Assembly (NCBI GenBank): GCA_965285935.1 | Contig: OZ260661.1 | Coordinates: forward strand, 100,378,001 to 100,442,000 | DNA from: Ophelia neglecta | Lineage: Eukaryota | Reading direction: 5' to 3' | DNA: 64,000 nucleotides | Shown: piece by piece, positions 1-64,000 of the stretch | Numbering within the stretch: the first letter of the stretch is position 1 | How the letters are laid out: every line of letters starts with the position of its first letter | Position numbers and translations under genes: made by a program | The notes under the pieces: model-generated | Told to the model about the DNA's origin: nothing | Database searches by the model: none | The model's input: only the letters and a program-made list of their open reading frames with translations

Positions 1-224
1 GTGTAACAATTTAGCAACAGTACACATAATCAACAAAGGGAGATCTAGATGTCCGAAAATTATGAAATTAATGCGCACTTAAACGTGGACAGCAGCAAAA
101 ACTGCTTTCATTTCCGGTCAGAACATTTGCCCGGCCGTACAAACATTATATCTGATGCTCTGAGTCGTTTTCAGATGGACCTATTCCGGGCAGCTGCACC
201 CCTGGCAGAAGAGAAACCCACTAT

Positions 225-1055
225 GTGCCCGGAGAACTCAGTAGTAATGTGGAGCTGAATATCGCCCTAAAAAACTTATGGAATGCTGCACTGAGTAAAA
301 ACACCACTAGAGCTTATGAAACAGGCATAAGAACTTTTTATAAATTTCTTCTGTTATCAGGAGTGCCTAATGACACAGGATTTCCACCAGTAATTTCAGA
401 AGAAATCCTACTATATTTTTATAGCACATTGCTACACAAAATGCAATTGAGATATTCAACTATTAAATTATACTTGTGTGGGATCAGATTTCACTATATT
501 CGTGCTGGCATTAGTTCACCTTTAGTTTGTGAAAATGGACTTAATTCGGCTCGATTGACTACTTTCCTTAAGGCTGTTAAGCGATCACAATCACACGAGA
601 CGAGACCTCGCTTCCCAATCACTGCTCGGATTTTAACCGACATGTGTATGTTGTTAATGTCAGGCAAATTTGGGGTCTACGTGGACAGCCTTGTGAAAGC
701 AGCCTGCACTTTAGCCTTTTTGGCTTCCTTCGTTGCGGTGAATTTACTGTCATGAGTGCAAACGATTTCGACCCCTCTTCTGGGTATGCCTGTCGGACAT
801 CTGTATGCATACAGATTGGATGGAATTAACCCTCCGCAGTTCTAAGACTGACCCTAAACATTGGGCCTTGATGATGATTCTTTTAATGGGCATTCATTCC
901 GGATAGGAGCTGCAAAGGCTGCCGGGGAAAAAAAAAAGACTTGAAAGCCATCTAATTCAAGTGTTAGGAAAATGGTCATCTGATTGTTACCAAAGATACA
1001 TTCGCACATCTCCTAGTACAATACGAGATGCACAACGCACTTTAAGCCAATTGTA
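225..1055 (+). pseudogene. Tyrosine recombinase (YR) of the Ngaro/DIRS element, frameshifted and internally deleted
   Basis: N-terminal domain ALSKNTTRAYETG..YSTIKLYLCGIRFHY; GFLRCGEF (catalytic R box, different frame); FNGHSFRIGAA at ~882-914; HLIQVLGKWSSDCYQRYIR at ~949-1005. The central catalytic segment is missing. Confidence 0.85.
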
Positions 1056-2123
1056 GTCTTAAACAATTACACAGATATTATTATAATCACCCTGTGAGGA
1101 ATTACTAGTGTGTTTAATCATGCACCAACACAGCCAGAATAATGCTGTTATAGAGAGTGAGGGCAGTCTACCCCTATGATCTCCTACCACAAATGCAGTG
1201 TTTTTGAAGGAATCTTTCTCTAGTTTTATCTACTCTAATACATCTTATAACCAAGTAAATTTTTAGTATAAGTTAATCATATATTCATAAACTTATGTAT
1301 GATCTTAATTATGCATGACTATTGATTTAGTATTATCTCAGGAAGGTACACCCATACTTATTCCTTGGGGTCTCCTAATTGTGTGCCCAACCATACATGC
1401 TGGCATCTTCATTCAGGGAACACTCAGCTATCCACACAATTGATATATGGGCGTCTTCATAATTGTACACTGTAAATTATTCACCTCCCCAAGGAATTAC
1501 TTTACTAACTCCTTGGCTGGATCTTATCAATTTAATAATTGATGGCTGAGCAGTCTCTTGATATGCCAACATGTATGTTATTTTAGTTTCAATAAACTTT
1601 GTATTATGTCTACAAATTGTTGTTTGTGTATAAATTGGGGTTTATGTATTTATAATATATAAACCAGGTTTATACACGGGCAGTAGGGCCAGTTACTTCC
1701 CCTTTGGCTTACTTTAAGTTATAACATCTTATTACTCTTTTCCCTCACTGGTTAAGAGGCTTATAGTTAACCTCTTGTTTTAATGACTACCAGCTCACAC
1801 CCCTTTGTTTATGATTGGTGCCAACATTCCTGGGGATTTAGTTACTATTAGATTCTACAGAGGGGCGTCACTCTGAGCTCTCTTTTGTCCAGTGCAGTCG
1901 AGTTATCCACCACCAACCCCTCCGCACACCTTCGTGAGAAAATACCAGAGACTGCTTGCCATTAGTTAGAATATTAAAGTGTCCTTTTTCTACTTTCACT
2001 GTATGATTACTAATGCCTACTCGTGTCTCCTCAAACAGCCCCTGCAGTGTCGCAGCCATACTGCTCAATGACAGCACTTGCCCTTGCAAGTGTCTCTGCT
2101 ATGCTGACCTGCAATCTGTAACC

Positions 2124-3412
2124 CCTGCGTTCCTGACGTTCAAAGGTGTTATCTGACCTAGGGCATGGCACCCGCGTTTTCAGGACGTTCAAAGGTGTTT
2201 TCTGCTCTGGGGCATAGCACCTGCGTTCCTGACGTTCAAGGGTGTTTTCTGCTCTGGGGCATGGCACCTGCGTTTTCAGGACGTTCAAAGGTGTTTTCTG
2301 CTATGGGGCATAGCACCTGCGTTCCTGACGTTCAAAGGTGTTTTCTGCTCTGGGGCATAGCACCTGCGTTTTCAGGACGTTCAAAGGTGTATTCTGCTAT
2401 GGGGCATAGCACCTGCGTTCCTGACGTTCAAAGGTGTTTTCTGCTCTGGGGCATAGCACCTGCGTTTTCAGGACGTTCAAAGGTGTTTTCTGCTATGGGG
2501 CATAGCACCGGCGTTCCTGACGTTCAAAGGTGTTTTCTGCTCTGGGGCATAGCACCTGCGTTTTCAGGACGTTCAAAGGTGTTTTCTGCTATGGGGCATA
2601 GCACCTGCGTTCCTGACGTTCAAAGGTGTTTTCTGCTCTGGGGCATAGCACCTGCGTTTTCAGGACGTTCAAAGGTGTTTTCTGCTCTAAGGCATAGCAC
2701 CTGCGTTCCTGACGTTCAAAGGTGTTTTCTGCTCTGGGGCATGGCACCTGCGTTTTCAGGACGTTCAAAGGTGTTTTCTGCTATGGGGCATAGCACCGGC
2801 GTTCCTGACGTTCAAAGGTGTTTTCTGCTCTGGGGCATAGCACCTGCGTTTTCAGGACGTTCAAAGGTGTTTTCTGCTATGGGGCATAGCACCTGCGTTC
2901 CTGACGTTCAAAGGTGTTTTCTGCTCTGGGGCATAGCACCTGCGTTTTCAGGACGTTCAAAGGTGTTTTCTGCTCTAAGGCATAGCACCTGCGTTCCTGA
3001 CGTTCAAAGGTGTTTTCTGCTCTGGGACATAGCACCTGCGTTTTCAGGACGTTTCAAAGGAGTTTTCTGCTATGGGGCATAGCACCTGCGTTCCTGACGT
3101 TCAAAGGTGTTTTCTGCTTTGGGGCATAGCACCTGCGTTTTCAGGACGTTCAAAGGTGTTTTCTGCTATGGGGCATAGCACCTGCGTTCCTGACGTTCAA
3201 AGGTGTTTTCTGCTCTGGGGCATAGCACCTGCGTTTTCAGGACGTTCAAAGGTGTTTTTCTGCTCTGGGGCATAGCACCTGCGTTTTCAGGACGTTCAAA
3301 GGTGTTTCCTGATCTAGAGCATAGCACCTGCGTTTTCAGGACGTTCAAAGGTGTTTTCTGCTCTGGGGCATAGCATCTGCGTTCCTGACGTTCAAAGGTG
3401 TTTTCTGCTCTG
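2124..3412. repeat. Tandem minisatellite of alternating 47-bp and 49-bp monomers (96-bp higher-order unit)
   Basis: gcacctgcgttcctgacgttcaaaggtgttttctgctctggggcata (47) alternates with gcacctgcgttttcaggacgttcaaaggtgttttctgctatggggcata (49). There are no unique spacers. Confidence 0.97.
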
Positions 3413-4365
3413 GTGCGGCGTCTTCATAATTGTACACTGTAAAATTATTCACCTCCCCAAGGAATTACTTTACTAACTCCTTGGCTGGATCTTATCAATT
3501 TAATAATTGATGGCTGAGCGGGCGTCTTCATAATTGTACACTGTAAATTATTCACCTCCCCAAGGAATTACTTTACTAACTCCTTGGCTGGATCTCCTTG
3601 GCTGGATCTTATCAATTTAATAATTGATGGCTGAGCAGTCTCTTGATATGCCGAACCCCTTACCTCAATTTAGCAATTTCGATATATCCATTATAATAGA
3701 CCATATTTTTGCTACGAACATATAAAAGTCTTGACACTCAGCTTGTGCATGCTCACTGATTTAAAAGGAAGCATATACAAACTTTCAACTTTTGCATGCC
3801 TTTTATTTCTCAAATTTCATGAGTAGGGTCTAAACCCCAAAAGTATAGGGCTTGTGAAAAATAAGTGCCTGTGAGACCCTAGGATGCTCTAAAAAGCAAA
3901 ATTAAAGGGCAGCAAAATTAGTGTCAAGACCGCGAATACTAAGTCTCTTGAGATGTAAGGGTTTTACAGTACGTAAGCAAATGTATGCAAAACCATGAGG
4001 AAAGTTCATCCAGATTATGCATAGGAAAAAGACAAGTAACTAGACTCTAGTCCTTCCTTGCTTTTAACGTGTCAGGGCTCATTGGGCCAGATGTTAATCT
4101 GAAGCAAAGAATGTCTAGTTAATAATATTTCACCAAATTTAAATTCTTCCAAGGTCTCGGGAATGAGGGCTAAGTCTTGGAAATGATAACATATTGTGAT
4201 ATTTGACATTCCTTGATCAAAATGTGCTGCTACAACATAGGACTTCAATCATTAGTGGATTTAAAGTTAACAGTGACACTGATTGCAACTTATTCTAATA
4301 GTCTATATGCAGTGTACAAAAATACATATCCTTATTATCTATATTTTCAAATCTGTACATTTCAG

Positions 4366-4470
4366 CTAAGTTATGTGAATCTAGAGGAACTAAGTGGTGC
4401 CAGCAGTCCCGCTGGAAATAATGAGAATGAACCAGCCAAGAAAGCGCGCAAGATATGTTCCTTGGTTTGA
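4366..4470 (+). CDS. Probable 3' terminal coding exon of an upstream gene: LSYVNLEELSGASSPAGNNENEPAKKARKICSLV* (NLS + CaaX)
   Basis: Pyrimidine-rich acceptor tttcag at 4360-4365, phase-0 open frame to TGA, C-terminal CSLV after PAKKARK, AT-rich 3'UTR with AATAAA at ~4773. Confidence 0.6.
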   Translation, partial: LSYVNLEELSGASSPAGNNENEPAKKARKICSLV

Positions 4471-5872
4471 AGAGGATTTTGGTCTCAATCCCAAATCATT
4501 TATATACATAAAGACTTTATGTTCTTAAAATTTATAGGTTAATCTAATGTGAATAGGAATTATTTGTAATCTACTATTTGATATATATATTTATATATAT
4601 CTTTGATTTATTGTTCATTGACTTTAATTTTATTATGCTTTTGTTTGCTTATTTTTGTTAATCATGTATTTGGTTTCTAAATATGGCACATATTTTTTAT
4701 CTGAAGGACTTAACTGACGGGTCATATTTATAGATTTGTTTCTCTATTTATTGGTATGCACATGTACAAAGAAATAAAAATTTGTATTCTTATTGATGGT
4801 TATTGTCAAATTTTGCTGTAATTGCAGTAGATTGAATCAGTTTACAATTTGTATATATCTTGTTATGTAGTTCAGGAAGATAAATATAAAAAAATACTTA
4901 AAATATTCACTTTTTGTTATTCTTTATTTAATAATAGGTACAAACATTCAAGGATAGGAATTTTGGCTACAACTGTACTTGTATTTCTTTTCCCTTTTAA
5001 TGTAAACTTCACTTCCCAACTTCCTTTTCGTCCCAACCCCATTGTTCGCTGACACAGATGCTTCATGTAAGCATGATAACAAAATGCAATGTTGTATTTT
5101 AATATCTGCCACACAGACTGACCACCAATAGGGGAAGAACTGATTTGATTTTCATGACCCTGAGGATCCAAATGTTGACAATCAGGGGAGCTTTTGTCGA
5201 AATCGGATGCTTTAAGCCATATCTTTTGAAATATTTGATGATATCATGTCAAATCAAAGCCAAATGAAGTATTGTATCCTCGAAATTTTTATTGTTATGC
5301 ATGGTTGACCTTGAAGTTCCAAGTTCTGCCACCAGAAGGAGCTTTATTGCCATAATACCCTTTGCAGTCGTGAGCGTATGCGTTCACCTCGTTTATACAT
5401 GTAAATGTTTTGCAGTTAATTTTATTCTGCCAAATTTGCAACCCAGCTTTAAATATAAAAATTAAGAATGAAATCTCTAAATGATGAATTCTCTATAACC
5501 CCCATTCAATATTACTAAAGGAAATAATTATGTAAGGGCAGCAAAATATAAGGGTTTTACAGTAATCTTAAATGCTATGAAATCCTAGTGTTTTCATATT
5601 GCTTCCAGAAAGCACAACTGACAGGTAGTAGCACCTGGTTTCCAACATTTCCCCTTTTATAATGAAAGAGCAAAAGTCTTAAAATACTTGACAGCTTCAA
5701 GTTTAGGTGTCTGCCTTTTAAAATAATTTGATCAAAAACTAAATTATAAAGACATATTAAAAAGTTCTCTTTTACTAGTCCAACATCCTTAAATTTAGGC
5801 CTTGCCTGTGACACACCTTTTATTACAATCTGTTACGTCTAATAAAAAATAAGCATGGAGTGGCATGTTTTC

Positions 5873-8800
5873 CTACTTTTTCTTCCCTTTGCCTTTTGAC
5901 TTTGCAAAAAAAGATGGGTCAATCTGTTCCTTTGTCAAGCCCTTTACAGAAAATAGTCTCTTGGCCCTCTCCTGTAAAGTTCCTCCACACTTCAATCCTC
6001 TAGCCATCAATTCACTTTTTAGTTGGTCTAATCCATATCTTTCAAGCTCTTCAGCTGACTGTATGCTGTCAAGGTCAAAGGGCAGATCTTCTGTATTCTG
6101 TGAAGGTAAAATGTCAGGAATTGTCAACATTTAGAACTCAAGAAATTGATGTTATGCAATTACAGATAAAGTAATAATATTCAAAACACATGTAGGTAAC
6201 ATGCAATAAAAGTACCTACATTTATAAGAATAATCTTATTAGCAGGCAAATATTTATGAAAGAAGGCATCTTATTTAACTGGTACATGAAAGTTAATAAA
6301 ACTTCTAGTATTCTTAATGTTAATTGTAAATAAACCATTGATGTTTAGTCACTCAAATTAGGATAGCACATTTTAGAATAAACAACAGATTGATAGTTCA
6401 TTGTTCTCCCTCATGAACACATCCGTAAACCAAACGCCTCTGTTAACCAAACACTTTTTCCGGTCCCAAATTTTGGTTCAGTGTTTGCCTCTGTTAACTA
6501 AACACTTTTGCTGGTCCCAAGGGTGTTCAATTAATCAATGTTTTACTGTAGTCATGAACATTTACCTTATTGGTCCCTAAGGCAACTTGATTGCTGGGGT
6601 TTTCTTGGCTGTCAGAATTTAGAGCAGCTCCTGATGAGCTCAAATAGTCTGCTGGTAGGTCTGTCTTATCATTAGCCAAATCCACCACGGCGGCCTGTTC
6701 ACAGACACTTGTAGGGGCTGCAGTGGCTAGTAATTCTTGAGTTGTATGGTCCTTTCCAGCTGCTGGCTGGTCCAGCTTTCTTTCTTTCTCAGTGTCTGTT
6801 GTTGAGGCTCGTTCCTCTGAACCTGATAGATGTGCTGAGGTGGATCCCATACCGGAGTCACTGTGTAGACCAGTGTCTGAGGTAGGCAGAGAGGAGACCC
6901 CTGGGTAGCCACTGGAGCCCCCTCCATCATCATCACCAGGCTCAGAATTAGAATCACTGCTGAAATCCACATCACTCAGGTCATCCACATCAACACCCAA
7001 CCTGAAAATTAATCAGTTTCTCTTTATATGACTTTACTATAGTAAGGGCATTGATAAAACTGGGACCATATTAATTAAAGGGTTCAGCCCAATTTTCTGT
7101 GTGGAGGTCATGTTTGCCAAGGCAACGCTACAAGAAGACACGATGAATCTGGAACAGGCCATTGTATCAAATTTTCTTCACCAGAAGAATTTTAGTTAAA
7201 GGATACAAGTAAGCAGCCAACACTTACCACTCACAAGCCTTCTTTATACTGTCTTTTGACACATTGCTATGGTCTGCTTTTCTTTTTCTGGTCGGCCCAC
7301 TTGAGCTAGACGCACTAGCCCCTGCTTTGTGTAAACCTATTTTTGCACAAATATGCAGACAATTGAAGAATAGATATAATAAAACTATAGAATCTAAAAG
7401 CAGCTTTTCTATTAACGATTTTCCTATAGTAAGGGCATTGACTAAACCAGTACCAAATGAATAAAAGGGTCCAGCCCAATTTTCTGTGTAGAGGTTAAAA
7501 CTTCATAATGCTTTTATCTCATTCACTGCACAGTAAATGGGGATGAAGTACCAATGCCATCATAATTACCTAAAGGGGATGATATGTAGGATTTAAGACA
7601 TTGTAAGATTTTGAGAGGCTGTTCTGTCCATTTCATGCATTAGAATGTCTGTCTGGCTGTATGGCCTTTTAAAGAAGGTCTGTCAGTGCCATCCATCTGA
7701 CATTGCCTCCAAAATTGCCCCAAATATCCAAGCTTACCTTCTGTATTTAATAAGTGGTTTGGATATATATTGGGAGATATATACCATGCATCATACATCA
7801 TAACAGCAGAAACTCGTCACATAAAGAAAAGCAAAAAAAAAAAATTCCCAAACTCGGTTTGGATACAGAAATCAAAAATCAATCTGCAACTGACGTCACT
7901 TCCTATGAGATTGGAAGTGGCTTCCCCAGTACTCTCGTAGTGCGTACATTGTAATGCTAACTAGTAGGGAAGGTATGTTCTTTGTCTATGAAACACATGA
8001 TAGGTTTCGTTTTTCTTTATTTCTCGCGGTGTGCAAGTTTAGGTTATTTCATTTCCCGTACTGGCATGAACACAATACTTCCATATTCAAACCTTACCGC
8101 GTTTTGTGACGTCAGAGGTCAAGTGCTGGTCACGACTGTGCTGCCTGCCTCCAGATTTCCCAGCCTGAACATCCCCGGTGCGTTGGTACTGCCGTATCAG
8201 TTTGTAAACTTTGGAGAGCGATATGAATAAATTTTCCGCGATATATTTAGGAGACTTTCCATGAATGTAAAATATATCACTCTCCACTGGAGATCTCTGC
8301 TCAAAGCCTTGACCATGACAAGATGACGACTGCGGCAGAATGGATCCCTTGCTTCAATTTAGCGCTGTTGTAATAACACGGGATTTCCCGCATCTATATA
8401 TAGGTAGGCACCCGTAAACAGGTCACAGTCTGTACCCGCCAATCTCATAGGAAGTGATGTCAGCTGCAAATTGATTTGTGATTTCTATATCCAAACCGCG
8501 TTTGGGATTTTTTTTTTTTTTTGCTTTTCTTTATGTGACGAGTTTCTGCTGTAAGGAAAGTGTCCTAAGTGTCGCTAATAAAGCATTCTCATTTATCTTT
8601 GCATTAAAGCATTCTTATTTTTAATGGCAATTTTGTGAACTAATTTGAATATTGGAAATGTTTTAGGATTATTTTCTGTATGAATTTGTATGCTGCACAA
8701 TTTGCATCTAGGAATCTTCATGAAAATCTATGTATATTAAAAAATAACAGGGCAGTGAAACAATTTGTCTGCCAAAACTATAAACATTAAAGATTGTAAA

Positions 8801-10868
8801 ATTAGAGATTTTACATTTATCACTATCAATGGAGAGTCAACTAAATGTGTTGTTTTTCTGATTAAACATTTCTATAAAATGAATGAAATAAAATGGTGAC
8901 AACATGCCTTCATTCAAAGCATCTTCCAATCCCTCTTGTACCTGTTGCTTTTGCTCATGATAACTTGGATCTTCAAATTTATGATTAGGTACCGCCAGCA
9001 GACGTTCCCTTCTTTCTTTCTTGCGCCTTTCTCGTTCTCTTTCTCTCTCTGCCTTTTTGGCAACCCATTCCCTAAGGCTGTAATAACATTACAAAAAACA
9101 AATGAGAAATGGATAAAATTTGTCTTTTGTTGGTTCTTTTCCTCTTCTACAGTTTTCAGTTTTCATACACAAACTCAATACCTACGTAAGGTACCTATGA
9201 TTATTTGTATCAATGCTGACTTACTTTTTTTCATTATTGACGTCCCTCATTCTTCTTCCACTTAGGTCTCGACAAGCATCCCTGTTTGTAGTTTTGTCAA
9301 TCTGAGCACCAATAGCACGTAACATAGATCCAAATCCTGCAAGACAATAGCATAATGATTCTGATTCAAGAGACTAGGATATCTTACTGTTTAATATATT
9401 ACTATCAGGATTAGAACAACATGCAAAATGTGGTTTTTCTGTGGGTTCAACAATTAAACCTTAAAAAAGGGTACAACCTCGTGCACTAAAATTTTTAACA
9501 TTTAAATATACTGTTACTATAAGTTCATAATCGCATACTGAATATAAAATCCAAAGTTCACCTCCTTTTCCTCCAGGTAGCCTTTCAATAACATGATATG
9601 TTGCCCCATCTTTGAGAAGTGCATTGTAGTCAACTTTCTTTGCATCACACAATATAAAGTAATCACTATGGTGCAGTTGTATGCCCTGGAAAAAAAAAAC
9701 ATGCTTATTCATACTGTAAAATGCATAACTGGGATACAAAACAGCTACTTTGTTAATTCTGCTTGACACTGCAAAATAAAAAAAATTCTTCACTTATCAT
9801 GGAAACAGCAGTTTTTAAAAGACCTCCTAGTATTTGAATTTTTATCTAAAATTGGTTCAGGGATGAGAATGGGAAACTTTAAAAGGCTGAAAATAAGTAA
9901 ATTGAAGACGATATGTAGCCAGGGGCGTGCCGGAGGGGGGGGGGTTCGAAGGGGGACAAAAAACTCGGAAATCCACGAATCCGCGGAAAATTCAAACGCC
10001 TGTATACAGGCTGAAATAAAGCCTGTTGGTTACAGGCTGAAATAAACACTGTGTGTGACACAAAAAATGTGGTTGATGGGCACCTGGATGGATTCTCTTA
10101 AATCAAGATGACTTGATGAAACATACAGATTTTACAGTACCATATTGCATTTTACAATGGGAGTCGTTTTTGGTCGATCTTGGTGTAAGTACAGAAGAAC
10201 CTTGATGGTAATTATTATTGGGTTACCCAGCCCAGTGTTTGGATTGTAAGAAGGACTTACAAAGGAAGGCAGTTTTGATTTCCATAACAGGTGGCAGGTG
10301 GGATAATTTGCTAAAAAATGGCACCAGACTGTTTTTACTTGATGAGCACACTGAGAAATCAGCATTTTTATTAGAATGGCCATTGCCTTGGGAAATCAGT
10401 CCATTTACAAACCTTTATAAACACTTACAGATTGCAGCGGCAGCCAGCAGATATTGGTGTGTGCCACAGGTACTCTTTACTGAGGCCCTGGGGGTGAGGG
10501 AGGGAGTAGTTGACAGGTGAGCCCTCTTTGCTATAGTAGCAGGCATGACCCCCCCCCCTCACGAACTCGGTAACAAGTACCTGTGGTGAGTGCACTGAAG
10601 CGTGGTCAGGCAGTGGAGTCTGGTATGCAGTGAAGCGTGACAGCTTAATTTAAGATAACACAGCAACCAACAAGCAACTATGACTAAGGGATCAGGGCAG
10701 ACAAGTAGAGGGACAGGACAGCAGCGATCTAGCCCCAGCGAATAAAATTTATTTTTGCGAACCTACCTTGGAGAAAAGCCGCTCGTCTATAGTTGTCAAT
10801 GCATTGGAATTATGTTCGGCTACGCAGAAAAAAGCGTTAGAACCATGTTTTATAAAGTAACTAGCCAT
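5873..10868 (-). CDS. SDE2: SDE2 (replication stress response / splicing regulator), 7 exons, 425 aa
   Basis: Exons 10767-10868, 9562-9685, 9225-9336, 8908-9077, 7228-7336, 6566-7001 and 5873-6097 join in frame (1278 nt). Hallmark [36 protein letters not shown] (UBL diGly cleavage site plus Sde2 domain) and C-terminal SAP domain [24 protein letters not shown]. Confidence 0.95.
6405..6550. mobile_element. Tigger/pogo-like MITE fragment in the last SDE2 intron
   Basis: Internal repeats (cctctgttaaccaaacacttt x2, ggtcccaa x2) and terminal ...ttttactg-TA. Similar ...ggttttacagta ends occur at ~3960 and ~5555. Confidence 0.5.
7804..8551 (-). mobile_element. Non-autonomous Tc1/IS630-like DNA transposon with ~110-bp TIRs in SDE2 intron 4
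   Basis: TIRs at 7804-7914 and 8439-8551 (cagcagaaactcgtcacataaagaaaagc...), flanked by TAA on both sides. Internal ORF 8087..8287(-) [34 protein letters not shown] resembles the N-terminal HTH of Tc1-type transposases. Confidence 0.85.
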
Positions 10869-11968
10869 TATCAGATAAACCTGTTAAAATAAGTCCAAAC
10901 GAACTTAAATCGTTCATACAGGAACTAAAACCTTCCTACATGACTAAAAGCCGTACCAAGTCTCACTGAAACCGCAAAACTGGAGGGATTCGTCAGATAC
11001 TCAAGGGGCGTGGGGGGGGGGGGGAGGGGGGGCTCACTATACCCTGGTTAATACATATAGATCTATGTGTCGCGGTATTGACCCCGCTTTTTCGTCATTT
11101 GATGTAGAGTTCTGACCCCTACCTTTTGTTATAATACATTATATAGTGTAAAAATTGGGAAAAGAGTAGTGCTTTAGCATTCTTTTCCTCTACATCCAGT
11201 GAGATGGGTTATAGTTTTGACCCCAAAAATTAGCATCAATGGAGAGTTTTCACCCCATCATCAGTGATAATGCAGAGTTTTGACTCCCTAATTTGACCCT
11301 CATTGTAGAGCTCGCCTCTTCATTACAAGTTTACTGGGTACACGTGTAGATGTACCCTTTTCAAAGCAAGTTCCCCCCTTCGGACATTCTCTATTTGGCG
11401 CGAAAAAATCATGGCTCATTTGCCACATCGAACATAGTTAGTATCAATTGAAGTATTTACCGTGGCAAGTGACTGAACCGATGGTCCATCTCTCCGCATC
11501 CCGTGATTTTTTCAGCTAAAAATCAAATTAAACCTGTTGGTATTTAGCAGATATCATTTTTACTAGGCCTATAGATTTCAGGTTATCTGACACATCAATA
11601 TATTTTCACTTTCTGTAACCTGATAATAAATAAGTAAGAGTTCACAAGGGAAGAAAGGAAAAAAAAGTAATCATGTCAATTTCGAAATTTTCACTTAATG
11701 ATTTTAGCTCATAATATTAGTACAATTATTGTACCGATAACGCTGAAATTGTGGTTAACGGAGTACGGAAAATTTAACACCTTGTACGGTGCTTACACCA
11801 AGGCAAAGGGCTAAAAACTTCCTGTGACAGGTTGCGGGATTGTACGTGTACATAGGGGAGAGAAAACTGGAAATTTCTGCTAAATATTGGACAGAAACAT
11901 GTTTATATAGACAGAAAGAAATGTCAGTCGGATGCTCCTTAAGACTTTAGTTAACTGCTGCTAGCATC
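10869..11968. promoter_or_regulatory. Candidate bidirectional promoter region, SDE2/AUP1
   Basis: Divergent ATGs 1.1 kb apart; locally CpG-richer; contains a G/C-tract-bounded MITE-like insert at ~11010-11380. Confidence 0.55.
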
Positions 11969-14900
11969 ATGTCTTCAATAGACATAGGTCTCTTGTTTGA
12001 TCATGATAGGTAAGTTACCAGTTAGGCCTATCAGTGACATGCAGTTATGCCTTATGTTATGGATTCGGTATCAAATATTCTGGAAGTTTTAAGGGAGGGG
12101 GTGTGTGGTCCCTGGGTGTGTCTGTGAGTGTGTTGGGGGAGGGGTTCGGGGGTCGGGGACTCATCTTTAGCAGTCTATCATAACCCGACAGACGGCTTTA
12201 ATACATCGAGAATGAGTCCAGGGTCGCCCCAGTCCTCAATTGTCTCATATTGGCATAAGCACTGTTAAAACCCTGATTTTACATGGTCCAATGCTCGGAG
12301 CTCTTTTTAGCATTCAGAATTATCAATGTGCCTTGAATAAATAGATACATTTCCTCACCTTAAAGAAAGGCAACTTAGCTGGACAAGAGTACAGTAATTT
12401 TATTTCTATTTTTCCAGGTTTCCAAGTGGACTTTTCTTGCTTCCAGTTTTGATATACTTTCCATTTGGTTTGATATTAGCAGTTCTAAGATTTTTTATTG
12501 GAGCTCAAGCCTTTTTGTTGGCATGTCTGGCATCGAAGGCCAATCATTTAAGAAGGTAAGTACCATTGCCTAACAAGTTAAAACTGAATGAAGTATGTAT
12601 TGAATATTGCTGAGGTCGTTGATGCCTCTTCCACGTGAAATCAACTCAGATGTGGCCTTAAATCCCATGCAAAACCAAGCATTTCCTCATTTTATCTGTG
12701 CCTCAGCAATTTTGGTCACAAGAGGCTTTTTGTGTAGTGTTACCAAACCCTCTTCATTGGTTTCATCACAAGGCTTGATACTGTCTACTGTGCTTTAAGC
12801 GTCATCCACAAAAATTCTCCATCAAATCTGACGTTATTTGCAAGTTTCCCCAAGTATACAGTATAGTTCACGTATGTGCCAAATGAATATAAAAATAATT
12901 GTGGAGTTAAAAGCATCATACACTTCTGTCGCCATTCACTGCACATAAGACAAGGATGATGTCTCAAAGACGTCATACATCCCTTTCCAGAGAGTTCAAG
13001 ACCCTTTTTCTCATTTGGCGCATACATGTTACATATTTAGGACCCTGGAACACTACTTTTAATACATATATAGCAGAAATCTCTAGGTTGTGGACTGTTT
13101 TTGCCAATTGGTCCACATAATACTTGACCTTAAATTGAAAAGGATAATTCATCAAAACAAAAGCATGTACATTTGGGATAAATCTGTGAATATTTATATA
13201 CCATAGAGACAGCAAATTTAGAGTTGAAGTTAATTAAGATATTTGGCAAGATATAATAAATCATCTCAGATACATATCAGATGGTAGCCACAAATTTGAA
13301 TTTTCTTACATTTTCAAGGTTGGATTCCTAAAGTGTTTAGCCTATAAAGACAGCATGATGTAAAATAATCATAAGCTGCAATAAAATTATTACTTTGACT
13401 TTATTTAAGGACAAACCTAGACATGCATCGTCATATACAAACTGCCTAAATGTCGACAGTACAATATTATTCAATACAAAATACATCCTTTATTTCCAGA
13501 GTTGTGCTACGAATCATGTGCACTGTGTTAGGCATTATTGTCACTCATGAAGGGACCCAGAACCATACAGCAGAGACCACTGTGATGGTTTCCAATTACA
13601 CCTCAACGCTGGACCATCTGGCCGTCGACCTGGTCCTCCCTAGTATCCTGGTAATGCATAGCTTTGGATTTAATACGGCCATTATTCTTTACTATCTTTG
13701 TTGATGAGAATTTTTCAAATGCATCAGTTTGTAAAATAAATGTAAGAGGAGATGTTAGTTGGTTTAAACCATTATAATTTCTAAATAAGCAGTGCACACT
13801 TGTCAATAGAAAGTGAAGCAAGAAATTTGCAGACTTGCCACATTATGCAGTATACAGTATATGGCAAGGAACACATACCATCCCTTTAGATGAAAAAAAA
13901 ATTGAATGTGTGCTCTGGACATCCAAATAGGTCTGCAAAGCACAATAATGGGATTATTAATAAGAAACCTTTTTGGTAGACAACCCGTGCCTCGCACTGG
14001 GAAAGAACATAATATTGCAAAATTTAGCTGCCACACCAAAAATAAAAAATTAAGAAGTTCCATGGTGTTTGTCTGGGATGTCGCAGAGTACGGCTTTAAT
14101 GGGGTCACACCATCCTTTAAAGAATATTGTTACCAAAATCTGTTTATTTGTTAATTCCTATACTCCTTCTGATGGTTTATTATTGTAAGAACACTGGCTT
14201 CTTTATGCTATTGTTTTCAATGCTTACTCAAGAAGGCCGACAACACACAGGGTTAACCTCCTTAGTTTATTTTGAAATCTGGACTTCAGCATATCAACAA
14301 ATTTGTGAACCAAGGTATCAAAAAATGAAATGCCAAAGGTCTCAAAAGAGCAGTTATACTATGATAGTATTTTGAAAAACATGTTTTTCACTAGGAGGAT
14401 CAGAAATAGAGCTGTGAATTTTAACAGGAGTGTAAAAACATGAGATGTACAGTTATGACTGATTATTTCAAAGACCACAAATAGTGCATATTTTCTTGGG
14501 ATTAAAATGATTTAAGCCCCAATGTAACAAGAGCAGGGATCGTATTTCAACAGGATTTTACCGTAGTTAACTTATTTCTTTCCAAGGTTCAATAAAAAAT
14601 AGAGAAACATCTCTTTGCACTGCTTCAACAGAAAAATTCTTTGAATCAAAGCACAGTCATTAGTGACAAAGACTTCTTTTTTTAGCCAAGTGTATGGGAT
14701 CTGCCCAGCGCTCTGATGTGGTCGCTTGGCTACAGGGATATGGGAGCAAAAAAAGGCAGGGACACACTTATACAGAATGCCAAGAAACATTGTCAAGGTA
14801 GGCAACAATTGTATGTCTTCAGTTATTTCTTTTGAATATAACTCTTGATAAAGGAACATACCCTATTATGAACACTACTCTCTTGGTCTTTAATCAGATA

Positions 14901-17900
14901 TTTTATTCTATGCATTCATGCCCTCTCTATTCATATTCATGAAATGTTTATTGGGACATGTGGACAATGCTCCAAATCTGGAACAACCAAACTCCAGTTT
15001 AGTGATTCCAGTCCCCATGTAGCCCAGGTCACCAGTGGGTCACACCAAACAAATTGAATTAAGATGGTTTATCTGCGTTCTGGCTACCATTGTGCTATAT
15101 TGAAATACATTGAAACAAATTGGACCAAATTATATCATGACCTAACCTGTTAATCACAGAAAGCCAGGTCAACATGTTATGGATCATATGTATATATATA
15201 TATATAAGTAGGCCTCTGGCCTGTGTTATGCATTTTTCCTTGTTTGCTACACTACGCAGTTTGTGGTTAAATCTGTTATTTCTATACAACTTGAACTGTA
15301 TATCATTGTTTATGAAATCCATTTTTTGTTTTTTTTAGAGTCACAAATACCACTATTAGTATTCCCTGAAGGTGCCTCAACCAATGGTAAAACTGGACTG
15401 CTAAAATTTAGGTATGATACAATTTGCAACCCATGAAATTTGCTAAATGTTTTCTTTGTTGATCAAACCTGATTCCGTAACACTTTTGCAACAATAAATA
15501 ACTACTAATTACTTTTAATTCCAGTATATGGCCTTTCTCATTGGAGCAATCAGTTCAGCCTCTTATCATAAGTGTTTCCAGGCCCTTATTTGTCCATATA
15601 GCACCAGTAAGTAAATAGTTTACATGTAAACTTCACCATGATCCTTAATTATTTGACTTTAAATGTGTACCCCTCGCTTATATAAGACACTGCAGTATAA
15701 TTTCCACTGCTATAAACTTTCCTTTCAGTCAGTGTTAGGTGGAAGATGGTGGGTTGATATATTCTGGTTCCTTTTTGTACCATACACACGTTTCCATATC
15801 AAGTAAGTACTAAATACTGGCGGAATTCACTAAGGAACTCCTGGAAAATAAACATCAATGATTAGCTCATGGATACTATTCAGATTTATACAGGCTCATT
15901 TAATTTTGCAAAGTTTTTGATACATGTATGTCTAGTGGACCTGGATGGTGTTGTGTTTTAACTTTAATAGCTGTTTATTAGCTTTATGCTGTTAGTGACT
16001 AAGTCTGTTGTATTTACTCTCTTAGGGTCTTACCTCTCATGAGACTGGATGATTCAGAGACGGTAGAAGAATTTACCCAAAGAGTACAAACTCACATGGC
16101 CAATGCCATGGGGATTCAGCCCACTCTACACACCAGTGCTGACAAAGTAGAATATGCAAAACGCAAACTGTTCATTGCTCCAAATGGTATTCAATTTGTA
16201 CGGGGGATTTGGGTCTATTTATAATATGTCATGATTAGTTAAGGATATATCTCACAAATCACCCTTGACTTATAGAGCAATACATGATTAGTTAAGGATA
16301 TAGTTGTTGTCACACTTGCTCTATATTATAGCTGGATAAAAGTCAGACTACCTGTACAATAGACAATGTGCTGAAGTAGACATCATATATTTAATCATGA
16401 CTCTTATCTTGACAGAATCCACCCAGATGTCTCCATCCAGGCATGGAGGATTTCGGTCAGATGACAATGATCCCATTGTCACCATGGCTCATCAGGTCAA
16501 AGAGGTTCTCCCCCATGTACCCCTAGATATAATTAGAAAAGACTTAAGTGAGTAAACTGATAAATGTGCACCACAAGTACTTGAATTTTTTGACAAAATA
16601 TATATGAGGTTTACAGTACATGGGGAACAGTTTGCTTTGTTCATTATGAATGTAGATATTACCTTTATTAATTACCTGATATGGGCATCGTATTAAACTT
16701 GCTTGTAAGAAATGAAGAGCAACACCCTTATCCTAACTGCCATTAATTTATTAAACAGCCATGCTTGTGTTTCCCAATGGTATTCAGAAACTCCTTCCCA
16801 GCCCCATAGTGAAACACATCACATTTTGTGTATTTTGTAGCAATGACCAAGGATGTAGATCTTACCATAACCAATGTACTGGAGGGTCGAGTGCAGTATA
16901 CTCCAGAAGAACCAGGCACTGAGGCAGACCGATCTCCTTCTCTATCACCACCTGAGGTAGTTGGAGAGTATAATTTTGTCAACAATTCTATCTATGATAA
17001 ATACATGACCTTTCTGGGGTTCTCTTTGTAAAGTTGATATTCCTGCCCTGGCCCTGGTGGTGGAGTTATCAACAGTGTGAACACATCTCCTTTAGTCCTT
17101 CACTGAGACTTCAGGCCTACTACCAGCAGCCAAGCACAGAAAATTAACCCTCATTGTTGATAATAAGTCAACAATACCCATTAAATGACAAAGACCATAA
17201 TGATGATGTATGATGTAGTACATAGTAAATTTACAAACTTATTTACTACAGCAACTGCCACAGTATCCCATTGATAGCTGAAGACATTACTTATAGAATG
17301 TTCAAAATTTAATTCCCTATGCAAATTAAGGATATTTTGGTAGAAAACATCTAAATTGAATGAATATACCCGGTAGCATACATAGGTACATGTATGTACA
17401 TGTTGTTTTAATAACTTTCGTTAGTGAAGGAGTTAAGAATATATCTGTGAAATGCCCAGCAACCAGAAAACACAGACAGTCCCAAGGACCAGACTTTAAC
17501 AAAATACTAAGCCAAACTGTAAATTTTCCAAGGCTCAACTCGATGTTAAGTGACTACACAATCAATCCCCTTTTGCAGGACCCTTTTGGGTCAATTTTAT
17601 GGAGATTTTAAAAATATTTTTAAAATACCTTTATAGTATTACTTGAAAGTACACTAAAGTCTGGAAATCACAGTGGGAACAACACTGATTGACTTAAGTG
17701 ACTGGGTTTTGCATACCACATTTTCAGTAGCTAACATTTATATGTGTGACCTATATTCTCCTACATGATAGTTTCTTATATGCATGTTATTACCGGTAAG
17801 TGCTCAAGTCATGTTTATCAAGGAATAGCACATGTTCTTGTCTTTTATATGTATCTGATCCTTTTTTCAGAAGCCTTCTACTTCAGCCAAGCAGTTTGGT

Positions 17901-17999
17901 AAATCCACCAGGGATAGGCACAAGTCCTTTGAAGAAAGGAAACAAGTTTTATTAGAGAGTGCTAGAAGAAAATATATGGAAAAGCATGGGATGTTATGA
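11969..17999 (+). CDS. AUP1: AUP1 (ancient ubiquitous protein 1; lipid droplet/ERAD factor), 11 exons
   Basis: Exons begin at 11969 (MSSIDIGLLFDHDR), ~12418 (hydrophobic hairpin), 13500, ~14687, ~15339 (PLLVFPEGASTNGKTGLLKFS), ~15525, ~15729, ~16026, ~16417 (CUE domain MAHQVKEVLPHVPLDIIRKDL), 16841 and 17871 (G2BR: RHKSFEERKQVLLESARRKY). TGA at 17997-17999. Confidence 0.93.
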
Positions 18000-18972
18000 A
18001 GAAGAAAAATGGATATTTTAGTTTAATTTTCCCATTTGGGTTGTGGACTTGCAGTGCCCAATGATATTCATTGTGTTTGTTCATTGGACATAAATTTTGA
18101 CTCTGAGAGTGACTTGAAACCCATCTTGTGTTTAAGCTTTTTTTACTGATTTACTGATCCTGATAGAGAAATAATAAAAGTCTCAATATGATTGTGAACT
18201 TTATGAACATGTTTATGCATAGTGTAACAGCATATTGCTGTTGGCTCAGTTCCCTAATGAATACAAATAAATGATGTGCAAAATACCCCAATTACATTTA
18301 ATATAGAAAATGACATTTAAATTGTATAGGAAGGAAACACTTTGACCTGTTAATTTAGAAATTCACTCTTATACAAGCACCCAAAAATTTGTTTACATCT
18401 ATATTTAAAGTACAACGCATCAATTTTTGCTTAAACAATAAACCAAGTCAACATTTATTCAATTGATATCCCCACAAATACAGATTATCTTTCACCAAAA
18501 TCAATGCTGAAATAAGCTAATCAGTTTCTGCTATTAAACTCATTTCCTGGGGAAAAAAAAGGAAAATTAATTCGTTCGTATAATGACATAATATGCTAGG
18601 CTATACTTGAGAAGATTACCATTAAAAACCACTGTTGATTCAGTTCTTTAAAAAATTCCAAAATATTTAATATGCAGAAAATGAATGGCTGCTTGCAGAG
18701 GTATTAATCCCTGCATTCCCCATTTTTGGACAAGAGTATGATACCTATCCTCACCTACCTAACTATAGCCTACAGTGGTAAAAAAAGGTTCAGGGTCTGT
18801 TTAATTCCAACCATCTTCATTAATACTTGGAGAAACAAGACAGTATGGTAAATTTTGAGAAAATTGATGATACTTTACGTCAAATGAAGCATCACTAGAT
18901 GCCCTTGAGTTTATACTGCTTTATGGACATACCTTGTCTGAAATGTTATGAAATGGAGACCTAGCGGCTGAA

Positions 18973-19233
18973 GGTTGGTTTGTGTTTGGGGTTTTTACGT
19001 GGCTTTCAACACTTATCTGGTTATGTCACCATGGTGCCTACTTATGACAGTGGGCACAATGTCCTCTTTATAATGCTGCCTCTCTCGAGGAACCTGCCGT
19101 AGAAACCAGACAGGGAACCCCATTATACTGACACAGGGTCAACTGGCAGGGGAGCTATCAGTTCCTATTTTTCCGTCGGTTTCAAACCCCGATCTACCAC
19201 TTGTGAGGTAGACACCCTAAACACTTGGCCACA
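18973..19233 (-). mobile_element. tRNA-derived SINE, diverged copy
   Basis: Colinear with the copy at 44166-44484 (ttttacgtggctttcaacacttatc...cctgccgtag...ggcaggggagctat...cacttggccac). Confidence 0.75.
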
Positions 19234-20537
19234 CTAATTTGATTTTCGCTTAACAGTGCTGTTCAATATGGCCGGAGTCCCTACCTATAAAGGAATCCAT
19301 TCACCATAAATTTCAGATAAATAGAGTTGCATTTATAAGCCAAAATGGGTCACAGCAGCCATGAAAATTCTGATTTTTGGGTGATAGCTGCCTGTACAAA
19401 AACAAATAAACTTCCTATGAAGTAGTTTGAAATGTTGTTCTTTTGTCCAAAAAAAAAACACCTTAATTAGGCAATGAATTAAACTCAGAAAGTGGCTTAG
19501 TAAGTAAAATCAATAGGAAAGGCCTATGGACACCCCCAAACTTATATTAAAACTGAGCATCTCTGGAATATGACTGCAGGGGTGTTAGGTTGGGTGAAAT
19601 GGTCTTATTTTTGCTATAAGCCTGGTCCAATGGTAGGCGCCCTGTTATTTCACCAATTATTCTAAAAGCCTTACTTTTTGTGACACTTTTATTCTGTAAA
19701 TTTGCAAGCAGGGTCAAGACTGCTAATAATGAATGCCTCGGAGTTACTTAGAAGTATGAGCGATTGGAACATGCCAATTCAAAGTATCTTATATACAAAT
19801 GGAAAATTCATGAATTTAATTATATTTGTTCAACAGAGGCCAAATCTAAAAAAAAATTTGATAATTTATTTCTTACAAATATTAATTAAAGTGTAAAACA
19901 ACATTGAAACATTTTAAATTTATTGTATTAAATGAATAGATCTAATGTGTCATCAAAATTGCTATCATAAAGTTTCTGAATATGTTTTTAAATTAAAATA
20001 GCTTGATCTACTCTGGTAACAACACAAAGCTGATACATTTGCTTAATTTCCTTTGGGTGAGCTACATATAGACTCTACATGTATTTAACAATTTGCATAG
20101 ATAAGGGCCCCATGAATAAAAAAACATATTTGTTTATTTCTTATAAAATTTCTATTACATTGTATATTAAGAACAAAAGAGCCAATAACACCAGTATCTT
20201 CAAATAAGTAGTTACACCTTTAATGAGGTATGAACAACTGTGCCAGGTTTGGAGCACATAATAATACATTTACAATTTAATACAAGTGTAGAAGAACTGT
20301 AAACAAAGTGCTTTATTATCAGCCCCAGCTGCTTAAATATCACATGACTTTGTATAAGAGAAGAGATTTGATAACCATTGGTGAATAGCCTATTCACATC
20401 ACATCCACAATAAATATCCAAATAATGAACATAAACAGATAACTCCTGTCAGAATGCACCGACATAGGATATCAAAGTTTGTTATAAGGTCAATGCAGAA
20501 GTTTTGTAGCATTGAACTGACTAGGTTGAATGAAATG

Positions 20538-23500
20538 CTAAACTTTCTCTTGAGAGTCAAACGAAGCCATTGTAATTGCACTCAACTGACTCTCAGTTGG
20601 TATTGCATAAGCTTCAGTGGAGTTGTTTTCTGCAAAATCAATAGAAGGTATGGTGGTCATCTCTTCAGCTTCTTCTCTCAGAGCCTCTGCTTTCTCCTGT
20701 ATCAACACCTACAATACCAATGTAATAGCATAATGTACAGTACCTAGGGATACCTTCTTTATAAACCTCTAAAATCAATTAGAATTCACCAATTTACAAT
20801 ATATAATCACAAATTTATCTCAAACTGAAAATACAAATTTTCAACCTTTCCACATCCTATGATTAATAGGAGATATATACTTGAAATCTTTATCATTATT
20901 GCCAAAAACCAATACTTTATGCCCTTTTTTCAAATGAGTATGTATACAATTCAGTCACAAAGAATCACACATATGCCCAAAAATTACACAAGATGTTCGG
21001 TGGCAGAAAAGATAACTTTCTTTAAGTTTTACCTAAAAATATCTGCCTACCAACCTTAGCAGATGTGACTATTTGTTGTGCTGCCTTCTTTGGCAAGTGT
21101 TCCAAGGATTTGACCAACTTTTCTGGATCAGCATGAGCCACACTCTGAAGGCTTTTGTAACCAGCATTGAACAACTGCCTTGCCCGACCCTAAAGCAAAA
21201 CTAAAGATTAAAGCGGACATGATCATAAATTATTAAACTTGACATGGAATAAACGCTCCTGAAAATTTATTATGGCCCTGAATGTTTGCAGTTTCAGAGC
21301 CTACATTATTTTGTAGCCCTTTTATTTCACATTTTAGAGGTGTTGTACCTATAATTGTTTCCCAATTTGTCCATATTTTGCACACCTTGCAACCCTCCTC
21401 AAGAAAATTGCTAAATAACCCCAACCTTCCCCTCTGCTCAAATTCAGAAGTATGTTACTCCAAACTACCAGTATATGATATTATGCTTGCTTGTAATAGA
21501 CACTTCACACTGGAAATATGAATTATAATTTTCAAATCATAATCAATTTCTTAATCGCTGATGACCTCATTCCTCGGGGGAACCCCCCCCCCCCCCCTTC
21601 CAATTCCATGCCAAACCAACAAATGAACAATATTTTCCACTTCACAGAACTTGTTAAACTTACAATTTTAACCCCAGGAATCTCCATAAGTGGGATCAAT
21701 TCCATTGTCACACAGTAAGACAGCTTCTTTACAAAATTGGCAAACATATCTTGGTAGGCCCAGAATTCTTCGAGCTCCTAAAACAGGTGAAAGGGGGAAA
21801 CTTTCAGTCAGTATTTTTCTTCATATTGTGAACATTAGTGGATTATAATGTTGGTACATGTAGCAAAATCCCCTAATACATACATTTATGTATACATTGA
21901 ATAAAGCCATATACACTGCAATATATTTATCCAATCAGACCTTCTTATTATATTTATCTATATATTCTACTCTATCTATTGAGAACAAAATTATACATTT
22001 CTCCAGGTAAGAAAGTCACTGATAAACACATAATTTGGCAGGATGTAGATGTATGTAGCGGCAATAATAACCTGACAGAAATGAGACACACAGGCTGCAA
22101 ATGAAGCAGCCCCTGCCAGCAGCTGCTGAACAAATCCTCGGGGCAACTGGAATTTAGCTGAAACTTCCCATATGCTTTTTTGTTTCCATAGATTGTAAAT
22201 CACCAAAGTCAGATAGAAACGCTGAACCACATATTCATCTACAGGCTGAAATATAATATGAGGATAATTTAAAAATAATAACTCATCTTCCATCTTACGG
22301 ATAACAATTTCTATTTGCCAATGAAAGTATAGGAACTAGCAAAAATATTGTATACTTAATCCTTGGTGTTATACTAACAAGCTGTACACAAATTGCACAA
22401 TCAATTGTTAGGAGATAAAACAATTCATGGTCACCTTTCTTATTTTCTGACCTGAAGTCTTTTTGGCAATGTAACTCTCTGATACCCCAATGAGGGTTGC
22501 TACTCTTTGCTCAGCTGAATCCATACAGGACATCTGTGAAGGTGCAGCAATATTGAACAGGAAAAACTCGGTGTTATGACATTTCATTCTGACAGAAAAA
22601 ACTCCCGCATTATTTTTAAACTCAAGAGTTAAATATTGGATTGTAACCTGTGTGCCAAGCATGAAACCCTGTACCAACTCTTCAATTGTATACAGGGTAG
22701 GAAATTGGCTTCATTACATATTATTTACTCAATAACAGAGTAAACGTAATGTAATTTCATCTACCAGTGTGCTTAAACAGGCCATTGGCTACTTTTAAAG
22801 GCCTGCTCTAATGCACTGGATCTGGGTTGTAGAAATACCATCTAGTATGACAATTAAGATTGTTGCCTGTATATTTGATAGAAAATTGAGGAGAGCTTTG
22901 AACATAAAACAGAGATTGCATAGCATAACGAAATACATTATCAATGGTAGACAATGATTTAACAGGGCTAAACAATGAATGGTTATAATATACTGTATAG
23001 GAAGTGAAAGAGTTGGCATCATCATGATCATATTAGTCAATGCTCATCCTCCATTTGTTCTATCAAAAAGGTAGGGTGAAAAAAGACGGAGACAGTCGAT
23101 AGTTTACAAAACACTTTAAAATCCTTGTTACGCACCTCATCCAGATAGACCAGCCAGGTTGGTTTGATGTTGACAGCGTGGTCATAGGGGGTGACCAGAT
23201 ATAACAGGTGAAGATGACTGGCCACCACCAGAGACTCTGAGGCCTGGCAGAGGTCTCGGTACAGCATGGAGGCTCGGTCAATGTCAATAGAACCTGCAAC
23301 ACAAACCAATATTAAATAATCACATAAAGCGTTTTTTTAAAAGTTTGCAAGAACTGCCACATAATACTGGTATTTTTGGTATGTGTGTTCCTGTCAAACC
23401 TAGTCAGTTCAAAAAGCAGAGTGCCAGTTGCAGTCTGGTCTATGAAACTGATTGGGATGGAAGTTAGGGAAATAAACAAATTAAATAAGTGCATGAAAAG

Positions 23501-26500
23501 ATAGTATGCAGATCTGAATGCAGTAACACCTTTGAATGTGGCTCTGCCTAGATTGGTTACTTCAAGTAATGGAGGCTCCCCTGCTTTGCCTGGTGGAGTC
23601 GCTGTGACAAGGCCAATGTCCAGGAGATGCTGCACTGAGTTTTTCCCAAGTTCGACCACATCACTGCCCAACTGTGCACTTTGTATATAAAACAAAGTTT
23701 TCTTCAAAAGACCTTCGACAGATTCTGATGAAGGAGTAATCTGAAAGTAATTAGTAGTAGCATTTACACTATTATGAAATGGAAGTAGACTTTTTTAATC
23801 CTAGGTCAACAAATGCATTAAGTCTATAAGTATATCTTTTGACAATCAAGAGTATTTACTTCGCTTAAATCAATAAATAAGGTGTCAGTATCACACGGCA
23901 GATTTGCATTATTGTGTTTTTAGCATTGTTTCAGCCTATTTAAAGTACATGTAGTACCATGTGATAGCTGCCATATTCACAAATGGGACCATACCTTAAG
24001 CCCAATGGTTGTAAGTAGTAAGGATCTCAGTCCTTTGGCTTCTTCAAACAACAGGCTAGACTGGCAGTACTCATATGGTCCACTCACAAGCTCTAAAAGC
24101 TGTATTACAAAATCACAATTAGTTGGTATATTATATCTCAAACCTAATGTTTTCAAACACAAAATACTGAAATGCAAGTATTTAATATTACAGTGAATGA
24201 CAATATCAACAAAACCACTTTTTGCTTAAGCTTTTATCTGAAATTCTAAGAATATTTGTTGTATAGATCTAGGGAACATTGGGATTCGAGTACTACCAGT
24301 AGGCAAACTTTCAGGAAAGTCACTGGTCACAGAGGTTTGCCCACTTAGATCACCCAAAGACAGTTATTTAGGGACAATTACCAGTCAGTCTAACCTGTAA
24401 AATTTTATTAAGTATAAATAGGTCTACCCTAATAATTTGCTCAGTAAAAGCTATTTTTTGCCAGTGAACACTGGCATATTACTGAGCAAGGACTAGTGAA
24501 TATAAAAATTCTTCTGATAGACCGAGTAAGGTATGTTATTCTACAGGTCAAGCCATTTCAGGGTCATATGTAGATTTAACTGCACATCACTACAAGTTGG
24601 AGACAAGAATCAAGGCTCTTACTGTTATGAGTGTTATTCACATTTTTCATACAAACCATAAAAGCTTCCGCACTCTCAACATTTCAAGATGGTGTATACT
24701 ACTTGCCTTCTGTTTGTCTCTCTTCTGTAGTACGAGGATACTTTCACCAGATGTATCAATACCAGCTCGCCCTGCTCTCCCTACCATCTGCTTGTATTGA
24801 CTACTTGACAAGAAACATTGGCCAACATATGGACTTCGTAAAATAACCCTGGATAAATAAACATTAACGGATAGCAGTACTAAATATAATAACTGCAGAA
24901 GTATAATCCTACATTTATACTGATTTTGTATTTGCACAAAGCAGCATCAAAAGAGGTATTTCAATTGGAATATAGTGTTGAAAATGGCATTTAAATTGAT
25001 AGTGTTATATATAGAAAGAAATCAAACAATTTCATATTTCAGAACAATGTACCTCTTTGCAGGAAGATTAACACCAGCTGCCAGAGTTGAAGTACAACAC
25101 AGCACACAGAGTGTGCCCTCAGAGTAAGCCTCCTCAATCAACTTCCTCTCATCCATGGTTAGACCACTGTGGTGATAAGCCACCCCATAGGGTATTGTTC
25201 TTCTTAACACTGGGCAGATCTCACCATTACCGTCATGGTACAAGGCCCGTAGCATGGCTCTTCTTTCATCCTTTTTATGATTAGTCAACTCCCTAGAGAC
25301 AACATTATATAATGTACTTTTTATGGTGTTCATGCCTATATTGTATAGCTTTAAGGATTCAAAGCTGAACAGGGAGATTAGGGAGCAAAAGATATACATG
25401 TATTTATGGGTACAGTTACTCTACTCATATTAAATTCTAACCATTATATTTACTGATCCCTTGGGTTGTTTTTTTGTTTCGCTTTTTTTGGGCGGGGGGG
25501 GGGGGGGGGGGGGGGAGTTGAGTTGAGGAGGGGTATAAAGTATGTAAGGTGCTATTCAAAATAAAAAAATTCAACAACCTGTTTTTAACAACCATTGAAA
25601 ACTGGCTGAGCAACAAAAAAAAACTGAAGAAAGGGGGTCCTATTTCGGATATAAGCTTTCGAACTCTAATAGCCCAAAAAAAAGCAAATTTTGTTCTTAA
25701 TTTTTTCTCTGTAGGATTCATTCATGGAAACAGCTTGACTTTTGGATAATGCCTTTGAAAAGAAACCCATCAAAGTTTAATTACCCTAGAACACCCTGAA
25801 CAAATTTCTACCAGCATGACTAATAGCTCTAGTAATAAGAAGACACCTAGCTATGGTGTGACATTACCTTGCCATTAGTCTACATAACAGCTCTGTCACG
25901 TTTTCACAGTTCTTCTTTGTAGCACAAAACACAAGGCAGGACTTTTCTGGAACCACTTCCAGAACCAGCCCTGCAATCTGGTCAGGGTCTTTCTTCTTCT
26001 CTTCGGCAGAATACTGAAATCAGACAGACAGCTTTAATATTATCATACATATGTTCTTTAAATTATTTTTTTAATAAAAGGAGGTAGAACAATACTGAAG
26101 GGCCATTGTGGCTCTGCCCAAGAATGACAGGTGTCCTCTAAGAAGCCAATAAGTTGGGGGATATTTTGCTCTTTTTGAAGGCCCATGAAGTAGGAGTTAA
26201 TAAACAGATATTGTGGCTACTCAAACAAGCTGCAGGCAATTTTTTTTTTATCATGATAAGTAGCTGAAAAACTGTACATAAACCAACTTAATTTCCCCCT
26301 ATGTTCTGGTGTTGTACCAGGAATACCTCCAGAGCTATAGTGGCAAGTACAGGAGAAGATTAAGCAGGGGAACCTGTATGGATTTTGAGACTACAAGGGT
26401 ATTCAAGAGAGACCTAAACGAGTGGAAGGAGTGTTTTTTTATAATGACGAAAACCATGCCTTTATCTGCTTAATCACCATCCCAAAAACTGGCAATCTGA

Positions 26501-29500
26501 ACTTTCTGAGACAAAGAGAGGGAAAATTACATGTGGAAACTACTTTACATATAGAGAATTTATCTAATGCATTACTTCATAACAGGGAGAAAATATAGTA
26601 AATTTATAAAAATAAAGTCATTAGAACTGTACTCAGCTGAGATAACTCTCCAGGTTTGCAGTTTAAACTTCAACTTGAATTGAACTACAGTTAATTGTAC
26701 CTGAAATGTCGTTATCCTAGAGTGTTTGAGTTTCTCCACTGGACACAGGGCTTTTGGGTCAACTTCATAGACTGTGTCTTCCATTTTTACATGTTCAATT
26801 AATTCAACCTAAAATAGATCACAATACTTATTAAAGGGACAATATCATTCAGCTTTCTATTACTTCGATGACATGTTGTTGTAAGCTGCTTACTTCTTAT
26901 TTTTGTAGCATCAACTGATACAGAAGGAAACAGTTAAAAACCGTTTAGTTTTTACACTAGTGGCCTACACTAACCATAAAAAATTAAACAAACACTGAAA
27001 CAGGAAAGCTTTAACACTGAAGCACTGTCATTGATATTAAAAACAAAACATCATCTTACAGGTCTGAAATCGTTGGAATATACTTCTGCAGATAAAAACT
27101 TCTGCAAATCACTTATGTTGTTCAAAGTGGCACTCATTCCTATAATCTCTGTAGAACCTGGAAAGGAAAATCATCCAAATGAATATCACACAGTACTGAT
27201 GAGAAACTTTATACAGTGTGTATATTCAAAATGATTGCATACATGTATGCAAGATATCTTTAAAACCGAATAAGTTTAGGGTTTATGCCCTCACAAATTC
27301 ACTATACAGAACCTAAAAATATGACTATTCAGTGTCATCATTGGAAAGGGTAACAGATACAGTTGAAGCCAGTATTGACAGCTTTATGATACTGTTAAAC
27401 AGAAAATGTAGACAACTTACTACTTGAATGCATTACTTTGGTTAGAGTCATTTCTAAACATGCTCCACGACTTCCTCCCTCACCAAGCATGTGAAGCTGC
27501 AAGCACAGCCAAAATGTGGTTCTCCAGTATAAATAGTGACACTTTATTATCAGTACAATGCACTAGCTGTTTGCAAAATGGGCAAAAATTCAGCATTCAA
27601 GGGATGCAAAATAATTCAACATTTGAGGATATTTGGGAGGGGTCAGATATGAGGGGGGAGGGATCAGAATTCCCTCCCCCCCTTCACCTTTATTCAAATG
27701 GACTAGCCCTAAACTTTTCTGATTAATCAAATCTAAAGGGACCAAGAAATACATATATTCTTACCTCATCAACCACAACCAGTCCTATCTCTTCCAATCT
27801 GCCAGTTTCAATCAGACTATTGACTAACGAATTAGCTTTTTCAATGGTACAGATATACAGGGACTTCCTCTTTCTCCTCTTCCGGGGAGGAAACTGGCCT
27901 TTGCTGGCAGCATATTCCTCAACTAAGAAGTCTAGATCCAACGCAAATGCACTTATTCCTCTAACCTTTGGTATTAAAAGATTTAGTTAATGATTACAGC
28001 ATTTTGATAGGCATTTAACTGTAAACAAAATCCTAATTAATGGAATAAGAGTTGCAGCACTTTTTTGACACTTCTGGATTTTTACCAACCTTTTCTTGAA
28101 CAATTGACACAAATGGTAGAATTAATATTGCATCTCTCTTTTTCAGGAGGAGTTCCCTAAAAATAAGGATTTCAGCAACCAGTGTTTTTCCTCCACTGGT
28201 AGGCAATGAGTATATGAGGTTCTTCTCAGATCTAATGGCTTCCATTGAAAGACACTCCTTTTGCCAGTCTACAAAAGCAATATGATTTTGTGTTCTGTAT
28301 CCCATAGAAAGACAATTACCAAAACGAAAAGTCTGTCACAAAACAGATAGATACATACATGTATATATATTGTGATCCAAAAAAGCATTGACCAAAATCA
28401 CCATAAATGTATAATTCAAAATGTGGGATGATTTTACCAAACCCAAGCACAAACACTATTGAGATTCCCTTTCATATTTACCATAGAGATTTGTGATCCC
28501 TTTGACCTTCTCCAGTAAATCTTTAACCTTGGATGGAAGGCCAAAAAAGGGTCCAACATCATATTTAGTTCCTTCATGTTGCAATTCTGCTGCTTCCAGC
28601 ATGGCAATCTCCAGACTCTCTCGCCTCATTTCTTGAAGCTTAGTACTCTGCACAGTGGCAACTTTGGCATTTTTATGAAGCGTTTTCTTAATTTTGTCCC
28701 TGAATGAGTTTTTTGGCACTGTTGCTGCTTGTACTGATTTCAACACAGATTCTTTAACACTGATTGATGTACCTTGATCACCGAGGCGCTGAGCATGACT
28801 AGATAGGGTCACCGAGGTGTCACATTGTAAATGTTCCTTTTCAATTTTATCAATGTCAATGTTAGCAAACAAAGGGTCAGTGTCATTGAAGCTCTCATGC
28901 TGTGATAAAAAATAATCTGGTTCCTCTAACAAATTGTTTGAAAATAAATCATCACTAGATGAATATAATTCATTTGCTGTGCCATGTTGCCCTTTATGCA
29001 ATAGTTTAGCCGGGTCACATGGATTAGTTTCGCAAATAGCTCCAGCAACATCTTCCTTTGAAATCTGATCACGTTTGGGCATGAAAAGACTCTCACTGCT
29101 AGCTGAAGTATTTTGTGGACATTGTTTGGACATGAAAGAATTGTCTATCCATATCTGTTCATCTGAAAGTTGATCTGGTTTTGAGGCCACTGAAAATGGA
29201 ATGACAATATTCAGTATAACCATAAGAGTTGTTCAATTGTCAACACATTCGGTAGCTACCATACTTGGAAATATGCTCCCTCCCCTGCAAATTCTGTTTC
29301 GGTTACAATACCCCATACATGTTCACACTTTAAGGCTTTAAGTTTATGCTATATTCTATCAAATATAACATTACTGACTAAATACTAAATACCCCCTCCC
29401 CCCACCCTTCCTTAGGGACATTTATTTAAAATAGCAATGAGTTTATGGGTTTAAAACAATTAAAAACATAAAATCATGTTTAACATATCAAATAGTAAAT

Positions 29501-29651
29501 TACTTAAACCCTCCTTACCCTTGAGGTTGATTCCATTGTTTGTAGAACTTTTGAATCTTTTAGGCGTCTTCGTGCATTTTTCTAATAGTCGCTTTCTTCC
29601 ACTTGCAACTCTCCTAGTAATTTCAACACTATTTTCTAATTCAGATGCCAT
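20538..29651 (-). CDS. HELQ: HELQ (helicase POLQ-like), multi-exon
   Basis: ATG at 29651 (MASELENS); [10 protein letters not shown]; Walker [20 protein letters not shown]; DE|LH box; IIGMSATL; [22 protein letters not shown]; motif [23 protein letters not shown]; HLLYLVTP; [12 protein letters not shown]|GRARQL. Last exon 20538-20708 ([15 protein letters not shown]...*). No polymerase domain, so not POLQ. Confidence 0.96.
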
Positions 29652-30865
29652 ATTTACAATTATGAGAACCTAGAAAACACAGAAATCAATACTTGATTGC
29701 GATATTGAAACCATTAGTGCATTTTATAGGAGATATAGGAGTTGAAAAATATTAGAATTTATATATTTTTCCAAAATATCTGAAGTGACATTACTGGCAC
29801 AGTCCTTATATAAAGCAAGAAACACAAATCGATTCAAAAGAGCCTCACAGGCAAGTCAAGAGACAATAAACTTAGTATCATGTATACATATATATGTACA
29901 ATATGTATTTAGCAGGTACAAACTGGGTAGAAAGAGGAGAGATTTCTCTATGAAAAGGGTACAGAAAGGTAGTAAATGCAACAAAGATACATTAGGAAAG
30001 AATGTAACAGTAGGAATGCAATCTGGGACGATTATGTCCCAGTCAACTTGCCCTGATTTTTAGTCCCAGCTAAATCTAAGTTGGTGAGCCCAAATTCGGT
30101 TTTGCTTTCTGAGAGGGATGTTCAAGTACAAGTTTCGCAAGGCGCTCAGAATTTGTTGCATATGGTCCATCTTCAGGCTTTTAAAAAAGTTTTAAAAGTT
30201 GACGCTTCATATTGTGAGGAGTGTAAAATCTTATCCTGCAAGGGGTGGAGGTTCGTCTAATTCAAGAGTCGCTGGTTTACACCCACAATCAGATCTGAGG
30301 TGGGGAGGAGGGAGAGTTGATGGGGGAGGGGGGATGGGGGGAGGGTGGTGGTGAGTGGTGGGTGGGTGGGGGGTCGGATGGGGCTCGAAAAGAGGTATGA
30401 CTGAAGAGGTTTGGAGCTACTATTGAATAGATCAGGAGGTTTGGGATTAATAAATGACCCTTGTTGTAGTTATCCAGTTGAAAGCTAAATTAAAAGTAAT
30501 CAATTTATCCTTAACTGTATCACGAAATATGAGAAATCAAAAAATTGTTATTTCCTTACACCAGCATGATTTCAAAATTCATGTAAACACTTATAAATGA
30601 TGCGCTCTGCGAGTTGCTTTTTGAAACTGCTTAAAGTACCTGCGAGAATAAGGAAAGGGATCAGCACTTTCGGTTTTATATTGAAATGGTTGATCAGTAT
30701 TAATAACAATAGATAATAACCAATATAGGGTAATTCACATAAGGTATACTGTGAATATGTATAGTTCATTTTAATTTAGTTTTTAAATGTCAACGGATAG
30801 TATGAAACAAATCTTCAAAATTCATTATAATTCATCAATAACTAAGTTGTCCCTGGCTAACAAGT
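29652..30865. promoter_or_regulatory. HELQ 5' intron/UTR and candidate bidirectional promoter shared with the PNK-MRI-like gene
   Basis: A minus-strand acceptor at 29670-29671 just upstream of the HELQ ATG and a candidate donor at ~30639 imply a non-coding first exon ending ~225 bp from the next ATG (30866). Confidence 0.5.
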
Positions 30866-33800
30866 ATGGCGGAAAGGGGACCTGGAGGTTCCGAAGTCGT
30901 CATTTTTTATGGCCCTCCCTGCATCGTAAGTTAATGCCACAGCAAATAGTTGTTTGCTGTTGTAGGAGAAACACATTTTGACCAAAAAGAAAGTATAATG
31001 TAATAAGTGTTTGACTTTTTTCATCGTTTAACTACCTATATGGCACGTTATGAATGGGCGATATTTGGTAGAGTCGACGTTTACTACATTGCATTTGAAT
31101 GTCAGACGACTCGGCACCTGGAAAACTCGGCCCCTATTTAACTCTGCCAACTCGGCCCCAGACACAGGACGACACGGCGTCTGCCTCAGGACGACTCGGT
31201 ACCTGGAGCCTGGTCAACTCGGGACCTAGATTACCTGCATGGGCCTTACTCGAATTGATGTGTCAGAAGCTGGCACTATAAGAATATCTTTTCTGGTATA
31301 CTGAAATCGAATTAAACCACACTTTTTTAAGCTGCACCATGACCAGTCTGCAGGACGACTGTGCACCCACCCATGTTTTTCAACTTGACGTTTGACAGAC
31401 ATGTGTTGAAAATGACTCTTTTGCAATATCAGAGGCTTGCAGAATTTGTTCAACTCATTCGCTTCAACTTTATTTTATCAACCCATCAACCAAATAACGT
31501 GTTCACAAATAGTAGGTTAGGATTCCTAGTATAGATAGTTTCAGTTCATAAATATTAGGTTAAGATAGTTTCAGTTCATAAATGTTAGGTTAGGATTCCT
31601 TGTATAGATTGTTTCAGTCTGGTAATCAAGCGAGTTATGGTTCCCTGTTAGGGTAGGGTGGTATTATAAGATAATTAGAGGCAGGCACCTAGAAGTCTGC
31701 ATTTGGTCAAACTAATGGTTCAGGTTCTATAGTCCTATGGCCCATTGGTCCTACGACCCATTGGTCCTACGGCCCATTGGTCCTACGGCCCATTGGTCCT
31801 ACGGCCCATTGGTCCTACGGCCCATTGGTCCTACGGCCCATTGGACCTACGGCCCATTGGTACTACGGCCCATTGGTACTACGGCACATCCTATAGCTTT
31901 TGAAAATTGGGGAAACCGGGAGAATGTTTGCTATTTTAAAGGTCATGTAATGTTACATATCTGTGAAATCCTGTGTTAAGGACGGTAATGGTAACTTACA
32001 TGTAACTTACTGGAAGACGAATATCATGTCTTGTTTATCTGTCCCAATTATTATAACCTGCGTAATTGACTCTAGGGAATATTGGGTTGTATCGCGTTGT
32101 AGGGTTATATCGTACTTTTTTTGTCTCTCCGACCAGCCGCGCTCCTTTTGGGAAACCCCTGACAATTTCGTTACGTCTCGGTAGAATTCGATCGGGATGT
32201 GCAAATAAACGTTATTTCCGGTATGTTTGGCGCGAAACCTGGCTGTCGGAGGGCGTGATGAGTTATCTTAAAATTTGCTCCTATTTGCTGGGTAAAAACT
32301 GTAATTCCTGCCATGTGGGAGAAATCATCCATTCCATAAACAATCAAAGGCCTTGCTAATTCCTCTTTATTCAATGAAATATTTCGTTATTCGTTACAAT
32401 TTCTTAATGTGTAATATCTTATTCGAACGGCATGAGTATCAACAATGGCCGACATAGTTTGACAGAAATATTCGGGTTGTATCGCGCCGAGGGTAGCCTT
32501 GAATCGTTACGGTTGTTCAGAACGTGATATAAGGCTACCCTCATTATTGCATTGTTATTATATAGAACCGGGACAGGACGGGGGCGGGACTGATATTTGG
32601 TCCTTGCAGGGCTCTCCGCTCTACCGTAGTCCACAGCTCCACGGAAGGGAAAAGAAGAGGGGACCCCCTCTACAGCTCCAGTGACGAGAGAAGAAGGGAT
32701 CCCCTCTACTGCTCCAGTGACGAGAGAAGAAGAGGGGACCTCCTCTACAGCTCCAGTGACAGAGGGAGAAGAGAGGAACACCAAAGAGAATATGACAAAA
32801 TGTGACATTTGTTCAAAGTGGGCCTATAATGAATGCGCTGGCCTAGGCGGCAATACATCAAATTATATTTGTAATTGTGACTTTTGCCAAAATTAGATTT
32901 TGAAAGCGTTCTCATTGGGGGGGGGGGGGGGGAAATATAGAATCTAGCCTGTATAATTACTGTCGTTGGACCTTTGAATTTTTAGTTAGGGACATGAGGA
33001 AATTTACATCGGAACTTTTGACGTTGTTCCTGATATCGTTAATGTTGACATCAGCACAGCTCAGTTGGCTGTATATTCGTGACTTAACTTTTGCAATCCG
33101 GCGATTTCCAACCTTAGATATTGTCACTTTGCCAAACTTCGATAATTATTAGTTTGGCTTTTATTGCATTTTAATGTTGAATTTCGTATAATAAAATATA
33201 ATAGCGATACCGTGGGCTATAGGCCTATATGTCATTCATTTTTAAATCTTATTCTATAAGCATAGGCCTATGCCATTCTTTTTAGAATGTTAATTGCCAA
33301 TCCTAGATTATTATTTACCACTCCACTTTAATTGCCAGAAGTGAAGCTCTGAATACTGAGTTCCAGCTGCTGATACAATACCCTTTTGTTCAGGCCAACG
33401 AAACCTATAATGTCTTTAATTCTTCAACATCAGAATGCCTAAGTAGGCCTAATAATTTGAATTAAAAGAGATCTACTATGCCCGAATGGGCCCCCTGATC
33501 AATAATAATGGCCTTATATCGTAACATATTTTCGGCTTATATCATCTTTTGTGGCCTTATATTGCGGCATGATGCTAGGCTGTCTCAAAAGCGGTATTAC
33601 CCTGCCTAGCACGATAATAGACAGCGTTTTTCAGGTAGGTACAAAACGTGTTCCCGCCCTGCGCATGAGCTCCCTAGCTTGGCGGATTTTCTCAGGAAGG
33701 CTTTGAAAGTCCATGCTTCTTAATGCGAATTAGTTTAATTGTTGGTCATTATTTCGATTTAATTGGTCATTTATTACTATAATTTTGTTTTAATAATAAC

Positions 33801-36800
33801 TGGTTTTATTTATTTATTTATTATTATTATTATTATTTTTATTAATGACCATTTCTGTTTAAGTTCCTCAGCACGGTCAACAATTTTAACGCTGATTTGG
33901 TTTATTATATGGTGTACTAATCACCAGCACGCAGTTATGTTTTTTCATCATTAATCTGCAGGGTGTTATCTCACACTCAGAGACTAATTTCATCTACATT
34001 GTTCAACAGAATGTAAACATTTGTAAAACAACAGTTAGTACGTAGATCTGAATCAAAAGAGATAGGCTATAGAGCGCTGACTGTCCTCAGCAGTCATGTG
34101 TCACGTAGTTATTGAGCAATGTCGGGTTATTTTACGCAGCAGTGCGCGAAATTTCCCGACTTTACCCTATATATACCAATAGGTATAGAAGTAGGACCAA
34201 TGGGTCGTAGGACCATGGGCTGTAGGCCCAATGGGTCGTAGGACCCGGGCCCGAGATAATAGGACCAATGGGCCGTATGACTAATGGTCCGTAGGACCAA
34301 TGGGTCTTAGGACCAATGGGCTGTAGGACTATCGACCAGGCCCCAAACTAATGACCAATTTAAATTGATATCTTTTTCATAACAGTCAATGTAAGAAAGT
34401 GTTAATGAAGGGCAAACAGGAGGCTTAGAATTTGGCACTTTATTGAATAGCCATAAATCGGCAAAAATTTTAGTTGGAGTTGTGCGTCATGCCTATAGGA
34501 ATCAACATCATGCTTTACACACTGTTGTATCTAAACAATTTCCGAATGAAAGTTTCAGGTTGCCCAGGAATCTGGGCGTTATTAATGTGAAGACCTAGGT
34601 TTTGTTTGTGAGTTCAAAGGACAGTAGTGCACCGTCTTAATTGGATATAGCCAGACTAGCGCCAGACTGAACACTCCTCCTGCTGGTGACCGCTAATCTC
34701 ACATGGCGATCCCCCCCCCCCATGTTAAGTAAATGCACACCAAGGCGATGCCGCTCTATTCATTTTATTTCGATTGCTGCCTTTCTGAATCTTTTACCAA
34801 ACCTGTACAAACCTATATAATATACAAACCTAGCAAAAATAATCAGCTTTATAGCTTAATATAGCACTGAGAGTTGAATTGTATCTGCTACAATACATAT
34901 GTAAATGTCAATAGGTATATTATTACTTTGAAAGTAGGCTTGGATGTCAGCTCTAAAGTCGTCCATTTTCACATTCCTTTAATCTTCTGTGTGAGATTTA
35001 ATGCTGGACTATTGGCTTTGTTTATATACTCGTGGGCAAGGTTAATTTAAATTTGTTAAACATTCAGAAATTGGTGTCTTGGCAACAAATACCAGGTACA
35101 TATTTAGTTCTACCACAATAGTTTCCTGCTGAATATACAGACAAGCATAATTTTTGCTGTTTTATTGCTCATTTAACCCATTCAATTCATTCGTGTGCTG
35201 AGAGAATTGTTATACAAGTCTGTGGAAAATGAATTTATGAGATATATATATATATATGTTACATTTCTTTTTTGCAGGGAAAGACTCATTTCTATCATGA
35301 AAAACTCGCAGGAACGCATCGTAGAATATCTCCATGTGAATTGTGGTCAAAAGACCCCAACATTACTATAAGACAAATAATCAATAGATATGTCGTGACA
35401 GGTTTAAAAGAGGTAAGTTTTATTTGGTTATGAGGAAGTGTTCTTTGTTGTTCAGCTTGACATTTTTTATGGTCAAAATGCTTCCATTGTTCCACTGAAT
35501 GCACTGTCCATCTGGCATATGGTCATCTGAAAGTTATAGTATAAAAGCGGGCACTAAGGCAAAAGACTGGCAGGAGGTCGTCGCCAGCATCTGAAAGTTA
35601 AAGTTCAGCTCCTGGTACATTAAGGATTTTTATGCCTGATTTGTTTAACCAAATACTTAATTTGGGAAATTTAATTTGCATTGCATGCATGGAAGATATT
35701 TCCCAAACGGAGAAAAATACTTCTTTACGAAAGGCAAAATTAATTAGGGGAGAGGGCTCGAACCAGAGGGGTGGGGGTGGGGGGGGGGGGGCGGTTTGCT
35801 CTACCAATGTTTACAGGGTGGAAAGAGTGGAGTTGGGGTGGTTTTTATTTAGATTTGCCCAATGTCAAAATTATATTTGTTTCCATTATATAGGCTGGAA
35901 ATATTGTTCTTGATGACAGATTTGAATCTAGCAAGACCAGGCAATCATATCTAAGTCTCATCGGTGCAAAGGTAATTATTTATTTTGTCAAGAAACTATC
36001 CTTTTTCATTTCTATTTAAATATTATGTTACCTTATATCATTACTGTATAAATATCATGTTACCATACCCCTGCTTTCACCCATAACTTGACACATCCCC
36101 CAGTCTACTGTCTACAGTACCCGTAGTTCTCATTTCCAATAAATTGCATGCATTATAATATATATCTTGATTATCATGTCATTATATTATAAATGTTATA
36201 ATCTTCATGTATACTATACTGCTCCAAATGTACATTTAATTTAACAGTTCAAAATTTCAGGTACCTGAAGCAAGCTTTAAATGTCTCAAGTTTCAACCCC
36301 TTTATGGCCAGTGGCAGCTAAATTTAGCAAGGGAATATTCTATTGCTCATAGTGTTCTGATTGGAAAACCAAAAGCCATTCAATCTATTGATGAATGGTT
36401 TGCCATAGAAGGTACAGTATACATGATGATAGATTATATATGTTTCTTTTAAGTACTATCTTCTTTCCGACTTAATATTTGTATTGGTGACATGATAATC
36501 AACTACAGGGTTTCGCCAAAAATAAATGGTAAAAGACTTGTACATTATGGGTTCAAATTTTCATTTGTGGCTCAAGAATGGCCAAAACTAGGTCAGATCT
36601 GTAGCTACTAGCTAATGTCACAGATGATACATGTGATTGCTTGTGGTCAATGCTTGGAATGACCTGTGAGTGGGTACATATGTATTTACAAATTAATCTC
36701 TGTTTGGCACCTGGTTGGTTACTTGGTATCCGTTTAAGTGTAACCGTATATTGTAAGTGGAGTTTATCATTTTTATGAGTTTTGTTTACAATATAAGAGT

Positions 36801-39800
36801 TCTAAATGCATAATCATTAAATACAAACTAGGGAATCCTGAATCAGTATAAATATACATGATCAGTGATTCATTTAGATATTTGGAGGTATTAGGCACTT
36901 GTGAAAATTTACTAGGTCCTCTGTGTAGTTTTAAGGCCCTCATGTTGAAATTTAGTGAGCCATGGGACAGTGCAGGAGTGCATCAATGTAATCTTGAGTG
37001 CAATTCCTTTTAGAAAATTGCGAGTCAAAGGACTTGGAACAGAGGTTGAATGAATCACTGCATGATGTATATGTTGTTTTACCAGTTATTGATTTAGTCC
37101 TGAATGTGAGTTTACTTTTTAGAGCCACCATCTGAAGATGAAGGTTTTGGGATTGAAATAATTACTAGGGGTCTGAAGCTTTATTCTGCATACTTGGTAA
37201 GCTGTCTTTATTACAATACAGGCATTAGCGATTACCTGCGCTTGAAAACTAGGGACATTGTGGGCATGAAATACGCATGGGCCCATGATCATCAAGAATG
37301 ACAAAATTCTACAACAAATAGGTGTTTCATTATTTGGGTTCCTTCAAAAAGTTTCAATTATTCAATTCAGAAGGAGGTTTTGCTCATGTCATTTTCTCTA
37401 CTTCATGGTGCAAAATAAATGGCTTGGTCAATATGCATCTTTCTGGCTTACCTTCAGTGGGTAGAATTAAGGAAAATATAATTACCTGATCGGAAACAAT
37501 TTTATCAAATTCAAACGAATGTTTCTTATTATATGGCCTTTGAGCTAATGTGGAGATTCATTGCCCATCCTTCCCTCTCTTTATATATCCATCATAGTCT
37601 ATATTATGCACCTTTAGCCATATAGGTTCACTGTTTCCCATCTAAATTACTTATTTGTTACTGGTGACGACCTCCAGCCAGTCTATTGCCTTAGTGCCCA
37701 TCTTATTACTACTACTTATTTGTTATGATTAGGAACTATGGCCTGGCAACAGACCTGTCATAGAATCTTAACCTCTTGATCAATAAAGCAAACCAGCTGA
37801 AGCCTGAATGATCAGTTCAAGTTTTACCCTCCAACCTTGGTTATGACTTTTGGCCAGGTCCGCTTGGGGTTTTTAATCTCGCTGTATATTTAGGCAGATA
37901 TCCTAGGGAAATATATCGTTTATATTTGAGGTCAGATAAAATATTGTTTATTGACCATTTTTATGAGGGCAGACAATTTTTCAATTTTTAAGTAGACTAA
38001 AGAAATGCTCAATGCATAGTTATTGGTAAATACATGATCTATTAATATTAGCAAGATCAGTAAGATGTTTATGGCTTCGTCCCTCATACCTATGTACCTG
38101 TGCTTCCAAAGGCTTGGACTTTATTCAGGTCCACAAAAATGTGCCCCTTTAGCGGCTTTGACCTGAATACAGCTCCAGCAAGTGCCCTACATAGGGAACA
38201 TTCAAATGTCCACCAATAAATAAATGTTAGTAATTATGTACCTGACTCTGACTAGTCAAGCAAGTGATCCTCAAGTCGATTATAGGCTTTCTACTGGAAT
38301 ATTACTTGTTTCTTTTCATTGAGTTGGTTAAAAACTGTGTTTAGTGGAATGCAGGCTAATTTGTTAAAACTATAGGGGCATGGAAGACTTAGCAAATAAG
38401 CCTGCCATTAAGGGCTACTAGCTAACTAGGAAGGGGCTGGTGAGCGGGTTAATTAAGTCAATGAGAGAGCTTTAAAGATTAAATTGTTGGAGGAACTTGC
38501 ATTATTAATGCATTTTTTTTTTCAGTTGGAAAACCCTGCTCTCATTATCCAGTGGGAAGGCATGGTCAAATATTCTGATGGTACAGCTGACATAGTATCT
38601 GGAGTACACAAGACAATTTCTACATGGTATTCTGCTAACCCGTGTGGCCGAGTCATTATTGTACTTGACCCATCGTCCACCTCAGGAGGTTCGTTTCAAT
38701 TCAATTTGTAGTCAGATCTGTTGAATAATAATTAAATTTATTCCTTGTAATTTGTGTCTCTCAAAGTTTGATACCAACTGTTAAAACATTTTACTATTAA
38801 CAGTAAACTGAAAGTTTCCTTTCAGTAATGCTTTTTAGTGGATTCAAGCAAATTAAATCCCTTGAAACCGTTTGCACAAATTGTGCTTGTGTGTCATGCA
38901 AATTTCCATAAGAAAAGTGTTTGTATATATATTTTTTAATGGCAATTTTAGTCACTGGAGCTGAAAGAGAGGCACAAATGAAGTACATTTTGTTTGAATT
39001 AGTCAAAGAGGTATGTGACATCACCTGATATTTGTACGTCTCTTTTACCTGCCCGTTTGTGCATAGGGTTTCACCTTTGAAACTTGGGGCATAAGAAAAG
39101 TTTGAAACCATGCAAGTGAATAAATAATAAGGCTATCCCATATTAGGTGTCGGACTGCCCAGTATTTGCTGTAGCAATTGAGGAGGCTGGAGAAAAGTTC
39201 AGCAGGCCTCCCAATCCAGGTGTCTTGGCTTTCCTGGAAACTCTGCATTGTCTTGACTTTCGCTTTATGGTTGGTTTATTTTTTGTTATTAAACATTAAA
39301 ACATGTTTGGCATTTTCTTAACCCCTTCACATCACACATAGGATTAACTTATAGACTGGTAGCTCTACCTGAGACTGTACAAATGGCCGCCATGGACATT
39401 TCATGCATGAGTAATATGATTCTCATTCAAACTCTTCCAGGGCTCATTGATGTTATACCACAGCCCGCCTTTCATGAAAATGGCAGAACAAATGGGACTT
39501 AGGTACATGAAAGCTGGCAAAGCATTTGCAAATCCAAACTTGGTTAGTCCATTGTGTTATTGAGAGAGGATTTTGATATAATCTTTTTAAATTTTATGAA
39601 TCTAATAAAGCACTTTACTACCCGATAGTAATTTACATGTAGCTGTTTGACTTTTTGTTTGTTTTTGTGTAGATACTGATATCTCATGCTCACACAGTGC
39701 CTCTAGTTCCCGAGGTTCACAAAACCATGGAAATTTTGTCAGATTCGCTGTCTGCTGAGTATCAGCCATTAGTACCTTTAGTACATATGGCCAAGGCAAA

Positions 39801-42539
39801 AGCACATGTATACTACTCACAAAACCTGGATGGGGGCAGACTTCTCTATGTGTGTGCAAAAGAAAAAAGTGTACTTGAAAGGTGGGTTTCTTTTCTATGT
39901 ATTGAAAAGTATTAATTTACTGAATGGCATTTTTCTGTGGATTTAAAGTTCTTTATTGGCAAGATTTATCCATAATACTATTGGAAACAGATGGAGTTTT
40001 ACCTGATCAAAAACTATAAAAAGGAAAGCATTTAATTCTTTCAAAGTGTGTATTTCTGGATTTTCTTTTAGGTATACTGACCTTTACCAGAACCATGCCA
40101 CTTTGGTATCAAGTGGAAACTCTAGTCAAATCAGGGCTATGTCTAAACTAGTGACTCAGCAATTATCTTCACTCAGAAAGACTCCCCCAATAAAAAAACA
40201 AAAATCAGTTAGCCGTGGGTTACCAAAATGGATGTCAGAGAAATCTAATCCAACAAAGAAGAAAACTGAGTTGAAGAAGATACCACTTCAGTTGTTAACT
40301 CTGGATTCCTCTTCAATTGAAACTGAATCACCTGCAAAAAGGTGATTTTACAATTGTTATTATCTACTGCCATTTTATACTATACATCTGTAAGATGAAT
40401 GCCATTCACAAACCTATTCTCTTGAAGGTAAAATAGTTCATACATGTATCGTCTGTATATCATTTATTTGTCAGAAGAAAGAAAGGTAAAGATAAAGCAA
40501 AGACAGTGAGAAGTGTTGACTATATGTTAGATGAGCAAGAACTGCTGGAAGCTGCTAAGAAAATATGGCAACAAGTGAGTAGTAAGGTGCCTCACATATG
40601 AGTCCAACTTTTAATGCTCTGTTCCTTTAATATTAATTCCAAAAAGAAAGTATATTTAGTAATTCCAGAATCAACAGGCTATAATAAAACTAATTTGGTT
40701 AAACACATAAATGTTGTAGATCTAACTTAGAAACTTATAAAGGTTGTATAAAAAATTCCCTGTTGTGAAAACTGGTCTACTTGTTTTGCAAGGGAGCTAT
40801 CACTGCCAGTACATAGTGTATCCGTATAAACTTTAGGCAGGCAGACAGCTACCAAGTGAGGCTGAAATAGAACAGAGACAAGCAAGACCGTCTGCTAGTT
40901 TAAGGACCCTGCCTATAGAAAGCACATCTGCTGGAGAAACAAGGTTGATATTTCAATGCCTTTTTATTAATAAGCCTAATGATTATTAAATATTTACATG
41001 ATAATTAAAGAACCATGAGATTTTTATTGGTACAATCTTGTCGACTACTTTGCAGTCAACAAGCCCCGAGAAAGGACAAAAAAGCAGAAGCCTCCAAGAA
41101 AACTGTTCCAGTGGGCAAATCCACAGAATCTGACAGTTCCTCAGACTCGGAAGTATTACAGGATTTATTGAAATTCTCCAGCAAGAGTCGTCAGTCTAGG
41201 TAAACACATGATTAGATTTTGAAGAAAGATACTGTAGGTATTAACCAACTTTGTCCAAGGAAAATTACAAGCATTATGTGCAAATAAATTGTGCCTATGT
41301 TATTTACTATTCCCTTGTATTTTTTTTTCCAGTTAAACATATTTTAAAATTACAGCAAATCAATTGTGTTACTTTATTTGCAGATCAAGTCCATTGTCAC
41401 CAGACCCAGCCAAACCCAGGAAGATCACAGCTGTAGAGAAATCTGCAGGAGACGGTTGGGACATATTAGATATGTTTGTACCTAATACTTCATCCAATCC
41501 TTCGTCCTCTGGAAAATCCCAGAAGTCACAAAGCTCAAGGACCACCCAAATGGATAGTTATGTTTCTGAAACTGACTCTCAGAGGTCAAGTATCGGAAAA
41601 ATCAAAAGGTCACCTGCACAAAGCAGATTGGCAATGACCCACTCCCCAGATGACACAGTTATTATTGATAGTTTCTTTGATAGTTTTCATAATACTGACC
41701 AAACGTCAAAAAAAGCCAAAACTATCAACTTTGCAGTTCCACAACTACCTCCAGTGTCAAGGAATTCAAGTCACTCTAGCAAATTAAGTAAGTCATCAGT
41801 ATCAAGAGTGAGTGATAGCATAGTGTCAGAAACAAATAGCTCTAGTAAATCTATTCTAAGTCATAGAGCTGTCTCTTCTCCCACTTCACAAGTAGCTGAC
41901 AGCTTTGTGCCAGAAAGTAGTTCATCAACAGGAAGAAGGCTGTCTAATAGATCCGGTTTGTCTGTGAGAACAGTGCCCGACAGCTTGGTACTAGAATCAA
42001 AGTCCTCTAGGGGTACTCTGAGTTCAAGTAAGTCTGGTGGATCTCGGAGGACTATTCAAGACAGCTTAGTTCTGGGCACTAGTAGTGCATCAATTAAGGC
42101 AGGTAGCTCTGGTAAATCATATGGATCCAGACATTCAATAGCTGATAGCTATGTTCCTGATACCGATAGTTTAACTAGTATAAGGTCTCCCGTATCTGTT
42201 GGATCGAAGACATCTATATCAGATAGTATAGTGTCAAAAACAGGAAGTGACTTCTCTGGTCCTAAAAACCCATGCTCTTCTCCACAGAATAAGTATGTTA
42301 CAGATAGTTTAGTCCGTAATACAGGATCATCTCAACATTCAAACCAAAGGAAATCTCCCAGAAACTCTGGCCCTAGTGAAATTTCTGATGGACTGGTGCC
42401 AAATACTCCATCCTCTGGTCATCAGGCCTCAACAGTTTTGTCCAGCAGCTCTTCAAAGAAAAAGTCAATCCAAGATCACAGTGACTCACCTCCTAGTCCT
42501 GAACCGGACCAAGCACTGTTAGACTTGTTTAGATTGTGA
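30866..42539 (+). CDS. Uncharacterised ~976-aa protein: PNK-like P-loop kinase + degenerate HAD phosphatase + Ku-binding/MRI(CYREN)-like motifs + Ser-rich repeat tail; 15 exons
   Basis: GT-AG exons 30866-30925, 35278-35412, 35894-35971, 36261-36411, 37123-37196, 38526-38688, 38952-39010, 39147-39269, 39441-39542, 39673-39881, 40072-40341, 40475-40574, 40837-40943, 41056-41199 and 41384-42539 sum to 2931 nt in frame. Motifs: EVVIFYGPPCI|GKT, NIVLDDRFESSKTRQSY, EPPSEDEGF, ENPALIIQWEGMV, SRPPNPGV, RGLPKWM, YMLDEQELLEAAKKI. Confidence 0.82.
31099..31260. mobile_element. MITE/transposon end fragment with short actcggc repeats
   Basis: Several actcggc(a/c)cc units in ~160 bp, typical of subterminal repeats of non-autonomous DNA transposons. 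Confidence 0.45.
31718..34344. mobile_element. Mutator/Foldback-like element with subterminal 17-bp tandem arrays
   Basis: Left array (ggcccattggtcctac)n at ~31739-31885; inverted array (gtaggaccaatgggcc)n at ~34191-34328; flanking direct repeat (c)aaactaatg at 31708-31717 and 34344-34353 (9-10-bp TSD). Confidence 0.8.
32620..32896 (+). pseudogene. Transposase C-terminal remnant (short 33-36-bp repeats + PHD-finger half), probably from a nested pogo/Tigger-like element at ~31908-34167
   Basis: KCDICSKWAYNECAGL...YICNCDFC* resembles the terminal PHD of DDE_1 transposases. Weak inverted ends ggggaaaccggg (~31908) and cccgactttaccc-TA (~34167). Confidence 0.5.
36863..37060. mobile_element. MITE with 12-bp TIRs and 6-bp TSD
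   Basis: catgat|cagtgattcatt...aatgaatcactg|catgat. Confidence 0.75.
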
Positions 42540-44165
42540 GACAGGAATCGTGCACCATAAGCTACATAGCAGTTCAGGGTAATTACCATTTACATGATGG
42601 GAAACTTAACAAAAAGCTGACTATGAAGACATGCTGCAAGTGTACCATGTCGCCATTTTTATCACATGACAAGGCCTTCCGCATGGACAACGGATTTTAA
42701 AGACATGATAAGAGTGATAGAATAGAATTTAACTTTTGAATTTTATGAGACGGTTTTAATGTACTGGAATTTACTGTTTCCTGTAGATCTTTGATAAATT
42801 ATTAATTTACAGAGTTTGAAGGAAGAATTTAATATTCCACTTTTTGTTATTCAGGTACAACATGTATACAACATTTTATCATCGTTTTCTGAATATTTTG
42901 TTACCCATATAATATCTACAGTTTTAGTGAATGCTCTTTCTATCAAAGAAGTCTCTTGCCCCTCTCTCTACTCTTGCCCCTCTTTCTACATTTTTTTTTA
43001 AAGAAAGGGGATGTGTTTTAGGCATTGTCTTCCACCCTTTGTACCACTGCTGACTTGTGAGAAATGCTAATATAACCAAGATATGCATTGACTTTAAAGC
43101 ATGTGATGTAGGGAAAACATGATTTTGTTGGAAGTCTAACTTACAGCTATGACTACTGGGGCTATTGAGGGGGGGGGGGGGGGGGCTGGCATGGCTGTCT
43201 AAACTCTTAATTGTTATCAGTAATGTACATGCATACAATGCATATAATGTACTTATAATTTTATTGATGTACATTTGTTTTGTCCTAAATATTAGTGAGA
43301 GATACATTACTAATTATTTCAATGTTCATAATACATTGCACTGTCTGTGATACATGTTTTTTCCATGTTTTAATATTGATATAAAGCAGAGCTGTACCCT
43401 GCATGTTGTTTCTCCTCTTTACGCTGAAAAATATTTTTCAACCTGACTGTTACTTAATAGATCTATTGGCATGCTGCACTTTCCTAATTTATTTTTTTAA
43501 TAACTTAGCCATTCATTGAGATATACTAATAATGCCCACTAAACTTCACCATATAATGTATATAATGGTTTGATAGGCAACAGTTTGTGGGCCACAGTCA
43601 AAGTTATACCATCATTTAACAAGGGACCCAGACCTTCTTAGACTAGGTCTTCCAACCCAGTCCATGGGATCTTATCCTTCAACCAGGTCCTCTTATACTG
43701 TGTACAGGACCAGGGGTTGAGTTCTGGAATGTTGGAGACTAAAGGTTTTGACTTATGTCAGTAAGTAATACTGTTTATGTATTAGAGTTGAGTCTAAAAC
43801 AAGAACATGTTCAAAAGCCTTTGTTATTAACTGCTTAAGTTTCCAGCCTTCCAGAACTCCAGCCCAGTCTACAGGACCTGGTCCTCTGTTGAGAATAGCA
43901 TATAAAAAGGTCATTTTTATGTCCCCATTCATAACAGTGAAAATTATGTACATTATGTAAATGTTAAGGAAATAAACTTGAAAATATTATTCTTTTTAAT
44001 TTGTAATTTAAATGTTATAGTGTTTTATTCACAATTTTATTAAAGAAATATATGGAAGCCCAATAGGGCCAACCAGATTATTTTTATCCTAATATTACAT
44101 GTAATTTAACTTGTTTTTTTTTTATAATTATTTGAGATTTCATCTTAAAATTATCGGTTTGTTGG

Positions 44166-44484
44166 TTGTTTCTTTTTTGGGGGGTTTTACGTGGCTTTCA
44201 ACACTTATCGGTCATATCGCCACAGTGCCTACTTGTGACAGTGGGCTCAATGCCCTCTTTAGAGTGCTGCCTCACTGGAGTACCTGCCGTAGACACCAGA
44301 AAGGGAACCCCAACCAGGCACATTATACTTACACCGGGTTGACCGGTCCCGATGCTCCCCCGATATACTGGGCGCCTGGCAGGGGAGCTATTAGTACCTA
44401 ATTTTACATCTAAGGTTTGACGGATCGAGCTTGATCTCCCACTTGCGAGGCGGACGCCCCAACCACTCGGCCACGCTTTGGTGG
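44166..44484 (-). mobile_element. Full-length tRNA-derived SINE with 15-bp TSD
   Basis: On the minus strand: A box tggccgagtgg, B-box-like gctcgatcc, A/C-rich tail. TSD ttatcggtttgttgg at 44151-44165 and 44485-44499. Confidence 0.85.
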
Positions 44485-46233
44485 TTATCGGTTTGTTGGA
44501 AATAACACATTTTTTTTGCTTTTTGTAGAAAAACATATTGCGGACTGCTGAATATATAAATTCACAGGAAAAATGTTATTTGAAGTACCTGTAATAAGAT
44601 ATAGGAGTAGCTTTTTTTGCATTAATGCACACTTATCTAGTGCATTTAAAGATTTGATTGCATGAAGGATGAACCCCCCAAAAAATAATTTCCAATTGAA
44701 CTCGCCTTTGATAATTTTATTTTAAATGTGGACCTACTGATTTTATAGATTAGCACATAGTAAAGTTACTAAAGAGTGCCATATAAGCTTTAAATAGCTT
44801 CACCAAGTTGCTGATCCAATTAATCTTATGCTGTACCACGAATAGGATAAACATTTCTTGTCCGATTGGCACCAACATCAAGATAAAAGTTTATGCTTTT
44901 ACCAAAATAAGTTTCACCATTTTGGCTGATGGATTACAACCAAATAAGGCAAACCGTTCTACTTTTTTTGGGGGCTGAAATGCTTCCTTGTCACACATTG
45001 TGACACAATACGACAACTCCCTACCTAAACAGGTCTGCATAACAACACACAGCTAGAACTACAACCATAGTGGCAAATAGCATCAAATAGGGATGCATTC
45101 ATTTCTCCTATTAACCAGGGACCACGCTGGCAGTAGAAAAAATAGTGCACTAATGATCCATGCAATAAGATAGCTGTTTCCGAGTGTCTTCCTTGAATGC
45201 TTTGTAAAGTGGTCTCTCATTGGCTAGTAAAGCATTATTCCCCAAATCTATGAATAGTTGCTGACTAGAGTCTGCACATTTTTGAAAATAACTGCCAAAC
45301 CAGGCCTATAGTCAGAAATGAAAGCCTGATAAAATTCCAGCGTGTTCTAACCCAGGACTCGAATTAGATACTGGGTTGACTTAAAGCCCTGAGTTGTTTG
45401 GGTTGTGACTATGTCAAAGGTTCAAATTAACATTAATTATGAACACGTACACACACATGATGAAAAACATAATCTTTGTTTGAGCAAAAAGAACAAAAAA
45501 CCTGATTATTACAAAGGAAAGTAGCATCTTCTGATTAACAAATTTTATTTTAAAAACATATTCTTAAAAAAAGCAGACATCTTTCCATGTTTTTGTTTTT
45601 TTGATTTTTGGATACATATGGACAGTTAATACAAGATAATAAATACCTTGAACAACAAACCCCTTCTTAATTAAATCTGCAAATGTTCCATGAATATAAT
45701 ATGTCACACACATTTACACTTGCACACTGCTTTGGGTTACAAGACTTATTCATAAATGATGTACCTTAAACACTAGTCACGGTCAATTGGTTTAAAACTA
45801 ATATCAAATATATAGCACAATTTCTTTACAGGGTCTCCATGCATTAAGTAGGGGACAAAAGAACTATATCAACTGCTGGCAACATTTACGATAATTTGGA
45901 TAGGACTTAAACCAATTATTTACCCATATTGTATGAACTGTATCATTTGTCAGGTTTATTACAACTTTTAACCAGTGGGCCAAACTTTTTGTCCTTCCAG
46001 TACATCTAGTCTATGTAATAATGCCTCACAATATGGCAATGATGTGTTTGCGCCTCAAGGCAAGGGATGCAGGACTTCCGAGTTAACATGCAGGCATCAT
46101 TTGCTGTCCAGAATGGGGTTAATTGATCTAATCCGCAAAATATCAGGGTCTTCATCAATGTCATTGCTGTGGAGACCCTGGTATAGCACCATGAACCATT
46201 CTTGTGTGAATAGCAGAAAAAAACTTTCCAGTA

Positions 46234-46390
46234 CAGTGGAACCCCTGATGAAAGATGAGCCCCAAAATGGCCAAAATAACCTTTTTTGCACAACGGTTTT
46301 CTATACCTGCCATGTAATTCAAACCCTGATGGGAGTCCATCCCTCTTATAAGACCAGTTATATGGTGGTCTCTCTTGAGGGGTTCCACTG
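46234..46390. mobile_element. Tc1/mariner (Tigger-like) MITE
   Basis: TA|cagtggaacccct...aggggttccactg|TA. Confidence 0.85.
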
Positions 46391-47383
46391 TAATCACTTT
46401 TTGGCTTGGTCATGACTATCCAAAATGGCAGAATAATCACTTGGCACTAAATACAAAACCAGCAAATGTTTCAATAAGTGAAAACTAAGGCTGCATGGAA
46501 TTCCTCTTATTATCTGGGACATAAAAATTTTCATTCAACTGTCACCGAAGAGATACTGGATTTGTCTGAGAATTTCACACCAGAAAAAAGAGCAAGTCAT
46601 CCTTGCAGTACCCTGTGCTCCTAATGTAGCTCCAAATTTAGCTGCTAAAAAGGCTGAAAGTATGGTTTCTAGGATTTAATTTCCAAAAGATACACAAAGC
46701 ATACATCTGAGTACTCAATAAACCCAAAAGTGTTTACTTTAAGCCTTCCAATGTATTGATGTTATTGAGAACTGCTATACATGCATGTTGCGTCCTACAA
46801 ATCATGTTTGTAGTTTTTGTTTATGCAGTAGGAGTTTCAAATGGGCTTCAGGCAAAGAACTGCAAACTTTGCCAAATCCATCCTCTTATACATTTGGGCT
46901 TTCACCATTCTTTTGCTCAAAGCTATGAGACTTACAGAATTAAACTTTCATAGGGAAACTAATATCTCAGTATGCGTCTATATAGGCAAATGTACAGGAT
47001 TGAATGAGCACACGCAAGTTACAATAATGCTGACAATAATGCATATAATATAGGCACTTTAATCATTACACTTGTGAAGCTATAAACAGATGACATGACA
47101 TGACAAGTCTCAGTGTAGAAACTAGAAAATTGAAATAACGAACTTTAATATACAAAACAATATCAGTAATATCAACATCATAGGCACCCAAATCACAAGA
47201 ATACCTACATCTACAGACAAGGAGAGCAGGCCCTCTAATCTGTCAGCTGGAATCTACCATACAGTAGCTGTCTATATAGTTGTGCTGAAACAAACACACA
47301 GAGTAAAACTTGTTCTGACTTTGGAGGGTAGGCTTATATAAACAATTGTAACGGACAAAATGGCTGGCAATTCACCATTATTT

Positions 47384-50300
47384 TCAGTATGACGGGGATG
47401 ATGAAGGTTCAAAGTCCATTTCCTCAACTTTATTTTGTTGTACAACTTTCTTAGCCCTTGTGTGTCGCTTTGGTCTCTTGTCATTCTTAGGTTTATGAGA
47501 CTTGGTTTTCTTCCTTGCGCCTCCAACGGCTGCATCCCCTGCCTCGGAGTCCACACTGCTACTTCTAGACTGGTGCTCTACAGAGTTAGAGTGAATCAAC
47601 TCAGATTTAGCTGAATGCACCAGATCATGAAAAGAGTCTAGATCTCGCTTAATTTCTTTTGTATCCCGTTGTGCTGAAGGTAGCTCTGAAGTATTTGGAG
47701 CACTGATGTTTAAAGCATGTGTGGGCCTTAGAACCTGTCCTTGATTTTGTACATTCCTGACTCTATCTACCGGGTCTTCCATTGAAGACTCAGAGGAGTT
47801 TAAACTTGATATGGAGTCATTAGAAGACACTTTGGCTAGCTGCTCAACAGTTCCTGGGAACTTCAGAGGCTTCCACTCTGGTGTATCTTTTTCCTCTTTG
47901 ACGCGGTCTTCAACCTCATCATCAAGGACAATCAAATCTAGTTGTTCGTGCTCTGGCTCCGGTAGCTCATGTCGTAAAGGGGACTTTTGGTGATAGGTGG
48001 TCTTTCTTGGTAATAAAGGTGAACTACTCTGTGTAGGCACAGGGATAGGGCCAGTCAACACTAACCTACGAGCAGTGGCACTTTCTACAGGAAAGTTTAC
48101 ATGGTTATCAGGAGGAACTTCAAATTCTGGAGAAACTGCAAAAAAAGAAGGAATTGCCAATAAAAACTGTGTTTTTCTAAAATAAAATTAGGATATATTT
48201 TTTTTTATTTCTCATAAAATGTATTTAAACACAAACAGAGCCAGAATTAAGTGATAAATCTGCACAAAACAAGTCACATGTCATCACCTGGGAAATTTTT
48301 TATTTTTAAATATATGAAAATGAACTCAAGACTCTAATCACAGGTGGTTCAAAATACATGTATGTAAAATGAAAGTATGATTGAACATTACAACACCTAC
48401 ATGTATTAAAATAAAACAAGGCTGGATTCCACCCCCGGAATCACTTGTGCAGAATTTCTATTGAAAAGATTTCCCACCCTACCAGTCACCTTAGTTTCTA
48501 GGTACATGTTTTAATTTCCATTGGTATAATTAATGGGCATGTCTAATGAGGAAAAATGTCCTGTGGTTGGATGGAGTCCCTTCATCGAAGGGTCCCTTTA
48601 TCGCAGGGAGCATTGTACCACAATTCAAGCTGGACGTCTACTACTGAAAGAAGGTCTACTGCATTTATGTAGTCAAAAGTTAAAGTGTGCAAGGGATAAC
48701 TGAGGCCCTTTATTTTAGTCGAAAGTTAAAACTTTGGGGTGAGGAGGATTCTGAATTCAATGGTGGGGGACACCTTTTTAGAATTGGAAAGGCCTAAAAT
48801 TTATAATTATAATCATAAATATTAACCATTCATATGTGGATAATTGACTTCTGGCATAGCCAATGCATTGCTCCTAGTTTCGAGGTCATCTACTTCTTTC
48901 ATCAGCTTCGCCCGGTAGGTTTCTGTTTCTGCCACTTGCTCGCACAGCCCCTAAAGAGATATTTAAGTAAAACTAGAAATGTTAATTTCAACAATGAAAC
49001 AATGTCAAATACCAGTATACAAATTTCAATAGCTTATATGTTTAGAACTTGTGTCACTTTTCTGTAAAAAAATAAATAACTTTACCATTAATTGTTGATG
49101 GAGTACTTCATTTAAGTTCTGGAAGCTAACCACTGACTGAAGCTTGCCTCTTGCGTCCAACATTTCTGAGCTGACAACAATATAACATTAAATTATTTTT
49201 TGGTTATTCAAATATGATCCTATTTGATAGTTCTACAGCAATGGTTTTTCAAGTTGAACACACTGCTATGTTGGAATTCTGTAAATACAGTGGTTGGCTA
49301 AAGTTTTGTTCCATTTAAAGGTTTCTTTGGCATTTGATTAAATCTTTAATATAATATAAACTATTATTCCTTTCAGAGTGCTAGACAGACATATCTTATT
49401 TGAATAGGTACAGAGCATACATTCTAAATCCATCACTGCCTATTAGAATATAGTATACATGTATATCAATTAAATGTTAAGGATGTAAAAATCTTTTGCG
49501 GGGTGATCACCTACCTAAAGTTCTGTACAGTCTTGTTGAAGATTCCAGTATTAGGATTGACAGTTTTACTGCCATGAGCTCTGTACTCCGACTGGGATTG
49601 GGCAGTGTCCCCTAAATTCTCAACTTGAACTGGTAATCCTTGGAATGTTCTATAAACAGTCAGCAGTTTAAATCCTTTAACTAGACAAAGTTTTCTTTAC
49701 TTATTAAGTTGATCTTATTAAGATTTTTTCACTTGTTTTGGTAACTTTCAACTATATCAGGTGTTTCTTACCTGCCATTATTGATGAAAAATGTGTGATC
49801 AAATGAATGGATTCCATGGTTTTGAGCAGTGTTAGATGTGCACAGACAAAACAGAAAATTATTCATGTTAAGTCCAGGGAAACACTCCTTAAGATGCCTA
49901 TGAATGGCTCTCTCTCGCATTGACATTATAAAACTGGAGTTTCTTCTGAACTTGTACCATCCAACAACCTCCTACAATTAAATTAAGACAATCAGCTTAT
50001 AAGATTAATTTTTATGTCATTTTAAGTATCACTTTGTTCTTACATCATACATTAGCACCAATTACTATGAATTTTTAAGGTTACGCACTCGGTGTTGACC
50101 ATTTGTGCCTTTGACTGTCTGAAACAAATCCATCAATCTCTCTTGATCAACCCTACCACTGCTGTTATACCAATTGAACAGTCCAATACAGGGGACAAAA
50201 GAATAGACATCTGGAAAGACAAAAGTATTGATTTCTGATAAAAACACATATCTTAACCAGCTTAGCTTATACTTACATAGATAATTTGTGATATTTGTGG

Positions 50301-51598
50301 GGCTTGATTCCTTGTTAAAAAAGGCAGAGTGTCTGGGCATCCCTGCTAATTTTAGTTTCAGGGCCACATGGAGATACACAAGCAATGAATGCTATAAACT
50401 AGCAATACAGGTTAAGAACAATCTATGAGGAAATCCCTCAATCTTGTGCCAACGAATTGTCATCATTTACCTTAAATTTTGTGGATTTATGAAAGTGTAT
50501 CATCTTAAATTGCACTATACTTAAATTTTAATTAATTACATTACTCACATGTTATATTCTCTTCTTTCACATTGTTGATCTGAGAATCACTTATGGTATC
50601 TGTCACATGGTTAACAACTTTTCCAAGCAAAAGACCTTCCTAAAAGAAGAAAAGTTTAAGATACAGTACAAAGCTGTTTAAAGCCTGGGAATTATGGTCT
50701 GGCAACAACCCATCCACCCATTCCTGAACATTAAACTATTAAAAATGTTTTTCCTTGCCTGAATTAATTCATAAAGCAAAGCATAAAAGAGGGTGGTAGA
50801 GTCACTTTTAGCTGTGCACGGGGACAGCAACCATGGATTAAAGGCTTTTTTGATGTTTTTACTCACAGATATAGCTATGGCAGCAGATAATCAAGGCCAA
50901 TAAATTAAACATTGATGTAATGAAAGTCCTAGCAAGCTGCTTGCCTTATAGCTGGGGAATGCATACCTTTATTTATTCATCGGTAGCAGCGGACAGGCAC
51001 CTCCCTTACATGTGTTGACACGATCAACGGGAGACAACAATCGTATAATTTAGCAAAAAAACAATGATAAAATGACATATTTAATTTGAAGTATATCTGT
51101 AGCTTTAAAACATCCAAATAATCCCTCCTCGGCACCCACTTCTATATATTTCTGCTCGGTTTCGGTGGGTTTTGGTCGGTTTCGTTGTTTAGTAGAACCG
51201 GGCTATCTTATAGATTGTTAGGCCTTAAATAAATACCCTTTCAAGCGGAGCACACATATGCTGACTCCAGATGACACTGCCCCCCTCCCCCGAACCCCAG
51301 GTTATCAAGGACTGGACACAGGATGATAGCGCAGTCATCAGAGCAGAAGTTCAACACACACACAAACTGGGTACAACAAATCATACTTCAAGCAAGCTGT
51401 TTCGTGCAATTGCAAGCGATGCAAACACTTCAGAATATATAATACTTTGTCATGTCGACCTTCAGAAACTGATGAAAGAAAACAATAAACAGATTTTATC
51501 ACAAATCAGAAAACATGTCTACTAACATTGTCACCATCAGCATTATTCTGTTCGTAGAATAATGAAGACAAAACAGCACCAGAAATATTCACACTCAT
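47384..51598 (-). CDS. ABRAXAS: BRCA1-A/BRISC scaffold Abraxas (FAM175 family, inactive MPN domain), 8 exons
   Basis: MSVNISGAVLSSLFYEQNNADGDN|EGLLLGKVVNHVTDTISDSQ..|YVYSFVPCIGLFNWYNSSG..|EVVGWYKFRRNSSFIMSMRERAIH..; LPVQVENLG; coiled coil; last exon ~47384-48136 ending SSSPSY*. Confidence 0.93.
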
Positions 51599-51987
51599 AT
51601 TTGCGGAAGTCAGACACCTTACGTGCACGCAAGCGCAGTGTACTTCCGCGTTCAGCAAACAATATCCGGGAATACTACTCACTCCCCCCCCCCCCACCAC
51701 CACACACATGTACACAAAAAAACATAGGAATAACGTCTTCCGCTCGCTGGGGCTTCTTAGCTATTAGTAATTTTATTATCTTTTTTTAAATAATTCAATT
51801 CTATGCTTCAAAGAATCGCATGATATTAATACAGGCGAATAAGTTAATATGGTTCCGTAAAATTCCGAACTTCTTCGGCTAAAATGCTAGCTTTTAGTCA
51901 CGTGACAGACACACCTCCGAACTCAACGATCAACACACAGTCCAAAGTCCTATTGAAATTTATCGCCCTGAAATACGATAAGCCAGA
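51599..51987. promoter_or_regulatory. Candidate bidirectional promoter ABRAXAS/hexokinase with palindromic E-box GTCACGTGAC (51897-51906)
   Basis: CpG-rich ~400-bp gap between divergent starts; perfect 10-bp CLEAR/USF-type palindrome; second CACGTG at ~52212. Confidence 0.55.
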
Positions 51988-53090
51988 ATGTTATCGGTTC
52001 AACACATGTACTGTCTGCTCAAAGATCGTTTTGTCGGTGATACAACCGTGTTAAATTTGCACAGGGAAGAGCAAGTAAGTACAACTTAAGTGAAACATTG
52101 ACCCAAAGTTTGACATTCGCTTGTTCGAGCCAGACATTTAGGGTCAAGGTCACGCCACTGCACATGTTAACCTGTTAACGTGTAGTTTATATTTTTGTTT
52201 ACTAACACACTCACGTGGCATTTGAATATAAGTATTTACAATTGCTGTCATTGCTTACTATCTGTCAAAACTAAATGACTGCGTCGTTCACCTTTACTGT
52301 TTTTATTCCAAGCTCTACAAGCCAACAGTCTTTTGATCAGTAGGCTCAACAGATTGGGGCAGGAGTGCATTTAAGTTAGAAGTGTATTTGAGAAGAGCAG
52401 TTTTCATTAGTATCTAACTTAGGCTGAAAAAAATGGTTAAAAAGGTAAAACTATGAAAATATAACTGATGAATGTAGTTTTTTACTTTATTCTTTTCACT
52501 CAAGGGGTAAGAGAAAAATTATGTCTCACTCTTGTAATATGAAAATATAAATAATGGCAACCAATACAGATTATCTTAAAAATGACAAATAACTCCCTTC
52601 CTGAAATCTCCTGGTTGACAAGCCATGTAATAACATGACCAAGACGAAAGGAGACAAATTTTTTATTTATGATGAGAAAACTTAAACTGCCACTACCTTT
52701 CACAACGTTTGATTTGCTCCCGTCCATCCCCTTAACTTGCCATGGACTCCGCCTTCCTCCACTCCTACCCCAGCATAACTGACCACTCTCCAAAGCACCA
52801 CCCTTTCTCCCATTTCTTCCTGGCCTCCATCCTCTCACTCAATATGAAATAAATAAAGTATAAAGATGTCCATATAGGGTGTTAAAACTTCATAAAAGAC
52901 CTACATTTCAGCTGATCCAGCCTTTCTCAAGGTACAAAATAGCAGACCTTTGTTGGTTCTTCTAGATTCTGTTTCAAAAATTCGATTTTTGATTCACTTT
53001 TTCTAGCATATATTACCTTTATATCTGTTTTTATGCATTTGTGATACCCTCTAGGTTACGTACTTGTCACATGATATTTCATCATGATGG

Positions 53091-53337
53091 CAGGGCTTTT
53101 TTTTAAAGGAGGGGGAAGGGGCCCATAGGCCATCAGGAGGGGAAAATTGATGCATAAATTATTTCAAAATTGGAATATTACAGAAAATTCAAATTAACTT
53201 AAAATTTCAAACCTCTTTTAAAGAGCATTTTTCTCTGGAGGGGATTTTTTTATTCATAGCTGGGGAAAAATTAAGCTTAGTTTGCGAGGGGAAGATGCCC
53301 GTGAACGGTGTCAGTTTTTTAACGAAAAAAAGCCCTG
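53091..53337. mobile_element. hAT-like MITE with 5-bp TSD
   Basis: gatgg|cagggcttttttt...aaaaaaagccctg|gatgg. Confidence 0.75.
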
Positions 53338-53529
53338 GATGGAGTCCAATAATTGTTTAGTTGTTTCTCATGAGAGGTTCCACTGTAGTATCTGAATGTT
53401 TAGTGTATTAAGGGATGGGTTAAGATAGATACTTATAGCACATTATCATGGTGACATGGCATTTATAACCAAGTGTTCTTCTTTTTACAGCATCAGTGTA
53501 TGTTTAAGAGTTAAGAAGGTACTTCACTG

Positions 53530-53960
53530 AATGTCTGTGCAGGTCATAAAGGACAGTGTAATGTGGTCTATATTAGTAACCAGTCAAATTCACTGGAAGC
53601 CAGTGGAGTTCACAGCAGACTTGTGTAAAATGATCTCGTAGTTCAGTATGACTAACCACTGACAGTCAATTAATAGACTGGTTACTCATACCAAAATACA
53701 GCACCTGCTTCCAACCACCCAATTGACTTAAAACATTTGCTTATGGTGCTTATGGTGATGTCCTTATGTAGCCTGGGCTGCTGCAGCAATATGAACCAAC
53801 CCTGCTCCGCTCTTTTAATCTAAGCCACTATGCTATCAAGAACAAGACTGTGTAGAGCTGGTGAATGCTATTTTAGAATACATGTACACAGTTCTAGGCT
53901 TTGGAATTCCTTACCAGCTCCTGTAAGATCTGCTCAGTCAGTAGGATTGTATCTGCTAGA
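53530..53960. mobile_element. L2/CR1-type LINE 3' remnants
   Basis: Minus strand HFTQVCCELHWLPV (~53591-53632) and plus strand SRLWNSLPAPVRSAQS (~53890-53940), both typical of the C-terminus of L2/CR1 ORF2. Confidence 0.55.
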
Positions 53961-55395
53961 AAAAACACCTGTTTTAGGTTGTTTATACTACCAAATGGTA
54001 CGAAGTTGTCTTTGATAAGCATGATGTTTTGATAAGCATGATGTTTTGTTGCCCAAGTTTTTTATAATAAAGCAACTCACACAGTCTAGGAGCATGCGCA
54101 CTACATGTACAATCACATGTACAATCACATACATATATAATAAGATCCAATATAATCTAGGCAATAACGTCTATGGGGCAATTTTCAGTCATTAAACCTA
54201 ACATTGATCACAATGGATTTTGGCTTGGTAAGGAAGTTTTAGTCTAGTGTAAGTCCCAAAACTATGATTCAGGGGGGCCATGGGGCTTTGCACAGGTCCC
54301 TTTAAAATTGGTTTTTATTGCACATTTTCGAGCTTTTGCTTGTGCGATATCATTTACCATTACTATTGAACCCGTATTATCATAATAACATGTAATAGAG
54401 AAGTCAATAAAATTAAGGCCATGAAATCTGGATAACTTTTTTTTACCCAATGCCAATTTAAATAACTTCATTTAAATTTTGAAAACTTGGTTTATGATAA
54501 CCGCCATCCTGAAAAATCGTTTTTTGGAAAAAATAAATTTTTATACTTACAGCACCTGCTTCCAACCACACAATTGACTTAAAACATTTGCTTATGGTGC
54601 TTATGGTGATGTCCTTATGTAGCCTGGGCTGCTGCAGCAATATGAACCAACCCTGCTCCGCTCTTTTAATCTAAGCCACTATGCTATCAAGAACAAGACT
54701 GTGTAGAGCTGGTGAATGCTATTTTAGAATACATGTACACAGTTCTAGGCTTTGGAATTCCTTACCAGCTCCTGTAAGATCTGCTCAGTCAGTAGGATTG
54801 TATCTGCTAGAAAAATCACCTGTTTTAGGTTGTTTATACTACCAAATGGTACGAAGTTGTCTTTGATAAGCATGATGTTTTGATAAGCATGATGTTTTGT
54901 TGCCCAAGTTTTTTATAATAAAGCAACTCACACAGTCTAGGAGCATGCGCACTACATGTACAATCACATGTACAATCACATACATATATAATAAGATCCA
55001 ATATAATCTAGGCAATAACGTCTATGGGGCAATTTTCAGTCATTAAACCTAACATTGATCACAATGGATTTTGGCTTGGTAAGGAAGTTTTAGTCTAGTG
55101 TAAGTCCCAAAACTATGATTCAGGGGGGCCATGGGGCTTTGCACAGGTCCCTTTAAAATTGGTTTTTATTGCACATTTTCGAGCTTGTGCGATATCATTT
55201 ACCATTACTATTGAACCCGTATTATCATAATAACATGTAATAGAGAAGTCAATAAAATTAAGGCCATGAAATCTGGATAACTTTTTTTTACCCAATGCCA
55301 ATTTAAATAACTTCATTTAAATTTTGAAAACTTGGTTTATGATAACCGCCATCCTGAAAAATCGTTTTTTGGAAAAAATAAATTTTTATACTTAC
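53697..55395. repeat. Near-identical tandem duplication, ~851-bp unit x2
   Basis: ORF 53830 reappears at 54681 and ORF 54262 at 55113 (offset 851). The copies differ by a few substitutions and one 6-bp indel. Confidence 0.95.
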
Positions 55396-56414
55396 CTGCC
55401 GCTCGGAAAACTTGCCCGAGAAAAATGTTAACAAAAATATTTTATTTTATTCATTTTTTTACCCAATGCCAATTAATGGTAGCCAAACAATATGTCAAGG
55501 AATGTTGTCAAAAGACTCTCATTTTGGAAAACATCGGCTAACTTTGCTTGAAACATCCACCAAAACGGCACTTCTGTTTGCAGAAGTACATGTACCATTT
55601 ATAACCCACTCTACTTCGTGGATTCATCTCGACATGTGCACTAAGCAGCTCCCTGAGCGAGGACCATGCGCTCATTAAAGTAATGAGTAATGCGAGTGAC
55701 AGGCATATGTTGATATAACAGTGACAGTACCTATGTCTGTACATGACATTTTACAGTTTCCTTAGATTTGCTAATGGTGAAGGTGCCATTAAAACTTTGT
55801 ACCTAATCGTGAAGTTACTCTTGACTTTTACAAACACTCTTGGCTATTGCAAGCCATTCTATCATGTAATCCACATTTGATGATATCATTAAGTATTTAT
55901 AAGTAACATTCAATGATATGAATATCATCAGATGTCGATTGAATGATGAAATGGCTTACCATGTCTGCCTCGGGTATATCTGATATGTTCATTTACATGC
56001 TATGGGGAACCCTAATGCAGAACAGTGAATTTTTTCATTTCCACTACATCAATAAAAAAATTCAATGTATTCCATTTTTTTCAGCCCAATGTATTCAATT
56101 GCTGGAGAAAAATTCAAATTCCTGTAAATTTTAAAACAACTTTTTTAAAACTTTTCCTGCCTGATGGATTCAAATCCTAACCAAATTAAAATAATTCAAT
56201 TTTTTCCCTGCCTGATGGATTTGAATACTGGAGAAAACACCTGTAAACCCTCAAAAAAAATTCAATTAAAAAAAAAATTCCTGCCTGATAGATGCAGTTG
56301 CTTGAGAAAATTCCTGTAAACCCCCTAAAAAATTCAATTTAAAAAAAATCCTCTCTGATATATGCAGTTGCTGGAGAAAATGTCTGTAAACCAAGTTATC
56401 CAGATTTAATGGCC
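55262..56414. mobile_element. TTAA-targeting (Kolobok-like) non-autonomous DNA transposon
   Basis: TTAA|ggccatgaaatctggataactt...aagttatccagatttaatggcc|taaa; degenerate ~60-bp repeats at ~56100-56390. Confidence 0.7.
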
Positions 56415-59400
56415 TAAAGGCACAAAAAAATACAGATATTGTGTCTGAAAAATACAATATTCACTGTGACTGTAATCAAGATTCAATTATAAAAGTGCCA
56501 GTAGGTTGGTTACAAAGTTCGCATTTCATTATGCAAGGGGACATTATGTCAGATATGTACATGGGTAAAATGAAAGAAATGACAGATGGACAGAGGCTTT
56601 AGATTTACCTATTTTAAATTTGAAAGGGCTAACAAGGAATTTAAAAAATTAATGACAGATGAAAATCTTATTTGAAAATATAAACTACAGGTTATGTTTT
56701 GGTTAACTTGACAGAAATTAATTTCATCTTCAAAAATATGATGGATGTTACATTTTACCTTAATAATAACAGATTTGAGATTCACAGGCCATCCTCTCAA
56801 CAGACTGTGACAGTCGCCACTTTAAATAGTATTCTTGCAAAGGATCCGGGTCTACTTACACATACTGAGTACCAAAATGTTCTTTTTCGGGGAATCCTGG
56901 TGCAATCATGGAATTTGATAGGTCATAGATCTATTTGTTTAAAAATTCTGTTCCATTCAGAGTGTCAGAAAATTAGTTTGTATCATTGAAAGTGACAGAA
57001 AAACCTACCTACTGCATTAAAAGGTAACAGAATGACCACAATGTTTTCAGTTTAGTGAAAGAGGGCCAAGGCTGTTTTTAAAAGATGCATTATAGAGCAA
57101 CATACATGTACTTTGTCACGTGAGAGAAGTACCAACCACTTCACTGTTCTAATAGAGGTGGGTAGCTAGAAGGATGTACATGTAATAATTGATCAATCTA
57201 ACTTTAAAAAAAAGAAGTGTTAGTGGCAGTTTCTTAATTGATAATTGAGCCAGCAGCGGGCCTAATCAGAGGAGCAAATTAGATGTATGCTACTGAAGAA
57301 GGCAGAACTCAGAGAAATGAAGTCAGACCGTATTGTAGTGTAGTAAATTGACATTATTGACTGAGGCATTGAGACATGTCATAGAATGTAAAACTCGGAA
57401 GTATGATAGTAGCTAGACCACATGAGAGACTTGATCAAAGTCATTCGATGTGCCCATTGTTTAATGAAAATTTCTCTATGTATGTGTGAAGTTATGTGTT
57501 TGGTTATTTAGAACTTTTATATTTCACTTTCAGTTTTAAGATTACATTATTTGATGTTTCTTGTTATAACAGATCACTCATTTTGATTATTAGCACTGGT
57601 AATTTACACTTGTTTCATATTTTATCACCATAATTATGTCTGATTGGTTTTGATCTTACAAGGTATTATGTACCCATTAACTTCTTGTGTGTATTTAAGT
57701 GTTTTGTTAATGATGTTTTTTCAATTAAGCAATCTTTTTATTTGTATTCATTCAAGATGAATTGAGACAGTTTCCTTTATGTGAAGCACTTGTAGCACTT
57801 AAGATATCATAATTGATTGATTGATAGATATAGGTAAGGTAGATTGAGTCATTGATTGATATAGTTTATTTGATTGTCTATAAATGTGGTAAAAATGTAC
57901 AACAGATAGTTCTCTTACCACACGCAGGCTTCATATTTACACCACACCAGCATCTTTTTCATGCATACTCTTTCCATTGACAGTTGAAAGCAGGGCCAAA
58001 ATAACTTAATTTAGTTTCGATTTGAATAACTGGGAGACTTGCTGGAACAAAGAAAGCATCAGATTAACACAAAAGAAATTATGCCGCACTTCATATATAA
58101 ATTATTTTTTTTTCCTTTTCTAACCTCCTAGTAGCTCAAAAGGGATTTTTATTTTGCATTTTTATCTGAAAAAGAATTAATGTTGAATTATAAATAAACT
58201 AACATTGGTACTAGATTGAAACATATTTCTTTTGTATTTCCTGTATTGTATGTCAGTCACATCATAGCGGCATGGGATTTCACCCGTGACACTTAGGTAG
58301 TAACTTCTAATTTTTTCAGGCAGTATACATATTTGTATCTGTATATTGTACACTTTGGCAGGGCACATTGTCTTGTTTTGTCTGTATGCATAAATTGCTT
58401 CATTCAGTTTTAGAGTGTTTCCAAGTGGTTGCAAAAGTGAAAGTAACACGCAGTACGTGAGGCTGTTAGTAATATTGTTCTAATTCTAATACTCATTTTA
58501 TCCTGGTGGAAACAAATTCATAAATCATTCATAAGTGCTAGGTTACCACAACAGGATTTCCATATAAATAAGAATTGTCTGTGCCATTACTGTGATTTGA
58601 ACCCTTGACAGCATAGTGGTTAAACTTTCATGATCAATTACATTGACGTGTACAGTAAACACTGGAATTTTAAAGGATCTGAATTGTATGATAAGATTTC
58701 TTACAATTTAACTAAATGTCCCCATCTGTAAAATGCCAATAATCTAAAATACAATAATTAACAGTAACAGTCTTATTCAATTAATGATTTTATGAATACC
58801 GGTAATCAAACTTCCATGGGATAGTTTTGCCTAATTCAACAGCTCACTGCTGTGTTAATACACTATGTTTTGTAGTACATGTAGTTGCTTTCAGAGAACT
58901 CATATCCTTTTCCACTTTACATGCGCACATCCCCGCACCTTAGGTATACATTACATTCTGTTAAGCATAAAAGGACCACCTGCAAGTTATTTGAGTTATT
59001 CGTACTTGTTACACTCCCACAAACCATACTTGAGGAGAGTATATTCCCATACTAGTTTAATTAAAGTGCTATGTGCCCAACAGACAAAGAAACTGATTCT
59101 AGGCAGAAACACCCAATGGGACTTGTTAATCACAAGGTAAGATTAGCAGTCATAAATCAATTTAAAGTCTGTACATATTTTATTTTTTGATGTACACATA
59201 ATTCTGTATTATCATAGTTACCATTTGAATACATCAATACTATGAAGAAGTATTTTTTAAAGAAGTACATGTATTCAGCTTTTTCTATACACTGGTTGTT
59301 TTTTAATCTAATAGCCCATTTTCTTAAAGTAATTTGGTATTAACTGGTCTTAACATTCTGGTCAAGCACAATGCATGTTACTTTATTCTTTTTTATGCAA

Positions 59401-62261
59401 AATTTATAAAACCATTAAAAAGTTGGTACAAATTACCTGACTCTTTAACACTAGTGTTAACACAGACGACAGCATTTAGTATTCATAATTCATATGCCAC
59501 TGGAAAATTACACATTGCCTACATGTATTGCAATTACTATTTTATCAACAACACAGTATTTAAAAAGCTATTCAGGGACAGGCTGTAACTGAATACATTT
59601 GTTAAGCAATGCCATTGCTATACAGGTATGATACAGGTATGATAAGTACATGTACATGTTTGTATACATGTATTAAACTCTTGAGCTTGTGTTAACAAGT
59701 GCACATATTAAAATGAAGTTAACCTTCAGCTGAGAATCACCTTCACTGTTATTGGTTGATGTGAGTTTTTTCAATTTTACCTTGTGACGTCAACAGTACG
59801 CAAGTCTTCTATGTAAGGAGACCCATTCAAACATTATTGTTCTGAACTAGCCTTAAGATGCAGTAGAATGTGCTTATAGAACATGAATACATAGAGGTAA
59901 CAGCTTAGCCGTGGATCTTTGGGAATTTATTGCATCCCACAATTTTTAAAAACAAAAATCCAGTGTTATGGAATGGCATCCATTCCATACTGCTGTGTCT
60001 GAGCCACTGTGGTATCTGCCATTTGGTTTGGATGGTTTAAGGCTATGGAAATTTTATTGACATAATGGCTGAGGCCAAATATTGGTTCTACTACTTCAGT
60101 TGGTAAATGTGAGGATGTCAGCTGGTTAATGTTGTGTTACTCAAAGTTATATAATTAGGAGGCTGAACATTTCGGGGTTGAAAATCCATTCCCAAACTGA
60201 TTTATTTTTGATGGATATCTGATTTTATTTGGCTTCCATAGCAATGCAAACATGCCACAGTATTTGTGTAATTACACATTGTTACTTTTTTATTCAAAAC
60301 TAAAGGATAGAACATGTAATTCATTTTCTTTTTCGTGGCCATTATCACATTTCAAGTGGTGTCAAATTTTATAAAACATTGGTTGGGAAATTAGAATGAC
60401 ATGAAGTTGTTCATAATGATTTGATTAGTTCTGAGAAATATACCAATGTTCAGCTGGAAGGTAAAATAATGCCTATAGCAGTGTACTTGCTCATTAATTT
60501 TTATCATTTTAACAAAGGTGGGGTATGCTCCCAATGGAGTTTCCGATATAGGAAATTCCTTAATAGGTTAAACTTTCTGCACTTTCACTTTTCAGCTTCT
60601 ACAAACTTCTTTTGTCTTTATACTTCTTTAAATAGCCAAAAGCTGTTTTAATGTTGTAAGATTGATCAGCACTATTTTGGTACAAATTAACACACTATTG
60701 AATAAGAAACAAGATGTCTGGGAAATGTGTCATGCAAGCCACAATGCATCCACATAGCCTGAGCTGACATATTGATTGGTGCTGACCTGACAAGTCCTGA
60801 GATTTAAGCTTCCACCTATCAGGATCTGGGACTCTGTTTGAGCCGATGCAATTCTTCTGTCGATTTGCAGCATCCAGAATAATTTATGATTATTACCAAG
60901 TGGACATTTATGTGTACGTGAGTAAGATTTTGCTCAGAGCTCTCATCCAGAATTCAGTTGCTCACAGAGGCAGACTGCTCTCAAGTCATCTTCAGCTGCT
61001 TGGCTCAGCCTTTATTGCTACCCACAGCTGGTAATATATATTTACAAGTTGTGGTCTTATGGCCATCACTCTGCCCCTACCGCAGTAAGATGTACCAAGA
61101 TTTACTAGTACTGGGTGAAGCAAAAAATAGGCACCAGAAATTACAGGTATTTATATACACGTTACTGTGCAGTCCCTTATGACAGAGTCTAATAGGTATA
61201 TGTATTATAATGTACTGGTGTACATAATATATCTTATGTTTCACATCAGGTAGTATCTGCTATTGCCAATGTTGTACCTGTTTCTTGATCAATGTTATGG
61301 ATTGGTCATTAGAATCTTGCTGCAGGTCTACCATTTGCCTTGCCATTGCCAGGGGAACCCCATAATGTGGTCAGTTGGTTCCAAGGCAGAGTGTACACTT
61401 TTTGGCCATTTGAGACCTCAATAAATAAAACCTCCTCCACATTTTTAGGTCCAATACTGGGCGTTCCTGTGGCTGTGGTATGAATTCCATTGAATTCTCT
61501 CCATTTATTTGATGAACTAAGGAATGGTTCTTTCTTAAGACAGCTAATCCACACAGTGTACCATTAATCTCCGCATGTTAGTTGCATTTTGTACATTTTC
61601 ATGGCCATTTCTATGTATCAGATTCACCCTTGAACAAGTTTTTATGCTTTGGGCCAGTAAAACGGCTTCAATACATGTAAATGTACGTGTTTGGCACTTA
61701 GCACATGTTAGGACAATGCCATATTTTTGTTGGATTCTCAAGTTTGTATGCATTTACTATTCACTGCATATATACATGCGCATATTTCTGCCATTTGATC
61801 CTTCTTTTGTGCCATTTTCTTACAGTGAATTCTCAAAACAAGAAAAATTTTCAGAATAATTATCTAAGTCCTTTGGTCCAAGAGTATATACATGTATATT
61901 TGGGTATCATTCCATGTGATTTTGTTACCCTTCGTGGTAGAGATTGATATTCTTCACACAGTCTCCTAGTATTACCAGTGATATACAGGCCTAAGTACAG
62001 CTGTGAACTGCTAAGAAGGGAACCTGATTGTGTGACTTGATCAGGTTTAGCTTTATCTGCTGCAAATCTCGGGACAAATTTGATGGTGCGAATTATGACA
62101 AATATGTAGACATGCTATTTAATACGATAACAATGACAGATATGTAGACACAATACAGTACAAGGTCAACTATGTATACACAAAACAGAAACAATGATTT
62201 ATTAATTAGGCTCAATTCATCCAATGATTCATTTTATGTAAGAAACAATGTATTGTTTCAG

Positions 62262-62424
62262 ATTGAAGAAATAGTTAAGGATTACATCCATGAGGATGAA
62301 GTCTATGAAAGAGTGCAGCATATCCTTGAGGAGGAGCTGGTTAAAGGACTTGGCAAGTCTTCCAATAAAGAGGCAGATATTAAGATGTTTCCTACCTACG
62401 TACGATGCCTACCTGATGGAACCG
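62262..62424 (+). CDS. HK: Hexokinase, conserved 163-nt second exon (gene continues beyond the window; candidate first exons upstream)
   Basis: tttcag|IEEIVKDYIHEDEVYERVQHILEEELVKGLGKSSNKEADIKMFPTYVRCLPDGT G|gtaaat. The KMFPTYVR..PDGTE signature, length and phases match exon 2 of vertebrate HK/GCK as I recall it. Confidence 0.92.
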
Positions 62425-62442
62425 GTAAATTAATTTTAAATA

Positions 62443-62504
62443 AGGCCGCCTACAAAACATGGATTTTTGTATGCACACAAAAATCCATGTTTTGTAGGCG
62501 GCCT
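62443..62504. repeat. Perfect 28-bp-stem palindrome with 6-nt loop
   Basis: aggccgcctacaaaacatggatttttgt-atgcac-acaaaaatccatgttttgtaggcggcct. Confidence 0.95.
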
Positions 62505-64000
62505 GAATTGTTACATAAATGTGGCTTATATGTTTTTTAAATGGGAAATGATTTAAAAACATCATCCCAGCCATTGACTCAGTAATATGCATGGTAAATT
62601 AATTGTGTTGACAAAAGTATCTACATTTACATGTACATGTACAATGCTTTACACAGTCTTTTGTTATATGTGATAATGTACCAAATAACCACATTACTGC
62701 AGTTCATTTTTAAGTTGAATAGTGGTTGACAAAATGCCCAATGTCTGCAGTGTTTCGTTAAATATATATTTAATTGCTTGTAATGTATTTGACCTGCAAT
62801 CCCTCTAACAGCTGACCAAATTAATAACCATGATTAAATTGTACTGGCTTTATCATTATTCAGTCTTTCAAATGACTACTAATTATTTAATGATCTTTTC
62901 AAGGAGGACAGCAATTATGGTGTGGCTAATAAAAAAATAGAATGAATCATTTAAAAAGAGGCTCATGAACACTGAACCAATCCTTACAGTATAACTAGTG
63001 TGTGGTCAAGTGGTCAAGTTTGTGGAGGGCACTAATGTCTTATCCAGTGAGGCAAGGCAGCCCTCCTCTTGTTTAAGGGGATGTTAATACATGTGCTATT
63101 ATTTATCTCTGGTTCATTAGGTTTTTCAGTGGCTGGTTTAGGCCACTGACATTATATCAAATACTAGTTTGTGCTGACAAAATGTCCTTTCCTACATAAA
63201 AATCTATTTTTAGTGAACAAATGGTTTCTTTGGCTGAATAGAGCCCACATTATATCATCATAAAAATCTGTGTTTCATACTTGTACCCTATACATCTTAG
63301 TGTTGACTGACAGGGGTTGCTGGATCTAAGTTTCTCCGGTACCTATTTCCATAAAATGTAACTGTTAAATTGCATTTATTTTGCTGCGAAGGCAGACGTT
63401 ATTTGAGTGGTGGGTACATCTATCAGTTGAAAAAAGGGAAGGAAAAAAGAGCTATAAATGTTAGTTTTTCTATTTTGTTTTTTCAAAGTGATCCTGAAAT
63501 ACCACTGTCATCCTAATTTTGAGTGTTTAATGCTAGGTCAGTATGAAATACTGAAGCATGTGATTGCTCAGAAATCCTGCAAGAAACAACAATAAATAAT
63601 AAGAGCAGAATCCATAATTTAAGCAGTCTGCCATAGATCATCTCTATTCAAAGTGTTCCATAAAATTAGAAGCTATAGAAAAATTATAAAAAAAAAACAA
63701 GCTAACTTTTCTACCAGTGTTCGCTGCCAAAATCCTATGGTGCATCAGTGAACTGACAGATCATATTTGTATAAGCTGTATGAATCATGACCAGTGATAA
63801 CCAATTTCCCAAGATAAAGAATGCAGGCCTGAGAATTTTTCTACAGATTCGAGTTTTCTGCCCCCCTTTTTCAAAGTTTCCCATCCTCATCCCTGAGAAT
63901 GGGGGATTGTCCAATACCTTTAATCATGCAATAATGAATATCTGCCTCTTTCAGTATTGTGTTAATGCAGTTTGCTCAAACCATTGCACCTACATTTTTT

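Follow-up and report, generated by a model that had tools for sequence, protein, structure and literature searches.

What does the gene at positions 30866-42539 (plus strand) encode, and could its product act in DNA end joining? The locus lies in a 64-kb stretch of genomic DNA, here called the window. The original prediction described a frame of 15 exons and 976 residues, with a PNK-kinase-like N-terminus, a HAD-IIIA-shaped domain and Ku-adaptor-type linear motifs, and suggested a longer ancestral form of CYREN/MRI. The best explanation as a whole, which we put forward tentatively, is a protein of ~976 residues built of two halves: a globular-looking head (residues 1 to ~420, exons 1-11) that would bind a nucleotide, and a disordered tail (~420-976) that may tether it to Ku.

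Gene structure

The locus is very probably a real animal gene of 15 exons. The model was built on genomic sequence alone, and the window contains no runs of N. The frame was rebuilt from the raw sequence and checked by script; this independent derivation gave 15 exons and 2931 nt (976 codons plus the stop), exactly the length first claimed. Each of the 14 introns is GT-AG, the acceptor tracts are rich in pyrimidines and the phases are compatible. An in-frame stop precedes the start ATG by 24 nt, positions -3 and +4 are A and G, and an AATAAA is found 1.4 kb downstream of the stop codon. The exons are as follows (a slash marks a splice junction).

30866-30925, plus strand: exon 1; carries the start codon, the hydrophobic strand EVVIFY and the first half of the Walker A motif (GPPCI); donor ATC/gtaagt
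35278-35412, plus strand: exon 2; 45 codons, begins GKT; acceptor tttcttttttgcag, donor GAG/gtaagt
35894-35971, plus strand: exon 3; IVLDD (Walker-B-like) and TRQSY
36261-36411, plus strand: exon 4; QWQLNLAREY segment with a possible lid arginine; phase 1 at its end
37123-37196, plus strand: exon 5; (E)PPSEDEGF, at which the kinase-like part (~residues 1-166) is proposed to end
38526-38688, plus strand: exon 6; ENPALIIQWEGMV ... GRVIIVLDP, the proposed HAD motif I/II region, without Asp residues at the motif
38952-39010, plus strand: exon 7; 59 nt, required to keep exons 6 and 8 in frame
39147-39269, plus strand: exon 8; SRPPNPGV; the model's least certain junction lies at its 3′ end
39441-39542, plus strand: exon 9; MAEQMGLRY
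39673-39881, plus strand: exon 10; 69 codons, globular-looking, without a match in any search
40072-40341, plus strand: exon 11; two predicted helices followed by basic disordered sequence with the putative Ku-binding motif
40475-40574, plus strand: exon 12; a run of basic residues followed by VDYMLDEQELLEAAKKIWQQ, which looks helical by eye
40837-40943, plus strand: exon 13
41056-41199, plus strand: exon 14; Ser-rich basic and acidic stretch with EVLQDLLKF
41384-42539, plus strand: exon 15; 384 codons plus the stop, 27% Ser, predicted disordered

The sole weak junction joins exons 8 and 9, where 15 GT..AG pairs leave the frame open. The donor ATG/gttggt at 39269 is the best partner for the only good acceptor, at 39441; an alternative donor at 39221 would make the protein shorter by 16 residues. 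All the motifs quoted in the original prediction are found on the plus strand at their claimed places.

35903, plus strand: IVLDD
35936, plus strand: TRQSY
37122, plus strand: EPPSEDEGF
38529, plus strand: ENPALIIQWEGMV
38601, plus strand: GVHKTI
38646, plus strand: GRVIIV
39201, plus strand: SRPPNPGV
39480, plus strand: MAEQMGLRY

The P-loop head

An intact Walker A motif, EVVIFYGPPCI/GKT, occupies the extreme N-terminus and combines a hydrophobic strand with GxxxxGKT. The sequence GPPCI/GKT is formed only by the splice between exons 1 and 2, which is canonical and in phase 0. Within the 5-kb intron 1, the pattern AG/GGN-AAR-ACN occurs once and is followed by the 45-codon open exon ending GAG/gtaagt. 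The head is predicted from its motifs most likely to bind a nucleotide, and their spacing recalls small kinases of the PNK/KTI12 type.

By eye, the likeness to PNKP and T4 Pnkp comprises the Walker A motif, an hhhhD(D/N) strand, an Arg ~10 residues on, and an E-x-P-x-x-EGF motif closing a unit of ~160 residues, after which a HAD-IIIA-like hydrophobic pattern follows in the T4 order. Animal PNKP differs in its FHA-phosphatase-kinase layout, the FHA domain being absent from the 976-residue protein. A comparison with KTI12/PSTK yields similar points, namely a P-loop at the very start of the protein and, after it, hhhDD-x-F...R..Y; the pattern IVLDDRF...R..Y presumably suits kinases of this type about as well as it suits PNKP. 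The exons have no Pfam KTI12 match, however, and the C-terminal part is unrelated to KTI12. The catalytic residues were placed tentatively by eye. In this reading the kinase Arg-Asp, expected after strand 2 and belonging in PNKP and T4 Pnkp to the acceptor site, is not evident, the position reading Pro-Cys-Glu (ISPCEL); Glu41 in this motif could substitute for the catalytic Asp, and NLAREY supplies an Arg at the candidate lid position.

Searches with single exons gave no support for a kinase family. Against Pfam and NCBIfam at E<=10, exon by exon, AAA_33, PNK3P, HAD_PNKP, KTI12, MRI and all other models remained unmatched. In the PDB, no chain was matched by exons 2, 4, 6, 10 and 11, and exon 8 gave one non-significant match, to a PNRC2 decapping-activator peptide (E = 0.42). 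A T4-type Pnkp profile of 117 sequences, applied with HMM and hhalign, gave no signal with any exon or any six-frame segment; the exon scores were negative, did not exceed those of reversed controls and showed no colinearity. As a positive control, exon-sized pieces of T4 Pnkp were detected by Pfam at 19-60 bits (23 and 19 bits for the kinase part, 26-60 bits for the HAD part), and therefore shortness alone cannot account for the blank exon searches. Of the proposed PNK-kinase-like N-terminus, the Walker A and the quoted motifs are present, with no profile match in these exon-by-exon searches.

The HAD-like region

The ~150 residues after the kinase-like part show a HAD-IIIA hydrophobic pattern. 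At the position of HAD motif I, QWEGM (38550-38564) replaces DxDGT. The proposed motifs II-IV read LDP, SRPP and YHSPP and lack the Ser/Thr of motif II, the Lys of motif III and the acidic pair of motif IV. Exons 6-9, searched singly, match neither HAD-IIIA profile (PNK3P or HAD_PNKP). HAD enzymes cannot do without the nucleophile Asp. With QWEGM at motif I and the catalytic positions all replaced, an active phosphatase is excluded, which removes the phosphatase-based ‘end-healing’ once envisaged for this protein. What is left of the HAD-IIIA-shaped domain is resemblance, and the assignments of both PNK kinase and HAD domain are putative, made from motifs alone.

The candidate Ku-binding motif

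Exon 11 is predicted to be helical and to turn to coil ahead of the following element.

40214-40234, plus strand: predicted APLF-type Ku-binding motif RGLPKWM, ~residues 433-439, with KKQKSVS upstream

The segment KKQKSVSRGLPKWM contains R-x-x-P-x-W with preceding basic residues. This is the published core of the APLF-type Ku-binding motif (PMC4831024), and the Met after the Trp, present here, marks the high-affinity form (PMC4831024; bioRxiv 10.64898/2026.07.22.740027). The core is frequent by chance in proteomes and occurs in >600 human proteins (PMC4831024). The extended pattern [KR].[ILVM]P.W[ML] has one match, the RGLPKWM of SRGLPKWM, among the 93,445 six-frame residues of the window, and the chance of the motif together with its basic patch is P = 6.5e-4 in per-exon shuffles. 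The predicted Ku-binding motif is convincing and, with its patch, statistically unusual.

As in APLF and other A-KBM carriers (WRN, MRI), a basic patch is followed by R-x-L-P-x-W-M in a disordered region, and as in APLF the motif is borne by a scaffold-type protein with further modules. In contrast to APLF, the 976-residue protein has no FHA domain, PBZ zinc fingers or acidic histone-chaperone tail. The known carriers of the APLF-type motif are all scaffolds (APLF, MRI) or a Ku-stimulated enzyme (WRN), and none is known to have a P-loop domain attached. Literature searches found no described protein built like the present one.

The disordered tail

The AlphaFold model of exon 15 has a mean pLDDT of 43.8, with disorder predicted except for a confident C-terminal helix. 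Two features stand out.

41469-42407, plus strand: 11 D-[SGM]-h-[VF]-x-x-[TSF] motifs (D-S-h-V-x-x-T repeats), exon 15
42504-42536, plus strand: C-terminal amphipathic helix PDQALLDLFRL (AlphaFold), the last residues of the protein

The helix corresponds to exon 15 residues 374-383, and the last two 10-residue blocks (371-384) have mean pLDDT values of 79 and 86. A Phe stands third from the end, acidic residues precede it (EPDQALLDLF) and a KKK run lies 22 residues upstream. The XLF-like motif is defined by a basic patch adjacent to a conserved C-terminal Phe (PMC4831024); the tail motif lacks such a patch beside its Phe.

The D-S-h-V repeats are Ser-rich and number 11, against a mean of 0.026 and a maximum of 2 in shuffled sequences. 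Eight of them, from 41814 to 42407, are spaced 26-28 residues apart, and the first three spacings are 28, 38 and 49. No tandem repeat underlies the array at the DNA level. The Walker A motif and the repeat cores are kept without DNA-level repeats, which points to selection on the protein. Several known motifs were compared with the repeats by eye and rejected: the LC3-interacting region (position +3 is not hydrophobic), PP2A-B56 LxxIxE (incompatible spacing), beta-TrCP DSGxxS (the Gly is missing), calcineurin LxVP, the clathrin box, and the SUMO-interaction motif, which fits just ~3 of the 11 copies.

Genomic neighbourhood

A gene for a HELQ-like repair helicase on the minus strand is the head-to-head neighbour, 1.2 kb away, and SDE2 sits past it. 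This arrangement is consistent with a role in DNA repair.

29652-30865, no strand assigned: spacer of 1214 bp separating the ATG of the 15-exon gene from the divergent ATG of its HELQ-like neighbour; presumed shared promoter region

No Rfam model matched anywhere in the 64-kb window.

Competing interpretations

The strongest competitor, which we consider doubtful yet worth serious attention, is a real gene with no part in end joining. Its P-loop head would be an orphan or of KTI12/PSTK type, the HAD likeness would be read in, and the Ku motif would be an unused chance match in basic disorder. The profile searches of the head were all blank although the positive control worked, the IVLDDRF...R..Y pattern presumably suits KTI12/PSTK-type kinases about equally, and the exon 8 likeness to the PNRC2 peptide equals anything else found. 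The core of the Ku-binding motif is also common by chance (PMC4831024). Against this, the extended motif plus basic patch is rare in the shuffles, the HELQ neighbour suggests a common promoter, and the terminal L-F helix is present as well.

It is improbable that two genes were mis-joined here, an enzyme-like one made up of exons 1-10 and a second one, for a disordered protein, made up of exons 11-15. Read-through of intron 10 does meet a stop after 10 codons, and exon 11 contains an in-frame Met. However, the exon 10/11 splice is canonical and in phase (AAG/gtgggt ... ttttcttttag), the full chain is an exact multiple of three, and between the two halves there is no stop-ending exon, polyA signal or ATG-initiated first exon.

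That the protein is a long ancestral form of CYREN/MRI, as the original prediction suggested, is very improbable. The order of elements agrees: in MRI1, an A-KBM is followed ~40-50 residues on by a short structured segment and then by a C-terminal motif, and Met follows Trp in most MRI orthologues (bioRxiv 10.64898/2026.07.22.740027). The present protein shares this Met and the sequence of Ku-binding motif, short putatively structured segment and Phe-containing C-terminal motif. MRI, by contrast, has ~157 residues, an N-terminal Ku-binding motif and no enzyme-like domain, whereas here the motif lies near residue 433 of 976, after a globular-looking head, and the distance from the helix-like segment to the C-terminus is ~470 residues, as opposed to ~70. 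The tail motif has no neighbouring basic patch, the Pfam MRI model matches none of exons 11-15, and the exon with the Ku-binding motif yielded no small, MRI-sized homologue among candidates of 62-196 residues. The searches turned up neither a sequence link to CYREN/MRI nor a homologue for any part of the protein, and short linear motifs arise by convergence.

A Ku tether joined to an active T4-type Pnkp, whose 5′ kinase and 3′ phosphatase would heal DNA ends, is extremely unlikely. The motifs do run from kinase-like to HAD-like, as in T4, and the Walker A is intact. The HAD nucleophile and acid are nevertheless missing (QWEGM) and motifs II-IV replaced, so that the phosphatase part is close to refuted, and the 117-sequence profile is silent on exons and six-frame segments alike.

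Hardly any weight falls on a non-functional locus, whether open frames chained by chance or a decayed pseudogene, a reading in line with the lack of homologues in the searches made but opposed by a 400-codon open frame in a genome of 37% G+C and by 14 canonical introns with compatible phases. As to those searches, exon 15 had 0 matches in a representative protein library from which the gene itself is missing too, the species seemingly being absent from protein collections, and no related loci were found in viral, prokaryotic-genome and metagenome collections. A transposon-like ORF likewise gave no homologous proteins.

Proposed function

On the preferred reading of a two-part Ku adaptor, the Ku-binding motif would dock on the vWA domain of Ku80, and docking would place the head, able to bind nucleotide and reduced as an enzyme, at DNA ends occupied by Ku. 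The array of repeats could serve as a multivalent docking platform, probably controlled by phosphorylation. A more far-reaching proposal, which we rate as a rather long shot, is that the protein represents an undescribed class of invertebrate Ku adaptors. Such adaptors would combine a PNK-fold nucleotide-binding head and a dead HAD partner with an A-KBM tether to Ku80 and an eleven-fold phospho-regulated array, would be expressed from a promoter common with HELQ, and might be kin of the stock that gave rise to the CYREN microprotein.

If true, a P-loop-headed carrier of a Ku-binding motif would add a new kind of cargo for Ku-bound DNA ends and would illustrate how short motifs are used outside vertebrates to build accessory factors for end joining. 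If a kinase-like and a dead phosphatase-like domain acted together as an end-binding module, such a pseudo-enzyme pair would be interesting in itself. Finally, the even spacing of the D-S-h-V repeats hints at a partner for the array.

Gene model and genomic setting

The gene under study is very probably real, although its exact exon structure is a predicted model. Its 15 exons, read from the sequence and checked by script, lie on the plus strand between positions 30866 and 42539, in eukaryotic DNA that carries spliceosomal introns and has a G+C content of 36-40%, a CpG observed/expected ratio of 0.37 and no runs of N in the window. All 14 introns are of the GT-AG type and a pyrimidine-rich tract precedes every acceptor. 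The exon phases are compatible and the summed length of 2931 nt corresponds to 976 codons plus TGA, identical to the figure of the original prediction, whose quoted peptides were all found where it had placed them. Residue numbers were computed from the exon lengths. The start ATG stands in a good context with a stop 24 nt upstream, a 400-codon open frame includes the last exon, and an AATAAA is found 1.4 kb past the stop codon. The Walker A motif is formed only by splicing: exon 1 ends with ...EVVIFYGPPCI and exon 2 starts with GKT, its acceptor being the single AG/GGN-AAR-ACN site within the 4.35-kb intron 1. Least certain is the junction between exons 8 and 9: fifteen GT..AG pairs there leave the frame open. 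The exon 8 donor originally proposed, ATG/gttggt (39269), is the best partner for the only good acceptor (39441); the alternative donor at 39221 would yield a protein 16 residues shorter.

Two genes for known proteins were recognized nearby:

20500-29700, minus strand: HELQ/POLQ-like helicase gene, with exons matching Pfam DEAD, Helicase_C, POLQ_helical and HHH_5
5876-9793, minus strand: SDE2 gene, beyond the HELQ-like gene; its SAP-type C-terminal domain matches SDE2_2C (1e-29) and the SDE2 domain exon is also present

Since no polymerase domain was seen further along the helicase gene, HELQ is a likelier identity for it than POLQ. The helicase gene's first exon (MASELENS...) lies head to head with the gene under study, the two ATGs being separated by 1214 bp, and this presumed promoter sharing with a repair helicase gene modestly favours a role in genome maintenance. 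By eye, the SDE2 gene also has a ubiquitin-like exon ending in LPGGKGG.

The N-terminal head

The head, which comprises exons 1-10 and the first part of exon 11, is probably a P-loop NTPase. The P-loop lies at the extreme N-terminus and is followed, some 50 residues on, by a hydrophobic strand ending in DD, an Arg 8 residues past DD, and E-E-P-P-S-E-D-E-G-F near residue 150. We take this pattern to fit PNKP-type and KTI12/PSTK-type kinases about equally and treat it as a lead only; by motif resemblance, a PNK-like kinase fold has an even chance.

In the exons after the kinase-like part, hydrophobic strands alternate in a HAD-IIIA-like manner. The HAD motif I position reads QWEGM, and the positions originally equated with motifs II-IV read LDP, SRPP and YHSPP. 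The nucleophile Asp is indispensable in HAD enzymes, so that a HAD fold, which we consider rather unlikely, would be dead. A segment of exon 8 overlapping the presumed motif III stretch (39186-39230, AGEKFSRPPNPGVLA) resembles the Dcp1-binding PNRC2 peptide AGAKFSEPPSPSVLP (PDB 5kq1 chain C), with 11 of 15 residues identical and a non-significant E-value of 0.42.

Searches of the gene model were run exon by exon. Pfam and NCBIfam gave no match at E<=10, and six exons searched against the PDB gave a single, non-significant match. A profile built from T4 Pnkp and 116 of its listed relatives matched no exon or six-frame segment; in hhalign comparisons with this profile the exons scored no better than reversed sequences, and colinearity was absent. 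The Pfam search detected its controls: it recovered the HELQ and SDE2 domains from neighbouring exons (55-130 residues), and T4 Pnkp pieces of this gene's exon sizes scored 23 and 19 bits with AAA_33 and 26-60 bits with HAD_PNKP. The blanks in the head therefore reflect real divergence and not just short queries. The proposed PNK kinase/HAD head stays a resemblance that the exon-by-exon searches did not confirm. An active end-healing enzyme of the T4 type is nearly excluded.

No homologue of any part of the gene was found in the sequence collections searched, which seem to be without this lineage since they did not yield even this gene. The literature likewise yielded no protein of this layout.

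The candidate Ku-binding motif and the tail

Exon 11, modelled alone, is predicted to form two helices (exon residues 2-34, pLDDT 72-83) followed by a coil, which harbors the candidate Ku-binding motif KKQKSVSRGLPKWMSE. This matches the Ku-binding core, R-x-x-P-x-W with a basic patch (PMC4831024). The residue after the Trp is Met; in MRI, the Met variant surpasses the Leu variant about 30-fold in Ku80 binding (bioRxiv 10.64898/2026.07.22.740027). The extended pattern occurs once in the window's 93,445 six-frame residues and in 0.065% of per-exon shuffles. Nevertheless, its function remains putative, because chance matches to the bare core are common in proteomes (PMC4831024).

Further motifs of the tail are:

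Exon 12: a basic run, then VDYMLDEQELLEAAKKIWQQ
41154-41180, exon 14: EVLQDLLKF, amphipathic, related to the exon 15 helices
41463-41483, exon 15: WDILDMF, amphipathic, related to EVLQDLLKF and ALLDLFRL
42516-42536, exon 15: ALLDLFRL, amphipathic, C-terminal

Two of the three related amphipathic motifs are predicted to be helical. Exon 15 (27% Ser) is otherwise predicted to be disordered (mean pLDDT 43.8), the exceptions being a short helix at GWDILDMF and the terminal helix QALLDLFRL (mean pLDDT 79 and 86 over the last two 10-residue blocks). The latter is a tentative candidate for an XLF-like motif: it contains the L-F of such motifs but not their defining adjacent basic patch.

Taken as a whole, the original interpretation stands in part: to read the gene product as tethered to Ku and headed by a P-loop domain is reasonable, if tentative. 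We found no evidence for an ancestral form of CYREN, which is highly improbable.

A repeat array in exon 15

An observation new to this analysis is a repeat array in exon 15 (41469-42407), where the motif D-[SGM]-h-[VF]-x-x-[TSF] occurs eleven times, with the consensus S..S...[IV].DS[L]V[P][E]T.SS; 0.026 copies are expected in shuffles. The last eight (41814-42407) are spaced by 26-28 residues. No DNA-level tandem repeat was found under the array, which implies that the cores were retained while the spacers diverged. No match of the repeats to known motif classes was made; the most economical reading is a putative multivalent, phosphorylation-dependent docking platform.

Other features of the window

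225-755, plus strand: 176-aa ORF, by eye resembling the N-terminal part of a Crypton/DIRS-type tyrosine recombinase; no Pfam match; a homologue search of the protein collection was negative
2124-3413: 96-nt unit repeated in tandem, 13.4 copies, 95% identity
31732-31889 and 34127-34300, intron 1: 16-nt tandem repeat (9.9 copies) and a similar repeat 2.3 kb away in opposite orientation
32633-32777, intron 1: 39-nt repeat between these two repeats
47384-48160, minus strand: 258-aa open frame, rich in Ser and Lys; no Pfam match

The 96-nt array yields a spurious 305-aa ORF whose Pfam matches are meaningless. A Cys-rich ORF also lies between the opposed repeats of intron 1, and together these features are probably a transposon. 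The 258-aa frame is possibly an exon of the next downstream gene.

Follow-up and report, generated by a model that had tools for sequence, protein, structure and literature searches.

Gene structure and DNA evidence at the locus

The window, meaning the whole 64,000-nucleotide stretch of the Ophelia neglecta genome that was analyzed, contains a plus-strand gene whose predicted product ends in a CYREN-like tail (Table 1). All 14 introns of the predicted gene are of the GT-AG type, and the joined exons form a single open frame of 976 aa. For the stretch 40837-40943, one of the four options tried preserves this frame. The model is collinear with the Glandiceps talaboti protein XP_077992120.1 (E=9e-66, 27% over 605 aa), and because of this collinear homology the splice model is supported, the splicing itself being a prediction.

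The DNA of the motif region was recovered as single contigs from two runs of one sample, spanning 40018-42103 and 40018-42057, and the sole indel among those listed for these contigs is intronic. Both sequencing runs behave as DNA, with joints at the predicted introns absent from them. A genome search returned the gene as the sole locus of the CYREN-like/PNK family; that search is insensitive to the short motifs of a separate short CYREN.

A Ski2-like helicase gene lies head-to-head with the CYREN-like gene, the two start codons being ~1.2 kb apart by eye. It matches POLQ_helical (E=5e-12) and, among PDB entries, ASCC3, Brr2 and POLQ; by its motifs, we take it to be HELQ. A bidirectional promoter may be common to the two genes, both of them DNA-repair genes. 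Intron 1 carries a short tandem repeat together with its reverse complement, ~2.3 kb apart, and a Cys-rich, PHD-like fragment between them. By eye, this repeat-flanked segment resembles a transposon of foldback or non-autonomous type.

Table 1. Features of the window, with positions counted from its first nucleotide.
Feature	Position	Strand	Remarks
CYREN-like gene model	30866..42539	+	15 predicted exons, 976 aa
Exons 1-5	30866-30925, 35278-35412, 35894-35971, 36261-36411, 37123-37196	+	predicted
Exons 6-10	38526-38688, 38952-39010, 39147-39269, 39441-39542, 39673-39881	+	predicted
Exons 11-15	40072-40341, 40475-40574, 40837-40943, 41056-41199, 41384-42539	+	predicted
PNKP-type P-loop kinase fold	30866..37196	+	exons 1-5, aa ~9-165
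Capless HAD (GmhB/HisB/PNK3P-like) pseudo-phosphatase	38526..39542	+	exons 6-9, aa 166-315
Small conserved folded unit	39673..40110	+	aa 316-397; exon 10 plus the start of exon 11
APLF-type Ku-binding motif RGLPKWM	40214..40234	+	candidate KBM; aa 433-439, exon 11
MRI central motif, MuD-like strand and helix	40503..40574	+	aa 485-508, exon 12; Y491 = human Y54
Ser-rich tail, D-[SGM]-h-V-x-x-[TS] x10	41469..42407	+	last eight at ~27-aa period
C-terminal PDQALLDLFRL	42504..42536	+	degenerate form of the MRI-type X-KBM seen in relatives
Ski2-like helicase gene	~21990-29650	-	head-to-head with the CYREN-like gene
Intron 1 tandem repeat and reverse complement	~31730-31885 and ~34190-34345		
Cys-rich, PHD-like fragment	32630-32870		intron 1, between the inverted repeats
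Integrase N-terminal SAM-like ORF	156-755	+	weak match (E=0.016); likely a tyrosine-recombinase retroelement fragment
Long tandem repeat	2162-3082	+	306-codon open frame, ~38-aa units
Low-complexity open frame	47384-48187	-	267 codons, downstream convergent gene; no Pfam match
Hexokinase exon	62148-62540	+	PF00349, E=5e-6

A predicted kinase-phosphatase head precedes the motifs

The preliminary description had read the locus as CYREN-like from its short motifs. Those motifs are real, but the reading was incomplete: it missed the N-terminal 400 aa, and the protein is a PNK-like one of several domains, with the motifs as its tail. The structure of this head was modeled for the Glandiceps protein with AlphaFold2 on a 19-row alignment (mean pLDDT 70). 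The model shows a confident fold over residues ~18-435 and disorder beyond. A single-sequence fold prediction gave a pLDDT of 33 and was set aside.

Residues 18-186 of the model superimpose on the mouse PNKP kinase (3u7f; Z 14.2, rmsd 2.7, 142 aligned, 24% identity), which is also the best PDB match of the family profile (E=0.015). Residues 191-343 match HAD phosphatases of the GmhB/HisB kind, and 191-342 superimpose on E. coli GmhB (3l8e; Z 12.8, rmsd 2.6, 146 aligned). T4 Pnkp aligns across both the kinase and the HAD in Foldseek (335-346 columns, TM-score to target ~0.35). The third unit consists of a beta-hairpin and a long helix, mostly at pLDDT 71-95 in the Glandiceps model, with a pairwise identity of 0.23. 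Pfam returned nothing for P0004 (the Glandiceps protein), P0019 and P0003 or for 13 window exons; over the six relatives it gave weak single matches only, the best being AAA_33 at E=0.003.

Indications on the origin of the head diverge. Its language-model features are closest to viral AAA_33+PNK3P clusters of a protein atlas (score 0.93), whereas its best structural match is mammalian. No significant match was found by tblastn against 50,697 phage records or in PHROGs.

The catalytic residues were then compared across the window model and its six long relatives. The P-loop of the window protein, GPPCI/GKT, is intact and conforms to GxxxxGK[ST]. The GK[ST] element is whole in four of the seven sequences, including the window, and decayed in all three molluscs. 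The strand-helix junction in the model was used to infer the general-base position (mouse D396), which HMMER alignments place differently; Asp is found there in 0/7 sequences, with Cys likely in the window. T423 and R432, substrate contacts of mouse PNK, have given way to other residues in the head, and the equivalents of R395 and D396 are likely replaced as well, which makes it less likely that the head binds DNA ends in the canonical way. Motif I of the HAD is QW[EQ] throughout the seven long sequences (QWEG in the window, in place of DxDG). Its first Asp is absent from all 13 rows of the profile alignment. The HAD also lacks the GD motif. As read from these alignments, the HAD catalytic residues are lost, and on the structural model the kinase general base is likely lost too. 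The kinase-phosphatase head is probably non-catalytic.

A candidate Ku-binding motif and a central MRI-like motif are conserved in the tail

Exon 11 encodes KKQKSVSRGLPKWMS on the plus strand, with the R at 40214, and the following exon (40475-40574) encodes TVRSVDYMLDEQELLEAAKKIW, joined in frame over a 133-nt GT-AG intron. RGLPKWM and an MRI-like helix one exon later were found where the preliminary description had placed them. The RxxPxW core is present in the window and in five of six relatives, the exception being Bulinus, in which H replaces the Arg. The window motif also fits R-x-x-P-x-W-[ML], as it carries Met directly after the Trp. In the known system, MRI's A-KBM becomes folded on the Ku80 vWA domain, and Met after Trp16, the common residue there, raises affinity >30-fold, with a gain from this Met in APLF too (10.64898/2026.07.22.740027).

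The central motif corresponds to a region of MRI (residues 49-81, a 54-YCMN-57 strand followed by a helix) that drives multimerization (10.64898/2026.07.22.740027). An AF3 model with mutational support pairs T52/V53/Y54 with ERCC6L2 and R11/P14/W16 with Ku80 (10.1101/2025.11.28.691009). Four residues in the motif (Y, E, L and A) are invariant in all seven sequences, and a helix is predicted at this point in the Glandiceps model (515-528). Glandiceps reads TVYCMN, identical to human MRI 52-57 at 6/6 positions; the window is more divergent and reads VDYMLD. The position of V53, at which mouse MRI is modeled to contact ERCC6L2, holds D in the window, K in Mya and E in Bulinus. From the KBM Trp to the central Tyr, the human protein spans 38 aa and the six family members with a full core span 28-55 aa.

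Mean pairwise identity over the seven sequences is 0.64 for the KBM, 0.41 for the MRI-like motif and 0.33 for the C-terminus, against 0.13, 0.09, 0.02 and 0.04 for the linkers and tail and 0.23-0.35 for the folded domains. Both motifs are thus conserved far above the flanking disordered sequence (0.64 and 0.41 versus 0.02-0.13), a point on which the earlier claim depended. Conservation is a stronger test than shuffling. When the 576-aa tail was shuffled 20,000 times, R-x-x-P-x-W arose in 1.1% and Y-x-h-x-x-x-E-h-x-x-x-A in 0.025%. Both motifs in order and 20-80 aa apart arose in none of the 20,000, a generous figure since the second pattern was defined once the motif was known. In human proteins, RxxPxW is present in >600 (PMC4831024).

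Pfam MRI (PF15325) matched none of 13 window exons and none of six relatives; a genome search with it returned nothing, and no control rang in that search either. The motif region gave no usable match in the protein atlas.

The C-terminal motif and the repeat tail

DQALLDLFRL* closes the frame of the motif exons at 42539. All four complete relatives end in the strict pattern PD-h-x-h-L-[DE]-[DE]-I-F, a count that leaves aside the apparently truncated P0024 and P0028; the window does not match it, its motif being one residue shorter than those of relatives (e.g. PDLTYLEDIF). The published motifs for comparison are MRI-A, SETKTRVLPSWLTA, and MRI-X, VLKYVREIFFS (PMC4831024). LTYLEDIF of Mactra shares four of eight residues with MRI-X, with two further conservative changes, and is MRI-like, not XLF-like. 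The likeness of the C-terminus to the CYREN motif, which the preliminary description had called a loose one of XLF-like kind, is convincing in the relatives and MRI-type, although the window copy is shorter and degenerate. Taken against the published residues R11/P14/W16/M17, T52-V53-Y54-C55-M56-N57 and VLKYVREIFFS, the CYREN likeness holds.

The Ser-rich tail shows ten copies of D-[SGM]-h-V-x-x-[TS], a pattern defined after the repeats were seen, compared with a mean of 0.008 and a maximum of 1 in 5000 shuffles. The ~27-aa repeats read D-S-h-V-[PS]-[ED]-[TS], a candidate short motif, and Glandiceps and Patiria each carry two [VI]P[ED]T copies near their C-termini. Internal acidic-hydrophobic motifs (LLDEIF, LLDDIF, ILDDL, ILDMF) occur in the window at aa ~577-584, 618-623 and 684-693 and in the tails of relatives. 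Judged by their sequence, these may be extra copies of the C-terminal motif.

Relatives and taxonomic spread

The six long relatives are from Glandiceps talaboti (hemichordate), Patiria miniata (starfish), Mya arenaria and Mactra antiquata (bivalves) and Bulinus truncatus (snail), with one further protein; the named ones are annotated only as uncharacterized or hypothetical. Word-based searches with exons 10 and 6 singly found no homolog. An HMMER search started from exon 6 returned 17 hits, of which 12 were retained, namely Glandiceps XP_077992120.1 at full length and 11 exon-sized fragments. P0005, P0006 and P0015 were dropped as repeat proteins, and P0001 and P0007 because they had no scored stretch. 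Among the relatives looked up (10 of 12), one exon-sized fragment clusters with a protein of the annelid Ridgeia piscesae. A 13-row profile gave 5 hits among 7463 candidates, these being the long relatives other than Glandiceps. The tree of the seven sequences does not place the window sequence firmly (support 0.67).

As far as these sequences go, the presence of the family in molluscs and as an annelid fragment, beside hemichordate and starfish, implies a bilaterian ancestor. Genomic neighborhood was probed with NUP205 and CNOT4, two human neighbors of CYREN. NUP205 lies on C7, CNOT4 on C9 and the CYREN-like gene on C1, so that the two probes are unlinked to each other as well.

PNKP genes and partner proteins in the same genome

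Two other PNKP-type loci, both on C5, keep their catalytic motifs and the phosphatase-then-kinase order. By eye, the gene at C5:50855139-50865138 has an N-terminal FHA-like region; in that at C5:61512446-61522445 no FHA was seen, and motif I reads DIDFT.

The Ku80 of this genome keeps the equivalents of L68, Y74, D106, D109 and D116, while those of I112 and Q119 read V, positions after 106 having been assigned by counting. Its ERCC6L2 has the SNF2 core, VIGSSK and the ribbon-helix-helix domain (PF25806, E=2e-6), in which the spacing equals that of mouse T1213-I1223-Y1263, the MRI-contacting residues. A complex prediction of this domain with the MRI-like exon scored 0.02 and speaks neither for nor against an interaction. 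Pairing of the strand-helix motif with the ERCC6L2 ribbon-helix-helix strand is plausible.

Interpretation

The best explanation, to which we give a probability of about 0.7, is that the gene encodes an invertebrate CYREN/MRI-type NHEJ adaptor, with three CYREN-like motifs on a disordered tail that follows a folded PNK-phosphatase head, the head being probably non-catalytic. At DNA breaks, RGLPKWM would fold into the vWA pocket of Ku80. The central strand-helix would self-associate and/or pair its strand with the ERCC6L2 ribbon-helix-helix, bridging the translocase to Ku, and the C-terminal motif would add a second, weaker Ku80 contact. The head may act as a scaffold or as a nucleotide- or DNA-end-binding module, with the separate PNKP genes performing the chemistry. 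Vertebrate CYREN would have arisen from such a head-bearing protein by loss of the head and is likely its truncated descendant. Orthology to CYREN rests on the three short motifs, compared with published human residues.

In an unlikely alternative, the phosphatase is dead but the head has kept 5'-OH kinase activity; besides serving as an adaptor, the protein would then heal ends while tethered to Ku, much as WRN tethers its exonuclease via a KBM. The general-base Asp is missing at the model-inferred position in 7/7 sequences, the equivalents of T423 and R432 are replaced, and other PNKP-type loci exist in the genome. The P-loop can be argued both ways, being intact in 4/7 sequences, including the window, but decayed in all three molluscs. 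An acidic residue one position past the expected base, seen in 4/7, would favor activity. Some residual kinase function is conceivable because on recessed ends mouse PNK D396N retains 23% activity, and the base is absent from some P-loop kinases (PMC2764422).

Convergence is decidedly unlikely. In that case a PNK-like protein would have gained a KBM and similar short motifs independently and would bind Ku, yet would be no kin of vertebrate CYREN, whose true invertebrate relatives would be other small proteins. KBMs are indeed short motifs, and APLF, WRN and MRI all contain one (PMC4831024); no Pfam MRI match was obtained, and no synteny was found with the two probes. Independent gain is nevertheless hard to square with three different motifs in CYREN order and at similar spacing, with the 6/6 identity of the hemichordate to human 52-57, and with a C-terminus of MRI type rather than XLF type. 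A third reading, in which a disordered tail matches the motifs by chance, or in which a pseudogene or a wrongly joined model accounts for the locus, is scarcely credible. The splice model is predicted and 1-3% of shuffles contain RxxPxW by itself, but the frame stays open over 15 GT-AG exons, collinear relatives exist in three named phyla, and the motif-specific conservation largely refutes this reading.

The adaptor reading can be extended tentatively. The ancestral bilaterian CYREN might have been a Ku-tethered pseudo-PNK/phosphatase, possibly from a virus-type gene, whose dead head reads or caps damaged ends and so gates Ku-ERCC6L2 joining; vertebrate CYREN and its microprotein isoforms would then be the cut-off tail. 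We regard this as a doubtful but possible scenario.

Work on CYREN/MRI treats it as a vertebrate protein that is short and disordered. The adaptor reading would push the complete three-motif module, with a folded head, back to the protostome-deuterostome ancestor, and it suggests truncation as the origin of a well-known microprotein gene. The natural variants mark residues important to self-association and to the Ku and ERCC6L2 contacts, and a likely NHEJ regulator is named for gene editing in molluscs and echinoderms. Surprise is limited by a sea-urchin fusion of a PNKP-like protein with a KBM, already recorded in 10.1101/2023.05.26.542399. What is new here is the complete set of three motifs, an enzyme module that is decayed and reversed in order, and the presence in molluscs and as an annelid fragment. 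No further account of the CYREN-like/PNK family was found in the literature searched, which lay outside subscription journals, or in passages of 10.1101/2023.12.12.570754.

Comparison with known systems

The closest published precedent calls CYREN/MRI the least conserved NHEJ factor and reports, in one sentence, a sea-urchin PNKP-like protein fused to the N-terminal KBM-like motif of CYREN/MRI (10.1101/2023.05.26.542399). This fusion is very likely of the same family as the window gene. The passage available from that source names the N-terminal KBM only, with no mention of the central and C-terminal motifs, the domain order, the catalytic decay or molluscs.

Mammalian PNKP (FHA-phosphatase-kinase) provides, in its kinase domain, the closest match to the head in both fold and sequence. 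Compared with it, the window protein has the reversed order, lacks the FHA, and has lost the DxD and GD motifs. PNKP is recruited through XRCC4/XRCC1, whereas the window protein is likely recruited through Ku. T4 Pnkp shares the kinase-then-HAD order, at 12-14% identity. The viral AAA_33+PNK3P enzymes, unlike the window protein, have no known Ku motifs.

In APLF and WRN, a folded repair module is tethered to Ku80 by an A-KBM (PMC4831024), as is proposed here. Unlike these proteins, neither the window protein nor its relatives showed an FHA, PBZ, exonuclease or helicase domain in Pfam searches. APLF and WRN are not known to carry the MRI central motif.

Vertebrate CYREN/MRI (C7orf49) has the same succession of A-KBM, central strand-helix and C-terminal X-KBM on a disordered chain, and in most vertebrates Met follows the KBM Trp, as in the window. 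MRI1, at 157 aa, has no folded head, whereas the KBM of the window protein lies at aa 433, behind ~400 folded residues. Its tail of ~470 aa with tandem repeats, unmatched by Pfam MRI, also differs from vertebrate MRI. The window protein is not the short, almost wholly disordered, headless chain that defines CYREN and, because ~400 folded residues precede the motifs, it is best described as a CYREN variant rather than a plain member.
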